DNA of 64,000 bases from a virus (taxonomy: Duplodnaviria; Caudoviricetes). Within the stretch, counting starts at the first letter, position 1. Every line of letters begins with the position of its first letter. The DNA lies in IMG/VR virus record IMGVR_UViG_3300029288_000139, positions 19,534 through 83,533 of that record; one strand, 5' to 3'. Below, one piece after another: positions 1 to 64,000 of this stretch. Made by a program: the position numbers and the translations under genes. The notes under the pieces are model-generated. The model saw only the letters and a program-made list of their open reading frames with translations. It made no database searches and had not been told where the DNA came from.

Positions 1-108
1 ATCCTGGCCATAGATTTCTTTATATGATTCCAATATATCTTCTCTGATATCCACATATGTTGGAAGGACTAATCCGGCTGATGTTACTTCAGGTGCTGAA
101 TAACTCAT
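1..108 (-). CDS. Baseplate J-like protein, N-terminal fragment (runs off window)
   Basis: Manual translation from ATG at 108: MSYSAPEVTSAGLVLPTYVDIREDILESYKEIYGQD, a typical baseplate-J N-terminus. ATGA overlap with the stop of 105..485. Confidence 0.75.
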   Translation of the reverse strand, partial: MSYSAPEVTSAGLVLPTYVDIREDILESYKEIYGQD

Positions 109-485
109 CTTTGTATTTCTCCTTGTGCATTAGTTAATACAGTTCTGCCATATATTGTGTTAATCACAGCATAGAATTGATATGCTCTTGAATCTCGATT
201 AAATACAGAAGCCAATTGATCAATATTAAAAACTCCAGTTGTGTCTAAAATTTCTTTCTGTATCACTCTATCAATAACATCTTTTCTTGCTCCGACCACC
301 CCAAGAATTTCTTGCCACATAGGAATCCCAAAGTAAATATCTTCCCACCATTCTCCACGAAACAATTTCAATCTTGTCATAACAGCTTGTCCAACAGCTT
401 CAACATCTATTAAAAAATCTTGCTTTCCTCTTCCATAAACAGGTTCATTTTCAACACCTTCTAATCTTCTATATCTCATTGTCAT
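105..485 (-). CDS. Baseplate wedge subunit (gp25 / Mu gp46-like)
   Basis: AVGQAVMTRLKLFRGEWWED motif; lies between spike and baseplate J. Confidence 0.75.
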   Translation of the reverse strand: MTMRYRRLEGVENEPVYGRGKQDFLIDVEAVGQAVMTRLKLFRGEWWEDIYFGIPMWQEILGVVGARKDVIDRVIQKEILDTTGVFNIDQLASVFNRDSRAYQFYAVINTIYGRTVLTNAQGEIQR

Positions 486-489
486 ACTA

Positions 490-1482
490 TTATCCTCCTG
501 CTGTCACAGAAATGCTCCCGGTGGTAATTGTTCCTTTTCCTTCATGAGTGCTCGGATCTACAGAAACGGTAACAGTATCTCCAACTCTTGCAACTCCCAT
601 AATGCCACTATTCAGCGAAACAATAGCTCCATCAACTGTGACCATACCTCCTGTAATGGCAACATTCCCTGTCCCTTCTACAGAAACATTCCCTGCTCCT
701 TTTACTTCCACATTAGAATTTCCATCAATTGTAATATCGCCGATTCCTGTAATATCGATTAGACCATCACTTTCTATTGTCATATTACTTCCGCTTTCTA
801 AATTTACTGTAGAATCCCCATGAATCGTCATAGCGTTAGCACTATTAATATCCATTGTGCCAGTGCTTTCAACAGTCATATTCCCAGAGCTATTTACATT
901 AATTGTGTCTGTACTTACTATATTAATCTGACCATCCTTAACTTCAATATATGTGTTTGTGTTTACAAATATTTTAATAAGATCGTCTTTAACCTGTATT
1001 TTATTAGCTCCATCAAGAGTTCGTATCTCAAATGCATCAGTTACATAATCTTCTATAACATTCGGCTGACTCCATATTCCACAAATAGCAAAAGCGTCTG
1101 ATAAATCATGCCTTCTGGAAACTATCTGCTCATTATCTTCTCCTCCGTTCTGCCACCAAGCATCAGTGCACGTATCTGCAAAAACAACAAGACATTCGTC
1201 TCCTTCTTTAATAGGAGTTGTCATGATGAAATTTCCTGACCGTGGCAGAACAATAGGGACAACTAATAATTCAGGAACTTTTAATGATTCTAAAATCCCA
1301 TCAATCACCACTCTTTCTTTTGTTACCAATTGAACTGAAACAGTTTGTTTAACAGCATCAAAAGATTTTATAATGGCAGGAGCTGTACAACGAATTTCAA
1401 ACTTTATTTTATCCATAATAAAGTTCATAAACTCTATTTCATTTCCTAATCTTCTTAGTAATGATTGGGAATACTGTCCCAT
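490..1482 (-). CDS. Baseplate central spike (Gp138-like / gpV)
   Basis: GDECLVVFADTC..DAWWQNG and RRHDLSDAF motifs, beta-helix-like C-terminal repeats. Start moved to ATG 1482 (GGAG RBS). Confidence 0.8.
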   Translation of the reverse strand: MGQYSQSLLRRLGNEIEFMNFIMDKIKFEIRCTAPAIIKSFDAVKQTVSVQLVTKERVVIDGILESLKVPELLVVPIVLPRSGNFIMTTPIKEGDECLVVFADTCTDAWWQNGGEDNEQIVSRRHDLSDAFAICGIWSQPNVIEDYVTDAFEIRTLDGANKIQVKDDLIKIFVNTNTYIEVKDGQINIVSTDTINVNSSGNMTVESTGTMDINSANAMTIHGDSTVNLESGSNMTIESDGLIDITGIGDITIDGNSNVEVKGAGNVSVEGTGNVAITGGMVTVDGAIVSLNSGIMGVARVGDTVTVSVDPSTHEGKGTITTGSISVTAGG

Positions 1483-1483
1483 T

Positions 1484-2599
1484 CTACTCTCCTGAATTCG
1501 CTGTCGGTCTATTGACCGGATTATCATATCTTGTAGCTATACCTCTATCAGCCAACTGATCTGGATTTACCCATGCTTCGACATCTGAATACCATTCTTG
1601 ACCCCTTGTATCTCCAGAATGAGTAACCGAAATTACTCTATATCTTCCATATTCATCCATCCACTCAGGAATAACTCCATACATTTGAGGCATAGCTTTT
1701 ATTTCTGAATTATCTATCCTCACATTCATTGGAGGAATATCATATATCAACCTTGAATCTAAAAGAGTCCTAAAAGAAATTCCTTTCATAACTTGTGTCG
1801 GAATCCCTATTAATCCTGATGACGGAGAAATTACTATCTCAACACTTCCTATGTCTGTAATAATATTTGAAATACAATATTTTCCTTCCTTGTCTGCTGT
1901 TCTTTGACATCCATATGTTTTTGCCTCATCATGCAAATATCTTTCAGGATTTCCAAAATATAATTGAGGTTTTGTTAATTTTGCTTTTTCTTTTGTAAGA
2001 GTTTCTGTTTCTTTAAGCTCTATTTTCATTTGTTTTGTTAAATATGTTACTCTATCTTGCATTGTTTTGCCAGTCACCTCTGTAAGAGTTCCAGAAATAA
2101 AAGAAGGAGCAATAACATCTTTACCACCCATGCAATGTAGAAGCAAAACTTTATCGGTTACATTCTCCCTATATTCCATAAACGAAAACAGATTCCCATT
2201 CCAGATAATACCATAGTTACCATTTCTGTATCCAGCCATTACAACTACTCTAGCACCTTCTTTTGTAATTCTAGAAACTGTTTTTTCATTCAGGTTGTAA
2301 ACTGTTATATCTCCATAAGTAGGAACAGTTTGAGCAGAGGTCACTTTAAATTTTACACGAAGAGCAGCTTCTCCATAAAGACTGTCACTTAACACAATAG
2401 CATCTTCTTCATTGTATTTTTCTCCCTGATCATCAGTTCCAGTAAAAGCTCTTCTAGGAATAACTACAATCTGCCATCTTCTCTCATACAAACTATATTT
2501 CTTATACGGAGAAGGAATCCCAGCATTCAAGTTTGGATCTACCTTAAATTCTTGATACCGGCTTTTTTTACTTATTCTATCCCAAGCATCATTCGACAT
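1484..2599 (-). CDS. Baseplate hub protein (gp27 / Mu gp44-like)
   Basis: GDITVYNLN, VVMAGY, SGLIGIP and HSGDTRGQEWY motifs; synteny. Confidence 0.75.
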   Translation of the reverse strand: MSNDAWDRISKKSRYQEFKVDPNLNAGIPSPYKKYSLYERRWQIVVIPRRAFTGTDDQGEKYNEEDAIVLSDSLYGEAALRVKFKVTSAQTVPTYGDITVYNLNEKTVSRITKEGARVVVMAGYRNGNYGIIWNGNLFSFMEYRENVTDKVLLLHCMGGKDVIAPSFISGTLTEVTGKTMQDRVTYLTKQMKIELKETETLTKEKAKLTKPQLYFGNPERYLHDEAKTYGCQRTADKEGKYCISNIITDIGSVEIVISPSSGLIGIPTQVMKGISFRTLLDSRLIYDIPPMNVRIDNSEIKAMPQMYGVIPEWMDEYGRYRVISVTHSGDTRGQEWYSDVEAWVNPDQLADRGIATRYDNPVNRPTANSGE

Positions 2600-2921
2600 A
2601 ATTATTCCACGCCCATAGAAAATCTGTTCCTAAATTTGTATCATCAAAATCATCGGGATTCTTATCACTCATATTTAAAATAACACTACTTCCAATTCCT
2701 AAATATTCATACTGAGTTAGTAAATCCTGTCCTACCAATAAAGGCATAGAAGATATAACCATTTCATCTTTTGCCAAATCTTTAATTGAACAGACCCAAT
2801 AACCAGCCATTTTATTAAACTCAAGAAATATTTCAAGATTCTTAATCTCTTCTTCTATTTCAACAGCTGTGGTTATTTTCTGATTGTATTCATTTTTAAT
2901 GTCTAATATTTGAACAGCCAT
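2589..2921 (-). CDS. Small baseplate protein
   Basis: ISSMPLLVGQDLLTQYEYLGIG motif; conserved position after the Dit-like gene. Confidence 0.6.
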   Translation of the reverse strand: MAVQILDIKNEYNQKITTAVEIEEEIKNLEIFLEFNKMAGYWVCSIKDLAKDEMVISSMPLLVGQDLLTQYEYLGIGSSVILNMSDKNPDDFDDTNLGTDFLWAWNNYVE

Positions 2922-2935
2922 TTTAATCTCCCTAA

Positions 2936-3814
2936 TTAATAATACTGAGGAGGATTTAACAAACCTCTTCCATAACCAATACTATAAAGGAAAGAAGTAT
3001 CGTTTACAAGAGTTGTTTTTTTCATAGGATTATTTGAATCATTACCTACATAAGTAGCTTCAGGGTACAATGATTTTTGTACCTTTCCAACTTCTCCTAT
3101 AAATATTTGTTTAAATGTAATCGTTGCTCTTAATGCTGTATATGTCTTATTACTATCCTCTGCTTGAATATATTGTATAATCATATTTTTATACTCATTC
3201 AAATGAGTTTGCAAATCAATCGGCTGCCCTGTTTTCTGCAAATCAACAAACATTTGATAAGCGTTAACAGACTTTCCCATTCCCGTGTCTTTTCTATACA
3301 TTAAATCATCAAAGGATTGCATAGCATCACTCATGCCAATTTGCAATACAACTTGCGCTGGCAATTGATAAGAGTGGTCAGCAATAGCAGCTCCCCACTG
3401 AACTGGATGCTCTGTTATTTGTCTTGTCGTTGTATGCTCAGCTAAAAACACAGCATCAAAATAATAATTTTTTTGAGTTTCTTGCCCATCGTAAGAAGCG
3501 ACATAATCTGTACTATCAGCATTTTCTTTACTATACAATTTTTCATCATATTTAATTGTCATATAAGTAAGATTATAATAAGTATCATCTGCAATTCGTC
3601 TTCTTAGTTGATTCCGACTCCATTCTGGAGGTCTCCACGGTTTGCTAGTTTGATAACCTACAGTATTTGTTATTGAACTGATTGCCTGAATTGAATTTGC
3701 AACTTGAATAGGATTAGGTACATTCATTAAAGAAGCAGCTGCACTAAAATTTCCTGCTAAAGATTGCAATCTCTCTATCGGTAATTGCCTTATAACTTGA
3801 GGAGCTGATAACAT
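2936..3814 (-). CDS. Dit-like tail tube initiator
   Basis: FDAVFLAEHTTTRQITEHPVQWGAAIADHSY motif; follows the tape measure gene. Confidence 0.75.
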   Translation of the reverse strand: MLSAPQVIRQLPIERLQSLAGNFSAAASLMNVPNPIQVANSIQAISSITNTVGYQTSKPWRPPEWSRNQLRRRIADDTYYNLTYMTIKYDEKLYSKENADSTDYVASYDGQETQKNYYFDAVFLAEHTTTRQITEHPVQWGAAIADHSYQLPAQVVLQIGMSDAMQSFDDLMYRKDTGMGKSVNAYQMFVDLQKTGQPIDLQTHLNEYKNMIIQYIQAEDSNKTYTALRATITFKQIFIGEVGKVQKSLYPEATYVGNDSNNPMKKTTLVNDTSFLYSIGYGRGLLNPPQYY

Positions 3815-3815
3815 A

Positions 3816-5486
3816 TCAACCTCCCATTCCAGCGACTTTATTTTTTGCTAATTGTTTCATCTTTTCTACCACATCATCAAAATTCAAAGCATAAATATTG
3901 GCATTTTCAATACGAACATCATATCCTCTTAAACCTGTAGCTGTTTCTTCTACAACCGGAGGATATTTCCCTCCACTTTCAAGCCCTACTGCTTTAAGTG
4001 CTGCATCATATTTTGTCTTTTCTTCCTGAGTCATCATATCTGTTGTGTAAGGAGGAACTCTTTTATCAACTTTAGAAGGAGTTTTTCTTATTTGAGCTCC
4101 CGTTGCTCTCACTTCACCACTTTTAAATTCTCTATCTAATACTTCTTTTCTTTTCCTTCTTTGATCTGCAACATAGGTGTCTGTATCAAAAGTCATGGAG
4201 ACGAATTTATTCATCCTCTCTCCTACTTTTCCTTTCCAATCTTCTGCACCAATTTCTTTACTATATCTCAAATCCTCTCTTGCTTTTGCTTTCATCCAAG
4301 ATTCATAATTTTCTTCTGCTTCTCTTTTACTCCCAGCTTTTGTTAAATCATACGTTTTTTCTAATTTTTTAAGAACCTCTCTATGTTTTGCTTCTTGTTC
4401 AGGTGTTCCTGTTTTTGGACCACCAATTTGTGTTGCTATTTGAAAAGCTGTAAATAATAATCCAATTCCTCCTATCAATTCAATTATAGATTTTTTAACA
4501 TTATCCAACAGAAAAACAAACGTCTTCCACCAGCTAAAATCTCCCCCAGGATTCAAAACATCCCCCATAACATTTTTTAATTCTTTAAGAGGAGCAAACA
4601 AATCAGACAACCCTTCAAACATACCTCCAAAAATAGTATATGTTTTATAGCCATGTTTTTTCCCTTCACTCCAAACCCACCATTCATGAAGTAAACCAAA
4701 CAAAAGAGTTAAACTTGCTATTACAGGATTTAACATGAAAGCTCCTGCAATAGCAGCCCCAAAAGCTATAATAGCACCTACTCCGGTAGGTAAATAATTT
4801 ATGAAATCTTTCACAAGACCATATAATTTTTTCCCTATCTCATATGCAGCTCTTACAACATTTATAACTACAGTAATCCCTCCTGCAATCCACTTTGTCC
4901 AAACTTGTATATTGTCTTTTAACCATTTGGTTATATCACTTAATTTATTTTTAGCTCCTTCAAGACTGCCACCAAACACATTTGCTAAATGATAAACAAT
5001 CCATTCCATCCCCTGTCCAATTATAACTTTCATCTTAGTAAATTCAAACATAATACTACGAATCTGTTTTAAGGCAGCAGAATCAGGACTAGTTGATTGA
5101 ACAATACCTTTAAGCTCTTTATACTGGGCTCTTAATTCTGGAATCCAAGCAATTTCTTCAAGAGAAGCGTTCAAAGCTTTTTGAGCAATAGTAACCGCCT
5201 TGGCAGCATCTTTGGTCATATGCATCCGTAAAGCCAATTTCTGATATTCCATATCAGCATTAGCCACTTTTGCAGCCATTGCTCCGGTAGCAGCTATAAC
5301 CGTTCCAATAGCTCCTGCATAAGCAAGCATACCATGAGTCAAAACTTTAGCAGACTTATTTGAAGCTAGTTTATCAAGCTGCTTCTCAATCTCTCCCAAA
5401 GCTTGTCTTATCTTCATTTGAGCTGAACTATCTACAGAAAATCCAAGCTTAACTAAATATTCTTTTAGTATATCGGTTGCTGCCAT
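3816..5486 (-). CDS. Tape measure protein
   Basis: N-terminal ILKEYLVKLGF motif, helical and Ala/Gly-rich hydrophobic segments; position after chaperones. Confidence 0.8.
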   Translation of the reverse strand: MAATDILKEYLVKLGFSVDSSAQMKIRQALGEIEKQLDKLASNKSAKVLTHGMLAYAGAIGTVIAATGAMAAKVANADMEYQKLALRMHMTKDAAKAVTIAQKALNASLEEIAWIPELRAQYKELKGIVQSTSPDSAALKQIRSIMFEFTKMKVIIGQGMEWIVYHLANVFGGSLEGAKNKLSDITKWLKDNIQVWTKWIAGGITVVINVVRAAYEIGKKLYGLVKDFINYLPTGVGAIIAFGAAIAGAFMLNPVIASLTLLFGLLHEWWVWSEGKKHGYKTYTIFGGMFEGLSDLFAPLKELKNVMGDVLNPGGDFSWWKTFVFLLDNVKKSIIELIGGIGLLFTAFQIATQIGGPKTGTPEQEAKHREVLKKLEKTYDLTKAGSKREAEENYESWMKAKAREDLRYSKEIGAEDWKGKVGERMNKFVSMTFDTDTYVADQRRKRKEVLDREFKSGEVRATGAQIRKTPSKVDKRVPPYTTDMMTQEEKTKYDAALKAVGLESGGKYPPVVEETATGLRGYDVRIENANIYALNFDDVVEKMKQLAKNKVAGMGG

Positions 5487-5489
5487 TAC

Positions 5490-5731
5490 TCATTTCCTCT
5501 TAAAGATTCCTGGTACTCTCTCAATATTCTTTCATTTTCATTCTTTACAGCTTGCATTTCATGCCAATCCAATAAATCATCATAAATGTATGTTCCATCC
5601 CACACTTCATGTTGCTGCCAGGCTCCTGCCATAACTGGAGCATAAGCATAAGTATCAATGTTTACACATTGGGTAAATTCAATTGGGAAAAACTCTTCTG
5701 AAACATTTCCAATGTGTTTTCGTCGAAAAAA
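5490..5731 (-). CDS. Tail assembly chaperone -1 frameshift extension (gpT/gpGT-like)
   Basis: The -1 frame is open from slippery T TTT TTC (5731-5725) to TGA at 5490 and encodes ...APVMAGAWQQHEVWDGTYIYDDLLDWHEMQAVKNENE... It is absent from the ORF track. Confidence 0.75.
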
Positions 5732-6099
5732 CTTTGCAAATTGTACCCCAACACTTGTGTAGTAAGGATCAAAGCTAATGGAGCATCATTTTTTATATCT
5801 TCAACACCCCATCTACCGTCTGCCAACATAACCGGAATAGGAAGAACAACATCTCCTTCAGGTCTTATTTCTGAACAAGCTCGTAAACAATCCTTTTGGA
5901 TTTCTATAAATTCATCTTTGGTCATGGTTGGAAGATTCTTATTTTGTGAATCTTCCAATCCTTCAACCTGTTTACCTAAACCCATCGGAAGAATTTTAGT
6001 CATAACTGTATAAACAATGTATGACCCTGTTAAAGCATCAAACTTATGGATACGAAACTTCCTGTTGCTAATCTCAACATCTTTAAATGTTTCTCTCAT
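5662..6099 (-). CDS. Tail assembly chaperone (gpG-like)
   Basis: Lies between tube and tape measure; contains the slippery heptamer near its 3' end. Confidence 0.75.
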   Translation of the reverse strand: MRETFKDVEISNRKFRIHKFDALTGSYIVYTVMTKILPMGLGKQVEGLEDSQNKNLPTMTKDEFIEIQKDCLRACSEIRPEGDVVLPIPVMLADGRWGVEDIKNDAPLALILTTQVLGYNLQSFFDENTLEMFQKSFSQLNLPNV

Positions 6100-6133
6100 T
6101 TCCTTTTCTCCTTTTTAAGAAAAATCAATTATT

Positions 6134-6577
6134 TTAAGCGTTCATACTTGAAATATCAGCTGCCCACAAAGTCCAAGTAACTCTTTCTCCAGCAGACTTA
6201 TAGGCTTTATCTGCTTTCTTTCCAAAGCTGACTCCAGTACAAATATGACTTGTCCCATCAGATATATTCCTTAAAGCAATTGCAATCATAGCCCACTGAC
6301 TAGTATCTGCTTGCCACACATAATTAAACAAATTAAGTAAATACTTATGAACAAGAGAAGTCTGCTGGCACTCAATAGATATTTGCCCGTTATTACCAGC
6401 AATTTTTGAAATCATAATACTACCATCAGCTGCAACATCATGAGCAGTTCTATCCGTGCTCATAGCTACACTTATACTTCCAACACCTTCTCCGGTAAAT
6501 TGAAACACACCCAAAGGAAAAAAGGGATGTGCAATTGCACCAGCCAAATCTAAAAAACTGTAAGTTGAATGTCTCAT
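6134..6577 (-). CDS. Tail tube protein (DUF3277-like)
   Basis: TYSFLD and HDVAADGSIMISK motifs; directly after the sheath. Confidence 0.8.
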   Translation of the reverse strand: MRHSTYSFLDLAGAIAHPFFPLGVFQFTGEGVGSISVAMSTDRTAHDVAADGSIMISKIAGNNGQISIECQQTSLVHKYLLNLFNYVWQADTSQWAMIAIALRNISDGTSHICTGVSFGKKADKAYKSAGERVTWTLWAADISSMNA

Positions 6578-6604
6578 ATTTTATCCTCCTCCAAAAGGTT
6601 TTTA

Positions 6605-7717
6605 TTATCTATTCACGTAAATACCAATCACAACACTATGAACTGCACCAGCTTCCTTAATCGCTATGTAAATTGGCATAGCCTTTCTTGCTTCTCGATC
6701 TGCCTGAGTCTGTTCACTATAAGATTCTGATTGACACAAATATCCTTTGGGCAGTGTATCACCATAGCTCAGATTTAATACTTGAACACCAGTCCATGTT
6801 CCAGGGGCAAGAAATCCTCTATCAACTGCAAGTTCACAAGCCTGATCACAGGCAAGCAATAACTGATTCTGACCTGCATTCGTTTGAGGAACTTTTGTGG
6901 TCTGATAAAGAACATCCATAACATTTAACTGAACATCATTTCTCAGCATATCCAAATTAATTACTTCATCAAAGAAATAACCATTTGCCATTTTTCCTTG
7001 CTGAAAAATGTTGTAATAGTTTGCATAATTGACATAAACATTTCCATATTTACTATCAATATAACCAGCCTGAGTTTGAGTCAAATCTTCAACAGCAATG
7101 CCAACTTCACCTTTGAATTTCAACGTGTATGCTGAATTTGCCAATCCATTATTTGCACCCATAGCAAATCCCATAATGGCACAAATTGCTAATGCATCAT
7201 CAGTTGAATATTGACCAATTGTTCTCTTATAAGATAGTGCTTTCAACTGACTAAAAATATCTGTATCAACACTTGTTATTACTCTTGCATCACTGGTTGT
7301 AAAAGCATACACCATAGTCGGAGTAGCAGATTCCGCAAAAGCAGCACATTCCAAATGATCGGCTTCAACAGCATCCAAACAAACTGCTACATACCAAGAA
7401 GCCTCTGCAACTCTACACGCCAACAATGCTTCAGCACACGTTTCTGCAGGACTTGCTCCTTGTGCTCCAACCCAAATCTTAAAAGGAGCAGGAGACTGAG
7501 AAAAATACATCTGGGCTGCAAGATATTCTTTATCAGTATTCGTAAAACCATCTGATAACATATCAGCAGCACTTGTGTATTCCCTAATCCTTTCTGTCGT
7601 GTCAATTACTCCTGCAGTTCCTATGACAAGCATTTCATTGAATGTCTGTCTCGGAGCTGACAAAGGAGAAATATATTCACTAATACTAACAATCTGATTC
7701 AAATTCAAAGTTCCCAT
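6605..7717 (-). CDS. Tail sheath protein (DUF3383-like)
   Basis: EYLAAQMYFSQSP, YTLKFK, FFDEVINLD, KVPQT and AGAVH motifs. Start at ATG 7717 after GAGGTGG. Confidence 0.85.
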   Translation of the reverse strand: MGTLNLNQIVSISEYISPLSAPRQTFNEMLVIGTAGVIDTTERIREYTSAADMLSDGFTNTDKEYLAAQMYFSQSPAPFKIWVGAQGASPAETCAEALLACRVAEASWYVAVCLDAVEADHLECAAFAESATPTMVYAFTTSDARVITSVDTDIFSQLKALSYKRTIGQYSTDDALAICAIMGFAMGANNGLANSAYTLKFKGEVGIAVEDLTQTQAGYIDSKYGNVYVNYANYYNIFQQGKMANGYFFDEVINLDMLRNDVQLNVMDVLYQTTKVPQTNAGQNQLLLACDQACELAVDRGFLAPGTWTGVQVLNLSYGDTLPKGYLCQSESYSEQTQADREARKAMPIYIAIKEAGAVHSVVIGIYVNR

Positions 7718-7740
7718 ATTTTCCACCTCTCATTTTATTT

Positions 7741-8319
7741 TTATCTGTTTATTTCAAAATTATCAACTTCACCATATTCCTCTTTAGTAATGGTGACTTC
7801 TACACTATCAACTCTATTAACAGGTGCTTCGAGTACAATTAATTCATAAAAATACAAGGACATATCAACTCTTTCCCACCATTGAGCTTGAAATAATTCA
7901 GGTACTCTCCTAGGCTCAACTGTATTTGGAACATAATAAATCTTTTCTCTAGCTAATCTCTCTCTAGGAATTTGATCAAACATTCCAAATTTCAAAGCCA
8001 TAGCAATGGACATTCCATTCGGACCATAAATAGAACAATCGAGTTTCATTATTCTAGTAGATCCAACTGATTTTCTTAAATCAGTGTTAAAGTCTTCCAT
8101 CCCAACATCATGCTGCTTGTTATACGGTTCTTCTGTCGGTGTTGCTGTGATGAAAACCATGTCCTCTGTTATTTTCCATGCTGGAGCTCCTTCTCTTTGC
8201 CATCCAATTCTTACATTGTTTGTTCTAGGAGGAACTGTTACATCCCATCCAAGAATATATAAGAATAATCTTTGAAAAAGATCTTCAAATTCAACTACTG
8301 TTAAATCGATGTTGGCCAT
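7741..8319 (-). CDS. Neck / tail terminator protein
   Basis: Synteny before the sheath; WWERVDMSLYF motif. Start at ATG 8319 after GGGGAG. Confidence 0.6.
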   Translation of the reverse strand: MANIDLTVVEFEDLFQRLFLYILGWDVTVPPRTNNVRIGWQREGAPAWKITEDMVFITATPTEEPYNKQHDVGMEDFNTDLRKSVGSTRIMKLDCSIYGPNGMSIAMALKFGMFDQIPRERLAREKIYYVPNTVEPRRVPELFQAQWWERVDMSLYFYELIVLEAPVNRVDSVEVTITKEEYGEVDNFEINR

Positions 8320-8320
8320 C

Positions 8321-8686
8321 TTAATCTCCCACCATTCTTTCTCCGATAGCTTTACAAAAGCCATAATCCATATAATTCTCTACACTAACAACTTTGTAGT
8401 ATTCATTTCTCCACATAATCTTATCGGAGAGACCAGAAGTGCCTTCATTATGAGTAACATAAATCAATTGCGTAGAATGGAACATCATGGCTCCTCTTAT
8501 TCTATCTCCTTCAAGTTTCTGTGACATATCCTTTTCTCTAGCAACTTGAATAACTCCACGCATTGTTATTTGAGTTGGAGTTCCTTCCACCCATCTCCCA
8601 TTAACCCATTCTCCATTCGAACGATACACAACAAAATCTTGAGCATAAGCTGCATTCAATATAACTTCAGCCATTTGAAAAGGCAT
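8321..8686 (-). CDS. Head closure / head-tail connector protein
   Basis: G.WVNGRWVEG, SDKIMWRNEYYKV and DYGFCKAIG motifs. Confidence 0.65.
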   Translation of the reverse strand: MPFQMAEVILNAAYAQDFVVYRSNGEWVNGRWVEGTPTQITMRGVIQVAREKDMSQKLEGDRIRGAMMFHSTQLIYVTHNEGTSGLSDKIMWRNEYYKVVSVENYMDYGFCKAIGERMVGD

Positions 8687-9183
8687 TATTCTTCTCCTTC
8701 AGAAATTACATAAGTGATAGCATTTCTCATTTGACCTGTATCTATAAGTATTGCATTAGATCCTTTCGCTTTAATTGTAGCAGGTTTTAATGGAGGCCAT
8801 CCATTCTTAGGATTTTCAAACCATGCATGAACTCTATTCATAACATCATTACCTGTTGTTTTCATCAAACTTTCTGCTTTACTAAATTCTTCATCCATAA
8901 TTGCTTCTGCAATAAGTTTTAAATCAACTGCAATAGCTATTTGATTTTCTTTGTCATCCAATGCCGCTTCAATAACAGGTCTTGAAGGAATATTCATCAG
9001 AGGAGAACCATGAGTATGAATATAAAGCAAAGTAGGATTATTCATTTCTCCTTCTTTCCTTTCAGCATTTTCTTCAGGAATACCAACAAGAATTTCTTTT
9101 CTTTTCAGCTTCTTTATTGTTTCAATTAATTTCTGCTCTTTTTTCATAGCAGCTAAATGTTCTTTTACTTCAAAATTTATCAT
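8686..9183 (-). CDS. Neck / virion morphogenesis protein
   Basis: HTHGSPLMNIPSRP and PLKPATIKAKGS..LIDTGQMRNAITY motifs. Start at ATG 9183. Confidence 0.7.
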   Translation of the reverse strand: MINFEVKEHLAAMKKEQKLIETIKKLKRKEILVGIPEENAERKEGEMNNPTLLYIHTHGSPLMNIPSRPVIEAALDDKENQIAIAVDLKLIAEAIMDEEFSKAESLMKTTGNDVMNRVHAWFENPKNGWPPLKPATIKAKGSNAILIDTGQMRNAITYVISEGEE

Positions 9184-9617
9184 ACTTGATAACCACCTGT
9201 TCCAACAAGTCTTACATAAAATAAAAATCTTCGTCCATAGGTTGTTAAATTCCATTCCCCAGCATGATCTTCCATAAAAGAACCAAGGTCATAGCCAACA
9301 GAAACTCCACCAACAGATTTATTACTTATATTTCCAAGAGGAGTTCCGGTAAAATTTCCTGCTGCAAAAGCTAATTGCTGATTCTTTTCTATTAGTAAAT
9401 TATGAGCTACAAACAATTCCAGCCCTTCATTATAAATATCATGCCATCTTTTTTCTGTTAACAACTTAACCGCAAATTGATACCAGAAAGTAATTTGATT
9501 GTCTGTAAAATTCTCTGGCAAAGCATGGGCAAACTCTGTATAATGAACTCTAAAATTTTCTATCCAAAGGTCAATATCTTCTGTTCTGCTTCCTAATCCT
9601 TCCCAATCTGAAGCCAT
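9180..9617 (-). CDS. Head-tail adaptor (DUF4054-like)
   Basis: F..F..F, LFVAHNL, SKSVGGVSVGYD and WNLTTYGRRF motifs. Confidence 0.8.
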   Translation of the reverse strand: MASDWEGLGSRTEDIDLWIENFRVHYTEFAHALPENFTDNQITFWYQFAVKLLTEKRWHDIYNEGLELFVAHNLLIEKNQQLAFAAGNFTGTPLGNISNKSVGGVSVGYDLGSFMEDHAGEWNLTTYGRRFLFYVRLVGTGGYQV

Positions 9618-9618
9618 T

Positions 9619-10269
9619 TTATATCTCCTCTATATCAGGATTAACAAAATCAAATCCTGTTTTAAATCTCCATAAATAAACTGTTGTTCCTATCGGCAGA
9701 TTAACATGAAAAGTTATTTGACCAATAGCATTAGTCCTTCCTGAATGTATCATATTTTTTCTTTCGGGATCTGTTGACATAATCACCAACACATCTGCAA
9801 TAGCGGGAGAATTATCACAATACTTTAGAGAATACACATGTTCAACAATTCCAGTTCCAACAGACATAGCATCAACGGTTTGCCAAACATTATCTAACAT
9901 ACTACCTGATTCTTCTAGACTATCTCTTATCTCTTTATTTGAAGGAAAATTAACAAAAGTATCGTTCTCACAAATAAACTCTTCAATAGCAATAATCAAT
10001 CCATCGACTTGGCAGTATCTTGCTATATATCTACCATCATCCCAAGGCATTCTGCTTTCCCATACTTCATAAACACCTTCTAATAAAGGGTTCTCAACCA
10101 TAGGAAGTCTTTTATCTGTAACCAATTCTTCTGAATAAAACATTCCAGGGACATTTCCACCAGCATCAGAGTTTTCCATTATGAATCCTTCTTCATCAAT
10201 TCGACGAATCCATACATAATTTCCAACCATTCCTGTCATATCTTCAACTGCAAATTTTTTGATTGCCAT
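9619..10269 (-). CDS. Hypothetical virion protein, possible C-terminal Ig-like domain
   Basis: 216-aa ORF within the structural operon, tightly coupled to neighbours. Confidence 0.45.
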   Translation of the reverse strand: MAIKKFAVEDMTGMVGNYVWIRRIDEEGFIMENSDAGGNVPGMFYSEELVTDKRLPMVENPLLEGVYEVWESRMPWDDGRYIARYCQVDGLIIAIEEFICENDTFVNFPSNKEIRDSLEESGSMLDNVWQTVDAMSVGTGIVEHVYSLKYCDNSPAIADVLVIMSTDPERKNMIHSGRTNAIGQITFHVNLPIGTTVYLWRFKTGFDFVNPDIEEI

Positions 10270-10270
10270 A

Positions 10271-13200
10271 TTATTTACTCACTTTTTTGATCGTTAAAAT
10301 AGTTGACGGGGTAGCTGGTCTTGTCGGACTTACTTGTGCAGCTACCGCCAAAATCCTATCATTTGTGCTACTCCCCACCCAGAACATTTCTATTTCGTCT
10401 CCTACAATTAAATCCAAAATAATATCAGCGATACTAATAACCACATTGCTTGCTGTCGCTATTTGGACTCTCGTATTCGACCTGTCTACGTCTACTCCGT
10501 TTTTCCTAAACCAAATATCTACTGTTGTTCCATTCCCTGAAGTACAATCGCAAAGAGTAGAAAAGATAAATCCATAAGTCCCTGCTGTCCCAATAGTAAA
10601 AATAGAGATATTGGTTGCGGTATGAGTTCCGCTTTGAGTATCGGAAGTATTGATTGCAGCTCCTTGAGGAGTCGCTGAAACCTGAAAACTATCCACTCCA
10701 AATCCAGCAGAGATTACATAGTATCTGGTTCCTGCCGTGAGACCTGTCGGCAAAGCTCCGTCAGTAGTAAAGACTACTTCACTGTCTACATTTAACCCAT
10801 GCCCTGTCCAGCTTATTACTGCTGGAGAAGCTATGCTGATTGTAACCTCTCCTGATTTTCCATGAGTGATATGAGTATCAGATATTTCTTCTGTGTCAAA
10901 TGTCATTGCCCAAGGAACCGTTGTAGAAGTAATTGTTTGCGTCGTGCTATCGGAATATACAGCATGGATAGTCCCTATGTCCGCTAAAGTAGCCGTAACT
11001 GTATCGAATGTCGGAGAGCCATCGCTATGTAACTCTTCTAATTGAGCGTTAACATCAGTCAAAGCATCATAATCAATTTTATCTAAATGATAGTAACTTT
11101 CAGGAGAACCTCCTCCTCCTTCTAATCCTAATAAATCGTTATGTGTAAAATCTTCTGATGACTGATCTCCTGTATTTACTCCACTTGTATTTTGAACGAC
11201 TACGTGTTCAGCGGAAGTCAGATGATAATACTCTTCCGGAGAAACAGAACCACCTTGTAAATTTCCTATTAAATTATGATCTAACTCCGTTTCATCAACT
11301 AAAACTCTACCTTCTTCATTAATATCTATTCCATTTCCAATAAGAACTACAATTTCTCCCTCAGCTAATCCTAAACCACCTCCTAAAGGAACTGAAACAA
11401 CTCCTTCTCCAGTAATAGTTAAACCAGTCCCTATCTGGACAAGTCCTAAACTAGATTCAGAAGCTACAGAAGTCGCATTTAAATATTGTTCTGCAGTTAA
11501 ATGATAATATTCTTCAGGAGAAGAACTTCCACCTTGCAATCCATGAAGGTTATTATGAGAAAGAATAGCCTCTGTTTCTGCTAAAGATTTTCTACTCCAA
11601 TATAAATCTCCACTTGCAATCCCATCACCAACTCTAATACTTGGTAACACATATCCTTCTGTACTTTCACAAGCTTCAAATTGGAAAAAAGGTACTACAA
11701 AAGCATTCACAGGAGTATCAAAAGTACTTACAAGAGTACCATTCTTATAAAATGACACAGACCCATTAATTGAATCAAATTCTATTTTCCACGTAGTATC
11801 ATTATAATCATTATCACAAATTTTATACATCACAAAAGATGGATTAAATGTCCAGATACCATCCTGACACCAAAATATATCTAATAAATAACTACTATCA
11901 AATGCCCAATACATCCTAAAATCAGCTGAATTCTCATGATCATCCAAAGATATAAACTCAGTTCTAATTTCAAGAGTTGCTGTAAGACCAGCAAAAGTTA
12001 TAGAAGGATTTGGAAGTAAAGCACCACTATCTCCTATATTATTAAAGTAAAACCCCCCGCCGGCCAAACTCCATACATTATTATCATAAGTCCATCCAGA
12101 TAAAGAAGTACAATCATCATCTATTAAATTATAATCAACACTACCTCCAGCACCAACTAAAAAATCATAATTATCTACAGGTTCAGGTATAGAACTTAAA
12201 AAAGTATACTCAGACTGAGTTAAATGATAATATTCTTCAGGAGAAGCACTCCCGCCTTGAAGATTAATTAATCCATTATGATCATATACTCCCAAATTAT
12301 CATATTGATCTTTTGTTAAATGATAAAATTCTTCGGGAAAAACTGACCCTCCTTGTAATCCTGATAAAGTATTATGCTCCCCAGTCCCTAAATTATTATA
12401 TTGATCTAGAGTTAAATGATAAAATTCATCTAATACTTCAGAACCACCCTGCTTGTGCAAAGTATCATTATGCTCAGGGGTTGAAGCTCCAAATAAATAA
12501 GAAAAAGCTGAATCTACTTCAACTGGGTCATCATTTCTTTTATCTATAATAATTCTTCCCACAAATATTCCAAACGAAACAAAAATAGGAGGAATATTTG
12601 CATATGTCGGAGGAGTAGTTGCTTGTGCATCAGATAATTTATTATAATCATCATTTCCAAAAATATAACCTGCAACAGTTCCAAGAGGATCAGTTGTTGA
12701 CAATTTTCTATAAACCCAAATTACACCATAATTATTTACTAAAGGAGTTTTACCAGAAGCTCCTTGATAACTCTTATTATCATATTCAGAAACTATAGAA
12801 GGAGACCAATTACCACCACCATCCTTAACCCATTCACGAAGAACACAATCTCCTACACCAGTTTCAAACAAATCATAATTAATTCTTGATAATCCATACC
12901 ATCTATTTCCACCAGTTATCTTTATTTTTCTTGTATCAAAAACTGATAACTGAAAAACACCATCTTCAACACCATTTGTACCTGCAAATAAAAATCTTAA
13001 TTTAGTATTACTAGCTACGGCCTTTGCTTGTTCTCCCCAATCAATAATATCAAATGCATTTGGAGAAGTTACAACATTATAACAAATAATAAGTATAGGA
13101 ATAATAGTTGTTCCATTTATAGAAGAATAATCCTCAATACATTGCATAACCGGAGTTCCACCATTATAATTTACAACAATATAATGAGGAATTGGATTAC

Positions 13201-13561
13201 TTGCATCAAACGTCCCTCCATCAACAGTATATGAACGAATAAAACCACCACCATCAACAGAATCATGAAGATGATAAACACCACCATTACCAATAGTTAT
13301 CGTTCCATCATGATTATCAATAACAGAGGGAGAGGTGTAGACACCAGCAGACAGGTAATCATTTACAGCTATCCATCTGGTGTCTCCACCATTAGTGGTA
13401 GATAAAGTCTTGATGTGATCTATTGTCTGACCACTATTTGGTACATAAGCATAGTGATGACCAGTTTCTTCCACATAACATTTTTCTCTTGGTCTCCCAT
13501 GAGATTCAGCATCACTTACTGTATCAAAATACAAATTTTTTATCTGGTTTTGATTTAACAT
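10271..13561 (-). CDS. Large fibre-like virion protein with HNxL..LQGG..YYHLT repeats
   Basis: Six LQGG/YHL repeats and modules shared with 19591..21327; lies between capsid and neck genes. Confidence 0.6.
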   Translation of the reverse strand: MLNQNQIKNLYFDTVSDAESHGRPREKCYVEETGHHYAYVPNSGQTIDHIKTLSTTNGGDTRWIAVNDYLSAGVYTSPSVIDNHDGTITIGNGGVYHLHDSVDGGGFIRSYTVDGGTFDASNPIPHYIVVNYNGGTPVMQCIEDYSSINGTTIIPILIICYNVVTSPNAFDIIDWGEQAKAVASNTKLRFLFAGTNGVEDGVFQLSVFDTRKIKITGGNRWYGLSRINYDLFETGVGDCVLREWVKDGGGNWSPSIVSEYDNKSYQGASGKTPLVNNYGVIWVYRKLSTTDPLGTVAGYIFGNDDYNKLSDAQATTPPTYANIPPIFVSFGIFVGRIIIDKRNDDPVEVDSAFSYLFGASTPEHNDTLHKQGGSEVLDEFYHLTLDQYNNLGTGEHNTLSGLQGGSVFPEEFYHLTKDQYDNLGVYDHNGLINLQGGSASPEEYYHLTQSEYTFLSSIPEPVDNYDFLVGAGGSVDYNLIDDDCTSLSGWTYDNNVWSLAGGGFYFNNIGDSGALLPNPSITFAGLTATLEIRTEFISLDDHENSADFRMYWAFDSSYLLDIFWCQDGIWTFNPSFVMYKICDNDYNDTTWKIEFDSINGSVSFYKNGTLVSTFDTPVNAFVVPFFQFEACESTEGYVLPSIRVGDGIASGDLYWSRKSLAETEAILSHNNLHGLQGGSSSPEEYYHLTAEQYLNATSVASESSLGLVQIGTGLTITGEGVVSVPLGGGLGLAEGEIVVLIGNGIDINEEGRVLVDETELDHNLIGNLQGGSVSPEEYYHLTSAEHVVVQNTSGVNTGDQSSEDFTHNDLLGLEGGGGSPESYYHLDKIDYDALTDVNAQLEELHSDGSPTFDTVTATLADIGTIHAVYSDSTTQTITSTTVPWAMTFDTEEISDTHITHGKSGEVTISIASPAVISWTGHGLNVDSEVVFTTDGALPTGLTAGTRYYVISAGFGVDSFQVSATPQGAAINTSDTQSGTHTATNISIFTIGTAGTYGFIFSTLCDCTSGNGTTVDIWFRKNGVDVDRSNTRVQIATASNVVISIADIILDLIVGDEIEMFWVGSSTNDRILAVAAQVSPTRPATPSTILTIKKVSK

Positions 13562-13573
13562 TTTTACCTCTTT

Positions 13574-14497
13574 TTATAGGGCTGGACATTCAACTTCAAA
13601 AACATCTCCAACATCCATAACGTAATTTATACTAAATGATCCAGAAGATTCCCATTCAGCTTCAACATTTCTTTGTAATTCAACACCATTTAATCTTATT
13701 TTATAAAGATTATTATTATTCCACAAGTCTTCTGTTACAGGCAGAACTATCGTGCTACCAGAAGGAATAACAGTTGGCGTTGCTCTTCCACTTCCAGACC
13801 CATTTCCAGTTGTTATTGTTACAACTTCCCCACTAGCATAAGCAACAGTAACGACATAAGAACTTACCAAAGAAGTTACATTCTTTGGCTCCACTACCAT
13901 TTCTTCACTTCTTCCACCTTCCATCAACACATCAGGTTGCTGACTTTCAATATAAACTTTATTCACACAAAAGTCAATTGTCTCTGATATTGCAGTCAAT
14001 GTAAGAGTTCCATCTCCCGCAACATAAACAAAGGAAATCTGAGTATTTTCTGCACCACTTGCTCCAATTGCAGCACCTTCAGAAGATCCACTTGCACATT
14101 GAATTAATCCATAAACTGTAAATTCTTCACCACCCACATTACAAGTAATTTCATTGTGAGTAAAAGAATCTCTTATAGGAACTAAATTGAGAATGTTCCC
14201 AACAGAATCTGAATAATTCGCTGTAGAAGCTCCTAAAGGACCAGCCAATAAAGCTGCACAAACACCTTGATTCGTTGTTAATGTTACAGGAGGAGTCGCA
14301 GTAAGAACGGCTAATCTGACTCCTGGTAAGTGAGTAGTAGAGTCAATTCTTGCAAATTGTTCAGCACTCACAGATACAGACTGGACTTCTTTCCAAGGGA
14401 AAGCCAAAACTCTTTTTCTATTCATATACTGATCAAGAGTCGTCCATGTTCCAGCAGAATTAGGTCTTAAAATATTAACCTGCCTAGCATTAATCAT
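13574..14497 (-). CDS. Hypothetical virion protein
   Basis: C-terminal LNGVEL...WESSGSFSINYVMDVGD module is paralogous to the C-terminus of 14494..14829. Confidence 0.5.
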   Translation of the reverse strand: MINARQVNILRPNSAGTWTTLDQYMNRKRVLAFPWKEVQSVSVSAEQFARIDSTTHLPGVRLAVLTATPPVTLTTNQGVCAALLAGPLGASTANYSDSVGNILNLVPIRDSFTHNEITCNVGGEEFTVYGLIQCASGSSEGAAIGASGAENTQISFVYVAGDGTLTLTAISETIDFCVNKVYIESQQPDVLMEGGRSEEMVVEPKNVTSLVSSYVVTVAYASGEVVTITTGNGSGSGRATPTVIPSGSTIVLPVTEDLWNNNNLYKIRLNGVELQRNVEAEWESSGSFSINYVMDVGDVFEVECPAL

Positions 14498-14829
14498 ATT
14501 AATCCTCCTAAAATTATAATTTCGTCTCCATTATCAACAGTTAAATTTAGCTCAAAACTAACAGACGAAAGCCAAACGACCTCAGTTCCTTTAACAAGAT
14601 AAACACCATTTAGATAAATACTTGATTCAGGACTGGTGTTAAATTCTGCAGCATCAGAAAGTATATATCCATCTGCTCCAGACTTTGTGTAATTCGGACC
14701 ACCACTTGTCGTTGAATAAGTAGAACCTGAAGGTATCTGTCCTGTCATAGCTAACTTGGTTATGGTCTTAGCTATTGGCAAATCATCTATATAGGTTTTT
14801 ATTGCTAATCCCGTATATCGTCTGTTCAT
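14494..14829 (-). CDS. Hypothetical virion protein
   Basis: YLNGVYL...WLSSVSFELNLTVDNGD module; overlaps the neighbouring gene. Confidence 0.5.
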   Translation of the reverse strand: MNRRYTGLAIKTYIDDLPIAKTITKLAMTGQIPSGSTYSTTSGGPNYTKSGADGYILSDAAEFNTSPESSIYLNGVYLVKGTEVVWLSSVSFELNLTVDNGDEIIILGGLI

Positions 14830-14845
14830 AATTATACCATCATTT

Positions 14846-15295
14846 CTACTTTCTTCGTCTTATTTTTTTTATAACAGGAGCTTTTTCCACTTCCACAGGC
14901 CATCCTTCTGGAGGAGGTATTTCTTCCTGTTCCTCCGGACTGTTATTTTCAGAAGAAGGAGCATTCTCAGGAATTTCTATTTCAAACTTTTCTTCCTCTG
15001 AAATAACTTCTTCTTTTGAAATTTTAGTCGGAACAGCTTCTTTTGCGTCTGCCTCTTTCTGAACAGGCTTTGGAACTGGCTTAGGCTCTGTTACTTTCTT
15101 AGGAAGTACATTTCCTGACGGTTTTAAAGTCCGAACAGAGCTGGCAATATCTTTAATAACAATATCACCAGCTATGATCAGACCTTTTATAAACCAATCA
15201 GAAAAGAATTTGTCTTCCACCAAATGCTCTCCTGGTTTCAAAATTGTTTTTGTTCCCGGAAGTTGTATCGTCCTCTTTAATTCAATCTTCTTCAT
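14846..15295 (-). CDS. Hypothetical protein with Pro/Glu/Lys-rich tail, downstream of the major capsid gene
   Basis: ORF with AGGAGAGG RBS. Confidence 0.55.
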   Translation of the reverse strand: MKKIELKRTIQLPGTKTILKPGEHLVEDKFFSDWFIKGLIIAGDIVIKDIASSVRTLKPSGNVLPKKVTEPKPVPKPVQKEADAKEAVPTKISKEEVISEEEKFEIEIPENAPSSENNSPEEQEEIPPPEGWPVEVEKAPVIKKIRRRK

Positions 15296-15328
15296 AATGT
15301 TACCTCTCCTTTTTTATAATGTTAAAGA

Positions 15329-16303
15329 TTAAATGCCATCGGCATAATACATCGTTTCCGGATACACGATTTCAACTACACCAAGACGACCGAAATAAGT
15401 CGTCAAATGGTAAATCGAACGATACTCCAACGGAGTTCTCTGCAATGGAACCAACGGATAACGAACACGATTCTTGTCCTGAGTATAAACAATCATACGA
15501 TCAGTTGCTACTGCAGGAGAACCAGCCGGAGTTCCTCTTCCTACCAACCATTTGCAAGGCTGAATATCAAGTTTCTTACCATTGATCTTCAGAGCAATAC
15601 AATTATCTTCCAAGAAGGACAGAATGCTTATGTTGCCTGCATCAGAAACTTTTTGAGAAGTAATATAGGCAAACTGTGCCGGAGGAAGAAGAAGTTTGGA
15701 GGGACACACTGCGTATGCTGCTGCCGCCCAACATGCCTGGATAAGACTGTTAACATCTTCCAGAATTTCATCAGGCGTTTTTTCTGTCCACAGAGTACTA
15801 CCAGCAGCACCAGTCGCAACTGAGGCAGAGGTAACATTGGGATTATTCAGCATTCCATATCTGGAAAGAATATCATCCCCAATATATACCATTTCATCAA
15901 CATCCATCTGGTATTTAATCTGCATGGCCTGATATTTCTGAGCATCAACCGGACGACCTAACTGCTGAGCAGAAATCAACTCCGGAATGGTGTAAGAAAT
16001 TTCAATGCCCCACAGATACAAAGGTGAACTGGTCTTCCCAATATCAAGAGCAGGACCAGGAATAGCATTGGAATTTTTACCAATCCAGTTTTTACCATTG
16101 GTCTCAGGGGCACCAGCAGTCGCAAAAGAGCTGTTGGTGAAACTGGAAACTTCATCAGCGATGCTAACATCTTCTCTTAAATCAATATCACGACCCCACG
16201 TGACATTGTAAAGGGGTTCATGCAGATTCTGGTCTAATCTTTCAAGCTCTCCAATCAGGAAAGCACCCGTACTATCAATTGTATATTTGTCGTATGTCAA
16301 CAT
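15329..16303 (-). CDS. Major capsid protein (DUF2184 / encapsulin-like HK97 fold)
   Basis: MLTYD...GAFLIGELERLDQ, TWGRDIDLREDV, DRMIVY and GRLGVVE motifs; strong codon bias. Confidence 0.92.
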   Translation of the reverse strand: MLTYDKYTIDSTGAFLIGELERLDQNLHEPLYNVTWGRDIDLREDVSIADEVSSFTNSSFATAGAPETNGKNWIGKNSNAIPGPALDIGKTSSPLYLWGIEISYTIPELISAQQLGRPVDAQKYQAMQIKYQMDVDEMVYIGDDILSRYGMLNNPNVTSASVATGAAGSTLWTEKTPDEILEDVNSLIQACWAAAAYAVCPSKLLLPPAQFAYITSQKVSDAGNISILSFLEDNCIALKINGKKLDIQPCKWLVGRGTPAGSPAVATDRMIVYTQDKNRVRYPLVPLQRTPLEYRSIYHLTTYFGRLGVVEIVYPETMYYADGI

Positions 16304-16336
16304 ATTTTATAACCTCCGTTTAATTTATTTTGTTAA

Positions 16337-16798
16337 TTAAATATTAAAAGAAATTTCAACATTACCATTATCGTCAGCTGCACCTTCAAATTTAGCTCCC
16401 GTCACAGCAGTAGCTCCTGTAGCATCAGCCTGAATCAATCCAGTTGTGTTATTGACATAAACCGCTCCATCGATAGCTGGAGTTCCCAACGTATTCAGAA
16501 CAGTCATATAACCAGAACGGAGAATATCACAGGTCTGATTAACTGAAGGAGTTCCACCACCCAAACTCTGATTGGTAATATTTTCCATCTGAGTCGGATA
16601 AGGACGGACCAGAAATCCAAGGATTGTACCGGAACCAGCGTAAGGCTGAATCTTACCAGCAACTTTAACAACCGGAACACCATAAACGGTAACCGGAGTA
16701 TCAGGATCCATAACATTGGGTTCAATTTTCGCAACTTCCAACCGTGTCACCGCACCAGCAATTCCAGCCGGCATTCTATACAAAAACGCATTACTCAT
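16337..16798 (-). CDS. Capsid decoration / cement protein
   Basis: FLYRMPAGIAGAVTR, GFLVRPYP and GNVEISFNI motifs; between scaffold and major capsid genes. Confidence 0.8.
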   Translation of the reverse strand: MSNAFLYRMPAGIAGAVTRLEVAKIEPNVMDPDTPVTVYGVPVVKVAGKIQPYAGSGTILGFLVRPYPTQMENITNQSLGGGTPSVNQTCDILRSGYMTVLNTLGTPAIDGAVYVNNTTGLIQADATGATAVTGAKFEGAADDNGNVEISFNI

Positions 16799-16828
16799 AA
16801 TTTTATCCTCCTATAAATTTGTTTATTT

Positions 16829-18304
16829 TTACTTTCTTTTCCAAAACTCTTTGTTTTTCTGATTGATGTCTCTGATAGAAGAAACACTTTCAGCAGTATT
16901 TGAAATGACAGAATCTTTTACGAATCTGTTATTTCTATCTTTGACTGAATTTGTTACAGCAACAAAGGCAATACCCAATGAAGTTCTGTCAAGCTTATCA
17001 ATATCCGTTTTCTTGATGATCGAACCAACGACATCAGCATCAGAAGTAAATGCAGCCTTCAAAGCTTTTCTCTTAATCTTGTCTAAAGAATTCAAGTGAT
17101 CTTTTGTAGGCTTAGAAATTCTGATGCCAGGACAAAGCAAGTCCGCTCTATAAGCCACATCATGAAACATTGAATCTGCTGTCATTGCTTCTTCTTTTTC
17201 CCGCTCTTCCTTCTCATCAGGATCTTCATCTTCTGTTTCGTCTTCTTTTTTCTTTTCAATCTCTTCATTTTCAGAATTAACCACAAAAGACTTTCTGATT
17301 AAAGAACCTCCCAAAGGACTCAAAGCTCCTGTTCCTTCAGCATCATTTTCAAAAGCTTTGTTCTCTTTTTCAAGAACTTCTTCTGTGTTAACTGTATCAG
17401 CATCTCCTGCAACTCCAGAAGCAGACTTTACAAAAGCTTCAATAATACCTATCAGTCTATTGATATTGTTATTTAACATTCCAATAGTTACTTCTGACTC
17501 TGAAACTCCCTGATTAACAGGCTCCTTAGCAATTTCTTCTCCTTCCTTAGGTATTATGGCTTCTTCAGAAGAAGAATTTCCAGCTTCTTCTTCGATCTGA
17601 TCAGAAGCTACCTCCACTAGCTTATCAGCTTTCTCTTCTTCGGACAACTCTACAAAATCATCATCCTTGATGAGTCTTCGATAGGCTTTTTTCAACTTGT
17701 CTTTAAATTTCATAGCATCTTTTTCCTCCTTATCATTTGTATTATTACAAGTACATTTACCACAATTGGTACACGCCTTATCTCCTATTGCACACCTATG
17801 CCCTGCCCTCCCTCTCATTACTAAAGCAATATGATTACCAATTATATTTTTTTGGATACCTATTCCAGTTTCCAACTGTTCATAATCAGCATCATACCCA
17901 CAAGAAATTTCTCTCATACCATTTTTAACCAATTCAATAGCCTTCTTAGTTGTCACAACAATATCTCCAATAAGAAGATCTAATTTTTCTCGTGCTCCCC
18001 TTCTTACATTGGTTAAAAAACCATGAGCTAAATCTCCCCAATTTTCAGGGGTGACTATTTCATCTGGGTGGTCAATTGTGAATGGTTTCCCTTCAAAAGA
18101 TGAGATTGCTTCTGGTTTGAAAACCTCATCCTCTGTTCTTTTGATAAGAACCAATCCATCACGATTAGGTTCTATAGGAACTTCGTCTCCTTTATATGTT
18201 TGTTCCCCAATCTTTGCAATGGGAACATCATAACAAATTAAAAACCCTTCTGGAGTCTCTCCAATATGTTCGCTTATCTTTTCTGCAACATAAAATCTTT
18301 TCAT
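16829..18304 (-). CDS. DUF2213 prohead protease / scaffold
   Basis: TPEGFLIC, EGKPFTIDHP, REISCGYDA and GNHIALV..GRAG..CAIGD motifs; acidic scaffold region. Confidence 0.88.
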   Translation of the reverse strand: MKRFYVAEKISEHIGETPEGFLICYDVPIAKIGEQTYKGDEVPIEPNRDGLVLIKRTEDEVFKPEAISSFEGKPFTIDHPDEIVTPENWGDLAHGFLTNVRRGAREKLDLLIGDIVVTTKKAIELVKNGMREISCGYDADYEQLETGIGIQKNIIGNHIALVMRGRAGHRCAIGDKACTNCGKCTCNNTNDKEEKDAMKFKDKLKKAYRRLIKDDDFVELSEEEKADKLVEVASDQIEEEAGNSSSEEAIIPKEGEEIAKEPVNQGVSESEVTIGMLNNNINRLIGIIEAFVKSASGVAGDADTVNTEEVLEKENKAFENDAEGTGALSPLGGSLIRKSFVVNSENEEIEKKKEDETEDEDPDEKEEREKEEAMTADSMFHDVAYRADLLCPGIRISKPTKDHLNSLDKIKRKALKAAFTSDADVVGSIIKKTDIDKLDRTSLGIAFVAVTNSVKDRNNRFVKDSVISNTAESVSSIRDINQKNKEFWKRK

Positions 18305-18315
18305 ATTTTCAATCC

Positions 18316-19587
18316 TTACATCACAACTATCATTTGTGGTTTAAATGATGAAACAGGCGGAACTGGTGTTTCTGTCGCACTAATTAACGCTCCTGCCGTT
18401 CCATTCTCCCTGCCATATCCAGTGGGGCCTGCTGGAGCCTTTAAAACATAATAAGTGAAACTAACTATATCACTTGTAGGAAGAAGTGTAGTATCACATC
18501 CATATACAATTTGCATACCACCACCCAAATCAATAGTATACTCACCACTTACAGAGCAGTCAAAGGGGATGGAATTAATTGTAACAACTTTAGTCGTTGC
18601 GTTCCATGAACTCCCCTCCACAGGATCTATGCCATAAGGTAGGCCTAACTCTTCTGTCATCGATACGAGCCAAAATCCAGCTAAACCAAAACCATCATAA
18701 CTAACTGAATCACCTATCTGAACATCATTAGGACTTGGTGTATCAGTAAGAGACCCCTGATTCCAAGTTGATTGAATGGTTACTTTATTTAATCCAACTC
18801 CAGCAATACTCCCTGTTCCATCACATTGCTGTGCGCCTACTGATGTTACGTTGGTTAATGAAGCAGTTGAATCATTGGCATTAAAATCATATCCTTTACT
18901 CCAGACCGTACAACAATTTAACTTTCCAGAAGTTATGGTTGGATGGTATAACTCTGTAAGATGAGTAAGTGTTAAGTTTTCAACCTTCCCTCCAGTAAGT
19001 CGAAATTTATTCATTAATAAATGGTCTCTCATACCTAACAGTCGAACAGAAGATGAAACGTCTACATGATCACCAATCCATGATAAGTCTTCATCAATTA
19101 TTGATTCATAGACAAGAACAACACACTCTGTTTCAAACGAACCTCCGTAAACAATAGCATAATATGACTGTGTCCATGTTGTAAGGTCTTTCCCAGTACC
19201 CAGTGTAAAATAACCACCTGTATAAGGTGCACCTTCAACTGTTATAGTTCCTGAAAAGGTACTAGAAAGAGTAGCAAATGTAACAGTGTCTCCATAGAAA
19301 ATTTCTTCTGTTACAGAGTCTTTTCCAAAAGCTCTGACAGAATAAGTTATTCCCGGCATACAGCCATACATCGGAGTAGTTTCTGTTGTGTTCTTTATAT
19401 AAGCTCCAACAGCTAAATCGCTTAACACTTTTTGAGTATTAGCGTCATAAACAGGTGTTCCTGTGCCTTTCATCCAACAAAAGCCATATTCACTAAGAGC
19501 ATTGTCTTTTGAAACAAGAGTTCCGTTGAAAGTAAAACCAAACTTTCCTATATTAGTTGGAGCCTGTGTTGTTATTACATTAGCCAT
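18316..19587 (-). CDS. Virion protein with N-terminal FN3-like domain
   Basis: EYGFCW...PGITYSVRAFG...FYGDTVTFAT pattern. Confidence 0.5.
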   Translation of the reverse strand: MANVITTQAPTNIGKFGFTFNGTLVSKDNALSEYGFCWMKGTGTPVYDANTQKVLSDLAVGAYIKNTTETTPMYGCMPGITYSVRAFGKDSVTEEIFYGDTVTFATLSSTFSGTITVEGAPYTGGYFTLGTGKDLTTWTQSYYAIVYGGSFETECVVLVYESIIDEDLSWIGDHVDVSSSVRLLGMRDHLLMNKFRLTGGKVENLTLTHLTELYHPTITSGKLNCCTVWSKGYDFNANDSTASLTNVTSVGAQQCDGTGSIAGVGLNKVTIQSTWNQGSLTDTPSPNDVQIGDSVSYDGFGLAGFWLVSMTEELGLPYGIDPVEGSSWNATTKVVTINSIPFDCSVSGEYTIDLGGGMQIVYGCDTTLLPTSDIVSFTYYVLKAPAGPTGYGRENGTAGALISATETPVPPVSSFKPQMIVVM

Positions 19588-19590
19588 TTA

Positions 19591-21327
19591 TTACTCCTGA
19601 ATCTCAAACCAAATATTCAATCCCTTTGCTGGGGTGGTATGAACATAATCAACATTAAATGTAATTATATCTCCTTTAACAACGGCAGGATTTGAAATCT
19701 CTGTTTGAGGCGAATTATTCCTTGAAGTCTTTTCTCCACTATTTATTTCTATCCTAACATCAGGTGAATCTTGAAAAATGGTTGTTCCATTGACTAATAT
19801 ATCAACAGTCATGGGTTCTTCAGGACTGTTTGAATCACTTCCTGCTATTGTATTGTAAGCACCACAAGCAACTATATTACCAGTTATTGGACATTCAAAG
19901 TCTCCTCCCAAACTTGTTCCTATTGAACAATTAGTGTCATGAGCAACTAAAATAACTGTAACAGATCTTATAGCCGATGCCATGCTTTGAACAGCTGAAA
20001 GTTCTGCAGCAGTTAAGTGATATCTTTGTCCAGCCTGACCTCCTTGCAAAGAACTTAAATCATTGTGAGTAAAATCAGAAGAAGATTGGTCTCCTGTATT
20101 ACTACCTGATGTATTTTCAATAACTGTTTTCTCTGCACTTGTTACATGATAGTATTCTTCAGGAGAAATTGACCCTCCCTGTAAATCTGATATATTATTA
20201 TGAGAAATATCGGAAGTTAAGTTATGAGTATTCTGTAAACTGTTATGGTCAAAGTCACTAGAATCTTGATCTCCTGTATTACTACCGCTAGTGTTCTGAA
20301 CTACTGTATGTTCTGCAGAAGTCAAATGATAATATTCCAACGGCGAATCTGAACCACCTTGTAACATGTTTAAATAATTATGATCAGTCTGAGGTTCATC
20401 AACAGTAAGAACTCCACCAGCTGTTATAGTCAATCCATCCCCAACAATCACCCTTCCTAAAGCACCTGTCGTTGCAATATTCGCACTCCATGAAGCATTA
20501 CCTTGAGTATCAGAAATAAGAATACTTCCTGCAGCTCCACCTGTATATAATCTTATGGTTGCAAACGTCGGAGAACCATCTCTCTGCAAATTTTCCAACT
20601 GAGCCATAGCATCAGTCAGATATCCATAATCAGCAGCATTCAAATGATACATATAACTATTTATAGTATCACCACCTTGTAAAGATTGCAGATTATTATG
20701 CTCAATATCTCCTTCAAGTATTGCTCCGGTTTCGGCCAATGTTTTCTTTGACCATCTTACGGGAGAACTATCGCCAATAAGAAAATCATTTTCATCAACT
20801 GGATAATCAATATCCCAATTCGCTTGAACAACATCCCAATAAGCTCCAACGGCAGTTTCATCTCCAACAGGCGTTCCGTCATGATTACAAAATATAGTGT
20901 CTCCAACTTCTACAACCTTTCCATTGACTCCACCTATTCTACCAGCAACAGAAACTTTCCATGCCCATCCAGCATCAGCAGCAGGATAATTTGGATTCGC
21001 TGAGCAATCAATAACTCCTTTATACTCGAACACATCATGAAGACCAATGTCTTCCGGTATTAATGTAATGTCTCCTGTCAAAGCATGACCATTAATTTTT
21101 GTTGTCTTTGGTACAAAAATAGCTTCAAACGGAGTCATATCTAATGGTAGTCCTGAAACAATTGAACCGTCAGGCAATAACCATTTTGCTGGAAACCATT
21201 GATGTTTTACATACCAATCAGCTCTTTTTGCATCTGCTGGAGCCCACATAGCACCAGCAAAGGTTTGTATTGAACCATCGGGCATCAAGAACTTATTTGG
21301 AAAAGGTATTTCATTAACGTATGACAT
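19591..21327 (-). CDS. Fibre-like virion protein with HNxL..LQGG..YHLT repeats
   Basis: Four LQGG/YH repeats; modules shared with 10271..13561. Confidence 0.6.
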   Translation of the reverse strand: MSYVNEIPFPNKFLMPDGSIQTFAGAMWAPADAKRADWYVKHQWFPAKWLLPDGSIVSGLPLDMTPFEAIFVPKTTKINGHALTGDITLIPEDIGLHDVFEYKGVIDCSANPNYPAADAGWAWKVSVAGRIGGVNGKVVEVGDTIFCNHDGTPVGDETAVGAYWDVVQANWDIDYPVDENDFLIGDSSPVRWSKKTLAETGAILEGDIEHNNLQSLQGGDTINSYMYHLNAADYGYLTDAMAQLENLQRDGSPTFATIRLYTGGAAGSILISDTQGNASWSANIATTGALGRVIVGDGLTITAGGVLTVDEPQTDHNYLNMLQGGSDSPLEYYHLTSAEHTVVQNTSGSNTGDQDSSDFDHNSLQNTHNLTSDISHNNISDLQGGSISPEEYYHVTSAEKTVIENTSGSNTGDQSSSDFTHNDLSSLQGGQAGQRYHLTAAELSAVQSMASAIRSVTVILVAHDTNCSIGTSLGGDFECPITGNIVACGAYNTIAGSDSNSPEEPMTVDILVNGTTIFQDSPDVRIEINSGEKTSRNNSPQTEISNPAVVKGDIITFNVDYVHTTPAKGLNIWFEIQE

Positions 21328-21339
21328 TATAATTGCTCC

Positions 21340-22323
21340 TTATAACATTGTTTTGAAAGAAAACTTTAAAGCTTCATAAATATCTCTACCTTGAGCTTTT
21401 GCATCATAATATATTTCTTTTGCTTTCTCATAAGTAATGTCCTTGCCATATACATTCTTGGCTGTTGCTTGTATAAATCTTATTTGAGTGTCTTCTGATT
21501 TATTATATTCATCATCTTTTGTTTTGGAGTCTTTTACTTTATTCTGGTCAATTAATCTTCGTGCTGTTGTTCTTGCTCCAAGCAAAGTTTCTTGAACTCC
21601 TTTATAAATCTCCCTACCATTTTTCTGTATTGTAAATTCAAAAACATCTTTCCCATACTCTCTAACAGAAATTTTATAGTCTCTGTAATCGTCGATCCAC
21701 ACGTCTTTTGTTTTGGAGTCTTTGCTTTCTCTAAATCTCTTTGCAACTTCCTTCTGGCCATCATTAAATCCGTCATTCCAAGAATCTTTCAAATCTGCGT
21801 AACCAGATCTTGAAACATTTGTATATGGATTCGCAGAAGAAGACTTACCCATCAATGCAGCTTCATGACCTTCATCATACGCTTCTTCGGAACGAGAATC
21901 ATCTTTTGTTTTGGAATCTTCAACCCAAACCTGCTCTGTTTTACCATTTGGATATCTGATTTCTATGTGTTGTCTTGGTTTGGGGTCACTCCAATATTCA
22001 AATTGACCTTCTTTAGCTTTTTTCTTTAACTCTTCAATTGTCATGGATTTTGTACCAAAAGAAGATGTCCCTGCATCTTTTGTTTTGGAGTCTTTTGATA
22101 GATTATTATCTATTCTCTTTTCAATTTCTTCTAAGGTAAGATATTGAATTTTATCTCCTGCACTACCAATATAATAATATCTGGTCTGTCCAATATGACT
22201 ATCCACATCTTTAAAAATATCGACTCCCTTATAAGTCAAAAACTTTTCACTATCTAACACCAATTCTCTTTGTCCTGAAATTATTCTTCCATTCTTAATG
22301 TCTTTGATTTTGTGAAGTAACAT
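21340..22323 (-). CDS. Modular polyprotein: five small domains separated by DSKTKD linkers, one of them RMF-like
   Basis: Four DSKTKD linkers; MLxxxI..KNG leader; AYDEGHEAALMGKSSSANPY...WNDGF domain. Confidence 0.7.
   Translation of the reverse strand: MLLHKIKDIKNGRIISGQRELVLDSEKFLTYKGVDIFKDVDSHIGQTRYYYIGSAGDKIQYLTLEEIEKRIDNNLSKDSKTKDAGTSSFGTKSMTIEELKKKAKEGQFEYWSDPKPRQHIEIRYPNGKTEQVWVEDSKTKDDSRSEEAYDEGHEAALMGKSSSANPYTNVSRSGYADLKDSWNDGFNDGQKEVAKRFRESKDSKTKDVWIDDYRDYKISVREYGKDVFEFTIQKNGREIYKGVQETLLGARTTARRLIDQNKVKDSKTKDDEYNKSEDTQIRFIQATAKNVYGKDITYEKAKEIYYDAKAQGRDIYEALKFSFKTML
21514..22094 (-). repeat. Four copies of an 18-21 bp in-frame repeat (plus strand RTCTTTTGTTTTGGARTC) encoding DSKTKD
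   Basis: Copies at about 21514, 21703, 21901 and 22075; further copies at 26778 and 27958. Confidence 0.9.
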
Positions 22324-22334
22324 TTTATCCTCCC

Positions 22335-23240
22335 TTATGCTGCTTTCAAAAATTCTTGTTCTGATATTTTCATAAATTCTCTTTTATTCATTCTGACAAT
22401 TTTTCCACCAACATGTACTCTTGCTGGCCAACTCACATCATCAAGCCTAATAAGCGGAGCTGCATAACAACGACAATTGAACGTAGCTCCCGGCAAATAA
22501 TCCCCATACGGTTTTGCCTTTCGATCAGGAAACAAAGCTTCTGGATTTGGAGGATCATTCCATGTACATAAAACATTATCCATCTTCCTATGAGCACTTC
22601 TTGTTCTTCCATCTCCAGAATATCCCCCCGTAGCTTTCCATACAAACCAATTTAATCCGATCTCTTCTGCCCTTGCCTTCACCATATTTGTAACCATCTT
22701 TGAAGTTTCTGTTCTGGCAATAAGCATGGCTCGGGATTTTGTAACTATTCCTGTTTGTGACAACTCCTTAGCAACTGTTTCCGCTCTTGTCCCTGTAGTT
22801 AAATTATTTCTAACAATTTCTTGTATTCTTTCCGCAGCACTTAATGGAAGAGAAGTGATTAACTTAACATTATCTCGTATAAAAGCATCCATTGCTTCTT
22901 TTATATTTGCTCTTGCTAATTCTCTCTTCATTTCCTCACTCATTCGTTCTGAATGCTGTTCCCATTCCTTTATATCTTCATTCTTCAAACTATAAACAAG
23001 CTTTGTTACTGTTTGCTGTGCCCAATCTTTTAATCTAACAGAATAATCATGTAATCTATTTTGAACATTCTCAATATCTTCCAATGTAACTTTGTCTTTA
23101 TTTGTATCTAATTTCTTAGTAAAGTCTTTCACAATACTATCAACTTCACGACCAACATTAGCAAGGTTTCTAGCATACTCTTGTTCAATTCTTTTAGTAA
23201 GTTTCTTGCTTACTATTCTGTTGGGTTTCTTCTCATCCAT
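22335..23240 (-). CDS. Head morphogenesis protein (MuF / SPP1 gp7)
   Basis: RAMLIARTETSK, DGRTRSAH and PGATFNCRC motifs. Confidence 0.9.
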   Translation of the reverse strand: MDEKKPNRIVSKKLTKRIEQEYARNLANVGREVDSIVKDFTKKLDTNKDKVTLEDIENVQNRLHDYSVRLKDWAQQTVTKLVYSLKNEDIKEWEQHSERMSEEMKRELARANIKEAMDAFIRDNVKLITSLPLSAAERIQEIVRNNLTTGTRAETVAKELSQTGIVTKSRAMLIARTETSKMVTNMVKARAEEIGLNWFVWKATGGYSGDGRTRSAHRKMDNVLCTWNDPPNPEALFPDRKAKPYGDYLPGATFNCRCYAAPLIRLDDVSWPARVHVGGKIVRMNKREFMKISEQEFLKAA

Positions 23241-24989
23241 TTACGTTTCCTTTGTAAAAAACTTTTTTGCTACTTCTTTTGCTGCATTTTGTATCTTTTC
23301 TTTCATCCCAGAAAAATTCAAGTTTATCTTTAAAGGACTTACTACTTCACTAATTGATTTCACTCCGGGTATTGCATTAGGAACTTCGTCTCTCTGGCTT
23401 TCTTTTTCCTTTTCAGAGATTGATTGAGCTTTACCAACAATTGGAGACATAGTTGATTGAGCCTTCATTTCTTCCGGTGTTGGAGATGATAAACTAACAC
23501 CTCCTCCTGAAATTCCTACATCTTCCTCTTCTTCTTTATTTTGAGAAGAGGGTTCTACTTCAGACTCTGGGACAGAAGGAGACGGCATCCCCTCAGAAGG
23601 AATCCCAGAAGGAGGCTCATTCTCATCATCTTTCTTGGCCTTATTAATATCATCTTCAGTTAAATTCGTAAAGCGTCCTGTGATTCTAGATGATTGAATT
23701 AATTCTTTTGTTGCTATTTCTTTACTTACTAATCCTCCTGAATAAGCAGCATTAATTGTTGTCATATCGGAGGTTGCTATTTCAGCCATCTCTTTATCGC
23801 TCATCTGCCATAATGAATTGAACTTATACTCAAAATCAGGAGGCAATCTCTTTCCTAACTCCGAAACTGAAAGAACTTCTAACAATTTTGTCATGGAAGG
23901 ACGTAATTTATTTTCTTGCTCACGATAAACATTGTCGTAGTAATTTCTTAAATCAGTTTCCCCAGTATTGAATCCTGCAGGAGATTGTCCAAATAATCTA
24001 ACCAATGGTATTCCTGTAGCTCCAGAAACTTGCTGTCCTAATTCTTGTAGTAAATCAGCAGCCCCACTAATCGCTGAATTCGCATGAGGTACAAAATCGT
24101 CTAGCCCATCAAGCATTGTTATTCCTTCGTTTGTTTGCATCTGTCTAATATAATCCCATTGCTTAATGATGGCGTTCTCTTCTCTCCCACCTAACGCCAA
24201 TGCTTCTCTTAATCCGTTAATCTTAACAACTCTTAAGTATGCTCTGTACATTAACTGACTAGCTCCAAGAGTCGCTGAATCATAAGCAATCAGTCTGTCA
24301 TATATTCTCTCTACAATAGAAAGTCCCCAATGATTTTCCATCAACCTTTGATAATAAGGAAGGGTAATTCCATCAAATCTTAATACACGACTATAATGAA
24401 TTTTAATGTTAGGAAGTTTTGAACCACCGACGGATGTGTGAACTCGATAGAATTTTGGTTTCCCAAAATCTTTATTAAGGTCGGTTATTAAATTGGATAG
24501 GTCTGGTTCACACATCCATCGATCTAACACCAATAACCCTCTAAAAGTTTTTTGTCCTATCTTGTCGTAATCAATTGGCTTACTATAATCTGCTCCGTCA
24601 ATAAGCATAATGGCAATAGCACCGCCATATAATCTTGCCCATCTTATTGTATTACCTAATGATTCCCAAACATCAAAATCAGACATAGCAACATACAACT
24701 TTTTAACTTCATCAGGGGACAATTTTGATAAAATGTCAATACCCATCTTTGTCATATCTTCAGCAATAACATCAACAGCCTGTCCAATTAACCATGAGCT
24801 TCTATATCCTGCCTCTAGAGTAACTCTTTGTCTACTCATTAAATTATTTAATGAGTAAGTGGCTTGAGACATTGGATTATCAGTTCCATATCCAACTCTG
24901 TGCATGAAATTGGAGAAGGAGTCTTCTGTAAATTTCCCTCCAACTTTCTTATCCATTGTAGAAGTTCTTGTAAAATTTACTTTTGCCAT
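23241..24989 (-). CDS. Portal protein (HI1409 / DUF1073 family)
   Basis: YRSSWLIGQAVDVIAEDMT, WARLYGGA, IHYSRVLRF and ATGIPLVRLFGQSPAGFN motifs. Confidence 0.92.
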   Translation of the reverse strand: MAKVNFTRTSTMDKKVGGKFTEDSFSNFMHRVGYGTDNPMSQATYSLNNLMSRQRVTLEAGYRSSWLIGQAVDVIAEDMTKMGIDILSKLSPDEVKKLYVAMSDFDVWESLGNTIRWARLYGGAIAIMLIDGADYSKPIDYDKIGQKTFRGLLVLDRWMCEPDLSNLITDLNKDFGKPKFYRVHTSVGGSKLPNIKIHYSRVLRFDGITLPYYQRLMENHWGLSIVERIYDRLIAYDSATLGASQLMYRAYLRVVKINGLREALALGGREENAIIKQWDYIRQMQTNEGITMLDGLDDFVPHANSAISGAADLLQELGQQVSGATGIPLVRLFGQSPAGFNTGETDLRNYYDNVYREQENKLRPSMTKLLEVLSVSELGKRLPPDFEYKFNSLWQMSDKEMAEIATSDMTTINAAYSGGLVSKEIATKELIQSSRITGRFTNLTEDDINKAKKDDENEPPSGIPSEGMPSPSVPESEVEPSSQNKEEEEDVGISGGGVSLSSPTPEEMKAQSTMSPIVGKAQSISEKEKESQRDEVPNAIPGVKSISEVVSPLKINLNFSGMKEKIQNAAKEVAKKFFTKET

Positions 24990-25421
24990 TTATCTGAACT
25001 CCAGTGTCTCTTTAAATAAGTACATTTGCATTTCTGTTATCTCACCTAAATATTCTTGGCTTTGATAATGAGCTAAAAAAGCATCACGTGCTGATTCTTT
25101 GTTGTCAAATCCCAACATAATCTTTTCTTCACGATCATCTTTACCGAGTCTAATAATATAAACGGAAGAAGCGTAAGGATTATGACCGACAAAACAATCA
25201 ATGCACTCACCATCAACGCCGACCGTCCCATCAATGTAGCCGTATCGATAGAACATAGTGGTTTTTCCCGTCTGTCCTTCATTATTCTTCCATCTCCTAA
25301 CACTGCCTTCATCATTCTCCACAGTAATAGGCAGTCCTTGAAATGTTAATTTACTTGTTCCACCTTTTTCATTCTTTGGAACTACTGTTCCATTTACAAT
25401 ATCAACTTCTGAAAATAACAT
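24990..25421 (-). CDS. Inorganic-pyrophosphatase-like (InPase) domain protein
   Basis: GLPITVEN..GSVR, YGYIDGTVGVDGECIDCFVG and EEKIMLGF motifs. Start at MLFSEV (25421). Confidence 0.75.
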   Translation of the reverse strand: MLFSEVDIVNGTVVPKNEKGGTSKLTFQGLPITVENDEGSVRRWKNNEGQTGKTTMFYRYGYIDGTVGVDGECIDCFVGHNPYASSVYIIRLGKDDREEKIMLGFDNKESARDAFLAHYQSQEYLGEITEMQMYLFKETLEFR

Positions 25422-25426
25422 AAATT

Positions 25427-25651
25427 TTATTTCTCTTTGTCTTTTTCTACCCAAAAATTATCTATCTTCTGTTTCAAATCTTCCCAAGAAGAAGAATTAA
25501 ATCTTTTATTCTCTTCTCTTCCTAAACCAACAAACTCTCCCTCAGATTGTGATATTTGAAAACCTTTATAAATTAAAGGAGGAATTTCATAAGCGTCTTC
25601 CGTCTTCCTTCTAATCATTCCATTTTCAACTGTGACTTCATTACTTAACAT
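25427..25651 (-). CDS. Small protein with shared MLxxEV..NG leader and KTED motif
   Basis: MLSNEVTVENGMIRRKTED; GGAG RBS. Confidence 0.65.
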   Translation of the reverse strand: MLSNEVTVENGMIRRKTEDAYEIPPLIYKGFQISQSEGEFVGLGREENKRFNSSSWEDLKQKIDNFWVEKDKEK

Positions 25652-25652
25652 T

Positions 25653-27707
25653 TTATTCTCCTTTAGCTGTCTTCTCTTCATCCACCGCTTCCTGCTTCGT
25701 ACTTTGTAATCTGTCCGGTGGATGATTCGGAGGACTGTATAATGTATACAGTTTCAAAGGTTCTTCTCCAATATTTTTTATATTGTGTTGAGTCCCAGCT
25801 TTAATCACAATAGAAGAACCATCTTGAAGAAGTTGCTTTCCTTGGCCTTTTACTTCTAATATTCCTTCTCCTTTTTCAATGCGGAAAAACTGGTCAACAT
25901 CAGCATGAACTTCCATACCAATATCTTCCTCCGGAAGTAATGACATCAAAACCAATTGAATATTCTTGCCAGTAAAAAGAACTTTTCTAAAAGCATTATT
26001 CTCAACTGTTTCCTTTTCAATATTCCTTACATCAAACTCAGGAGTCTTTTCAAAAACAGTATTACCAAAGCTTTCATAACTTTCATGAGTTGGTTCAGGG
26101 TCTACGTCTTTAACCATTCCAACATGCTCGGTAACAATCTTGTAAATCTCTTCTTCCAGTTTATGAGGATCAATACCATTCTGTTCTGCAAAAGCGTGAA
26201 CCTTATCATCACCAGGATTAGGATTTGCTTTAAAGAACGCAATAAGTTTTTCTTTGATGTTGTCTTGATCTTTCGTTTTCTTGTCCCCTGTCTTTACTTT
26301 CTTCACTTCAACATTATTTTTACTTCCATCAAATTCATTCTGTAAAGAACCTTTTACTTTTCCTGCTTTCAATTCCAATGAAGAAACACATTTTGTTCTT
26401 GCTACATCTGGAGTCGGAGCATCTATATTATGGTAATAATGATTTTCACCTTTGAGATTCAAAGTTACATCATACAATTCGTCTTTTATTTTCTTATCAA
26501 CATTACCTACTCTTTCATTTGGTTCTGCTTTTCTTGTCCCTTGTATCTCAGCATTATTACTTTCAACCCATTTCATCATCTCAGTTCTGTTGCTAAAAAT
26601 ACGACGCCATTTTGTATTACTATTTCCTTTTACTCCATAAGCTTCTATTTTTTCATTGTCTTGATCCTTCGTCTTTCTCTTCACAGCTTTCTTCAATGAG
26701 TCAAGTGCTCTTAATGCTGTATCTTTTGCTATGCTTCTTTTTAAATTTTTTATTTGCTTTAAGGCAACTGTTGCTGCGTCTTTTGTTTTGGAGTCTGTCA
26801 CTGTGTTTAATGCTTTGCGGCGAAAAGCTTCTAAGTTCTGAATCATGAATTTAAGACGAATACTTCCAATTGGTGATGTTTTTAACTTTTCAATCTCTTC
26901 ATCAGCATGAGAATTAATTTCATTTCTCGTTGCTTCTTCATAAAAACGTTTATTGCATATAGGGCATATATTAACAATTGCATCTCTCGTCTTCATGTCT
27001 ACAGTTCCTTCCTTCTCATGTATTTCTTTGACCAAATGACCAACAGCTTCTTCTTCAGTACCTTCCACTACAGTATAGGTTTTTCCATTATATTTAGCTG
27101 ATGCAGCAAAATACCCATTTTTACCCTGATTTACTGTCATGTTAATTCCATAAATGGATACTGAATGAGAATCACCAACACCAGCTCTTATACTTTCAAT
27201 TTGTTGTTTCACAGCTTTTATCTCCTCTTCTGTTTCCCGAAACTCTTCTAGGTCTCCTGTAATTCTACAATTGATTTTATATCTTTCTAATTGATCAATT
27301 CTTTTTTTCAAAGTCTCAACATTTGGATTATCATCTCTCAATGTAATTCTTCCGTCACAATGGGGGCAATGTTTTGTGGTGTAAAAGGAAGATTGATCTT
27401 TTCCCCATTTCCTCATTCTTGGTCTTATTACATCTCTTTGGAACTGAGCATTACATTTGGGACAGGCGATAAGATCCTGGTCTTTTGTAATGGAAACAAC
27501 ATAGGGTCTATCTATCCTACCACATCTGGGGCAGGAAATCATAGGACCAGCAATGATTCTGTTTCCTTCAATTGTATAATCATTAGAGGAAATTGTCCAT
27601 CTATGTTTACATCTAACATCATTACATTCAACTACAATATTATTTTCCTCAGAGTCTCTTACAATGATTCTGTTGTCTTTTATTTCTTTTACTTCAGAGA
27701 GTAACAT
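25653..27707 (-). CDS. Large modular polyprotein: Zn ribbons, helical modules and C-terminal cupin, with TKD-type linkers
   Basis: Repeated TKD/TRD/IKD/VKD/VGD linkers; CxxC pairs; cupin motif EVHADVDQFFRIEKG...AGTQHN. Confidence 0.7.
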   Translation of the reverse strand: MLLSEVKEIKDNRIIVRDSEENNIVVECNDVRCKHRWTISSNDYTIEGNRIIAGPMISCPRCGRIDRPYVVSITKDQDLIACPKCNAQFQRDVIRPRMRKWGKDQSSFYTTKHCPHCDGRITLRDDNPNVETLKKRIDQLERYKINCRITGDLEEFRETEEEIKAVKQQIESIRAGVGDSHSVSIYGINMTVNQGKNGYFAASAKYNGKTYTVVEGTEEEAVGHLVKEIHEKEGTVDMKTRDAIVNICPICNKRFYEEATRNEINSHADEEIEKLKTSPIGSIRLKFMIQNLEAFRRKALNTVTDSKTKDAATVALKQIKNLKRSIAKDTALRALDSLKKAVKRKTKDQDNEKIEAYGVKGNSNTKWRRIFSNRTEMMKWVESNNAEIQGTRKAEPNERVGNVDKKIKDELYDVTLNLKGENHYYHNIDAPTPDVARTKCVSSLELKAGKVKGSLQNEFDGSKNNVEVKKVKTGDKKTKDQDNIKEKLIAFFKANPNPGDDKVHAFAEQNGIDPHKLEEEIYKIVTEHVGMVKDVDPEPTHESYESFGNTVFEKTPEFDVRNIEKETVENNAFRKVLFTGKNIQLVLMSLLPEEDIGMEVHADVDQFFRIEKGEGILEVKGQGKQLLQDGSSIVIKAGTQHNIKNIGEEPLKLYTLYSPPNHPPDRLQSTKQEAVDEEKTAKGE

Positions 27708-27788
27708 TTTATTTTGTCTCTCCTCTTTTAAACTGATCTGCTCTTTCAAACAATCTTCTTATTGCTGCATTACTCCAACCGTCATCTT

Positions 27789-28181
27789 TTAAGGACTCTG
27801 TCGTATGTCGGAAAACGTTTTAAATTTCTGCAGATATTCTATTTTTAACGCTCTTATTTGCTCCATAAGGTTTTTCTCTTCTTGACTGCCTACGGCAGTT
27901 TTTCCAAGTTGGTCATCCAACTTTTTAATCTTATTTTCTAAATCTTCTCTTTCTCCGTCTTTTGTTTTGGAATCTCTTTGTCCTTTTAAAATCAAATCTT
28001 GAATTTCTTTTTCAAGCTGTTTAATCTCATATTCAACATCCCCAGTTTCTCTTCCTTCGTTTTTCCAATCCTGCAATCTTCTTTTTGCATCAGAAAGCTC
28101 TTCTCTTAAATCAGATAGTTCACTATCTTTTGTCTTTATTCTTACCATACCATTAACAACATCAACGTCTTTGGATAACAT
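27789..28181 (-). CDS. Modular protein with shared leader and two KTKD linkers
   Basis: MLSKDVDVVNGMVRIKTKD...DSKTKD; two coiled-coil modules. Confidence 0.7.
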   Translation of the reverse strand: MLSKDVDVVNGMVRIKTKDSELSDLREELSDAKRRLQDWKNEGRETGDVEYEIKQLEKEIQDLILKGQRDSKTKDGEREDLENKIKKLDDQLGKTAVGSQEEKNLMEQIRALKIEYLQKFKTFSDIRQSP

Positions 28182-28199
28182 TTTTATTCTCCTTACAAA

Positions 28200-28397
28200 T
28201 TACAAATTATTAAGATGCAGAGAATAAGAAGCTTTCTGTCTTCTTACTTTTGTATCTGCTGTATTTAAACTACAACTTTCAATTCTAGTGGCAAAAGACA
28301 AATGCTCTTTACAAAAGAAATAACTATTTTTATCCAACTTCTTACCACAAACTTGTCCTGATAAATATTCCCATCGGCAAGTTCTTCTCTTATCCAT
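28200..28397 (-). CDS. Small Cys/His zinc-finger-like protein
   Basis: MDKRRTC...C...FCKEH; start at ATG 28397 overlapping the TerL stop. Confidence 0.5.
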   Translation of the reverse strand: MDKRRTCRWEYLSGQVCGKKLDKNSYFFCKEHLSFATRIESCSLNTADTKVRRQKASYSLHLNNL

Positions 28398-29601
28398 TTG
28401 CCGCCCTCCCATAAACAAAATCAGCAAAAGAAGGTTTGCTGTTGATATAACCATCTAAAGCATATCTCAATCCATCAATACAATGATTATTCTTATCAAT
28501 AATGACCGGAAGGATTTCTCCTGTTTTGGAATCTTGTTTATAGGAATAGGATTTCATTTCATTCAATGTATGTTTACATCTTGGATGAATAACAATCTCT
28601 TCAAATTTCTTTAAGTAAGCAATTCCATCTTCAACACTGCCTTGCCACTTTCTTGCAGCCTCAACTCTTAATCCATGTTTTTTTCTTAAATAGGAAATTG
28701 TTTCAGGCCTGCTGTTGTCTGCTTTAATTGGCCATTTTTCTGCAGACGAAACTGAATTTTTAAATAAGGCAGGAATCTCATCAAGCTCAACTCCAATACC
28801 GTATGCCTCCCCATCAACAAACAGTTTATTATCTTGGATAAAGCATCTAATTAATGTTGTTGGATCATTACTAAATCCCCAGTCAGCTCCATGAAAGAAT
28901 CGTGCATCTTCTGGCGTCTCAAAAACATCTTCTTTAAACTTGCCTTTAAAGATTGATGCATTGGAAATTGATAATGGCTCTCCTTCCCATATATGAAGGT
29001 ATGAATCATAATCAACTCTTTTTAAATAATCTTTCTCTCTTAATAATGTTTCTGGTAAGTATGGATTGTCTAACCAGGATACTTTCTTAGTAAAGCAATT
29101 GTCGGGAGGATTTAAAACAAATCTTTGATATGTGGGATCTTTAATTTCTCCTGTATTGAATGTAATGATAATACAGCTTGCTTCTTTCCGAATGGTTGGT
29201 ATTAATATTGACCAAGATAATTCTGATGTTGATTGTGCCTCTTCCACCCAGCATATATCAACACCCTCAAGAGATTTTATTTCATTAATGTTATGTTTGA
29301 GTCCTTTGAATAAGAATTCACTACCAGAGTAACTTGTAATTGATGCTTTTGTTATATTATAATAAGATTGAAGAGAAAGGAACTCTATTTGATCACAAAG
29401 AAGTTTATAAACTGAATCTGTAATTGATGTTTGCAATTCTCTTGTGCATAATATTCTTAACTTCATATAAGAAGCTATTGCTACTAGAAATCTTGCAACT
29501 GCCCATGACTTAGCTCCTCCACGTCCACCCCAGTAAACAAGATATCTATAAGTGAATAAAGCAAGTTCTTTATATGCAGAAGGTATAGACACCTTTATCA
29601 T
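28390..29601 (-). CDS. terL: Terminase large subunit (PBSX family)
   Basis: YWGGRGGAKS, CWVEEA, GADWGFSNDPT and NHCIDGLRY motifs. Confidence 0.95.
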   Translation of the reverse strand: MIKVSIPSAYKELALFTYRYLVYWGGRGGAKSWAVARFLVAIASYMKLRILCTRELQTSITDSVYKLLCDQIEFLSLQSYYNITKASITSYSGSEFLFKGLKHNINEIKSLEGVDICWVEEAQSTSELSWSILIPTIRKEASCIIITFNTGEIKDPTYQRFVLNPPDNCFTKKVSWLDNPYLPETLLREKDYLKRVDYDSYLHIWEGEPLSISNASIFKGKFKEDVFETPEDARFFHGADWGFSNDPTTLIRCFIQDNKLFVDGEAYGIGVELDEIPALFKNSVSSAEKWPIKADNSRPETISYLRKKHGLRVEAARKWQGSVEDGIAYLKKFEEIVIHPRCKHTLNEMKSYSYKQDSKTGEILPVIIDKNNHCIDGLRYALDGYINSKPSFADFVYGRAANG

Positions 29602-29603
29602 TA

Positions 29604-30185
29604 TCAGTCTTTCTCCAATTCGGCTTTAATTCCATTCCCAAAATCAATTAAAATCTGTTGAGGCACCAAAGGACTTCCATCAACTCCTGTCACTTCCACT
29701 TTACTATTATCTCCATACTTCCTTGGCAGCAAATGAGCAGCTATCCATTTTCTTGATTCGACTCTTAATCTGCTTCTTTGGACATATTCTTGGTCAACTT
29801 TAATATATTTCTTTCCACTCTTATCTTCCAATTCCATAAAGTCATTTGTACCATCATCGGATATATCAATTATACTATCAACCAAACATTGTGCTTGTTG
29901 TTCTCTGGCTGCCATGTAGGACTTTAAAAATTCTTCCCTATACCATTTTGATCCTTTCCATAACCATCTCATAATTGTTGGGTATGTAGGGTTTCCATCT
30001 TGTTTACAAAAAGAAGTTAATGATCTTCCTAAAGACAACCATTCACAGATTTCATTCCCTAATTGTTCTGTATATGTTTGAGGTCTCCCAGGTAATCTTT
30101 CCTCTGGTTCTTTCTTGGGTCTTCCTCTAGGACGTTTTTTCAGTGTTTCTTCTTCTTCTATGAATTTGTAGGTTATCTTATTCAT
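29604..30185 (-). CDS. terS: Terminase small subunit
   Basis: AT-hook-like RGRP, ICEWLSLGRSLTSFC and RLRVESRKW...KYGD motifs. Confidence 0.85.
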   Translation of the reverse strand: MNKITYKFIEEEETLKKRPRGRPKKEPEERLPGRPQTYTEQLGNEICEWLSLGRSLTSFCKQDGNPTYPTIMRWLWKGSKWYREEFLKSYMAAREQQAQCLVDSIIDISDDGTNDFMELEDKSGKKYIKVDQEYVQRSRLRVESRKWIAAHLLPRKYGDNSKVEVTGVDGSPLVPQQILIDFGNGIKAELEKD

Positions 30186-30538
30186 GAATTCTATCTATAT
30201 TTTCCTTATTTTCCTTGAAAAAAATAAATACCTTCTATGTATATAAACGGTTTTCTTGGATGTGAAAAATTTTTTATTTTATGTATCTTTTTTCTTTTAA
30301 AAAAATGATATGTAAGTTTATAAAATCATTAATTAATCAAGTAAAAAATTCATTCGTGTTTCTCTGTCTTCATCATTAGTTCATGATCCTTCTCATTCAC
30401 CATTGTTTTATTGATCTTTTGTCAAATATTTTGAGAAAATCTTATTAAATTGAATATCTTTTTAAAACTTTTTTAAAACTATCTTGGTTTACTTAATAAT
30501 ATTAGATAGATTAATTTTTAAAAATATTTAAAAAAAGC

Positions 30539-30566
30539 TTGACTTTTTAAAAAAAGTATATATAAT
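30539..30566 (+). promoter_or_regulatory. Sigma70-type promoter for the early arm
   Basis: TTGACT, 16 nt spacer, TATAAT, with an AT-rich upstream region. Confidence 0.7.
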
Positions 30567-30569
30567 ATG

Positions 30570-30975
30570 ATCATAGGAGGAGATAACACTTAGACAGAAA
30601 CGAGAGCTTAAATACCTGAAACCGAGCTCAATTTAAAAACTCAATATCCAAACTAGAGAGCAGAAGCAAAGCCTTCATCATTTACACCAAGCGAGCTCAC
30701 GAAATGGAAATGCCTTAGAGCTGAGCTAAAAGAAAATCAACTCGAACTTATCGAAAGGAAGCAAGAGGACATCACAAGCATCCATCTGAGGGACTTTCGA
30801 TACGGATTGCGAACTTGAAAAAGCGAGTGATGATAACGCATGAACCATCAAGCGATTCTATGAAACGCATGACCATAGAGCGGCCAATAAAAAAGATTCA
30901 TCTAATTAATACTTTTAGAAAGAGAGATTATCAACTATAAACAACTTTCGACCTCCTCTCCAATCTCTCTTCCAA
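30570..30975 (+). ncRNA. Candidate structured non-coding RNA or long 5' leader
   Basis: About 400 nt with no ORF. Stems: TATCGAAAG/CTTTCGATA (30749/30794), ATCAACTCG/CGAGTGAT (30736/30824), AGAGAGATT/AATCTCTCT (30921/30962). Confidence 0.4.
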
Positions 30976-31007
30976 TAAATTACTAATTATAAAAGGAGAC
31001 TATAAAA

Positions 31008-32486
31008 ATGAAAGAACAATTTAAAGCCGCCAGGAGAGCTGCCGTACCTATTATAGCTATAGAAACGTCAGACCAACAATCAACTATCAGAAACATTTCC
31101 AGATGCAACGATAACATCCCCGTCATTCAATGGGATATTATTTCTGGACTCTCTGCACTAAACCAACTTGGAGTTGACTTAGTTAACAAAATTTGCGAAA
31201 AAGACGACCCAGCAATATCTACTGGAAACCCCGCAGAAATGTTATCTAAGATTAAAAACGTTCCCCAAAAAACAATTATCTTTATGAACAACGCACACAG
31301 ATTTATATCAAACGAAAGCGTCTCTCAAGGAATTTGCAATCTCAGAGACATTTATAAATCATCTGGATCCTCTTTGGTTCTCGTAGCCCCAGCAATTCAA
31401 CTTCCTTCAGAATTAGAACAGGATATTATGATTATCACAGACAAACTTCCCAATAACGAAGAATTAAAGAAAATCATTCTCAGCATATGCGAAGATGCTG
31501 GAATAGAAACACCAGACGAAACAACAACAAATAAGATAACAGATACTTTAATTGGATTATCTTCTTTTTGTGCTGAGCAAACCTTAGCAACATGCGTCAA
31601 AAAAATAGATAATAAAATCACTATTGATCAGAAAATGCTATGGGATCGGAAATGCAAAGCCGTAGAACAAACACCCGGACTTAGCATTTGGAAAGGAGGA
31701 GAAACTTTTGATGACATTGGAGGATGCGATAATATCAAAAACTTTACAAACGCCATCATCAAAGGAAAAGACAATCCTAGAGCCATAGTATTTATGGATG
31801 AAATTGAAAAAGCCTTTGCCGGATCATCTAATGACTCAAGCGGAGTTAGCCAAGACCAACTTGGATCGATTTTATCGTTTATGCAGGATAAAGAAGTTGA
31901 TGGAATGATTTTTATAGGACCTCCCGGAGCTGCTAAATCAGCTATAGCAAAAGCCACTGGAAACGTTGGAAATATACCAACCATATCATTTGACTTAGGA
32001 GCGATGAAAAATAGTTTGGTTGGAAAATCAGGAGAACAAACACGAAAAGCCCTTCAAGTTATTGAAGCTATTTCAAAAGGAAGAGTTTTATTCATTGCTA
32101 CCTGCAACAATATAACCACTTTACCTCCAGAACTTCGTAGACGATTCACGATGGGAACCTTCTTTTTCGATCTTCCAACAGAAAATGAAAGAAAAATGAT
32201 TTGGGAAATTTACAAACAGAAATATCAAATTTCAGACCAAGATTTACCTGATGACGAAGGATGGACTGGAGCGGAAATTAGACAATGCTCCAAATTATCT
32301 TCCAAACTAAATATCACACTAAAAGATGCTTCTAATTACATCGTACCCGTTGCTAAATCAGCCACAGACCAAATTGAATCTTTGAGAAGATTGGCATCTG
32401 GAAAATTTATCAATGCCAATGAAAAAGGAATTTATCAAATGAAGATTAATAAAACACAGACTGAAACTAGACGTCAATTTTCATAG
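31008..32486 (+). CDS. Ycf46-like AAA+ ATPase with permuted Walker order
   Basis: FDDIGG, FMDEIEK (Walker B) precedes GPPGAAKS (Walker A), then IATCN and LPPEL.RRF. Confidence 0.8.
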   Translation: MKEQFKAARRAAVPIIAIETSDQQSTIRNISRCNDNIPVIQWDIISGLSALNQLGVDLVNKICEKDDPAISTGNPAEMLSKIKNVPQKTIIFMNNAHRFISNESVSQGICNLRDIYKSSGSSLVLVAPAIQLPSELEQDIMIITDKLPNNEELKKIILSICEDAGIETPDETTTNKITDTLIGLSSFCAEQTLATCVKKIDNKITIDQKMLWDRKCKAVEQTPGLSIWKGGETFDDIGGCDNIKNFTNAIIKGKDNPRAIVFMDEIEKAFAGSSNDSSGVSQDQLGSILSFMQDKEVDGMIFIGPPGAAKSAIAKATGNVGNIPTISFDLGAMKNSLVGKSGEQTRKALQVIEAISKGRVLFIATCNNITTLPPELRRRFTMGTFFFDLPTENERKMIWEIYKQKYQISDQDLPDDEGWTGAEIRQCSKLSSKLNITLKDASNYIVPVAKSATDQIESLRRLASGKFINANEKGIYQMKINKTQTETRRQFS

Positions 32487-32497
32487 GAGGAAAAATT

Positions 32498-32803
32498 ATG
32501 CCTTGCTACACAATAACAACCGTAACATTGGAATTTAAAAATGCCAACATGGAATTACTGAAAAAAGCCATCAAAGCTTCTCTTGGAATAGACGCAGAGA
32601 TTTACAATCTCGGAGTCAAATGGAATGGAGGATATTATAACAAAATAATGGGAGAAATAACATTAAACAAAAAAACTGCGGAGGATGACATCAAACTCAT
32701 CAAAAGAGCTTACAGTGCGGAAATTGTAAAAGACCAAGCGAAAAGATTTGGATGGAACCTAAAACAAACTTCAGAATTCAAATATGAAATTTCAAAGAGG
32801 TGA
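32498..32803 (+). CDS. DUF1257-like small protein
   Basis: Follows the Ycf46-like AAA gene; LLKKAI...IKRAYS...KRFGW pattern. Confidence 0.5.
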   Translation: MPCYTITTVTLEFKNANMELLKKAIKASLGIDAEIYNLGVKWNGGYYNKIMGEITLNKKTAEDDIKLIKRAYSAEIVKDQAKRFGWNLKQTSEFKYEISKR

Positions 32804-32808
32804 TAATT

Positions 32809-33003
32809 ATGGACAAAATGGAAATTGAAATTTTGGAAGATGGAACAATTAAAACCAGCACAGACAAAATATCAATGCCTAACCACGGAGGAGCAGAGAT
32901 GCTAATCAAAGAAATGGTTAAATCAGCTGGAGGCACAGAGACGAGAATTAGGAAAGCCAATCATACTCTTCATGAGCATAATGGACATTTCCACACACAT
33001 TAA
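32809..33003 (+). CDS. DUF2997-like small protein
   Basis: IEILEDGTIK motif and His-rich tail; operon context. Confidence 0.5.
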   Translation: MDKMEIEILEDGTIKTSTDKISMPNHGGAEMLIKEMVKSAGGTETRIRKANHTLHEHNGHFHTH

Positions 33004-33036
33004 CTAATTAACCCTATAACAAAAAGGAGAAAAAAG

Positions 33037-33705
33037 ATGAACATAGAAATTAAAAACAGATTTACAAACAAGATTATTTTGTGTGGAGAATACGAATCAA
33101 TTAAGGATTGCTTGGAAAAAAATAGAGGAACAAACCTCGAAGGCGCAGACCTCAGAGGAACAAACCTCGAAGGCGCATATCTCAGAGGCGCATATCTCGA
33201 AGGCGCATACCTCGAAGGCGCATATCTCAGAGGCGCATATCTCGAAGGCGCATATCTCGAAGGCGCATATCTCAGAGGCGCATATCTCAGAGGCGCATAT
33301 CTCAGAGGCGCATATCTCGAAGGCGCATATCTCGAAGGCGCATATCTCGAAGGCGCAAATCTCAGAGGCGCATATCTCGAAGGCGCATATCTCGGAGGCG
33401 CATATCTCGAAGGCGAAAATCTCAGAGGCGCATATCTCGAAGGCGCAAAAAACATAACATTTCCAATTTTAAATATTCAAGGCACGCAACATCATCTGTT
33501 TTATATGTCCGGCAAAATCTCTATTGGTTGTGAAAATCACACCATTGATAAGTGGATTAAGGATTACAAAACCATCGGAGAAGAACATGGATATACGGAT
33601 GAACAAATCAAGGAATATTTTGGTTACATTAAAATCTGTAAAAAGTTAGCAGAGGACAACAAGAAAGAGAAAAAAGATGGACTTTTAAACAAAAAAGGAG
33701 AATGA
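33037..33705 (+). CDS. Pentapeptide repeat protein
   Basis: About 21 A(Y/N)L(E/R)G repeats; C-terminal ISIGCENH domain. Confidence 0.9.
   Translation: MNIEIKNRFTNKIILCGEYESIKDCLEKNRGTNLEGADLRGTNLEGAYLRGAYLEGAYLEGAYLRGAYLEGAYLEGAYLRGAYLRGAYLRGAYLEGAYLEGAYLEGANLRGAYLEGAYLGGAYLEGENLRGAYLEGAKNITFPILNIQGTQHHLFYMSGKISIGCENHTIDKWIKDYKTIGEEHGYTDEQIKEYFGYIKICKKLAEDNKKEKKDGLLNKKGE
33130..33447 (+). repeat. 15-bp tandem coding repeat (gcatatctc[ga/ag]aggc)
   Basis: Visible tandem array encoding the pentapeptide repeats. Confidence 0.95.
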
Positions 33706-34598
33706 AAATGAAAAAGGAAATTAAAAACACTTTGAGAGTAACAAACGCCGCAATGCTGATTTTCACCACCCACGCATGGGGAAACAGAAAGAAAGTCGAT
33801 ACCAAAAATATTGAAGCAAAAGCGGAAAAGAGCTTTTTATCCGTAAGTAAAAAATTGATCGATTCGCAGGAATACAAAGACATTCTCAACTATCAAACAG
33901 AGGTTTATGATTGGATCAACAGAAACTCTGTCCCTTCTTTCTATCTCAGAGGCTCTTATCTTTTCAGCATGAATTTTGTCGACGAAGTTGAGGAATATAT
34001 CAAATCGGCACAGGAAACACTGAAAAAGATGATTGAACCTTTAATATTAGAATATCAAAAGAAAATGGACGATGCTCAAGAAAGACTTGGAGATTTATGG
34101 AATCCAAACGATTATCCCAGCATTCAAAAACTGGAAGGTTCTTTCAGCTTCGAGAAAAGATGGGTAAAATTCGATATCCCGGAAGAATTACCTTCTGCTA
34201 TTTTTAAAGAAGAACAAATTAAAGCTGAAAATATGTGGAAAGAATCAGCAGAACAAATAAGCCTCTGTCTTCGTCAAGCCTTTGTCGAATTAATCAAACA
34301 CGCCAATGAAGTTCTTCAGCCAGATGCCAACGGAAAGACTAAAGGATTCAAAAATTCTTCTTTCGATAAAATTGACGAATTTATTGCCACATTCAAAAAC
34401 AGAAATATCGTCAACGACAAAGACCTTGAAGAATTAGTACAAAAAGCCAATAACATTTTAAAGACCGTTGACGACCCGCAAGAACTCAAGAAGGATGCCG
34501 AAATGAGAAACATCGTTAGCAACAACTTCAAGGAAATTACTGATAAATTAAATACGATGATTGAAACCAAACCATCAAGAAAATTTGACCTTGAATAA
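33702..34598 (+). CDS. DUF3150-like protein
   Basis: WGNRKK, VSKKLID, YP....L...F.F and coiled-coil C-terminus. Confidence 0.5.
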   Translation: MKMKKEIKNTLRVTNAAMLIFTTHAWGNRKKVDTKNIEAKAEKSFLSVSKKLIDSQEYKDILNYQTEVYDWINRNSVPSFYLRGSYLFSMNFVDEVEEYIKSAQETLKKMIEPLILEYQKKMDDAQERLGDLWNPNDYPSIQKLEGSFSFEKRWVKFDIPEELPSAIFKEEQIKAENMWKESAEQISLCLRQAFVELIKHANEVLQPDANGKTKGFKNSSFDKIDEFIATFKNRNIVNDKDLEELVQKANNILKTVDDPQELKKDAEMRNIVSNNFKEITDKLNTMIETKPSRKFDLE

Positions 34599-34603
34599 AT
34601 AAA

Positions 34604-34630
34604 CGTCCTGAGTATGACGAAAAACTGCTC
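34604..34630 (+). promoter_or_regulatory. Compact H-type pseudoknot candidate
   Basis: CGTC-ctGAGTAt-GACG-aaaaac-TGCTC: stem CGTC/GACG, loop GAGUA pairs with UGCUC. Confidence 0.45.
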
Positions 34631-34648
34631 AAAAAGAAAGGAGAATTT

Positions 34649-34789
34649 ATGAACAGGCGAAAAAACAAATTTGATAAATTTATTGATATCATAAACGCAA
34701 ATCCAGAAAAAAATCTTACAACAATTGTTTGTATTTTTGGAATCTCTTTTGCTTTAATTATAATGATTTTATCAACAATATACTTTTAA
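34649..34789 (+). CDS. Small membrane protein (46 aa)
   Basis: AAGGAG RBS; C-terminal hydrophobic helix. Manual translation. Confidence 0.55.
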   Translation: MNRRKNKFDKFIDIINANPEKNLTTIVCIFGISFALIIMILSTIYF

Positions 34790-34805
34790 TAAGGAGAAAA
34801 CAAAC

Positions 34806-34997
34806 ATGAAAACAAAAAAAGTAGTACAGGGTTCATACATATCTATTGAGGCAAAACGTCTTTTATTTCAAGAGGCTTTAAGACAGGATAAAAAAATAGC
34901 AACTTTGACATCCGAAATTTTAGAAAAAGAGGCAAAAAAGATACAGAGAAAAGAATTCTATAAAGGAGAAACAATCGATGAAAGTAAACAAATTTGA
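34806..34997 (+). CDS. Ribbon-helix-helix-like DNA-binding protein
   Basis: VQGSYIS...LFQEA...IATLTSEILEK pattern. Confidence 0.45.
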   Translation: MKTKKVVQGSYISIEAKRLLFQEALRQDKKIATLTSEILEKEAKKIQRKEFYKGETIDESKQI

Positions 34998-35358
34998 CCA
35001 TCTCTGTAACAAAACCGAAGAAACACTACCCTCTGGTAACCCAATCATTATTTCTTTTCCAAATAAAACATTAATTTGGGATTATGAAAAACAGGACTGG
35101 AAGATTAAACAAAAGATAAATGGAAAGTGGATTCTTCTAAAAAAAGAAGATAAAATATCGATCCAATTAATTGAAACATGTAATATTTGTAAAGGAAGTC
35201 TCCACATAGTCAAAAAAACAAACCCTTCTCTGTTAGATATAAACATGAGAAAGACAACTATTGAAAAATTTAAAAGACAACATTATAAATGTGGAAAGAA
35301 AAAACAAAACCCACATATAGATTCAATAAAATTTATTATAGAGGAGGAAAATCCATGA
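34978..35358 (+). CDS. Hypothetical protein
   Basis: ORF with RBS; CxxC and HxxC. Confidence 0.5.
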   Translation: MKVNKFDHLCNKTEETLPSGNPIIISFPNKTLIWDYEKQDWKIKQKINGKWILLKKEDKISIQLIETCNICKGSLHIVKKTNPSLLDINMRKTTIEKFKRQHYKCGKKKQNPHIDSIKFIIEEENP

Positions 35359-35577
35359 TTAAATCAATAAAAGAAAAAGAAAACAGGCGAGATTGAAATA
35401 GATCTTACCGGACCAGAAGGAAACGCATTTTATTTATTGTCATTAGCAAAAGACCTTTCCAAACAATTAGGAAAAGATGATAAAAAGATTACAGAGGAGA
35501 TGAAATCAGGAAATTATGAAAATCTTCTCAAAGTCTTTGACCGAGAATTTGGAAACTTTGTTACATTATATCGATAA
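35355..35577 (+). pseudogene. Small phage protein interrupted by a 1-nt frame disruption
   Basis: ATG 35355 gives MIKSIKEKENRRD*; the +1 frame gives KKKKTGEIEIDLTGPEGNAF...FGNFVTLYR*. Confidence 0.6.
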
Positions 35578-35592
35578 GGAGGAAAAATAATA

Positions 35593-36018
35593 ATGAAAGG
35601 ATTAAATTGTTTTGAACAAGCGTTAATTATGATGCATAATTTTAATGACTCCGTTGACATCGACCCTTTTCAAACACTAGAAACAAATGATTTTAGGGAT
35701 ATAGAGAAAAAAATATCAATAGAACTTAATATCCAAGACCCTGAATCTATTCTAATCGAAAAAGATATGGAAAGAAATAAAGAAAAGTTATTCGATTCTC
35801 TTTCTGACGAAGCAAAAGATATTATCAAAATAATAATCGATTGTCCAGAAGAACTCAAAGAAATATGCTTTGCGGGCAAATTAGATAAAGTAAGTATCCC
35901 TAGACTTTTGAGTTTAATGAGAAAACAAAGAAAAGAAAGAAAAACTGTAAAAACTTTATTCTCTGAAGTAGTATGGTACGCCAACAAAATCAAGTTTCTT
36001 AATAAATGTGAGGTATGA
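35593..36018 (+). CDS. Hypothetical protein, possibly a regulator
   Basis: AGGAGG RBS; LSDEAKDIIKII helix. Confidence 0.45.
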   Translation: MKGLNCFEQALIMMHNFNDSVDIDPFQTLETNDFRDIEKKISIELNIQDPESILIEKDMERNKEKLFDSLSDEAKDIIKIIIDCPEELKEICFAGKLDKVSIPRLLSLMRKQRKERKTVKTLFSEVVWYANKIKFLNKCEV

Positions 36019-37451
36019 AAATGAGAATAGAAATAATAGACCCTGTCTGGAGTAGAATCATCGATAAAGAAGACATCAATAAGGCAACATCCTGTCTTTC
36101 ATATCAAAAGGAAATATGGAAACAAGGACAATATTCTAAAGAGAAGAGTAAAAACGAAGCATATATGATTAATCGTGGTAGTGGAAAATTCTTGACAGGG
36201 TTAATTCCAAGGATCGTCAAATCAAACCCAACAGAAAAAATTGAGGTCGAATACCCAGATTATTATAAATATTTTCCAGAGAAGAATGAACCTTATCTTC
36301 CTAACTTTACATTTCGTGATGACCAAATACAAACTGTCTTATCTGTTGTCAAAAATCAAAGAGGAATGATTAAAAACGCAACGGGAACAGGAAAAACTGT
36401 AATCGCTGGAGCGATATGTTCTGTTTATCCATCTTCTCACATTGTCTTTTTATGTCATACTCTTGATTTATTACAACAAGCCAAAAGGGCTTTTACAAAT
36501 CAATTCGGATTCAAAAATGTAATAACTTTAGGAGGAGGCTCAAATCAATTTGAATGGAATGACGAACCAACTATTGTTATTTCTACAGTTCAAACTTTTA
36601 GAAATTTTGATTTATTACAACATTGTGATTGGATAGATATAATCATTATAGACGAAGCCCACCATCTAACAAAAAAAAACTCAATGATTGCCGAAGTTTT
36701 AAAACAAACATTAGCTCCAATTCGAATTGGTCTTAGCGCTGAATTACCCAAAACAGATCATGGCAAATTAGTTCTCGAAGGCTACTTAGGTCCCATAATT
36801 GGAGAATTCACATACCAAGATGGAGTTAATGCAGGAGTATTGGCTATACCATTAATCAATTTAATTCCTGTCCCATATTCTGAAGACATTGGGGATGTTA
36901 ATCACTATAACAACCGTACGGAACAAGGGAGAATTATCAAAGGAATGTACTCCAAAGGGATAATAGAAAATAAAGCTCGCAACAGACTTGCCTTATTAGA
37001 AGCGTCTCAAAGTATGAAAAAAGGAGAATCTGTCTTAATTCTAACAGGAAGGGATACTCAACATGGACATATATTATCTAAAATGGCACGAGATATTTTT
37101 GATTTGGATATTCAATTCGTATATGGAGATACAGAAAAGCAATCAAGGCAAATAGCTCAAGATATGTTGGAAAACAAAACCATAAAATGTATCATATCAA
37201 ATGTAGTTTGGAAAGAAGGAATTAATATTAAAAGTCTCAATCATGTTATAAACGTTGGAGGGGAAAAATATCCAATTCAAATAATTGGTAGAGGGAGTAG
37301 AACTACAGATAACAAAAAGACAGTACATATAACCGATTTCTTAGATCCATTTCGGTGGCTCAGTCATCATACAGTTTTACGATTAATTGCTTATGCTGAA
37401 AATGGTTGGTTGGATCAATATAATTTATATACCCAGATTTCTAAATTATAG
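36015..37451 (+). CDS. Superfamily II helicase (UvsW / DEAD-like)
   Basis: ATGTGKT, IIDEAHH, GLSA and QIIGRGSR motifs. Confidence 0.92.
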   Translation: MKMRIEIIDPVWSRIIDKEDINKATSCLSYQKEIWKQGQYSKEKSKNEAYMINRGSGKFLTGLIPRIVKSNPTEKIEVEYPDYYKYFPEKNEPYLPNFTFRDDQIQTVLSVVKNQRGMIKNATGTGKTVIAGAICSVYPSSHIVFLCHTLDLLQQAKRAFTNQFGFKNVITLGGGSNQFEWNDEPTIVISTVQTFRNFDLLQHCDWIDIIIIDEAHHLTKKNSMIAEVLKQTLAPIRIGLSAELPKTDHGKLVLEGYLGPIIGEFTYQDGVNAGVLAIPLINLIPVPYSEDIGDVNHYNNRTEQGRIIKGMYSKGIIENKARNRLALLEASQSMKKGESVLILTGRDTQHGHILSKMARDIFDLDIQFVYGDTEKQSRQIAQDMLENKTIKCIISNVVWKEGINIKSLNHVINVGGEKYPIQIIGRGSRTTDNKKTVHITDFLDPFRWLSHHTVLRLIAYAENGWLDQYNLYTQISKL

Positions 37452-37477
37452 TATATAATAATACAAAAGGAGATAAA

Positions 37478-37630
37478 ATGACACTTAATGAATTACTCAA
37501 AGAACATCCAGAATATGGAGATTTAGATGTAGCTATCTACAATATAATAAATGGGGATTATGATTTTTTAGGAGATGTAATTGACGTTTATACAGATGAA
37601 CAACTTTTAATATTTTCTCAAGAAATATAA
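37478..37630 (+). CDS. Small acidic protein (50 aa)
   Basis: AAGGAG RBS; manual translation MTLNELLKEHPEYGDL... Confidence 0.55.
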   Translation: MTLNELLKEHPEYGDLDVAIYNIINGDYDFLGDVIDVYTDEQLLIFSQEI

Positions 37631-37631
37631 A

Positions 37632-38543
37632 ATGAATAATAATTTTGATATAAAATCTTATTTAGAATCAAAAGATATACCTTACAAAACTTCTGGGAAG
37701 AATATTTCCAAAGGGTGGATTGGAACTTGCTGCATTCTCCCCAATTGTTTTGATTCGACAAATCATTTGGGTATTCATATAAAAAGTGGCATTTATAAAT
37801 GTTGGATATGTGGAAGAAAAGGGCATGTAGTTAATCTAATTCAAATTATTGAAAAATGTTCAGAGGGAGTTGCCAAACAAATTATGAAGAGGTTCCCTTT
37901 AGACGAAATAGATTCTATATGGGACGAAGAAGAAAATACAGTAAAGAATACAAATTTAATTTTGCCTCCCGAAATAGAAAAAGAATGGCCTCAAATTCAT
38001 CTTGAATATTTAAAATCTAGAAATTTTGACCCCCAGTATTTGATTAAAAAATATAAACTCATGCCAGTTTACACTATGGGTGTATATAGATTCAGAATAA
38101 TAATACCAATATACATAAATCAAGTTATGGTGAGCTTCACCTCTATGGATATCCTACGTCAAGATAAACGGCCTCACTACATAGATTGTCCAATAAACAA
38201 AGCTATTATTCCAGTTAAACATTGTTTGTACAATATAGATTGTGTAAAGGACAGGGTTGTTATTTACGAAGGTGTAACAGGAGTTTGGCGTTTTGGAGAA
38301 GGCTCTATTTGTTCTTTTACATCAAACCTTACCAAAGAACAAATATCTTTATTGTTAAAGAAAAAAATCAAAGAAGTTTTTATCTTGTTCGACCCAGATG
38401 CAGAAGAAAAGGGAAACAACATAGCAATTCAACTATCTGGAATCATCCGTTATGTCGAACAAATCAAATTTAAAAATGGTGATCCAAAAGATTTGTCTAT
38501 AAGTGAAGTTAATGATTTGAAAAGAGATTTAAAATTTATTTAG
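37632..38543 (+). CDS. DNA primase (Zn finger plus TOPRIM)
   Basis: CC....C.D...HLG....YKCWICG, IYEGVTG and LFDPDA motifs. Confidence 0.88.
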   Translation: MNNNFDIKSYLESKDIPYKTSGKNISKGWIGTCCILPNCFDSTNHLGIHIKSGIYKCWICGRKGHVVNLIQIIEKCSEGVAKQIMKRFPLDEIDSIWDEEENTVKNTNLILPPEIEKEWPQIHLEYLKSRNFDPQYLIKKYKLMPVYTMGVYRFRIIIPIYINQVMVSFTSMDILRQDKRPHYIDCPINKAIIPVKHCLYNIDCVKDRVVIYEGVTGVWRFGEGSICSFTSNLTKEQISLLLKKKIKEVFILFDPDAEEKGNNIAIQLSGIIRYVEQIKFKNGDPKDLSISEVNDLKRDLKFI

Positions 38544-38597
38544 ATTTAAAATTTTTCAGGGCTATTTTTTTGGTTTATATATAGGAAAGGATAAAAT

Positions 38598-38785
38598 TCC
38601 AATGGAAGTTTTCGGCAACACCATTGGATGTAAAACACAATGAACAAAAACTTAAAACTCTTTTTGTATGGGATTGAGATTCGACTTTTTTCAAAGTTGT
38701 CTCTCATCCGAAAAATGAGATCAACTGTTATTTGTTCATTGTGTTTTTAGTTGAACTCAATCCCATACAAAAAGAGTTTTTTATT
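38598..38785 (+). promoter_or_regulatory. Structured leader / attenuator with crossing inverted repeats upstream of the initiator gene
   Basis: A 38632-38648 pairs with A' 38731-38747 (17 bp); B 38654-38678 pairs with B' 38756-38780 (25 bp) and is followed by a T-tract. Hairpins at 38598-38628 and 38702-38720. Confidence 0.7.
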
Positions 38786-38810
38786 GTCTAAAAAAAACAG
38801 GAGTTATGTT

Positions 38811-40106
38811 ATGGAAAACAAAGATCTTCTCAGCTTTATTGGTGGAGGGTATTGGCAAATTAGTAAAGAGATGAAAAAAGCATTTGGTATGATGGAATCT
38901 TTATGGATAACACATTTACTAGAATGGCAACAATATTTAATCTCAATCAAAAAAATAAAAGAAGATGAATATTTTTATTTGTCTCAAAAAGAAATACAAG
39001 AAGAAACTGGCATTCACCCAGATACACAAACTTCTTTTATTAAGAGATTTGTTGAAAGAGGGATACTTTATAAAAAAGAAAATATAGGACTCCCAGCAAG
39101 AAATTACTATTATATAAATGCAATAAAAATGATAGAAACAATTCGTAATATAAATAGAAACAATCAAGAACCAGTAACCGAGAATGATCTGGATCTAGCT
39201 CCCAAGGAGAGTATGGAGCCTTGTAATAACCCTAATTGTAATAACCCTAATTCCAATATCTCTAAAGAGATATTGGACGTTCCTTCAGAAAAGAAGGAAC
39301 GCCATTTATCAACCGAATTTATAAATTTGAAACAAAATAAAAACATTTTGAAAGAAGTTGAGGAAATATTTGATTATTGGCGTAAATTTGGCAAACCTTT
39401 GTCTTCTCCATTTAAAAATCTTGAAAAACCAACAATAAAGTTACAAAATGTTTTTGTAGTTATATCAAAAGAATTGAAAAGGTTGTCTAAAAAGAAGATC
39501 AAAGATTCAATATATTTATATTATGAAATGTTGGTTAATACCGAAAAATACAATCTTAACTGTTCAGACCCATTACACCTTGTTGATATTTCAGATTTTT
39601 TTAAATTCAATGACTATCTAAAAAAGAAACAAATGTCCGCCAGAGAAAACAATCCTGCTAAATATATAAAATCTTGGTATTGGGAATGTGCCCAAGGTGA
39701 AAAATATCTATTTGAGAAATATGGGAGAAAACCAAAAGACAATTATAAAGAAAAGCCTGTAGAAATTGTTAATAGAGAACACGAAATGACAGTTTCGTCT
39801 ATTAAACAATCATGGGAGAAATTTGGTTTTAAAAATGGGAAACCTCAAGATGAAAACTGTTTCAGAAAGGGAGCCTTAATGTTTATGGACTTTCTGAAAG
39901 AACATGAGAGAGATTGGGTATATGGCGCGTCAGGAGAATATCCAGATAAACCGTGGACTGTAGCAAAACTATTGGTGAAATCAATTGAATTTAGTACAAA
40001 AGACAATTTAGAAATAGAAGTTACTCCAGCTTGGTTATGTACTAAATATCAGTTTGAAGAAAGACTTCCAAAGTATTTGAAATTCTACGGAGCTTTACCG
40101 GAATAA
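38811..40106 (+). CDS. Putative replication initiator (N-terminal winged HTH)
   Basis: YFYLSQKEIQEETGI...GLPARNYYYIN motif; lies between primase and helicase. ATG 38811 follows AGGAG. Confidence 0.6.
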   Translation: MENKDLLSFIGGGYWQISKEMKKAFGMMESLWITHLLEWQQYLISIKKIKEDEYFYLSQKEIQEETGIHPDTQTSFIKRFVERGILYKKENIGLPARNYYYINAIKMIETIRNINRNNQEPVTENDLDLAPKESMEPCNNPNCNNPNSNISKEILDVPSEKKERHLSTEFINLKQNKNILKEVEEIFDYWRKFGKPLSSPFKNLEKPTIKLQNVFVVISKELKRLSKKKIKDSIYLYYEMLVNTEKYNLNCSDPLHLVDISDFFKFNDYLKKKQMSARENNPAKYIKSWYWECAQGEKYLFEKYGRKPKDNYKEKPVEIVNREHEMTVSSIKQSWEKFGFKNGKPQDENCFRKGALMFMDFLKEHERDWVYGASGEYPDKPWTVAKLLVKSIEFSTKDNLEIEVTPAWLCTKYQFEERLPKYLKFYGALPE

Positions 40107-40165
40107 TATTATTTCTCCATATTTTATAAAAATAACATACAATAAAAGAAAAAAGGAAAATTCAG

Positions 40166-42178
40166 ATGGATTATTCTCGTGTAGAAATATCAAACGATAT
40201 AGAAAAACGTATTCTAACTGGCATGATTGTTCACACCCAATATCTACGAGATATTAGTACAATTATACAGACAAAATTTTTTAAAATAGATTATATAAAG
40301 AAAATTGCAGGATGGGTTTTAGCATATTACAAACAGTACAAAGAAGCCCCTGGCAAAAATTTTGAATCAATATTTTATTCCAAAACAGAAAAATTAAAAT
40401 CAGCAGAAATTGAAATAATGGAGAATTTTCTTCAAGAAATTTCTGACCAATACATACTAGACAATCAAGATTCTTTCCCTTTTAATAAAGAATTATTATA
40501 TGACCATACAGTAGAATTTTGCCGAGATAGGCAACTTGAAATACTTCAAAAAACAATAGAAGGACATAGATTAAACAAAGATTTTTCCAAAGCTGAAGGT
40601 TTAGTAGCTGATTTTGGAAAAATATCACAACAAGTTAGCCAGTGGATAAACCCACTAGATTTTTTAGAAGTTGAAAAAACATTTGAAGATGAGGAGGAAA
40701 ACAAACTTTTTAAATTGCCAGGAGCCTTAGGTGATCTTATCGGTTATATGCAAAGAGGGTGGTTAGTTGGCTTGATGGGACCGACAAAGAGGGGGAAATG
40801 CATATCAGGAGATTCAAAGGTTCTTCTGTCTAATGGCAAAGAAATTGAAATTCGTGAACTAGTAAATAAAAAAATAAAAGAAAAAGTAGTTTCTTTTAAT
40901 GAAAAAACTCAAAGATTTGAGTCTATTGAAATTTCTGAGTTTTTTAACAACGGAATAAAACCTTGTTGGACTATAACAACTAGAACAGGGAGAAAGATTT
41001 CGGCTACTATAAATCACAAATTTCTAACCCCCCTTGGTTGGAAAAAAATGAAAGAGATTTCTATAGGAGAACATATAGCTGTTAATAAGAAACAAAATAA
41101 TAAGAAACAAAATCTCACAAGACAAAGATTCGAATGCGCTAAAGAAACCAAAGCTACTTATGAGAAATATATAAACTCAGAAATTATGTGGGATAAAGTT
41201 AAAACAATAACATATGCAGGAGAAATTGATACTTACGATATTTCTATTCCCAAACTTCATAATTTTGTCACAGACAATTGTTTAGTACATAATAGTTTCT
41301 ACGAAATGGAAATAGGATTTCATGCACTATGTGCAAAACTAAAGATTGCTATATTCTCTTTTGAAATGAATAAAACAGTTTATAAAAAAAGAATCTATAA
41401 AAGAATGACGGCAATGGCTGAAAAAGGAGGCGAATATAAATACCCTGTATTTGATTGTCAATCCAATCAAGATGGCTCTTGTCAGAAGGTTGAAAGAACA
41501 AATAGATCTTCTTTGATAGGGAGAGACGAAAAGGTAATGGATTACTCACCTACTTTGGGTTATAAACCATGTGTTGCCTGTCGTGGAAAGAAAGATTTCT
41601 ATCCTACGTCATGGTGGAGAACTCAGAACCAAAAAGAAGATTTATCCCCTTCTAATATTTCAAAGAAAATAAAAACATTTAAAAAATTATTTGGAGACAA
41701 TTTACGAATTCGATGTTTCCCAGCTTTTACGGCAGGATTTGACGAAGCAATAGCAGAACTAGACAATTTAAAATATCAGGGATTTGAACCAGATGTAATT
41801 CTGTTTGATTACTTTGATATTATGTCTTCCGAAGTTATGAATGAACTAGAAGACGAAAACCGTAAGTGGAAAAAAGGAAAAGGTTTAGCAGGAGAAAGGC
41901 ATTGTTTAGTTATAAACTGTCATCAAGGAAATCGGGAATCTGAGGAAAGACAAAGTATAAAACAAAAACACACTGGAGGAAGTATAAAGAAATTACAACA
42001 CCTTGACCTTGATTTAACTTTAAATCAAACAGAAGAGGAAAAGAAACAAGGAAGAATGAGAATTCAAATTTTAGTCAATCGGCATGAAGAAGGAATAGAA
42101 AAAGGGGAGGTAATTGTTTTACAACAATTAAAACTTGGACAACCATTTATTGATAGTGAATGGAGAAGAGAAAAATAA
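40166..42178 (+). CDS. dnaB: DnaB-like replicative helicase containing a mini-intein
   Basis: GPTKRGK|intein|S, FSFEM, ILFDYFD and HQGNR motifs. Confidence 0.85.
   Translation: MDYSRVEISNDIEKRILTGMIVHTQYLRDISTIIQTKFFKIDYIKKIAGWVLAYYKQYKEAPGKNFESIFYSKTEKLKSAEIEIMENFLQEISDQYILDNQDSFPFNKELLYDHTVEFCRDRQLEILQKTIEGHRLNKDFSKAEGLVADFGKISQQVSQWINPLDFLEVEKTFEDEEENKLFKLPGALGDLIGYMQRGWLVGLMGPTKRGKCISGDSKVLLSNGKEIEIRELVNKKIKEKVVSFNEKTQRFESIEISEFFNNGIKPCWTITTRTGRKISATINHKFLTPLGWKKMKEISIGEHIAVNKKQNNKKQNLTRQRFECAKETKATYEKYINSEIMWDKVKTITYAGEIDTYDISIPKLHNFVTDNCLVHNSFYEMEIGFHALCAKLKIAIFSFEMNKTVYKKRIYKRMTAMAEKGGEYKYPVFDCQSNQDGSCQKVERTNRSSLIGRDEKVMDYSPTLGYKPCVACRGKKDFYPTSWWRTQNQKEDLSPSNISKKIKTFKKLFGDNLRIRCFPAFTAGFDEAIAELDNLKYQGFEPDVILFDYFDIMSSEVMNELEDENRKWKKGKGLAGERHCLVINCHQGNRESEERQSIKQKHTGGSIKKLQHLDLDLTLNQTEEEKKQGRMRIQILVNRHEEGIEKGEVIVLQQLKLGQPFIDSEWRREK
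40799..41293 (+). mobile_element. Mini-intein (165 aa, no homing endonuclease) in the helicase P-loop
   Basis: CISGDSKV..., AT.NHKF and TYDISI...HNFVTDNCLVHN followed by Ser. Confidence 0.9.
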
Positions 42179-42888
42179 TGTCAGAAGATATTTTTGGGAA
42201 TATAATAAAAAAGAAAGACCCTGTAGAAAGAGAAATATTAAAAGGTTGTCTCTATGATATTTTCAAAAACGTAACTCTAAAAGAATTTGTTTCTTTTTTA
42301 ACTAACGAAATAGCCAGAAAAATATACAAAGGATTCCATCTTAATACAGAAAGTAAAATATTAGATCCTTGTGCTGGTTGGGGTGGTCGAATGTTGGGGG
42401 CATCTGTGGTAAGTAATTCATATACTTGTTTTGAACCTTCGAAAGAAACGTACAAAGGTCTCATTCTTTTATTGAAATTTATCAATAGGATGAATAAATC
42501 TTTTTGTTCATCGATAAATAACATCCCATTTGAAGAAAGTGAATTGAAAAAAGATTTTTATGATTTTGCTTTGACTTCACCTCCATATTATAACACTGAA
42601 TTATATTCAGATGAAGAAAATAATTCATGTAATCGATATAAAACATTTGAATCTTGGGTGGACGGATTCTTCTGCCCATTAATAGAAAAAACCATGCAAG
42701 CAATTAAACCTCATAGTACTTTTGTATTAAATATTGGAGATAGAAAATACCCTTTATCTTCGGCTCTTATAAATAATTTCAATAAGAAATACGATATTGA
42801 AAGAATGACAGATTTTCTTGCGGGTAATTCAGGAGGTCTTGGGAAAAGAGAAGGGAAAGGAGAGGCTTTTTATTCTATAAAAAAATAA
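42178..42888 (+). CDS. DNA methyltransferase (amino-MTase)
   Basis: ILDPCAGWGGR and TSPPYY motifs. Confidence 0.85.
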   Translation: MSEDIFGNIIKKKDPVEREILKGCLYDIFKNVTLKEFVSFLTNEIARKIYKGFHLNTESKILDPCAGWGGRMLGASVVSNSYTCFEPSKETYKGLILLLKFINRMNKSFCSSINNIPFEESELKKDFYDFALTSPPYYNTELYSDEENNSCNRYKTFESWVDGFFCPLIEKTMQAIKPHSTFVLNIGDRKYPLSSALINNFNKKYDIERMTDFLAGNSGGLGKREGKGEAFYSIKK

Positions 42889-42980
42889 AAATTAACTCAT
42901 CTATTTTTTTATTTATCATATATAATATAGTTATAGATGAAAAAAGAAATTAACAACAAACAAAAAAAGGAGAAAAAATC

Positions 42981-43541
42981 ATGGAAGTAAAAATTAAATT
43001 CAAAGTTTTACGAGAAGCAGTAATATCTCTTAATAAGAGTGGATTATTGAAAGAAGAAGACAAAATTCCTCTTGTTGGAATTGAACAAGAAGACATTTTA
43101 AAAATATTTATGGACAAGGTGAATGGTATCCCTGATGATAAAGATGGTAAATTCCCCGGCCCAGCAAATGTTCTCTCTTTTTATAATTCCATTCTTGATC
43201 AAGAGGAAAAAATTACAAAAACAAAGGTAGCCCCGAATCCAAAAGAAAAAGAAACAACAAAGCCAAAAGAAAAAGAAAAGACAAAAGAAAAAGAAAAGAC
43301 AAAAGAAAAGAAAACCCCTACTTTCACCAGAGTTGATTCCTTTAAGAAAGTCATATCAAACTCGGTTGAGAAAATTTTAGTGAAAGATTTACCAATTGAA
43401 GCCAACAAAGAATACGTCCTTCAGGGAGGAAAAGATAATCTGAATGAAAGTAAGTTCACTGGAGGATACGTTATCAAGACTTTGATATCCTTTGGAATTG
43501 CAACAATTGACAAAGAAGGAAGGATTACAATCAAAAAGTAA
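42981..43541 (+). CDS. Hypothetical protein with Lys/Glu-rich linker
   Basis: ORF with AAGGAG RBS. Confidence 0.55.
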   Translation: MEVKIKFKVLREAVISLNKSGLLKEEDKIPLVGIEQEDILKIFMDKVNGIPDDKDGKFPGPANVLSFYNSILDQEEKITKTKVAPNPKEKETTKPKEKEKTKEKEKTKEKKTPTFTRVDSFKKVISNSVEKILVKDLPIEANKEYVLQGGKDNLNESKFTGGYVIKTLISFGIATIDKEGRITIKK

Positions 43542-44413
43542 TGGATATTATACAAGACACTCCAACAGAATTAATAAAACTAAAAGATCTTCCCGTTTAT
43601 GTTAAACGGGAAGATCTTGCTTGTCCTCCTCCAGGACCACCCTTTGCCAAGGTGAGAGGTTTATATCCCAGACTCTTATCTCTAAAACAGAAAGGAATTA
43701 CAACCGTTGGTTATATGGATACAAGCGTATCTATGGCAACTTGGGGAATTTCTTATTTTGCCCAAAAGTTAGGAATGAAATCAGTAGTATTTTATCCTAA
43801 ATATAAAGATGGATTAAAGTGCGAACAGGAAAAACAAATTGAGAAGTGGAAAAAATTTCATGCGGAAGTCATTTGTATAGAAAAGCCAAACAGACTCAAA
43901 ATCAATTATTATCGAGCGAAAAAGATATTATTGGAAAGATTTCCACATTCTGAAATGCTGGAACAAGGTCTTCCGTTTAGTGAAACCATAACTCAAGTTA
44001 CCCGACAAGTTTCTCTTTTGCCAAAAGAATCTTTAGGAGGAACAATCGTGATGTGCGTTGGTTCTGGAGTAATGACAGCAGGAGTTTTAAAAGGTTTATC
44101 ATTAATGCTAAATAAAAATCAAAGTCAAACTGTCATTGGAATAATTGTCGCTCCTAAGAATTTAGAAATGAAGAAAAAAGATATTATAAAAAAATCAGGG
44201 CTAATCATTGGACAAGGTTTTTTCTCAATAAACAACATTAAATTAGAATTAATTGATATAGGATACGAATATGAACAAACGGAAGAAATTGAATGTCCTT
44301 TCCCATGTAATAAATACTATGACAGAAAAGCGTGGAAATGGCTTTGTGATCATCTAATTAATTTAACTCCTCCAATTGTTTTTTGGAACATAGGAGGAGA
44401 TTACATATTATGA
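43541..44413 (+). CDS. PLP-dependent fold-II enzyme (ACC deaminase / D-cysteine desulfhydrase-like)
   Basis: VYVKREDL....P..AKVRG, CVGSGVM, CN.YYD.KAW and FWNIG motifs. Confidence 0.75.
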   Translation: MDIIQDTPTELIKLKDLPVYVKREDLACPPPGPPFAKVRGLYPRLLSLKQKGITTVGYMDTSVSMATWGISYFAQKLGMKSVVFYPKYKDGLKCEQEKQIEKWKKFHAEVICIEKPNRLKINYYRAKKILLERFPHSEMLEQGLPFSETITQVTRQVSLLPKESLGGTIVMCVGSGVMTAGVLKGLSLMLNKNQSQTVIGIIVAPKNLEMKKKDIIKKSGLIIGQGFFSINNIKLELIDIGYEYEQTEEIECPFPCNKYYDRKAWKWLCDHLINLTPPIVFWNIGGDYIL

Positions 44414-44426
44414 AAAGGAGAAAGAA

Positions 44427-44870
44427 ATGAATAAATGTAAAAAACCTAAGAAAGAGATAAAGATAATGCTCAATGGAAAAAGATTAACTTCGTTTAAAGA
44501 CCCAAAAGATTTAGTAGGGATAATTGCTAAAACATACGCCTACAGAATTCCATATCTTTCTGGGGAAGCCTTGACAAATTATCTTATTCAAATGAAAGAA
44601 ATTCTGGAAGAAATAGCTGATAAATTTGGAGTCAATTGTTCTAGAACAATTAATTTCATTGAAAGAACGATCGATAAAAAATTAGACAGGAATAAATTGG
44701 AAGAATTTTTTTATAATTTGATTCTCGGATACCACAAAGAATCAACTTTAAAAGGATTCGGTTATATTGCTATGGAAAAAACAGAAGATGGGGCCAGAAG
44801 AAAATTAAAAGATTTCAGAATAAATCCAGAGAAAACATCTTTGACTCAGTTCTCTCGCATCAATGATTAA
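44427..44870 (+). CDS. Hypothetical protein
   Basis: ORF with AAGGAG RBS. Confidence 0.5.
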   Translation: MNKCKKPKKEIKIMLNGKRLTSFKDPKDLVGIIAKTYAYRIPYLSGEALTNYLIQMKEILEEIADKFGVNCSRTINFIERTIDKKLDRNKLEEFFYNLILGYHKESTLKGFGYIAMEKTEDGARRKLKDFRINPEKTSLTQFSRIND

Positions 44871-44882
44871 AAGAATTAAATT

Positions 44883-47800
44883 ATGAATGAAAACTTTTGT
44901 CATCTTCATGTACATACAGAATTTTCTCTTCTGGACGGCTTTGGCACAGCCAAACAATATGTATCCAGAGCGAAAAAATTAGGACAAAAATATATTGGTA
45001 TTACAGACCACGGATCCATAGATGGAATTATCAAATTCCAAAAAGAATGTAAAAAACAATCTATAACTCCGATCCTTGGATGCGAAGCATATATAGTTAA
45101 AAATTCATTTATTAAAGAAAAGGGAGAAAAGAGAAGACACGTCACACTTCTTATTAAAACAGAAGAGGGGTTTCAGAATCTTTGTAAAATGTTAACCTTT
45201 GCAAACTTAACAGGGTTTTATCACCGGCCAAGAATAGATTATGATCTTATTTATCATCATTGTGATGGACTGATAATATTGACTGGATGTTATAATTCCT
45301 TTCTTTTAGATCAAGAAGGAATAAACTTATTCCTTGACCTAAAAGAAAAAATTGGCGATGATTTATACCTTGAAGTAATGCCTCATATGTCTGAAGAACA
45401 ATATAAAATAAATTCAGAATGTATATCTTTGGCAAATAAATATGATATCCCATTGGTAGCTTCAAATGATTGTCACTATGTAAATAAAGATGATGATATA
45501 ACTCAGGAAGTACTTTTAGCTATTCAATCAAAAGCAAAATGGACTGATAAAGATAGGTTTAAGTTTAAAGTCAAGGAATTGTATCTTAAATCTATTGAAG
45601 AAATGGAATCATCATTTATACATCAAAATATTTTGACCAAAAAAGAAATTGATGAAGCTTTTTACTCAACCATTGAAATCGCTCAAAAATGTAAAAACTT
45701 TTCTATTAATAAAAAAGAAATCTATTTACCAAAAGTTCCACAGTATGAAGATGTTAATCCCAATTTATATATTCATTCATTGTGTCAAAAAAGATTGATC
45801 GATCTCCAATTAGATAAAGATACAATCTACGTGGATAGGCTTAATGAAGAAATTAGCATGATAAAAAGTAAAAAGTTTTCTTCTTATTTCCTGACAATTT
45901 GGGAGTTAATAACATGGTGTAAACAACAAAATATTATGACTGGTCCTGGCAGGGGTTCCGCTGCTGGTAGTCTGGTTGCTTTTCTCTTAGGGATAACAAC
46001 AGTCGATCCTATCAAATACAATCTGTTATTTTCAAGATTTATTTCTGAAAACAGAATAGATTTACCAGATGTAGATATCGATTTTGAAGACTCAAAAAGA
46101 AATTTAGTAAGAGAGCATTTAGAAAATTTGTATGGTAAAAATCACATATCGTCTATCTCCACTTTTTTAACTATGAAGGGAAGAATGGTAATAAGAGACG
46201 TTTCAAGAGTATTTGATATCCCAGCAAAAGAAGTGGATACTTTTGCTAAATCTATTGAATTCAAAGACGACAATCAAGAAGATATTATTGAATCATCTAT
46301 TAAAAACACAAATGAAGGAAAAATATTCAATCAAAGATATCCTGAAGTTGTCAAACACGCCATGAAGTTAGAGGGTCAAATTAGAGCTAGTGGTCAACAC
46401 GCTGCGGCATTAATTATATCTGCAGATGATTTGACACAGGGGACAAAGGGGAATTTAGTATCAAGAACGGGATCTATTGTATCAAATTGGGATATGGAAG
46501 ATTCAGAATATATGGGATTAATGAAATTAGACGTTCTTGGATTAAATACCTTGTCTGTTTTAAGCGAAGCAAAGAGATTGATAAAACAAAATCATAATAA
46601 AGAAATAATATTTGAAGATATTGATCTTAATGATTCAAATATATATAAAGATATTTCCGAAGGATATACAGTAGGAATTTTTCAGTTAAGTGGTTGGTCA
46701 ACGACGAAGTTAGCCAAAGATATCAAGGCGGATAATTTTTCTCATCTAAGTGATGTTATTGCCTTATCAAGACCAGGACCTTATTATTCGGGGCAAACGG
46801 ATGAATACATCAAACGTAAATTTGGCCAGTCTTGGGTTAGAAAACACTCGATATATGAAAAGATTACAGAAAAAACTTATGGAATAATTGTCTATCAGGA
46901 ACAAATTATGGAAGTCATAAATAAAGTTGCTGGTCTTCCATATTCCACTGCAGACCAAATAAGAAAGATTATTAGTAAGAAAAGAACGGCAAAAGAATTT
47001 AAACCATACAAAGATTCTTTTATAGAAGGTTGTCAAAAACAAAAAACTCTTTCAAATAAAGAAGCAGAAATATTTTGGTCAGAATTACAACAACACGCTT
47101 CGTATTCATTCAATCTTTCTCATTCTGTTTCATATGCTATGTTAGGCTTTTGGACATCGTATATGAAATACTATTACCCAACAGAATTTATCTGTGCAAG
47201 TTTAACATATGGTTCTGATGGTAAAAAAGAAGAAATCATAGAAGAAGCATATAGAATAGGATTACAAGTTATTCTTCCAAAGGTTGGAATATCTGATGCA
47301 TTTAACTGGGTAGCGAAAGATAATAAATTATACTGTCCTTTTATTGAGATAAAAGGTATTGGAGAAAAATCAGCAAAATCGTGTATGAATGTTAAACAAA
47401 AAACTGGAATTTCATCTATTGGTTTTTTCAATACTACAAAAAAATTACCTGAAGGAAAAATAGAAAAATTACTTACAGAAATTGGTGCTTTTGGAAACGA
47501 ACCAATAAAAAATACCGATAAATATTTTTCGTTTAAAATAATAAATAACAAAGAATACCCCGAACTGAATAAAAAAGTTGGAATAAAAATACCTGAAGAA
47601 GATTTGGAGATATATTTAAATTTAAACCTATCAAAGAGATATTCTTTACAATTAATTAAAAAAACTGTATTTTGTGAAAAAAATTTTTATTATTTTCTTC
47701 CAGAATGTCGAAATTGTGAACTTGGTGATGAAACCGACTTAGGGCCTGTTCCTCCGTCTTCGGGGAAATATAATATAATAATTTTAGGAGAAGCTCCTGG

Positions 47801-48239
47801 AAAAAATGAAGACGAAGAAGGAAAATGTTTTGTCGGAAAAGCAGGGAACGATATATTATGGAGGGAATTAGATAAATATGAACTCCTAAGAACAGATTTT
47901 CATGTAACAAATTGTTGTAAATGTTTCCCATCAAAAAGTAAAACACCCAATAAAAAACAAATCGAAATCTGTTATGGATGGTTAGTAAAAGAGATAAAAG
48001 CTATCAATCCTTGTTTAATACTAGCATTTGGTAATACTTCTGTGAGAAGTCTTACAGGAAGAGATGGTGGTATTACTGATTTAAGTGGAAAAACAGAATG
48101 GAGTGAAAAATTAAAATGTTGGATTTGCTGGTCAATACATCCCTCATCAGTTTTACACAATCCTTTAAATAAAAAGTATTTTGAAGATGGAATTAAAAAC
48201 TTTTCAGAAAAAATAACATTGTTGGGAGATTTAAAATGA
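44883..48239 (+). CDS. dnaE: DNA polymerase III alpha subunit fused to a C-terminal family-4 uracil-DNA glycosylase domain
   Basis: PHP (HLHVHTEFSLLDG), GRGSAAGS, PDVDIDF and KLDVLGL motifs. C-terminus: CRNCEL, GEAPGKNED..G..FVGKAG, TNCCKC.P, IHPS. Confidence 0.93.
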   Translation: MNENFCHLHVHTEFSLLDGFGTAKQYVSRAKKLGQKYIGITDHGSIDGIIKFQKECKKQSITPILGCEAYIVKNSFIKEKGEKRRHVTLLIKTEEGFQNLCKMLTFANLTGFYHRPRIDYDLIYHHCDGLIILTGCYNSFLLDQEGINLFLDLKEKIGDDLYLEVMPHMSEEQYKINSECISLANKYDIPLVASNDCHYVNKDDDITQEVLLAIQSKAKWTDKDRFKFKVKELYLKSIEEMESSFIHQNILTKKEIDEAFYSTIEIAQKCKNFSINKKEIYLPKVPQYEDVNPNLYIHSLCQKRLIDLQLDKDTIYVDRLNEEISMIKSKKFSSYFLTIWELITWCKQQNIMTGPGRGSAAGSLVAFLLGITTVDPIKYNLLFSRFISENRIDLPDVDIDFEDSKRNLVREHLENLYGKNHISSISTFLTMKGRMVIRDVSRVFDIPAKEVDTFAKSIEFKDDNQEDIIESSIKNTNEGKIFNQRYPEVVKHAMKLEGQIRASGQHAAALIISADDLTQGTKGNLVSRTGSIVSNWDMEDSEYMGLMKLDVLGLNTLSVLSEAKRLIKQNHNKEIIFEDIDLNDSNIYKDISEGYTVGIFQLSGWSTTKLAKDIKADNFSHLSDVIALSRPGPYYSGQTDEYIKRKFGQSWVRKHSIYEKITEKTYGIIVYQEQIMEVINKVAGLPYSTADQIRKIISKKRTAKEFKPYKDSFIEGCQKQKTLSNKEAEIFWSELQQHASYSFNLSHSVSYAMLGFWTSYMKYYYPTEFICASLTYGSDGKKEEIIEEAYRIGLQVILPKVGISDAFNWVAKDNKLYCPFIEIKGIGEKSAKSCMNVKQKTGISSIGFFNTTKKLPEGKIEKLLTEIGAFGNEPIKNTDKYFSFKIINNKEYPELNKKVGIKIPEEDLEIYLNLNLSKRYSLQLIKKTVFCEKNFYYFLPECRNCELGDETDLGPVPPSSGKYNIIILGEAPGKNEDEEGKCFVGKAGNDILWRELDKYELLRTDFHVTNCCKCFPSKSKTPNKKQIEICYGWLVKEIKAINPCLILAFGNTSVRSLTGRDGGITDLSGKTEWSEKLKCWICWSIHPSSVLHNPLNKKYFEDGIKNFSEKITLLGDLK

Positions 48240-49363
48240 GTAAATCGATTTTTGGTAACGATATATTTGGCAAACCTATTAAACAACAAAAAAATGGTGT
48301 ACTAGGTGAAAAATTTGAATTTCCCCCTTTTACAGTTTTGAATGCTAGAGATGGTTTGTGGCAAGAAAGAAAAAGGGCTTGGCTATCTTTAGGAATAAGA
48401 AGTGAATTGGGAAGAGGAGTAGGTCTTTTAAAATATTCTGAACAAGCAACAATAGGAGTTGGAGGATTACCAGCCCCACCTAAATCATACCAATACCAAC
48501 AAAAGGGTTTAGGAGCTACGCCCGGAGGAGAAAGTGGAAGAACTATAGAAAAAAGAACTGGAAAATTCTCTAAAGAAGGCTACCAAAAATTCCTTGAGGA
48601 AAAGAAAACAGGAAAAATGAGAACCGGACATTCAGAAATGTTAGAATTCGCAAGAAAACACAATATGAAAGATAAAATCGTAAAACCTGAAGAATGTGAT
48701 TCATCATCTGGAACATCTATATTTGATCCAGTTATATGTGAGTTAGTTTACAAATGGTTTTGTCCTGAAGGTGGCCAAATAATTGATCCCTTTGCTGGTG
48801 GAAGTGTAAGAGGTATTATTGCTGGTTATATGGGATACAAATATTATGGAATAGATCTGAGAGAAGAACAAATAAAAGCTAATGAAGAACAAGGCAAAGA
48901 TATTGTTCCTAATGCAGACGTTAAATGGAAATGTGGGGATTCTTTATACGAAGTAGATAATGCTCCTCAAGCAGATCTCATTTTTTCGTGCCCTCCATAT
49001 GGAGATCTAGAAGTTTATAGTGATGATCCAAAGGATCTATCAACAATGTCTTATCCTGATTTTATCAGAACTTACAAAAGAATTATTCTTTCATGTGTTG
49101 ACAAATTAAAAGAAGGAAGGATGGCTTGTTTTGTCATTGGAGATTTTAGGGATACTAAAACTGGATTTTATAGGGGTTTTATTTCTGATACAATAAACGC
49201 TTTTAGAAACGCCGGGATGGAATTGTATAATGAAGCAATTCTAATAACAGCGATAGGAAGTCTTCCTGTTCGTGTTACAAAGACTTTTGAAGCGTCGAGA
49301 AAATTAGGAAAAACTCATCAGAATATTTTAGTTTTTATTAAGGGTAAATACCAGAAATTTTAA
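48236..49363 (+). CDS. DNA methyltransferase (N6-A / N4-C type)
   Basis: TSIFDPV, DPFAGGSVRG, FSCPPY and KTHQNILVF motifs. Confidence 0.88.
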   Translation: MSKSIFGNDIFGKPIKQQKNGVLGEKFEFPPFTVLNARDGLWQERKRAWLSLGIRSELGRGVGLLKYSEQATIGVGGLPAPPKSYQYQQKGLGATPGGESGRTIEKRTGKFSKEGYQKFLEEKKTGKMRTGHSEMLEFARKHNMKDKIVKPEECDSSSGTSIFDPVICELVYKWFCPEGGQIIDPFAGGSVRGIIAGYMGYKYYGIDLREEQIKANEEQGKDIVPNADVKWKCGDSLYEVDNAPQADLIFSCPPYGDLEVYSDDPKDLSTMSYPDFIRTYKRIILSCVDKLKEGRMACFVIGDFRDTKTGFYRGFISDTINAFRNAGMELYNEAILITAIGSLPVRVTKTFEASRKLGKTHQNILVFIKGKYQKF

Positions 49364-49400
49364 AAAGTATTATATAATATAGAAAAAGAGGAGATTGATA

Positions 49401-50519
49401 ATGGAATTTTCAATTGAAAAAAGTGTTATTCTAGATGCGGTAAGTAGGTTGTCCAAAATAGTTTCTGCTAAATCTTACAACCCTATTAATTACAATATAT
49501 TGATATCTTCTAAGAAGAACAATATAACATTAGTGGCTGTAAGTCCAGAAATAACTTTATTTTTAAATTGTCCAGCAGTTATCAAACATGATGGTGAGAC
49601 AACAGTTAATGCCAAAAAATTTCTGAACATCATTAGCGCGTTTCCAGATGGAAAAATATCAGTAAAAAGTGATGAAAAAGAGGAGATAGAAATAAATTGT
49701 GAAAAGAATAAACCAAATTTTAAAATCGTTGGAATAAATTGTGAGGAATTTGCTTTTAATTTCCGAGAAGAATATGAAAAAAACGTAAATTATTATGACA
49801 TTAACAGAGATTCCTTTATAAAAATGATATCGAAGATTATCTGGTCTATTTCAAGTAATGATTCGCAACCTGCACTGATGGGAGGTTTTTTAGAAACATC
49901 CGAATCAAATGAAATGTCAATAGTTTCTTCCAATGGATTTTGTATAACCATTTTTAGATTACCATCTATTGGATTAACAGAAAAGATTTTAATCCCTTCT
50001 AAGGGTTTGATAGAAATAGTTGACTTTCTCAAGGTTAGTAAAGAAAAAGTTAAATTTGGAGTTGGAAAGGGCTTTTGTATTATTTTTAATGGAGAAGATT
50101 ATTTAAGAATCAATCTTATAGAACAAGAATTTCCATCGTATAAAGACGTCCTCAAAAAACTTGGTGGAGAAACAGAAATTATAGTTGATAAAATACAAAT
50201 TGAAGAAGCCCTTTTCAGGTCAAGCATTATGTGTGATAAAACAAGACCAAGTGTTAAAATTAGTTTTCAAAAAGGAATTGCCAATATTTTTTCTAAACAA
50301 AATGACGAAATATGCGGAGAAGTAGAAGATGAAATTGAAACAAATTATAAAGGAGAAACAATCGAAATAATTTTAGATATCAATATCCTATTAAACTCAA
50401 TTAGTATGGTAGATGAAGATAAAATTTGTATTGGAGTAAAAGACTCAAGTAGTGCCATTTTTGTATGTGGTGAAAAGACAGATGATTATTTCTGTATGAT
50501 TATGCCTTTATCATTTTAG
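49401..50519 (+). CDS. dnaN: DNA polymerase III beta sliding clamp
   Basis: PALMGG, SSNGF, IPSKGL, LIEQEFP.Y and terminal IMPL motifs. Confidence 0.9.
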   Translation: MEFSIEKSVILDAVSRLSKIVSAKSYNPINYNILISSKKNNITLVAVSPEITLFLNCPAVIKHDGETTVNAKKFLNIISAFPDGKISVKSDEKEEIEINCEKNKPNFKIVGINCEEFAFNFREEYEKNVNYYDINRDSFIKMISKIIWSISSNDSQPALMGGFLETSESNEMSIVSSNGFCITIFRLPSIGLTEKILIPSKGLIEIVDFLKVSKEKVKFGVGKGFCIIFNGEDYLRINLIEQEFPSYKDVLKKLGGETEIIVDKIQIEEALFRSSIMCDKTRPSVKISFQKGIANIFSKQNDEICGEVEDEIETNYKGETIEIILDINILLNSISMVDEDKICIGVKDSSSAIFVCGEKTDDYFCMIMPLSF

Positions 50520-50528
50520 GAGAAAAAT

Positions 50529-52796
50529 ATGTCTCAGTCTCAAGATGAAAGAAAAGAATTAGAATTAAAATATCGTCCACTAAATTTCAATGAGTTAGTT
50601 GGATGGGATAAGGAAAAAGAATCTCTCTTATCTTTATTAAACACAAAGAGAACTTATCTCCTATATGGTAAAAGAGGTTGCGGAAAGTGTATTACTAAAG
50701 ATTCTTTTATCTTCACAGATGAAGGAATAAAATCTATTGATGAACCATTTAAAAATATTAACATAAAAGGTTTTACTCAAAGAAAAATAAATATTCAAAC
50801 TAAAGAAGGAATGGAATTTTCATCTCATCTTTTTCAAGAAGAAACTGAATCAACAATATCTATAAAAGATGAATACGGACTGGAATTAGAAGGAACTCCG
50901 GAACATCCAATATTATGTATTTCCACAGATTGTGATTTTATTTTTAAAAAGTTGTCTGAGATTAGAGAAGGAGATTTTGCTTGTCTACCTAGAAATATAA
51001 ATTGTTTTCCAAAAACAAATTTCAAAATTGAATTTTGTCAAGAAAAAAAGAAACACGATAGTAATAGTAAAAAAATTATTGTTCCTGATTTTATTACTCC
51101 CGATATTGCTAGACTATTGGGTTATATAATTGCAAATTGTTCTTTTGATAAAACAACAATTCAAATGTCAACTTCCAATAAAAAAATTCAACAAGATATA
51201 AAAAATATTTTATTAAAAATGGGAACTTCTATTGGAAAAATTTATGACAATAAAGATTTTAATATGGGAGGCATTATGCTTTTCAAATTAATTTCTTATC
51301 TTATGGGTGGTGACGATAAATTAACTACGGCAAGGTTTAAATCTGTTCCAAAATCTATTTTGTCAAGTAATAAAAAAATACAAGTCAATTTTTTACAAGG
51401 ATTAATAGATTGTGATTCATGGATGGACGAAAGATGTCTTGAATATTATACTGCTAGTAAAATTCTGGCAGATCAGGTTCAAATGATGCTTCTTAATCTC
51501 GGAATTTTTTCAAGTAAAAAAAGTTCCTATGACAAAAAAATGAATCATGTTTATTGGACTCTTTCAATTGGTTCTAAAGATATTGATAATTATAGCGATA
51601 ATATTAAATCTATTAAGTATAAATTTTATAAACATAAAGGAAATGGTCGTTGGAAAGACAAGGTTCCTTATATTAGACAAATAATTTTAGACAAAATTAT
51701 GAACATCAGAAAAGAACTGAAAGTAAATGTATCTGGACAATTTTATGTTGACGGTAAAATTAAAAGGTTTGATCTTGGAAGAATAACTAATACCGACCCT
51801 TATATAAAAATGGCCACCTATGAATGGTTAGAAAATGTTATTCCGTTATTAAAAAAATGGGAAAAAGAAATTGGAGAACAAATAATAAAAAAGATAGATT
51901 CTTTTATCAAAAGAGATTTTAGATTTTCTAAAATAATATCAACACAAATTTTAAATGAAAAGAAAATGGTTTACGATTTTACACTACCTAAAAATCATAA
52001 TTTTATAAGCAATGGATTTATCAATCATAATACCACTATTGGAAGATTGATAGCCTACGAACTTGGAATTGATAACATAGATATTAATGAAATCGATGCA
52101 GCAACAAATACTGGAGTTGAGGACGCCAGAACTATTAAAACAAACGCAGCTTTTTTTCCTCTTAAAAGTCAAAATAAAATATATATTGTGGACGAGTGCC
52201 ATCGACTCACAGGGAATGCTTTTGACGCCTTATTAAAAACTCTTGAAGAACCACCTTCACATTGTTATTTTGTTCTGATAAGTTCAGAAATTGATAAAGT
52301 ACCAACAACAATCAAAAGTAGAGCCGCTAAATATGAAGTAAGATCGTTAGATCAAAGAGAATCTTTATCTTTAATCGATTGGATATGTGAAGAAGAAAAA
52401 ATAACAATTTCAGACACCGTCAAACAGGCAATTATTGAACAATGCGAAGGTGTTCCAAGAGAAATGATTGTATCATTAGATATGATTAAGGAAATGAAAA
52501 AAGATGAAGATGCTATAGCTCTTCTATTTTCTAGTAAAGGGAATCCACAAGTTATCGATTTGTGCAGGGCATTATTAGCGAATAGTAAATGGAAGCAAAT
52601 ATCTGAAATTTTAAAGACTATTACAGACGAACCTGAAAACGTTAGAGCGGCAGTTGCTGGGTATATGAGTGCGGTACTTCTAAACGGAGAAAATCAAAGA
52701 GCCGGGTTGATACTTAATTATTTCGCAGAAAAATCAATTATATATACAAAAAAACCAGCATTGGTAGATTTATGTTATGTTGTAACAAATAATTAA
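50529..52796 (+). CDS. dnaX: Clamp loader gamma/tau-like subunit containing an intein
   Basis: KYRP, G.RG.GK|intein|TT, DAATNTGV, IVDECH.L...AFDALLKTLEEPP and TIKSR motifs. Confidence 0.9.
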   Translation: MSQSQDERKELELKYRPLNFNELVGWDKEKESLLSLLNTKRTYLLYGKRGCGKCITKDSFIFTDEGIKSIDEPFKNINIKGFTQRKINIQTKEGMEFSSHLFQEETESTISIKDEYGLELEGTPEHPILCISTDCDFIFKKLSEIREGDFACLPRNINCFPKTNFKIEFCQEKKKHDSNSKKIIVPDFITPDIARLLGYIIANCSFDKTTIQMSTSNKKIQQDIKNILLKMGTSIGKIYDNKDFNMGGIMLFKLISYLMGGDDKLTTARFKSVPKSILSSNKKIQVNFLQGLIDCDSWMDERCLEYYTASKILADQVQMMLLNLGIFSSKKSSYDKKMNHVYWTLSIGSKDIDNYSDNIKSIKYKFYKHKGNGRWKDKVPYIRQIILDKIMNIRKELKVNVSGQFYVDGKIKRFDLGRITNTDPYIKMATYEWLENVIPLLKKWEKEIGEQIIKKIDSFIKRDFRFSKIISTQILNEKKMVYDFTLPKNHNFISNGFINHNTTIGRLIAYELGIDNIDINEIDAATNTGVEDARTIKTNAAFFPLKSQNKIYIVDECHRLTGNAFDALLKTLEEPPSHCYFVLISSEIDKVPTTIKSRAAKYEVRSLDQRESLSLIDWICEEEKITISDTVKQAIIEQCEGVPREMIVSLDMIKEMKKDEDAIALLFSSKGNPQVIDLCRALLANSKWKQISEILKTITDEPENVRAAVAGYMSAVLLNGENQRAGLILNYFAEKSIIYTKKPALVDLCYVVTNN
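50688..52031 (+). mobile_element. Intein (448 aa) with LAGLIDADG homing endonuclease
   Basis: CITKDS..., GTPEHP, RLLGYIIA, FLQGLIDCD and VYDFT....HNFISNGFINHN followed by Thr. Confidence 0.92.
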
Positions 52797-52807
52797 AAGG
52801 AGAAATC

Positions 52808-53281
52808 ATGGAAATGGAAGACGAAAGAGATTATTTTAAGGATTTAACAATAAACAAATTCAATCTTTTGCAAGAATGGGAAACTCAGTCTGAAAAATCA
52901 ATGTATTGGAATAAAAAAGCAATCCTTGCACAAACTGAACTCAGGGAAATAGAACTTACGAGAAAAATCTTGAAAGCAACTCTTGGTCAAGAATATAGAC
53001 AAAAGATTGAGTCTTCTGGAAAGAAAACAACAGAATCTATTATTGAGGAATTGATAAGAACTGATATTCGATATAAAGAAATATCAGAACGTCTTATCAA
53101 AGTTCAAGAGAATGCCGATATATTAGATGCGGCAAAATGGGAGTTTCTTTCTAGAAAAACTTCTCTTGAAAGAATTCAAGAAGGGATTATTAATTCTTTA
53201 TTTTCTATCCCCAAAGATTTTTCAGAAAAAGAGAAAGAAAAGGAACAAATCAGAACAGAAATTAGAAGAAGAAGGGCATAA
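52808..53281 (+). CDS. UvsY-like recombination mediator
   Basis: Helical protein with K.TESIIE..I..D..Y; lies before the SSB and RecA genes. Confidence 0.6.
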   Translation: MEMEDERDYFKDLTINKFNLLQEWETQSEKSMYWNKKAILAQTELREIELTRKILKATLGQEYRQKIESSGKKTTESIIEELIRTDIRYKEISERLIKVQENADILDAAKWEFLSRKTSLERIQEGIINSLFSIPKDFSEKEKEKEQIRTEIRRRRA

Positions 53282-53284
53282 AAT

Positions 53285-53446
53285 ATGATTACAATTCAAA
53301 ATGGTTTATGGGTGGTGGGATTAATTGTAATATTTTACATTGTTGTTAGATTGTTTATCTACGGTGCTGTTAGAAGTTTTTTCGAGGCGAGATTATCGTA
53401 TTATATGAAACTAAAAAACAAAATTAAAAAAGGAGAAAAGTTATGA
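53285..53446 (+). CDS. Small membrane protein (53 aa)
   Basis: Manual translation; hydrophobic N-terminal helix; stop overlaps the SSB start. Confidence 0.5.
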   Translation: MITIQNGLWVVGLIVIFYIVVRLFIYGAVRSFFEARLSYYMKLKNKIKKGEKL

Positions 53447-54570
53447 TTACAAGAAGATCAAGGGAAGAGATGAGGGAAGGCTTTCGTAAAAGAATGATAG
53501 AGAATCAAAGTAAACAAGAGGGAGGATATTATTCAAACCTCTTTCGAAAAGATATAAATATTCCCTTTATGGCTTGCAAAGAAGGGTATCATACTATTGA
53601 TATCTTAGATTACATCGCTGGTAAAAATGATCCACATCCTGGAGAACCAAGTTATTGTTTTGAATTTTACACATATAATAATTGTGGCGCTGGTCAAGGG
53701 TCTATTCTTTGTCTTTCTAAAACATTTGGATTGCCAGATCCAATAGCTGAAGATAGGGCAAGAAAACAAAGAGATGGAATGGATGAAAAAACATTGAAAT
53801 CTATTAGCCCACTTCGTAATCCACGGGTTCTCTATAATGTAATTTGTTGTGATAGCAAAGAAGAAGAAAATAAAGGAGTACAGGTTTTTCATACTTCAAG
53901 TTATCTAATGGAAGATTACTTACGAGAAATGGCAAAAGGATGTGTCAGACCTGGCATGGAAGGGATTGACCCTATAATTGATTTCACTTCTCCAGATGAA
54001 GGAAAATCAATTAAATTCAAAAGGGAAGGAGAAGCAGAAAAAACAAAATTTATTCTTCATCAATTTGTTGATAGACCAAAGGGATTTTCTATCGATGAAA
54101 AAGATTTAAACAGTGTTTTTGTTTTGGACGAATTAATTTATGTGCCGACTTATGATGAAGTTTGTGAATATTATTATGGAAAAGGACAACATATGCCCTC
54201 TGAAAGAAGTCTTCATTCAGAATCAGAAAAAACCACTGAAGAAACACAATCACCCAGGAGAAGTCGTTACGATAAAATGAACGACGTACCAGAAAATTTT
54301 TCAGATGATAAATCTGTTAAAGATGAAAACCCTTGTCCCTCTGGTCATGTATATGGAGTTGAAATAGATAAATTTCCAAAGGATTGTGAATCGTGTTCTA
54401 AATGGAAAGACTGTGCTAGAGCAGAAAGAGAAAATAAAGCTACCTCAACGACTCAATCGGAAAACACAAATACAAGATCCGGTCGCAACGTAAAGGAAGA
54501 AAATACTAATACGTTTGAAGAAAAAAAGAAAGTTGATGAACCATTGACAACAAGAAGAAGAAGAGGATAA
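53443..54570 (+). CDS. Single-stranded DNA-binding protein (T4 gp32-like)
   Basis: CLSKTFG..DPIAE, RVLYNV and G.SIKFKREG motifs; Cys4 C-terminal module; synteny. Confidence 0.7.
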   Translation: MITRRSREEMREGFRKRMIENQSKQEGGYYSNLFRKDINIPFMACKEGYHTIDILDYIAGKNDPHPGEPSYCFEFYTYNNCGAGQGSILCLSKTFGLPDPIAEDRARKQRDGMDEKTLKSISPLRNPRVLYNVICCDSKEEENKGVQVFHTSSYLMEDYLREMAKGCVRPGMEGIDPIIDFTSPDEGKSIKFKREGEAEKTKFILHQFVDRPKGFSIDEKDLNSVFVLDELIYVPTYDEVCEYYYGKGQHMPSERSLHSESEKTTEETQSPRRSRYDKMNDVPENFSDDKSVKDENPCPSGHVYGVEIDKFPKDCESCSKWKDCARAERENKATSTTQSENTNTRSGRNVKEENTNTFEEKKKVDEPLTTRRRRG

Positions 54571-54576
54571 ATAAAT

Positions 54577-55659
54577 ATGTCGAAGAGGAAAATTGATGTT
54601 GTCGCTGAAAATATTAAAAATGGGAAAATAATTGTTGACGACGAGAGAGTTGAGTTTCTATCGTCGTCTTCAATTATGTTTAACCTTGCAGCTTCTGGCA
54701 AAGGAAAAAATGGAGGAGTTGCAAGGGGACATATAATCAATATCATTGGAGATGGTTCAAGTGGAAAAACTCTTCATGCGTTAGAAATTGCTGCGTGGAC
54801 ATTTTATAATATTCAAAAAACAGAATCAAAAATATTCCCCCCCGTGAAGAAAGTTTCAATTGTTTTCAATAATGTTGAAGATGTTATGGATTTCCCAATA
54901 GAAAAAATGTATGGAAAGAGATTCAATGCCGAAGTTATATGGATTAAAACTGGTACGGTTGAAGGGTTTGGAAGAGATTATACCAGAAGGGTTAAAGCGT
55001 TAAAAGAAGGAGAATTTCTTCTATACATTCTAGACTCATGGGATGCTCTCACTTCAGAAAAATCGAAAGAAAGATTTGAAGAAGCCGCAGAAAAAGATCA
55101 AGAAGAAAAGGGGAGCTACGGAACAGATAAAGCAAAGTACGGGAGTGCTTCTTTCTTCTCAAATATTTGTGATATCTCCAGTGGTAAAGATACCACATTG
55201 ATTATAATTTCTCAAATTAGAGAGAAAATAGATACAATGACCTTTGGCGATAAATATTATCGGGCAGGTGGGAAAGCCCTTGATTTTTATACTCATCAAT
55301 GTGCGTGGCTAGCTGAAGTTGAGAAAATTAAAAAAACATTCAGAGGCGAAGAAAGAGTTATTGGTATTCGTACAAAGGCGAGATTTAAAAGAAATAAAGT
55401 TGCAAAGCCATTTAGGGATGCGGAAACTATTATCGCTTTTGATTACGGGATAGATAATATTTCTTCAATGATAAATTGGTATTGGGGTCCTAAATGTGAT
55501 AAGTTTGAATTTGATGGTGGTATATTTAATAGAGTTGAGTTTATTAAATATATTGAAAAAAACGAATTGGAAGACGTAATAGCAGAAATGGTTGAAAAAG
55601 AGTGGAAAGAAATAGAAGATGCAGTTATTCCAGACAGAAAGAAGAGATTTGAAGAATGA
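54577..55659 (+). CDS. recA: RecA / UvsX-like recombinase
   Basis: GDGSSGKT, ILDSWDAL, ISQIR.K, GGKALDFY and KRNKVA.PFR motifs. Confidence 0.85.
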   Translation: MSKRKIDVVAENIKNGKIIVDDERVEFLSSSSIMFNLAASGKGKNGGVARGHIINIIGDGSSGKTLHALEIAAWTFYNIQKTESKIFPPVKKVSIVFNNVEDVMDFPIEKMYGKRFNAEVIWIKTGTVEGFGRDYTRRVKALKEGEFLLYILDSWDALTSEKSKERFEEAAEKDQEEKGSYGTDKAKYGSASFFSNICDISSGKDTTLIIISQIREKIDTMTFGDKYYRAGGKALDFYTHQCAWLAEVEKIKKTFRGEERVIGIRTKARFKRNKVAKPFRDAETIIAFDYGIDNISSMINWYWGPKCDKFEFDGGIFNRVEFIKYIEKNELEDVIAEMVEKEWKEIEDAVIPDRKKRFEE

Positions 55660-56546
55660 GAATTATTATTGATAGCAATGGATTAGCATACAGATCTCTT
55701 TTTTCTATGGGAGATTTAAAACACAACCAAAATAAAACAGGTGTTATATTTGGATTTCTTTCAGAGGTACGTAATCTTGCAGAGAAATTTTCCTGTAATC
55801 AATTCATTTTTTGTTGGGACTCAAAGAATTCGTACAGAAAATTAATCTGTCCAGAATACAAAGAAAACAGATCTCATTTATTGTCATCAGAAAAAGAAAT
55901 TCTTGAAATAGCTTATAAACAGTTTAATCTATTAAGAGATGAAATATTACCAAATATGGGGTTTAGAAATATTTTTATACAATCTGGCTACGAAGCCGAT
56001 GATTTAATAGCTTGGATAGTTTATCGTTTACCTGATAATTATTTAATAGCAACGGGAGATGATGACCTTCTTCAATTATTAAAAGATCACCCAAAATATC
56101 CTATAGAAATTTATAATTTAAGAGTAAAAAAAATAATAACAGAGGAAGATTTTACTAAAAAATATGGAATTAAACCTATTGACTGGTCAATTGTTAAATC
56201 AATTGGAGGTTGTTCATCAGATAATATAAAAGGAATCTCAGGTGTTGGTCAAGAATCTGCAATAAAATATTTGAATAACAATCTAAAAGATGGGGCAATA
56301 AAGAAAAAAATAGAATCAATAGAAGGAAAAAAAATAACTCAGGATTGTATGGAATTAGTTCATTTGCCTTTTGTTGGAGATAGAGAAATTTCTATAATAA
56401 AAGACAGAGAAGAATTTTATAAAGACGATATATTTTACTCATTGAATTTTATGGATACTTTTAAAAAGTACGGGTGTTTCTCATTTGTAACAGAGGACGG
56501 ATTAAATCGATGGAGAAAATCATTTAACTTAATTTCTGGGAGATAA
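55656..56546 (+). CDS. 5'-3' exonuclease / flap endonuclease
   Basis: IIDSN, YKENR, EADD, TGDDDL.Q and SDNIKGISGVG motifs. Confidence 0.9.
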   Translation: MRIIIDSNGLAYRSLFSMGDLKHNQNKTGVIFGFLSEVRNLAEKFSCNQFIFCWDSKNSYRKLICPEYKENRSHLLSSEKEILEIAYKQFNLLRDEILPNMGFRNIFIQSGYEADDLIAWIVYRLPDNYLIATGDDDLLQLLKDHPKYPIEIYNLRVKKIITEEDFTKKYGIKPIDWSIVKSIGGCSSDNIKGISGVGQESAIKYLNNNLKDGAIKKKIESIEGKKITQDCMELVHLPFVGDREISIIKDREEFYKDDIFYSLNFMDTFKKYGCFSFVTEDGLNRWRKSFNLISGR

Positions 56547-56547
56547 G

Positions 56548-57510
56548 ATGTTTGATAAGATTATTATAAAAAATTTTCAAAGTCATCGAGATACTAATTT
56601 ATTGTTAGACAAGGGAGTTAACGTTCTGTTAGGAACGAGTCTTAATGGTAAGACAGCCATTGCTAGAGCTATCAATCTTATTATAAACAATCGTCCGTCA
56701 GGGGCAAAATTTTATAGTAATTTTGCTCCTGACCAAGGCAAAACAATTATAGAATTAAAGCCAGTAGAAAATACATCTGTTGTAATAGAAAAACAAATTA
56801 AAAGGAAGTCGGATAAAACAAAAGAACTTATTGGGACGATATATAAATTTGGAGGAGAAGAATTCTCTGGAGTTGCTAAAGATGTTCCTGATGTGATTAG
56901 GAGGGTTTTTAATATATCAGAACTAAATATTCAAAAACAATTTGACCAACCATTTCTAATCCTTTCTAGCGCTGGTGAATTTGCTAAGACAATTAATCGT
57001 GTTACTAAACTAGAAAAAGTAGATGAATGGGTAAAAGAACTTACTCGTCGCATTAACAAATCAAAAAATGAAATGTCGTTGTTAGAAAGCCAGATAAAAG
57101 ATAATGAGATAGAATTAAAAAAATATATCGGTTTTGAAAAATTAGAAAAAAATATTGTAAAATTAAAAAATATTGATGATTCTGTAAATAAACTAGAAGA
57201 AAATTTTTATAAATTAAACAGGTTATTGGATAAATATGAATTAATTGATGAAGAACTTTTGAAAATAAAACCATCTGTACTAATTTTAGAAAAAATAATA
57301 GTCATTCTAGAAAAAGAAAAAGAAATGGAAAAGTTAGAAAATTATTTATCTCGAATAGAAGACATAAATAATTACATAAAAAATCAAAAAATATTATATA
57401 ATGAATGTAATAAAGAATTAATAAAGATCCTTGAAAATACAAAAGAATGTCCCCTATTTCTATTACCATGTCCAGCGGTAAAAGAAATGGTTAAAAAGGT
57501 AAAAAAATGA
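56548..57510 (+). CDS. sbcC: SbcC / Rad50 ATPase, N-terminal half
   Basis: KNFQSH, G.SLNGKT, Q-loop QKQFD, coiled coil and terminal CP...CP hook-like motif. Confidence 0.8.
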   Translation: MFDKIIIKNFQSHRDTNLLLDKGVNVLLGTSLNGKTAIARAINLIINNRPSGAKFYSNFAPDQGKTIIELKPVENTSVVIEKQIKRKSDKTKELIGTIYKFGGEEFSGVAKDVPDVIRRVFNISELNIQKQFDQPFLILSSAGEFAKTINRVTKLEKVDEWVKELTRRINKSKNEMSLLESQIKDNEIELKKYIGFEKLEKNIVKLKNIDDSVNKLEENFYKLNRLLDKYELIDEELLKIKPSVLILEKIIVILEKEKEMEKLENYLSRIEDINNYIKNQKILYNECNKELIKILENTKECPLFLLPCPAVKEMVKKVKK

Positions 57511-58427
57511 AACTTATTCTGTTATCAGATACACATTTATTGCGGGATAAACCAATTTCTAGATTAGACAATACATACGAAACCCAGTTTATAAAATTAG
57601 AATTTATTTTTGAATATGCCAAAAAATATGATGCTAAAATTATAATAGCAGGTGATATTTTTAATAAACCAAGAAGCTGGCATTTATTACCCAAAATGAT
57701 AGATTTTTTAAAAAAATATAATATTAAAGTTTATGTGGTTTATGGACAACACGATGTTTATCTATATTCAAATTTATCTAAAGACAAAACTAATTTAGGA
57801 ATTTTGGCAAAAGCTGGATTGGTAACAGTTTTGAATGAAGAACCTTTTTATGATTTTGATATAGCTTTTTACGGTTGTAGTTATGGCCAAGAAATACCTA
57901 AAATAAAAAATAAAAAATGTTTTAACATTCTTGTCATACACGCTCCAATAGCTGAAAAGGCATTGTATCCAAATCAAAATTATTTAGATTCGTTAAAATT
58001 ATTGAAAGATAATCCATTTGATTTAATAGTCGCAGGTGATATACATCAAAAGTTTATAAATATTTTTAAGGGAAGGTTCATATGTAATTCAGGCCCTTTA
58101 ATTCGAAAAGAGTCGACGATATATAATTTTTCTCATAAACCAGGATTCTTTTTATTTGATACTAATAATTTAGAAAACACCGTTTTTGTTGAGGTTCCAC
58201 ACAAACCAGCAGAAGAAGTTCTCACAAGAACACATATTGATTACGAGAAAGAGAATGATTCTATTCTACAAGACTTTATTAGTTCTATTGAAACAAACAA
58301 TTTAGAAGACGGGGTTGATTTTATGGAAAACCTTTGGTTATTCATAAAATCCAACGATATTCCAAAAACAGTTATTGAAATATTATCTGAGGTTACAAAC
58401 AATGACTCTCCAAGAAGCCAGAAATAA
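57507..58427 (+). CDS. sbcD: SbcD / Mre11 metallophosphoesterase nuclease
   Basis: SDTH, AGDIF, GQHD, VIH, GDIH and NSG motifs. Confidence 0.88.
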   Translation: MKLILLSDTHLLRDKPISRLDNTYETQFIKLEFIFEYAKKYDAKIIIAGDIFNKPRSWHLLPKMIDFLKKYNIKVYVVYGQHDVYLYSNLSKDKTNLGILAKAGLVTVLNEEPFYDFDIAFYGCSYGQEIPKIKNKKCFNILVIHAPIAEKALYPNQNYLDSLKLLKDNPFDLIVAGDIHQKFINIFKGRFICNSGPLIRKESTIYNFSHKPGFFLFDTNNLENTVFVEVPHKPAEEVLTRTHIDYEKENDSILQDFISSIETNNLEDGVDFMENLWLFIKSNDIPKTVIEILSEVTNNDSPRSQK

Positions 58428-58635
58428 ACTAGATAGAATAAAAAACGAAATTGCTAAAAAAGAAGGAGAATACGCTTCTGTTATGAGCGATTTACAAAAA
58501 GATTTTAATGTGAAAACAATTGATGAAGCTTACGATAAGTATGATACAACAAAAGATGAAATATCTGCTAAAAAGAAAGAAAAAGATGAATTAATAAAAG
58601 AAGTTGAAAAACAAATTACTTCTTATGGATTTTAA
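58402..58635 (+). CDS. Small coiled-coil protein, possible SbcC middle segment
   Basis: Heptad-rich 77 aa between SbcD and the SbcC C-terminal half. Confidence 0.5.
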   Translation: MTLQEARNKLDRIKNEIAKKEGEYASVMSDLQKDFNVKTIDEAYDKYDTTKDEISAKKKEKDELIKEVEKQITSYGF

Positions 58636-58646
58636 AGGATATAATA

Positions 58647-58853
58647 ATGGCGAGAACTACGATAAAAATATATAGTTGGTCACGTCTTTTTCTTCCTAGA
58701 AAATTTAAAAAGAAGCCATTGGAAAAAGATGAAATAGAAATTAGAATTATTCATAAAATGAGAAGTTTAGGAATGAAATTAATCTCCTATGATACTGTTC
58801 CTTCTAAAAGAAGTGGAGAAGACTCAATAATGGTTTTTGAATCAAAGGAATAG
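58647..58853 (+). CDS. Hypothetical protein
   Basis: ORF in operon. Confidence 0.45.
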   Translation: MARTTIKIYSWSRLFLPRKFKKKPLEKDEIEIRIIHKMRSLGMKLISYDTVPSKRSGEDSIMVFESKE

Positions 58854-58857
58854 AAAT

Positions 58858-59481
58858 ATGATAAACCAAATATTATCTCGGTATAATGAATTATCAGGTC
58901 GTATAAAGTTTTTACAAAAAGATTTAGATAATAAAAAATCTCAATTTGATTCAAAGTTAGATTTAATTGATAACTTGAATAAAGCTCAGTGGACAATAAC
59001 AGAAGTACAAAAAATTACTCAAGAAAAGTTTAAGAACAAAATAGACTCTCTTGTTACAATGGCAATTAAATCTGTTTATAATAGACCATTTGGATTTGAA
59101 CTTATATTCGAACGGAAAAGAGATAAAATGGAATGTCGTCCCATCATATACGAAATTGTAAATAGAGTGAAAGAATATTATGATGATGCAGAAGATGAAC
59201 TGGGGGGAGGTATTGTTGATATTTGTTCTTTTGCGTTGAGGGTAGTTTTATGGACAATGGAAAAACCAAGAAGTAGGAATATATTTATTTTGGATGAGCC
59301 CGGAAAAAATCTCGGACAATTAATCCCTTTATTTGGACAAATGCTAAGAGAGGTTTCTCATAGTCTCAATTTTCAGTTGTTAATTATAACTCACGATGAT
59401 GCTCTAATTGAGCAAGCCGACAAGGCATGGGAAGTTATACATGATGGGAGAGAATCCCATGTAACTCAAATTCAAAAATAA
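58858..59481 (+). CDS. sbcC: SbcC / Rad50 ATPase, C-terminal half
   Basis: LGGG signature, ILDEP Walker B and ITHD H-loop. Confidence 0.85.
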   Translation: MINQILSRYNELSGRIKFLQKDLDNKKSQFDSKLDLIDNLNKAQWTITEVQKITQEKFKNKIDSLVTMAIKSVYNRPFGFELIFERKRDKMECRPIIYEIVNRVKEYYDDAEDELGGGIVDICSFALRVVLWTMEKPRSRNIFILDEPGKNLGQLIPLFGQMLREVSHSLNFQLLIITHDDALIEQADKAWEVIHDGRESHVTQIQK

Positions 59482-59496
59482 AAAGGAGATAAATTA

Positions 59497-60096
59497 ATGG
59501 CAAAAGGGGGAGATTTTGAATGGGAAGTAGCAAAGAAATTATCTCTTTGGCTAACGGATAACAAGAGGGATGATTTAATATGTCGTACAGATTCTTCTGG
59601 GGGGAGAGCGACTAAAAGAATTAAAAAGGAAAAAGAGACAAACAAATATTTATATGGAGATTTGAAATATTCTGACGACCTAGCAAAACCATTATTTGAT
59701 AAATGGTCTATTGAATGTAAGACGGGATATGCATCAAAATCAAAATTAAAAAATGGGACAAAGAAAATTGTTAATTGGGATGTTCTCGATCTATTAGATT
59801 CAAAACAGAAAACTCCTCCTTTTCTGCAAATGTGGGTACAATGTACGATTGATTCATGCTTATCAAAACGAGAGCCAATTTTAATATTTCGTAGAGATCA
59901 AAAATTAATATGTGTAGCAATTACTATAGATTACTATTTGGAATTATGCAAATATTTTAATTATCCCAAAATATCGAAAGTAGAAGTATTTATTCCAAAT
60001 ATAATGTCTCCCTACGATAAAATAACCGTTGTGAGGATAGAAGATTTTCTTCTATGGATTAATGCTAAATCAATTCTTGATTTGGAGATTAAATGA
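59497..60096 (+). CDS. Holliday junction resolvase (PD-(D/E)xK)
   Basis: KGGDFE.EVAK, GDL, IECK and PILIFRRD motifs. Confidence 0.8.
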   Translation: MAKGGDFEWEVAKKLSLWLTDNKRDDLICRTDSSGGRATKRIKKEKETNKYLYGDLKYSDDLAKPLFDKWSIECKTGYASKSKLKNGTKKIVNWDVLDLLDSKQKTPPFLQMWVQCTIDSCLSKREPILIFRRDQKLICVAITIDYYLELCKYFNYPKISKVEVFIPNIMSPYDKITVVRIEDFLLWINAKSILDLEIK

Positions 60097-60103
60097 AGAA
60101 GGT

Positions 60104-60682
60104 ATGAATAAAAAACAAAGTGATTTTTTTCGTAGAATAATAATGAGTTACAATTCTTTCCATAATGGAAAAGAGAAAGAAAATTTTAGAAATGAAATAT
60201 ATTTAGAAATGAATCCTTTTTTATTAAAGTGGGTATCCTCTATATTGGCAAAAAGGGGTGTTTACTTGGAAAAAAGTGAAATGTTATCAAAAAGCTGGGA
60301 TTGTTTTTTGTTTTGTTTAGAACATTTTAAACCACATAAAAAAAATATCTCTGTTCCTAATCATTTTTACTCCTACACTTTTTTTTACTTAAAAATCCAA
60401 AAAACAGAAAAAAAGAACGATGTATTAAATCAACAACAATCAGAAAAAAATTGGATAGATTCAAATTTTGATATTATATATTCTGTAATGGATGAATTAA
60501 GAAACTTTAGAAATAATCTTGACGATAACTATTCATCAATTTTTGACGACGCATTGATGAGTTTAATTCCTTACAAAAAAGATAGACAATATCGAATTAA
60601 AAAGAGTAACATTTCTTTGATTCGTTATCAAGAAAGTAAAAAAATATTTAAAATAGTAATTGATTATTTGTTAAGAAGATAA
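60104..60682 (+). CDS. Hypothetical protein, possibly sigma-factor-like
   Basis: Helical ORF ending the replication operon; weak region-2-like pattern. Confidence 0.4.
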   Translation: MNKKQSDFFRRIIMSYNSFHNGKEKENFRNEIYLEMNPFLLKWVSSILAKRGVYLEKSEMLSKSWDCFLFCLEHFKPHKKNISVPNHFYSYTFFYLKIQKTEKKNDVLNQQQSEKNWIDSNFDIIYSVMDELRNFRNNLDDNYSSIFDDALMSLIPYKKDRQYRIKKSNISLIRYQESKKIFKIVIDYLLRR

Positions 60683-60782
60683 AAATTAATTGATTGTTTT
60701 TTGGGAAAATAATATATAATTAATACATAAAGAAAAATATTTAATGTTGAGATTAGAAAACTTTGTAGGATAAGTAAATAAA

Positions 60783-60836
60783 ATGATAATTGCTATTGAT
60801 TTTGATGAAACAATTTTATATGAAAACAACTGTTGA
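60783..60836 (+). pseudogene. Truncated HAD-phosphatase start
   Basis: MIIAIDFDETILYENNC* resembles the HAD motif I (IAVDFDGT) and then stops. Confidence 0.4.
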
Positions 60837-60867
60837 AGCAAATAGTGATATTTAAGGAGGAAAGGAA

Positions 60868-61137
60868 ATGAAAAAAGTATTTAAGTACATGGGATGGCCT
60901 TGGGATAGACCCGGATTTACGCCTTCCGAGTATAAACCAGACGGCAACGACATGGTGCTTTGTATCAGCGCCATGCGAGACTGGGGGGATTACCCAAGTT
61001 TTTATAAATACGCTATGGACAAATACCTTGATGAATTTATGGTGGGAGTTGATGTAAAACTTTTCGGCAATCCCGAAAAGTTCTTTGAGTTGATGGAGGC
61101 GTGGAGAGAGGAGGTAGAAAATGAAAAAAGAACATAG
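60868..61137 (+). CDS. Hypothetical protein
   Basis: AGGAGG RBS. Confidence 0.6.
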   Translation: MKKVFKYMGWPWDRPGFTPSEYKPDGNDMVLCISAMRDWGDYPSFYKYAMDKYLDEFMVGVDVKLFGNPEKFFELMEAWREEVENEKRT

Positions 61138-61288
61138 CGTGTTTATTACATTTACAAGAGAAGAAGTCGCAAGGCTTCTTGACCATGAAGCTCGTAAGCA
61201 AGGCAAGCTGAAAGACGTAAAAAGTACCATAGAATATAAGATTGATGAACCGGAAGAAGTAACCGTGGAATATTGGTGGGAAGGATGA
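61121..61288 (+). CDS. Hypothetical protein (55 aa)
   Basis: GAGG RBS; overlapping start and stop with neighbours. Manual translation. Confidence 0.55.
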   Translation: MKKEHSVFITFTREEVARLLDHEARKQGKLKDVKSTIEYKIDEPEEVTVEYWWEG

Positions 61289-61401
61289 AAAAGCATTATT
61301 TGTGGTGTCCAGTGTGTAAAAAACGCGTCCGCGTTAAAAAGTTATCTTGCCCACGTAAATGCCCTCTCTGCAAGACAGAGATACAAGCGGAGTGGCAATG
61401 A
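61285..61401 (+). CDS. Small zinc-ribbon protein (38 aa)
   Basis: CPVC...CPRKCPLC; ATGA overlap. Confidence 0.55.
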   Translation: MKKHYLWCPVCKKRVRVKKLSCPRKCPLCKTEIQAEWQ

Positions 61402-61413
61402 TATTTTTTTATT

Positions 61414-61464
61414 TAAAAACGAAAAAATCAGCGGCAGCAGTCCGCTGGATGGAGCTGGTTATGC
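61414..61464 (+). mobile_element. attC-like recombination site 1
   Basis: ..AAAC gaaaa aATCAGCGG..CCGCTGGAT ggagctg GTTATGC. Confidence 0.7.
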
Positions 61465-61487
61465 CAGCCGAAAGGAAGGTTTTAAAG

Positions 61488-61688
61488 ATGAAAAACAGAA
61501 TAGATGTATTAATTGATAGGACGCGAGATGCTATCCTCACAGGAGATGGCAGCCCTGATTGCCAACATATTATTAATAAAGAAATATTAATAGTTCTGGA
61601 AGAAATTAATAAAATTTTAAAACCTGTGAGCGTGATTTGCGTTAAGGGGAGTTATTGGCATAACGCAGTAATAAGGCGCGGCCACTGA
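61488..61688 (+). CDS. Cassette 1 ORF, hypothetical
   Basis: RBS directly after attC1; reads into attC2. Confidence 0.55.
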   Translation: MKNRIDVLIDRTRDAILTGDGSPDCQHIINKEILIVLEEINKILKPVSVICVKGSYWHNAVIRRGH

Positions 61689-61741
61689 CTGCGCCCAGAG
61701 CGACGGACGAGCGACCGCCGCCTTGATTAACTTTGTTATCT
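61658..61741 (+). mobile_element. attC-like recombination site 2
   Basis: GCATAAC gcagt AATAAGGCG...CGCCTTGATT aacttt GTTATCT. Confidence 0.8.
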
Positions 61742-61759
61742 GATTTTTGAAAGGAATTT

Positions 61760-61948
61760 ATGATAATTTTTGAATTTGACAAATCGAAATGGCATAAATT
61801 TGGAAAATGGGAAAGTAGACCAGATGGGTATTTCTTTTTTAGATTTTGGATTGGTTTTATTGCTATTACATATACCAGTTTTGATCTGGCTAGTTATTCT
61901 AAATCTATAGAGGATGGCAAAACCAAATTTTATGTTATTAACAGATAA
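61760..61948 (+). CDS. Cassette 2 ORF, hypothetical
   Basis: Stop TAA lies within the TAAC of attC3. Confidence 0.65.
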   Translation: MIIFEFDKSKWHKFGKWESRPDGYFFFRFWIGFIAITYTSFDLASYSKSIEDGKTKFYVINR

Positions 61949-61990
61949 CGCAGAAATCAGCCGCTTGTCGGCTGGATTGATTGGTTATAA
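61943..61990 (+). mobile_element. attC-like recombination site 3
   Basis: AGATAAC gcaga AATCAGCCG cttgt CGGCTGGATT gattg GTTATAA. Confidence 0.8.
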
Positions 61991-62016
61991 GATTTATTAA
62001 AAATGGAGGCATCAAA

Positions 62017-62232
62017 ATGAACAATAGCGAAATTGCACAAGACAGCATTGATAGAGCCAAGGAGTTTGGCCGTAAAAAGGACGGACAAATATCTTTAGCT
62101 GTTGATTCTATTATAGCAGACTTCACGGACAGACGAGGATTGCGGCAGGAATGGGAAAATATCGATGAAGATGTAAAAAATGACATTATCGAAGTATGGG
62201 AATGTATTATGCGTAATATTTTTCACTTATAA
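62017..62232 (+). CDS. Cassette 3 ORF, hypothetical
   Basis: GGAGG RBS; stop TAA lies within the TAAC of attC4. Confidence 0.65.
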   Translation: MNNSEIAQDSIDRAKEFGRKKDGQISLAVDSIIADFTDRRGLRQEWENIDEDVKNDIIEVWECIMRNIFHL

Positions 62233-62289
62233 CACTTAATATGCCAACTTGGTATTTTGTTGCGACAGATGGAACTTTGATGGTTATGA
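62227..62289 (+). mobile_element. attC-like site 4 (degenerate)
   Basis: TTATAAC ... CAAC/GTTG ... GTTATGA, with imperfect inner arms. Confidence 0.55.
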
Positions 62290-62310
62290 TTTTTTGAGGG
62301 AGGAAAGGAA

Positions 62311-62454
62311 ATGACACCGAAAGATATTAAAAAAATAAGAGTAGCTATCAATAAAGTGATGTACAAAGCGCAGACAGACTTTTTTGATATTGCACTGGCA
62401 CGTAAAACATTAATTATGATTGAGAAAATTATTGAGAAGGAGCAACCAAAATGA
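62311..62454 (+). CDS. Hypothetical protein (47 aa)
   Basis: GGGAGG RBS; ATGA overlap. Confidence 0.55.
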   Translation: MTPKDIKKIRVAINKVMYKAQTDFFDIALARKTLIMIEKIIEKEQPK

Positions 62455-62870
62455 CAAAACTGGAAATGCAGATAGCCTTACAGTCGTTATTTAAAAAGAT
62501 GATGGGGGAGTGGCAGTTTGGCGATAGAGTATACTCTTTAACCAAAAATATTATTGGCTATTATTCTTCAACTGTTGATTGCAAAGGAGCAAGAATTTGC
62601 TTCTTTAATACCTCGCTGGGGCATTTAACAACCGAGGATGACTTAATCCGCCTCCCTCTCCCAATAGACCCTGTTAATAGTTCTCGTGGTTTGTGGGGGA
62701 TGGTGGATTGGGACAGGTGGATTCTAAGTACTGCCATAGACAAAACAAAAGTTTATATCAGAAGCGCAGATTGCGATATTGAAGCAGCTCCAGAAACAGC
62801 CTTACTCAAGGCTTTACTGGCGCAGTATGATTGGATTTGCGAAGACTGTCCGGTTGTAAAAGAAAAATGA
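62451..62870 (+). CDS. Hypothetical protein
   Basis: ORF with AGGAG RBS. Confidence 0.55.
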   Translation: MTKLEMQIALQSLFKKMMGEWQFGDRVYSLTKNIIGYYSSTVDCKGARICFFNTSLGHLTTEDDLIRLPLPIDPVNSSRGLWGMVDWDRWILSTAIDKTKVYIRSADCDIEAAPETALLKALLAQYDWICEDCPVVKEK

Positions 62871-62894
62871 GTTTGAGTGTGAAGAATAAACTAT

Positions 62895-62999
62895 GGACGT
62901 GTGGCGGAAGAGTATAGACGCTATTCGTAGAAACTGGCTTACGGATAATGCCGAGCAACGTGCTGTGTTTCGTGCAGGTATCAAATCCTGCCACGTCAG
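62895..62999 (+). ncRNA. tRNA-like element with class II D and T arms and an aberrant anticodon region
   Basis: Acceptor GACGTG/CACGTC; D arm TGGCGGAA..TAGACGC; T arm GCAGG-TATCAAAT-CCTGC; no canonical anticodon stem. Confidence 0.6.
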
Positions 63000-63010
63000 A
63001 TAGGGGAATT

Positions 63011-63316
63011 ATGAAAGAGATTAAAGAACTGTTGGGCGATTTTGAAAGAGACAATATCAGATTAATGCAGGGGAGCTTTGACATGGATTCCGTGGAAAAA
63101 TCCCGGCAAGCTATCCTGCAAGCCTTTGCAGAGAAGGACAAGCGGATTGCAGAACTGGAGAGGCGTCTCAAAATTGCCTGCCATGTTAAAGCTGACGATA
63201 AGGTAAAATTCGATTGGGCGGTGCTGGACAAGATTGACGAGCTGGAGGAAAATCTGAAAGCGGCAGAAGCGGTAATCAATTATTATAAGAATCTGATGGA
63301 GGCAAGCCATGACTGA
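63011..63316 (+). CDS. Coiled-coil hypothetical protein
   Basis: GGGG RBS; KDKRIAELE motif. Confidence 0.55.
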   Translation: MKEIKELLGDFERDNIRLMQGSFDMDSVEKSRQAILQAFAEKDKRIAELERRLKIACHVKADDKVKFDWAVLDKIDELEENLKAAEAVINYYKNLMEASHD

Positions 63317-63373
63317 TAAATTAAAAAAAACTCTGATAAATTTAAGAAAAACACTCACAATGGAGGTCAAGAA

Positions 63374-63742
63374 ATGACTAAATCAGACGCACAGAGATTC
63401 CACGAACTGACAGGCGGGTGCTGGCATGAAAGAGATTGGAGCAAAGAACCTGTAATGTGGGTAGGAGGAAAAGGCACACATTGTCTTACTTGTGTTAAAT
63501 GCAAACAACCTATTCCTATGGATTATGTTTCTAATCGTCCGACCTACGACAACGCCGCAAATATCTTAACACGAATGAAAGAGTTTTGCGGAGAGGGGCT
63601 TGAAGATTTTATTGTAGAAGTAGGCGGACTATCTAAACATGGCAGTCATTTAGATACAATCCTCGTTGATTATGTATTGCATCCCGACGACCTGTTACAG
63701 AAGGCGATTGAATGGCTGGAGGCTGAAGATGAAAAAGCGTAA
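63374..63742 (+). CDS. Hypothetical phage protein with CWHE and CVKC
   Basis: GGAGG RBS. Confidence 0.55.
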   Translation: MTKSDAQRFHELTGGCWHERDWSKEPVMWVGGKGTHCLTCVKCKQPIPMDYVSNRPTYDNAANILTRMKEFCGEGLEDFIVEVGGLSKHGSHLDTILVDYVLHPDDLLQKAIEWLEAEDEKA

Positions 63743-63881
63743 GTTGCGTTTGTGCTGGTCATGCTCTGATTTTGTCCACCACGAACACCGTTACAAAATA
63801 ACAGCATGGATATGCAGTCAAACACAAAGGTTGTGGAAATGGCTGAAGGAGGAGGTTTGCAATGAAGGAATGCGAGTGTGA
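63729..63881 (+). CDS. Small Cys/His-rich protein; stop codon supplied by the IS end
   Basis: MKKRKLRLCWSC..HHEHR. Confidence 0.45.
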   Translation: MKKRKLRLCWSCSDFVHHEHRYKITAWICSQTQRLWKWLKEEVCNEGMRV

Positions 63882-64000
63882 CCTACCCCTGCCTAAAGGC
63901 AGGGGCTTCTCAGTCGATGCCAATTACTTCTGACAAGCATTCCTGAGCTAACCCCTCCAGCCCGGAGGTTAGAATACCAAAATTACGAATATTGTTCGCT
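63878..64000 (-). mobile_element. Right end of an IS200/IS605-family (TnpB) element
   Basis: Minus strand reads GAAGCCCCTGCCTTTAGGCAGGGGTAGGTCAC: subterminal hairpin (63886-63905) and terminal TCAC. Confidence 0.85.
63910..64000 (-). CDS. tnpB: TnpB C-terminal fragment (runs off window)
   Basis: ANNIRNFGILTSGLEG...* matches the end of the RuvC NAAxNI motif, immediately before the right-end hairpin. Confidence 0.75.
   Translation of the reverse strand, partial: ANNIRNFGILTSGLEGLAQECLSEVIGID

What the first reader, a model, noticed from the sequence alone, without database searches (positions are those of the whole stretch)
21340..28181. Family of putative head-packaged cargo polyproteins: shared N-terminal leader plus small domains separated by (DSK)TKD linkers
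Seen in sequence: five genes interleaved with terL, portal and MuF start with related leaders: MLSKDVDVVNGMVRIKTKD (28181), MLSNEVTVENGMIRRKTED (25651), MLFSEVDIVNGTVV (25421), MLLSEVKEIKDNRIIVRD (27707) and MLLHKIKDIKNGRII (22323). Three are strings of unrelated 35-60 aa modules separated by DSKTKD, KTKD, KTRD, KIKD, MVKD or VGD. The same [T/V/I/L]-x-D pattern occurs in likely processed positions of the major capsid (MLTYD, YTID), portal (FTED) and DUF2213 protease/scaffold (AIGD, LIKD, MTAD, FVKD). Established analogy: T4 internal proteins carry a capsid-targeting N-terminal peptide removed by the prohead protease. Inference: these genes are capsid-targeted polyproteins cut by the DUF2213 protease into many mini-proteins that are injected with the DNA as an expandable anti-host or anti-defence payload.
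Basis: partly seen in the sequence, partly recalled or inferred. Interest (0 to 1): 0.9.

Follow-up and report, generated by a model that had tools for sequence, protein, structure and literature searches.

The report
Leader-tagged, linker-jointed phage cargo polyproteins
An uncultured tailed phage tags five head-region genes with a shared short N-terminal peptide and strings dozens of unrelated mini-domains together with one conserved six-residue joint (D-S-K-T-K-D). The joint looks like a cutting site for the phage's own head protease and is also the DNA crossover point where modules are swapped, so these are probably exchangeable proteins loaded into the capsid, though no cut or packaging has been measured.

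Summary

- **Leaders:** five minus-strand genes between terL and the DUF2213 gene carry related N-terminal leaders. Profiles trained only on other phages pick exactly these five out of 507 Met positions.
- **Linkers:** DSKTKD occurs 6 times (0.002 expected) and KTKD 9 of 10 times in three of these genes.
- **Relatives:** metagenomic relatives carry the same leaders and linkers around shuffled 35-70 aa modules.
- **Module swap:** one module cassette is 97% identical between two phages, and the identity starts and stops at the linkers.
- **DNA conservation:** the linker DNA is fixed at silent sites (Ser = rare TCC in 22 of 25).
- **Structure:** the AlphaFold model of the 327-aa protein shows separate small folds, with a floppy leader and two floppy joints.

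- **Protease fold:** the DUF2213 N-domain has the T4 gp21/herpesvirus protease fold (Z 10) with invariant His/Ser/His.
- **Cultured comparison:** in the DUF2213 phage PB1, A-M-D-S occurs only in the capsid, portal and DUF2213 proteins. In the capsid protein it sits just before the first residue seen by cryo-EM, which argues for cutting after Asp.

Cleavage, packaging, injection and any anti-defence role are not shown. Earlier agents of this scan noted similar polyproteins with Glu-type joints in T4-like phages (unchecked). This case is a different head lineage with an Asp-type joint. I rate it a new variant of a known kind, of high interest.

The parts
27789..28181 (-). 130-aa cargo gene: leader (aa 1-19, ends RIKTKD) plus two coiled-coil-like modules joined by DSKTKD (27957-27974)
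25653..27707 (-). 684-aa polyprotein: leader (ends IIVRD), zinc-ribbon modules, about 8 further modules, C-terminal Cupin_2. Joints at 26982-26999, 26778-26795, 26664-26681, 26481-26498, 26268-26285 and 26106-26120
   Evidence: homologue with reordered modules in L004
25427..25651 (-). 74-aa gene: leader (ends RRKTED) plus a single module that sits inside polyproteins elsewhere
24990..25421 (-). 143-aa gene: leader plus stand-alone InPase domain (PF18823, 6e-31). The leader lies outside the domain and has no TKD at its end
21340..22323 (-). 327-aa polyprotein: leader plus five modules, the third RMF-like. DSKTKD joints at 22075-22092, 21901-21918, 21703-21720 and 21514-21531
16829..18304 (-). 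DUF2213 (Pa193_gp24 family) protein: N-terminal gp21/assemblin-fold domain (aa 1-176; invariant H79, S134, H158), zinc-ribbon-like CxxC cluster, acidic spacer, conserved C-terminal scaffold-like part. Candidate self-sites: AIGD|K 17777-17791, MTAD|S 17171-17185, PTKD|H 17096-17110, FVKD|S 16910-16924
23241..24989 (-). portal protein (Phage_portal_3); N-terminal FTED|S (24918-24932) conserved as T-x-D|S in relatives
22335..23240 (-). MuF-like head morphogenesis protein, directly upstream of the 327-aa polyprotein in every relative seen
15329..16303 (-). major capsid protein (Major_capside/DUF2184 type); N-terminal ten residues end in T-I-D|S (16271-16285), conserved in relatives

Best explanation
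These genes most likely encode head-internal cargo, built like phage T4's internal proteins but organised as polyproteins.

Proposed mechanism, with shown and inferred steps marked:
1. A roughly 19-residue N-terminal leader directs each translation product into the assembling prohead (inferred). Three sequence classes of leader were seen; two resemble a hairpin around an N-G turn, though the fold model places this segment with low confidence.
2. Inside the prohead, the serine protease domain of the DUF2213 protease/scaffold protein cuts after Asp in [T/V/I]-[K/R]-D (inferred). That would remove the leaders that end in this motif and separate the 35-70 aa modules at the D-S-K-T-K-D joints.
3. 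The small folded products, similar in size to T4 IPI*, stay with the DNA and leave through the tail at infection (inferred).
4. The joint is also an 18-nt DNA sequence kept identical at silent sites. Related phages swap, add or drop single modules by recombination exactly there (shown).

Shown overall: the leaders, the joints, module autonomy and shuffling, crossover at the joints, the protease fold, and conserved x-x-D sites in head proteins.

What the modules do to the host is unknown. Leads are an RMF-like (ribosome hibernation factor) module, an InPase, a cupin and zinc ribbons.
For: 1. **Portable leader.** Unrelated proteins share it in the window and in relatives L001, L004, L011, L012 and L013. 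Cross-trained matrices recover exactly the five window genes.

2. **Joint logo.** Across 46 polyproteins the joint reads P6 D, P5 S, P4 K, P3 T>V>I, P2 K>R, P1 D. Segments have a median length of 58 aa. Joints that differ in DNA (KRKTKD, DKKIKD, DMKTRD) keep the peptide pattern.

3. **Modules are the units.**
- 192 modules fall into 148 clusters, and 22 clusters recur in different neighbour contexts.
- The same module occurs alone behind its own leader (the 74-aa gene; the L011 85-aa gene) and inside polyproteins.
- In the AlphaFold model of the 327-aa protein (pLDDT 79, pTM 0.33), the only stretches below pLDDT 50 are the leader and two of the four joints. A third joint sits in a lower-confidence block and one lies at the start of a helix.

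4. **Protease.**
- The DUF2213 N-domain model has pLDDT 89.5.
- It matches T4 gp21 best: Foldseek top hits; Z 10.4, rmsd 3.0 over 130 residues.
- In an unbiased scan of 48,161 chains only gp21 (Z 10.0) and VZV protease (Z 8.4) reach Z 8.
- H79, S134 and H158 are invariant in 60 homologues.
- No Peptidase_S78, ClpP or S49 match was found in the 83.5-kb record. The S77 (gp21-type) search was uninformative because its control did not ring.

5. **Asp specificity from a cultured relative.**
- In PB1 (DUF2213 = gp22) the tetrapeptide A-M-D-S occurs exactly three times in six frames of the genome: in the capsid protein, the portal and gp22.
- In the capsid protein it is residues 62-65.
- The cryo-EM models of the E217 and Pa193 orthologues start at residue 66, and their authors suggest cleavage (PMC10329688, PMC11456595).
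- The Pa193 portal lacks its first 93 residues (PMC11456595).

6. **Matching sites in this clade.**
- T-x-D|S at the capsid and portal N-termini.
- K-P-[T/I/V/A]-x-D in 52 of 70 DUF2213 proteins.
- At the border of the C-terminal domain, two relatives have ETKD|S and DSKTKD|S.

7. **Precedent.**
- T4 gp21 cuts after Glu in I/L-x-E (PMC12991175).
- T4 internal proteins share only a capsid targeting sequence (PMC3012670).
- SPN3US gp245 cuts A-x-E with Ser at P1' and removes 20-24 residue propeptides (PMC10052503).

8. **InPase.** In cultured phages this domain is fused to the portal or a minor head protein (PMC5512222). Here it is free and carries the leader.
Against: - No virion proteome, N-terminome or enzyme assay exists for this clade, so cleavage and packaging are inferences.
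- The only structural study of a DUF2213 protein calls it a putative scaffolding protein and does not discuss protease activity (PMC11456595). The label 'head maturation protease' comes from PHROG annotation.
- A profile comparison with the T4 gp21 sequence found nothing. Kinship therefore rests on fold and invariant residues, and I could not check that these residues superpose on the gp21 catalytic residues.
- The joint is conserved as DNA beyond what the peptide needs: TCC in 22 of 25, P about 1e-12. Recombination alone could therefore explain part of its constancy.
- The InPase leader and the leader of the 327-aa protein do not end in TKD.
- At the DUF2213 C-domain border, P3 is more often D (26) than T (12).
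- Modules have mixed charge (median pI 6.8) and mostly no recognisable function, so the 'anti-defence payload' idea has no direct support.
Confidence: 0.55

Rival explanations
1. Uncut beads-on-a-string proteins. The polyproteins work as whole multi-domain proteins, in the head or elsewhere. The D-S-K-T-K-D joint is a hydrophilic spacer whose constancy comes from its use as a DNA recombination joint, not from a protease.
For: - Silent-site conservation of the 18-nt joint.
- A 97% identical module cassette bounded exactly by joints, with unrelated flanks.
- Two of the four joints of the 327-aa model are modelled as helix ends rather than as a free loop.
Against: - Joints with different codons and residues keep K-[T/I/V]-[K/R]-D.
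- The same motif closes most leaders and occurs at domain borders of the DUF2213 protein in relatives.
- Single modules also exist as separate leader-tagged genes, which suggests that the module is the working unit.
Confidence: 0.2
2. Assembly helpers rather than weapons. The polyproteins are accessory core or scaffold material (like an inner body, or T4 gp67/gp68). They are cut up during maturation, and most fragments leave the head or merely pack with the DNA, with no role in the next host.
For: - The genes sit inside the head-assembly block next to the portal, MuF and the protease/scaffold.
- Prohead proteases generally degrade core proteins (PMC10052503, PMC3012670).
- The 130-aa protein is coiled-coil-like.
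Against: - Module content is extremely variable: 126 of 148 clusters are singletons, and only 26 relatives were found in 1.84 billion representatives. That does not fit a structural role.
- The modules include enzyme-like and ligand-like folds (InPase, cupin, RMF-like, zinc ribbons).
- Charge is mixed, not uniformly basic or acidic.
Confidence: 0.12
3. Cytoplasmic late proteins. The leader serves another purpose (translation start context, chaperone or degradation tag, or oligomerisation). The proteins act in the producing cell, cut by some other protease or not at all.
For: - The ribosome-binding region and the first codons are similar at DNA level among the five genes.
- Leaderless small genes, such as Tad2-like genes in L004, sit in the same block, so position alone does not prove packaging.
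Against: - Leader similarity is mostly at the protein level and holds across phages with 39-66% identical head proteins and different codons.
- The leader is on an InPase whose homologues are covalently part of portal or minor head proteins.
- No match to the S78, ClpP or S49 protease families was found in the record.
Confidence: 0.08

Closest known systems
Phage T4 internal proteins IPI, IPII, IPIII and Alt (capsid targeting sequence plus gp21 processing)
   Same: - Diverse, otherwise unrelated proteins share only a short N-terminal peptide.
- That peptide ends in the motif cut by a gp21-fold prohead protease, with acidic P1 and aliphatic or beta-branched P3.
- The products are small and are ejected with the DNA (PMC3012670, PMC12991175).
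   Different: - There is no sequence similarity of leader or cargo.
- P1 is Asp, not Glu.
- The protease is fused to a scaffold in a DUF2213 protein of a Pbunavirus-like head.
- Above all, many cargo modules are concatenated in one reading frame with repeated internal sites, and the joint is fixed as DNA and used for module exchange.
Ejection (E) and inner-body proteins of giant phages SPN3US, phiKZ and 201phi2-1
   Same: - Head-packaged proteins with N-terminal propeptides, some of 20-24 residues.
- Cut by the prohead protease at a three-residue motif (A-x-E) with Ser at P1'.
- Some propeptides are cut at several sites (PMC10052503).
   Different: In those phages the multiple cuts fall within propeptides that are removed. 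Here the segments between sites are folded, shuffled modules that look like the products themselves.
Polyvalent proteins of phages and conjugative elements (Iyer et al. 2017, PMC5512222)
   Same: - Multi-domain proteins encoded next to the portal and MuF.
- Proposed to be packaged, delivered with the DNA and processed into units.
- The InPase domain is one of their marker domains.
   Different: - Polyvalent proteins are large, carry recognisable enzymatic domains, and are proposed to be processed by a zincin-like peptidase domain in the same chain.
- Here no peptidase domain is present in the chains.
- Modules are mini-domains joined by one conserved hexapeptide, and entry is by a shared detachable leader.
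Pseudomonas phages PB1, E217 and Pa193 (Pbunavirus) head maturation
   Same: - Same head gene set: Phage_portal_3 portal, MuF, DUF2213/Pa193_gp24, cement protein, HK97-fold capsid protein, and E217-type tail genes.
- N-terminal parts of the capsid and portal proteins are missing from the virion structures.
- An x-M-D|S motif marks these spots.
   Different: - No leader-tagged polyproteins were seen in PB1's head block.
- Its InPase is part of the portal-containing minor head protein.

Membership tests
T4-type capsid-targeted internal proteins (works-like comparison) | Short N-terminal peptide shared by otherwise unrelated proteins of one phage | tested here: met
   Five window genes, and leader-tagged genes in L001, L004, L011, L012 and L013. 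Cross-trained matrices give z 5.6-9.3.
T4-type capsid-targeted internal proteins (works-like comparison) | Leader ends in the cleavage motif of the phage's prohead protease | tested here: inconclusive
   Three of five window leaders and most relatives' leaders end in [T/V/I]-[K/R/E]-D. The protease's specificity is itself inferred, from the PB1 A-M-D|S sites and conserved x-x-D sites.
T4-type capsid-targeted internal proteins (works-like comparison) | Sequence homology to the T4 CTS or T4 internal proteins | tested here: not met
   No Pfam or PHROG hit to T4 internal proteins, and the leader sequence is unlike the T4 CTS. This is an analogue, not a member.
T4-type capsid-targeted internal proteins (works-like comparison) | Proteins found inside virions, with the leader removed | not testable with these tools
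   This needs virion proteomics. No cultured member was found: tblastn of the 327-aa protein against 50,697 phage records gave no match.
Polyvalent proteins (Iyer 2017) | Marker domains of the class, and a position beside the portal and MuF | tested here: met
   InPase PF18823 at 6e-31, with the genes flanking the portal and MuF. The InPase is a single-domain protein here.
Polyvalent proteins (Iyer 2017) | Zincin-like (MPTase) or other peptidase domain in the same chain for self-processing | tested here: not met
   No peptidase family among the Pfam hits of the 327, 684 and 130 aa proteins or of relatives' polyproteins.
DUF2213 / Pa193_gp24 (PF09979) | Match above the Pfam gathering score | tested here: met
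   159.6 bits against a cut-off of 22, E 9e-47, covering aa 16-176.
gp21/assemblin-fold prohead serine proteases | Fold of the catalytic domain | tested here: met
   T4 gp21 at Z 10.4 (rmsd 3.0, 130 aligned) and Z 10.0 in an unbiased scan; herpesvirus proteases at Z 6-8.4.
gp21/assemblin-fold prohead serine proteases | Catalytic Ser and His residues in place | tested here: inconclusive
   H79, S134 and H158 are invariant in 60 homologues. I could not superpose them on the catalytic residues, and hhalign against the gp21 sequence gave no alignment.
Ribosome modulation factor (PF04957) for the third module of the 327-aa protein | Pfam gathering score and RMF fold | tested here: inconclusive
   The window module scores 21.8 bits against a cut-off of 27.9. 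The L011 copy scores 29.2 bits. The model matches RMF in the E. coli hibernating ribosome (9iot_y, TM 0.77, rmsd 1.3 over 51) and 2jrm.

The most novel reading that the evidence does not exclude
The hexapeptide joint is a dual-purpose element. As protein it is an Asp-specific cut site for a DUF2213 head protease. As an 18-nt DNA word it is a standard connector that lets related phages plug single mini-protein cassettes in and out. One leader plus one reading frame would then deliver an ever-changing set of folded 4-8 kDa proteins into the next host with the DNA, among them an RMF-like ribosome-hibernation mimic. That would be a phage counterpart of both viral polyproteins and gene-cassette arrays, arising independently of the Glu-jointed systems of T4-like phages.
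Probability: 0.4. Interest if true: 0.9.

Novelty: new variant of a known kind. Interest (0 to 1): 0.8.

Why it matters
- **New mode of cargo delivery.** If confirmed, tailed phages outside the T4 group would be shown to load cargo as polyproteins cut up by the head protease. I found no description of this mode for phages in the papers searched.
- **Protease function.** It would assign a function and a specificity (cutting after Asp) to the widespread but uncharacterised DUF2213 domain, which occurs in Pbunavirus therapy phages and many others.
- **Source of host-directed proteins.** It points to hundreds of unexplored mini-proteins that are probably the first phage proteins to meet the host. 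These are a natural place to look for inhibitors of defence or takeover factors.
- **Engineering parts.** The leader and joint are ready-made parts for packing foreign proteins into capsids.
- **Evolvability.** The silent-site-fixed joint is a clear case of a sequence selected for modular recombination.

Tried and rejected
- **Complex prediction.** The DUF2213 protease domain with the 74-aa leader protein gave no verdict (scores 0.01, 0.39, 0.17; mark 0.32). This is no evidence either way.
- **Profile comparison.** hhalign of the DUF2213 alignment against the T4 gp21 sequence gave no alignment.
- **Solved structures.** phmmer of the DUF2213 protein against PDB sequences gave only chance flagellin hits in the acidic spacer.
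- **Homologue searches for the 327-aa protein.** tblastn against 50,697 phage records gave no match. A pattern scan of IMG/VR found no confirmed relative.
- **Whole-model fold search.** Foldseek with the 327-aa model gave only local matches (the RMF match, and a small beta domain like MmoD). No fold was assigned to the other modules.
- **First module clustering.** It was too loose because the shared joints chained unrelated modules together. I redid it with the joints stripped.
- **Literature.** A search for the hexapeptide found nothing relevant. Papers mentioning DUF2213 held no functional data.
- **Considered and set aside:**
  - RiPP-like multi-core precursors: the modules are folded domains in a head-assembly block.
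  - Ribosomal skipping or frameshifting at the A-rich joint: there is no slippery heptamer and no alternative frame.
  - A generic DNA-condensing role: the modules are not uniformly basic.
Full report
**What is there.**

The window belongs to an 83.5-kb IMG/VR virus record, estimated about 80% complete. Its minus-strand arm is a myovirus-type virion module. The gene order is:
- terS, terL and an 84-aa ORF;
- the 130, 684, 74 and 143 aa genes;
- the portal and MuF;
- the 327-aa gene;
- two fibre-like genes;
- the DUF2213 protein, a cement-type protein and the major capsid protein;
- neck and tail genes.

Pfam gives Phage_portal_3 (1e-99), Phage_Mu_F (4e-15), DUF2213 (9e-47), InPase for the 143-aa protein (6e-31), Cupin_2 at the end of the 684-aa protein (2e-12), and a sub-threshold RMF hit in the 327-aa protein.

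- DSKTKD occurs six times in all six frames, only in the 130, 684 and 327 aa genes, against 0.002 expected. KTKD occurs nine of ten times there, against 0.49 expected.
- Further joints are DMKTRD, KRKTKD, DKKIKD, DKKTKD and GMVKD.
- The leaders fall into classes: one close to M-L-S-K-D-V-x-V-x-N-G-M-V-R, and one close to M-L-L-x-[D/E]-[I/L]-K-x-[I/V]-x-N-G-R-[I/V]-I.
- Scoring matrices built solely from leaders of other loci place the five window genes at the top of 507 Met positions (z 5.6 to 9.3).
- At DNA level the five starts share mainly the ribosome-binding region and the first few codons.

**It is a family, and the modules move.**

- A search of 5.8 billion proteins with the 327-aa protein found 15 relatives. 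An exhaustive search of 1.84 billion representatives found 26.
- Most full-length members begin with one of three leader classes; several partial proteins have no leader. The third class was seen only outside the window. They are strings of modules joined by DSKTKD or near variants.
- Six further loci keep the synteny terL, leader genes, InPase, portal, MuF, polyprotein, DUF2213, cement, capsid. Head proteins are 39-69% identical. In some loci the portal is fused to a topoisomerase IB or another extension.
- Splitting 46 polyproteins at the joints gives 286 segments with a median of 58 aa. The joint logo is D-S-K-T-K-D, with P3 T>V>I, P2 K>R, and P1' A, D or S.
- With the joints stripped, 192 modules form 148 clusters. 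Of these, 22 recur in different orders and with different neighbours.
- The same module can be a separate gene behind its own leader, or an internal or terminal module of a polyprotein.

**Exchange happens at the joint.**

- All six window copies read GAY-TCC-AAA-ACA-AAA-GAY, although TCC is only 8.3% of Ser codons in the window.
- Over six loci, 22 of 25 copies use TCC (P about 1e-12 even at the highest local TCC usage), while the flanking Asp codons vary freely.
- Nucleotides 601-801 of the 327-aa gene are 97% identical to a stretch of locus L010. The identity begins at the first base of one joint and ends inside the next, and both flanks are unrelated.
- So the joint is a recombination connector. 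Joints written with other codons and residues still keep K-[T/I/V]-[K/R]-D, so the peptide is constrained too.

**Structure.**

- The AlphaFold model of the 327-aa protein has mean pLDDT 79 but pTM 0.33, which means confident small folds without a fixed mutual arrangement.
- The stretches below pLDDT 50 are the leader (1-24) and two joints (76-86, 266-274). The other two joints lie at helix ends.
- The third module superposes on ribosome modulation factor: chain y of the hibernating ribosome 9iot (TM 0.77, rmsd 1.3 over 51 residues) and 2jrm. The L011 copy passes the Pfam RMF threshold.

**Who would cut?**

- The DUF2213 N-domain (pLDDT 89.5) matches T4 gp21 first and herpesvirus proteases next.
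- The match to gp21 has Z 10.4, rmsd 3.0 over 130 residues.
- In a scan of 48,161 representative chains that does not rely on Foldseek, only gp21 (Z 10.0) and VZV protease (Z 8.4) reach Z 8.
- His79, Ser134 and His158 are invariant in 60 homologues.
- PHROGs label related families head maturation protease.
- The record has no Peptidase_S78, ClpP or S49 match. The S77 search was uninformative because its control did not ring.
- Sequence-profile comparison with gp21 found nothing, so the link is structural.
- The cryo-EM study of Pa193 treats its DUF2213 protein gp24 as a putative scaffold. A helix-turn-helix piece of it stays under the five-fold vertices, 'possibly cleaved after assembly' (PMC11456595).

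**Evidence for cutting after Asp.**

- In PB1, a cultured Pbunavirus with the same head gene set, A-M-D-S occurs exactly three times in six frames of the 65.8-kb genome:
  - residues 62-65 of the major capsid protein;
  - about residue 75 of the portal-containing minor head protein;
  - the C-terminal part of the DUF2213 protein.
- The E217 and Pa193 capsid models begin at residue 66, and the authors suggest that the first 65 residues are cleaved (PMC10329688, PMC11456595).
- The first 93 portal residues are missing from the Pa193 map and from its mass spectrometry (PMC11456595).
- I assume the numbering is the same in these 382-residue orthologues.
- In the window's clade, matching spots carry T-x-D followed by Ser:
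  - the capsid N-terminus, T-[I/M]-D|S-T-G, also in Acinetobacter phage A785.1;
  - the portal N-terminus, T-x-D|S-F;
  - the DUF2213 protein itself: invariant I-x-D after the protease domain, K-P-[T/I/V/A]-x-D in 52 of 70 homologues, and V-[K/R]-D|S near the end.
- At the border of the C-terminal domain, two relatives read E-T-K-D|S and D-S-K-T-K-D|S.
- That border more often has D at P3 (26) than T (12), so the rule is not strict.

**How it most likely works.**

This follows T4 by analogy. In T4, internal proteins share only a capsid targeting sequence, and gp21 cuts I/L-x-E (PMC3012670, PMC12991175). In SPN3US, gp245 cuts A-x-E with Ser at P1' and removes 20-24 residue propeptides (PMC10052503). 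Here:
1. The leader takes each product into the prohead.
2. The DUF2213 protease trims leaders and separates the modules.
3. The small folded products travel with the DNA.

A natural comparison supports the packaging step. InPase homologues in cultured phages are part of portal or minor head proteins (PMC5512222). Here the domain is free and carries the leader instead.

All three steps are inferred. Confidence is about 0.55 for the whole chain. It is higher for 'head-addressed modular cargo' and lower for 'injected anti-defence payload'.

**Rivals.**

- **Uncut multi-domain proteins** whose joint is conserved only for recombination (0.2).
- **Expendable assembly core material** (0.12).
- **Cytoplasmic late proteins** with a leader of other function (0.08).

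The evidence for and against each is in the report's rival-explanations section. The mixed charge of the modules and their extreme turnover speak against a purely structural role.

**Novelty.**

I found no paper describing a hexapeptide-jointed, leader-tagged polyprotein in phages. Polyvalent proteins are the nearest published concept, but they are proposed to cut themselves with an in-chain zincin-like peptidase (PMC5512222), which is absent here.

Earlier agents of this scan reported similar polyproteins with Glu-type joints in T4-like phages, one with an 18-nt joint fixed at silent sites. Those are unchecked AI notes. The present case is in a different head lineage, has an Asp-type joint, and has an outside anchor in the Pbunavirus structures. 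I class it as a new variant of a known kind.

Noticed in passing
window 21514-22092, 26778-26795, 27957-27974: The DSKTKD joint is an 18-nt DNA word fixed at silent sites (rare Ser codon TCC in 22 of 25 copies over six loci). A 201-nt module cassette, 97% identical to L010:812-1012, is bounded exactly by two joints. The joint is therefore a crossover point.
   Followed up: yes
PB1 genome NC_011810 (L017-L019): 9330, 14362, 15400: The tetrapeptide A-M-D-S occurs only three times in six frames of phage PB1: in the portal/minor head protein, the DUF2213 protein and the capsid protein (residues 62-65). Published E217 and Pa193 capsid models start at residue 66. This is a probable maturation-site rule for Pbunavirus heads that the structure papers do not mention.
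   Followed up: partly
window 26664-26777; also P0005, P0015, L013:2415-3281: A recurring mini-module of about 17 residues (A-K-D-x-A-L-K-A-L-D-S-L-K-K) sits between two joint-like sites in several polyproteins. It faintly resembles the segment after the K-P-T-K-D site of the DUF2213 protein (L-N-S-L-D-K-I-K-R-K). It could be a capsid- or protease-binding tag.
   Followed up: partly
L001:9930, L004:7548, L011:2130, P0011 residue 396: A conserved motif, D-F-x-E-x-x-H-P-R followed by G-G-x-x-G-x-F, marks the junction between the portal and its C-terminal extension in relatives. The extension is a topoisomerase IB in L001 and L004. The motif also follows the modules of one polyprotein. The window's own portal lacks it.
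   Followed up: no
L004:4665-4922 and about 5000-5400: One called gene matching Tad2-like (PF11195), plus an uncalled ORF that looks similar by eye. Neither has a leader, and both lie between the cargo genes and the InPase gene of a relative. An anti-Thoeris-type sponge family thus sits in the same block.
   Followed up: no
window 18316-21327 and 10271-13561: Two fibre-like genes between the 327-aa polyprotein and the DUF2213 gene share G-G-x-x-S-P-E-E-Y-Y-H-L-T repeats with the 1096-aa fibre gene further downstream. Relatives carry very different genes in this slot (Flg_new repeats in L004, a 1056-aa protein in L011).
   Followed up: no
L012:2204-2911, 8174-9046, 15659-16414; L013:7504-8382, 12909-13577; L014:3285-4100; L008:2108-3133: Homing-endonuclease-type genes (GIY-YIG, NUMOD3/HNH-like) are scattered through the head modules of relatives, some right next to polyprotein genes. 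They could promote the recombination seen at the joints.
   Followed up: no
L004:8582-8740, L001:11055-11243, L012:5826-6431: A small acidic protein with a G-[V/F]-[N/D]-P-D-E motif lies between the portal and MuF in relatives. In L012 it forms the N-terminus of a second InPase protein. This may be another way of attaching cargo to the portal region. It is absent from the window.
   Followed up: no
window 33037-33705 (+): A 222-aa ORF made largely of pentapeptide repeats (A-Y-L-[E/R]-G), with long open frames on both strands caused by the repeat.
   Followed up: no

Follow-up and report, generated by a model that had tools for sequence, protein, structure and literature searches.

In an integron cassette, the first bases and the distal box are the two arms of a single R box once the cassette is circular. 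The cognate recombination site, attC, combines an R box carrying the triplet AAC/GTT, an unpaired central spacer and an L box with an extrahelical G; a 6-bp stem separates this G from a second extrahelical base (T), the terminal structure is variable, and on the bottom strand the cut falls between A and C (Nivina et al., 2016; PMC5027507). The same authors give a length range of 57-141 bp, an R-box consensus RYYYAAC / GTTRRRY and spacers of ~5-6 nt, and describe the two bulged bases with their 6-bp spacing as IntI-specific recognition features. CALINs, i.e., at least two close attC sites with no integrase nearby, are also known from virulent phages: 17 were found in 10,705 genomes, where they are described as infrequent, IntI1 recombined five of the six phage CALIN sites tested, and DNA methyltransferases were noted among their genes (Qi et al., 2023; PMC9892861).

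The locus described here lies in the window, the 64,000-nucleotide stretch that was analyzed, which corresponds to bases 19534-83533 of a linear, ~80% complete IMG/VR virus record of 83,533 bp. A sequence-only reading had seen in it an integron-type attC gene-cassette array inside a phage genome, with no integrase in view. This assignment holds up against a model scan, the homology of the flanks and the lack of any detected recombinase in 83.5 kb. We propose, with a probability of roughly 0.8, that the locus is a phage-embedded CALIN of three single-gene cassettes, the sites of which belong to a conserved family with inverted polarity and would be acted on by an IntI in trans. Since phage CALINs have already been published (PMC9892861), the novelty of the earlier reading is weakened. 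In the literature searched we found no description of a conserved, mainly phage-borne attC family, of a compact site-RBS-ORF architecture with the stop codon inside the next box, or of a systematically inverted coding polarity of attC cassettes.

Sites and Cassettes in the Window

Three sites, S1, S2 and S3, follow one plan on the + strand: xTAAC, a spacer of 4-5 nt, AAT plus a 6-bp stem, a loop, the 6-bp stem, a bulged G, ATT, a spacer of 5 nt and GTTAx. Each of them is followed by a Shine-Dalgarno sequence and then by a short ORF (Table 1). All box motifs quoted in the sequence-only reading are found where it placed them, and its observations that two ORFs stop in the TAAC (ORF2 and ORF3), that the unpaired G lies in the right arm of the + strand and that the first and third sites measure about 50 bp (S1 and S3 span 45-50 nt) are all confirmed. 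Its count of four palindromic sites stands for S1-S3, S1 having a degenerate left box, and fails for S4, which has the outer boxes and no inner hairpin.

TABLE 1. Features of the cassette array (window coordinates); cassette limits are predicted from the crossover points.
Feature	Position	Strand	Description
S1	61413..61465	+	attC-type hairpin with degenerate left box AAAAAC; AAC 61418-61420; GTTAT 61458-61462
S1 stem and bulges	61429-61434 pairs with 61442-61447	+	bulged T 61441, bulged G 61448
S2	61657..61742	+	attC-type hairpin, 80 nt from ATAAC to GTTAT, long variable terminal structure
S2 bulges	61725; 61718	+	bulged G 61725; bulged C 61718, 6 bp further inward
S3	61942..61991	+	minimal attC-type hairpin, 44 nt from ATAAC to GTTAT; bulged G 61975
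S3 stem		+	AAT/ATT plus CAGCCG/CGGCTG; T position falls inside the loop
S4	62226..62290	+	outer boxes only, CTTATAAC ... GGTTATG, then T-run; L-box hairpin absent
Cassette 1 (predicted)	61420..61663	+	244 bp: S1 hairpin, RBS, ORF1; bounded by AA/C crossover points
Cassette 2 (predicted)	61664..61948	+	285 bp: S2 hairpin and ORF2
Cassette 3 (predicted)	61949..62232	+	284 bp: S3 hairpin and ORF3
ORF1	61488..61688	+	66 aa, no known family; reads through GCATAAC, 24 nt into S2
ORF2	61760..61948	+	62 aa, orphan; stop is the TAA of AGATAAC
ORF3	62017..62232	+	71 aa, no known family; stop is the TAA of CTTATAAC

The sites were scored with R1, a covariance model built from 18 phage sites and no bacterial sequence. 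S2 and S3, which are among the training sites, reach 54.4 and 58.8 bits, respectively, while S1, which is outside the training set, reaches 24.3 bits (E ~1e-4 in 83.6 kb). S4 scores 2-5 bits only and has a fold z of -0.05. An exhaustive scan of both strands of the whole 83.5 kb genome with R1 returned S1, S2 and S3 only. Folded as DNA, S2 and S3 form inner and outer helices by pairing of the R and L boxes (z = -2.5 for S3). Plain ATAAC...GTTAT pairs are frequent in this AT-rich genome, at ~23 per strand, so that the boxes alone are not significant and the significance of the sites rests on their structure. The three model-supported sites are on the same strand within 580 bp, in a record that has no recombinase, and thus fit the description of a CALIN.

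S1, with its degenerate left box, forms the left terminus of the array. The sites 5' of ORF1 homologues in two other contigs (L264 and L148) have the same left spacer as S1, GAAAAAAT. At the other end, S4 may have decayed from a full site or may form the boundary of the array on the right. Its position is where attI would sit if the array were read in the canonical orientation.

A Conserved Family of Sites Akin to Integron attC Sites

A pattern taken from S2 and S3 retrieved 22 IMG/VR contigs, with 17 sites that are plainly the same element and have covarying stems. In most of these seed contigs R1 found further sites that had escaped the pattern; they share the strand and are spaced by 200-1200 bp. 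Another 99 contigs came from a scan of metagenomes, 80 of which contain a total of 190 R1 sites. Altogether, same-strand arrays of the S1-S3 family were found in ~100 contigs of viral or metagenomic origin, the sources being sludge, digesters, sediments and groundwater, and some arrays are dense, e.g., with nine sites within 3 kb (L153). The consensus is roughly GCATAAC GCAG AAAT-stem...stem-G-ATT GACNG GTTATGC, with unpaired spacers of 4-5 nt each (GCAG(A) in the 5' arm, GA(C/T)TG in the 3' arm), and many sites are 44-55 nt long. The sequence is conserved across contigs of 30-60% GC, more so than in the attC sites of mobile integrons. In the alignment fitted to the model, 89.5% of the cells are paired, compared to 77% after shuffling and 27-47% with slid partners, and compensatory (double) changes, counted on the same model-fitted alignment, occur in 10 of the 15 model pairs; over 45 distinct sites of the family, pairing in the R box reaches 95.5%.

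A pattern scan of bacterial genome contigs was swamped by a coding motif of the FabG type (ATAACGCAGGAAT...), and only two of the listed matches (L126 and L136) are true family members, so it says little on the bacterial distribution. A terminase (TerL) was found in only one of the ten related viral records searched, and the phage nature of the fragments therefore rests on the IMG/VR classification. On these comparisons S1-S3 belong to a coherent, sequence-conserved and widespread family that is mostly phage-borne.

The structural attC features described above (PMC5027507) are all present on the + strand of S1-S3, which depart from the published description in the third base of the R box, an A, and in the shortness of two sites. 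The family R box GCATAAC / GTTATGC (RYRYAAC) fits six of the seven consensus positions, the third being A:T and not Y:R. With 80-86 nt, S2 is inside the length range of 57-141 bp; S1 and S3 are below it. Extrahelical bases are present in each site, the G and the inner base in S1 and S2 and the G in S3, and the same layout recurs across the family.

The model trained on phage sites also recognizes attC sites of integrons. R1 matches the aadA1 attC of plasmid R100, antisense to the gene, with 23.9 bits (E 8e-5), as well as the published attC of the Tetrasphaera phage TJE1 (22 bits, E 3e-4). Among 151 genomes sampled from one bacterial class, ten have R1 matches of 36-57 bits, a tally that includes one genome (G159) flagged as unpublished. 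Three of five checked genomes with an R1 match encode a true IntI above the curated cut-off; in one (G131) the match is 1.1 kb from intI, and the sites beside true IntI genes score 36-46 bits. The window sites thus share with the canonical integron (R100 aadA1 attC and the sedentary integrons of Gammaproteobacteria) the AAC/GTT R box, the spacer, the bulged-G L box, the second bulged base after a 6-bp stem and the variable loop, together with cassette-wise complementarity of the boxes and stop codons that often fall inside the R box. They differ from it in that the phage record has no intI, attI and Pc beside the array, in that the ORF is on the equivalent of the bottom strand with the site preceding it in the integrated cassette, and in the size and R box just described. 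Taken together, the comparisons identify S1-S3 as integron-type attC sites that delimit single-gene cassettes.

With TJE1 and the other published CALINs the window shares attC arrays without an integrase, small cassettes and recurrent DNA methyltransferase cargo, and the TJE1 site has the same type of R box (GCATAAC/GTTATAC). Unlike the published CALINs, the window family is conserved in sequence and was recovered from ~100 contigs. A second difference concerns the strand: the R1 strand is antisense to the ORFs in TJE1, which is canonical, whereas it is the coding strand in the window and the family.

Coding Polarity and Crossover Point

The arm in which the unpaired G lies, already noted as unusual in the sequence-only reading, is the main point of interest of this locus, as it marks an inverted polarity. 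In the window the bulged bases are in the 3' arm of the + strand, in R100 in the 3' arm of the strand antisense to aadA1. In R100, TJE1 and the genomes encoding IntI, the flanking ORFs run antisense to the R1 strand. In the family, genes with a Shine-Dalgarno sequence and a start ~21 nt past the site are on the site strand in 45 intervals and on the opposite strand in four, and the stop of 19 of these 45 site-strand genes is the TAA of the next box. This test of Shine-Dalgarno sequence, start and stop fit replaced a 'longest open frame' test of the coding strand, which was uninformative in GC-rich contigs (39 vs 31). The usual cassette layout, a top-strand ORF with its attC downstream for expression from Pc, is not that of the family.

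Homologous cassettes in differing contexts indicate which site travels with which ORF. Of 18 informative pairs, 13 show the ORF moving together with its upstream site and two with its downstream site; in several pairs the ORF and its upstream hairpin are 100% identical and the downstream hairpin is different. The sequence preceding an identical protein gene and its upstream hairpin is unrelated between L262 and L264, with the breakpoint exactly past xTAAC, and L001 has a duplicated unit that spans from one ATAAC to the next. From these homology breakpoints we infer a crossover at xTAA/C of the left box. The sequence-only reading had instead placed it at G/TT, with each ORF joined to its downstream site in circles of 277, 249 and 299 bp. 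The bulges, the strand of the model and the shared cassettes point the opposite way and, as three independent lines in agreement, mark the coding (+) strand as the equivalent of the canonical recombinogenic bottom strand. With the + strand in this role, the crossover would be xTAA/C and each site would belong to the ORF downstream of it, in the units given in Table 1. The coding polarity is inverted with respect to both bacterial integrons and the published TJE1 array.

Search for a Recombinase

Neither the IntI profile TIGR02249 nor the tyrosine recombinase profile PF00589 has a match in the 83.5 kb record, itself ~80% complete. Searches of 15 related viral records, 125 loci totaling 725 kb (mostly contig fragments) and three MAGs carrying family sites likewise yielded no IntI, and clustering of ORFs of at least 100 aa from more than 100 loci gave no shared recombinase among the common clusters. 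Two tyrosine recombinases that adjoin sites, in L016 and L009, are a generic Xer-like protein and a generic phage integrase, both below the IntI cut-off, and the recombinases of a Nanoarchaeota MAG were rejected as IntI, the IntI-specific middle region being missing.

These results leave some room for the best of the alternatives, which we consider unlikely: the sites and cassettes would be as described, and the recombinase would be a host XerC/XerD or an unrecognized phage enzyme, in a phage-adapted system independent of integrons. The lack of an IntI in ~140 records carrying the family speaks for it, as do the high sequence conservation over contigs of 30-60% GC, which suggests one cognate protein, and the systematic inversion of polarity. 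In addition, XerC/XerD recombine folded single-strand sites, as for the CTX phage, and the inner ends of the dif arms contain CATAA, as does the family R box. XerC/XerD are the only other tyrosine recombinases known to act on single-stranded substrates (PMC5027507). However, the two bulged bases with 6-bp spacing, which are IntI-specific, are conserved in the family, R1 also matches bona fide attC sites beside IntI, and IntI1 has recombined other phage attC sites (PMC9892861). A distant relative of ORF3 directly adjoins a true IntI (389 bits) in L255, moreover, and is directed towards intI, so that it would be on the bottom strand there too, in agreement with the polarity in the window. Most contigs are short fragments, so that the absence of IntI in cis weighs little. 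An IntI-type integrase acting in trans is preferred here.

Cassette Ends and Mobility

If the ends of a cassette formed one R box in the circle, they should match each other and not the boxes of the site in which they now stand. As the sequence-only reading had reported, the start of each cassette is the reverse complement of its own end. This extends over 9 nt in cassette 1 (GTTATGC at 61458 and GCATAAC at 61658), over 8 nt in cassette 2 (GTTATCTG and CAGATAAC, including GTTATCT at 61735 and AGATAAC at 61943) and over 8 nt in cassette 3 (GTTATAAG at 61984 and CTTATAAC at 62226). The boxes within one window site mismatch directly past ATAAC, as it had likewise noted. The same holds across the family, where the mean contiguous match past AAC is 3.96 of 6 when boxes are compared by cassette (n=27) and 1.98 of 6 within one site (n=48), the latter next to 1.85 of 6 for random cross-locus pairs (n=2172); the permutation p for cassette-wise complementarity is <5e-5. 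Complementary ends are also present at non-consensus cores, namely GTTCGGCG/CGCCGAAC, GTTAGACAT/ATGTCTAAC and GTTGGGC/GCCCAAC.

This pattern bears on a second alternative, in which the hairpins are mainly RNA or regulatory elements (terminators, processing sites or insulators) and the modules are shuffled by homologous recombination between repeats. There is a precedent in T4-type phages, where promoter-stem-loop repeats bound shuffled modules, carry promoters and are thought to act via homologous recombination. Those repeats are likewise conserved intergenic hairpins that flank small accessory genes in a hypervariable phage region. The hairpins described here are on the sense strand and hence transcribed, a T-run often comes after GTTATnn(n), the spacing of ~21 nt to the next start codon is tight and regular, and covariation by itself cannot separate folding of DNA from folding of RNA. 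Homologous recombination between repeats, however, gives no reason for a cassette start to be the reverse complement of its own end, even at non-consensus cores, and would not yield the cassette-wise box pattern. Furthermore, there is no terminator-like call on the + strand at S1-S4 and no Rfam match, the conserved asymmetric bulges and unpaired spacers fit attC geometry, and the homology breakpoints fall at the AAC triplet. In contrast to the T4-type repeats, the window sites thus combine attC geometry, a fixed-triplet crossover and the box signature of circular cassettes, and we regard a mainly regulatory role as very improbable.

The attC-type reading is in line with the distribution of the window ORFs. 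The ORF1 family includes an identical protein (P0020) in the two different arrays L262 and L264, the homology beginning just past the upstream xTAAC. Relatives of ORF1 with 84% identity are cassettes in two different arrays and share the unusual GAAAAAAT spacer of S1; most homologues have 52 aa, corresponding to the first 68% of ORF1. A homologue of ORF3 (P0003, 79% amino acid identity) is a cassette in the array of L253, where its start (GTTATAAG) and end (CTTATAAC) boxes equal those in the window, and another relative (89%) occurs in L252 without sites. The nearest protein clusters of ORF3 are phage-dominated. A protein search with ORF2 returned nothing but itself, and no function could be assigned to ORF1-3 from Pfam, PHROGs or the protein atlas. 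Since other arrays carry homologues of ORF1 and ORF3 as cassettes, the window cassettes are mobile, as had been claimed for them, and across the family the comparisons are direct evidence that cassettes move between arrays.

The commonest proteins in or beside family arrays are N6_N4 and C5 DNA methyltransferases. Other common ORF clusters comprise a SNF2 helicase and proteins of no assigned function, and the cargo of the family includes orphan DNA methyltransferases and many (hundreds of) tiny cassette proteins of no known function.

Setting of the Array in the Phage Genome

The portal protein (23241-24989) has 51% identity to Acinetobacter phage portals, and the genome has its structural genes on one arm and its replication genes on the other. 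The array lies in an early or accessory region, among small + strand genes 3' of an SMC-like ATPase and a PDDEXK nuclease (58837-60096) and 1.7-2.6 kb from the contig end. GenBank phages gave no DNA match to the array region. Two viral contigs are related, L147 and L148, with 74 and 67% identity in the nuclease, respectively. On the left flank, window 59488-60090 aligns with L148 124-726, and on the right flank, window 63095-63721 aligns with L148 1556-2835. Between the conserved flank anchors gene content differs among the window, L147 and L148, and the latter two have one family site apiece in the same region with different content. Given these homologous flanks around differing content, the array is part of a variable region of a genuine phage backbone and no mis-join. 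The sites are GC-rich islands (0.46-0.58), while the cargo ORFs (0.28-0.38) resemble the low-GC backbone.

That a bacterial integron fragment was misjoined to the end of a phage contig, as the nearness of that end, the raised GC of the final 2 kb (0.415) and the capacity of short repeats such as attC sites to cause mis-joins might suggest, is hardly credible in view of the homology of both flanks to L148, the family sites in the same region of L147 and L148, the phage-like GC of the cargo ORFs and the recording of the proteins on four contigs.

Discussion

Based on the features above, we propose the following organization of the array. Each site would fold as a single-strand DNA hairpin composed of an R box, an unpaired spacer, a bulged-G L box, a second bulge and a variable loop. 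Strand exchange would take place at xTAA/C of the left box, and the cassette would consist of the site, an RBS and the ORF. In the circularized cassette the first bases (GTTATnnn) would pair with the last bases (nnnATAAC), and such pairing entails box extensions that match by cassette and not by site. The exchange may be catalyzed by an IntI-type integrase acting in trans, most simply supplied by the host, and the array would be a reserve of accessory genes, probably for anti-defence, that the phage can shuffle. As to how cassettes come to lie outside an integron, a preprint (bioRxiv 10.1101/2022.09.11.507474) reports IntI-mediated cassette insertion at genomic 5'-GTT-3' sites, which is a possible route; the left end of the array (AAAAA/C at S1) is a bare AAC/GTT triplet in the backbone.

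The inverted polarity allows a further, tentative suggestion, for which we see a possible but clearly lesser chance of being right: the polarity-inverted cassettes may constitute a phage-specific pool kept functionally apart from bacterial cassettes, an integron-like shuffler of anti-defence genes that relies on a host IntI hijacked in the course of infection or on a non-IntI recombinase, be it host Xer or another phage protein. Cassettes of inverted polarity would face Pc in a classical integron. If such a pool exists, its cassettes would be silent behind Pc and expressed only in phage arrays, and it would be stocked with anti-defence genes such as orphan methyltransferases.

In summary, reports of attC arrays in virulent phages are recent and describe them as rare, and the window is now placed in a family of ~100 contigs. 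The inverted polarity bears on the creation of cassettes and on the choice of strand versus expression. Should a host integrase be active at these sites, phages and integrons would draw on one recombination currency with separate cargo pools; if none is, another enzyme recognizes attC-like hairpins. The recurrent methyltransferase cargo suggests that the arrays diversify phage counter-defence, and the tiny cassette proteins are natural candidates for anti-defence function.

Cargo and Strand Layout of the Arrays

The proteins most frequently encoded within or adjoining arrays of the site family, i.e., attC-type hairpins with a bulged G, are N6_N4 DNA methyltransferases of about 250 amino acids, present at 20 loci (L019, L004, L020, L232 and 16 more), and C5 cytosine methyltransferases are present at nine loci. 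Among the arrays seen, each is confined to a single strand, except for L181, where three family sites lie on the minus strand and one on the plus strand. In the case of L059, the site is fully symmetrical (GATAACGCAGAAATCC...GGATTTCTGCGTTATC), lacks bulges and scores the same on either strand.

Positions of the features discussed
Feature	Location	Description
42-aa ORF	window 61273-61401	two CxxC pairs, zinc-ribbon-like mini-protein
S1 stem	window 61429-61447	stem of the leftmost array site
L255	3700-5751	metagenome contig, integron integrase
L136	1-2024	2 kb contig in Nanoarchaeota MAG, four family sites
L009	2863-4077	phage-type tyrosine recombinase gene
L059	6159-6207	Eubacteriales MAG, symmetrical site
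L181	4368-5817	metagenome contig, sites on both strands

Recombinases at Other Loci

The integrase encoded by L255 is a true IntI: it matches TIGR02249 at 389 bits and is 452 amino acids long, including an N-terminal extension of about 140 residues. Directly upstream of this intI, and oriented towards it, lies a 51-amino acid homologue of ORF3, the gene of the third cassette in the window; the long palindromes beyond this homologue carry outer boxes TAAT/ATTA rather than TAAC/GTTA. The recombinase of L009 is of a generic type (378 amino acids), and its gene starts 20 nt past a weak family site, as if it were the occupant of a cassette position. The MAG containing L136 has Xer-like recombinases without the IntI-specific region, and the contig itself may be misbinned viral DNA.

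Upstream Flank of the Window Array

S1 begins 12 nt past the end of the zinc-ribbon-like ORF. Read on the minus strand, its stem is directly followed by a T-run and is called as terminator-like; on that strand, it could block antisense transcription running into the array.
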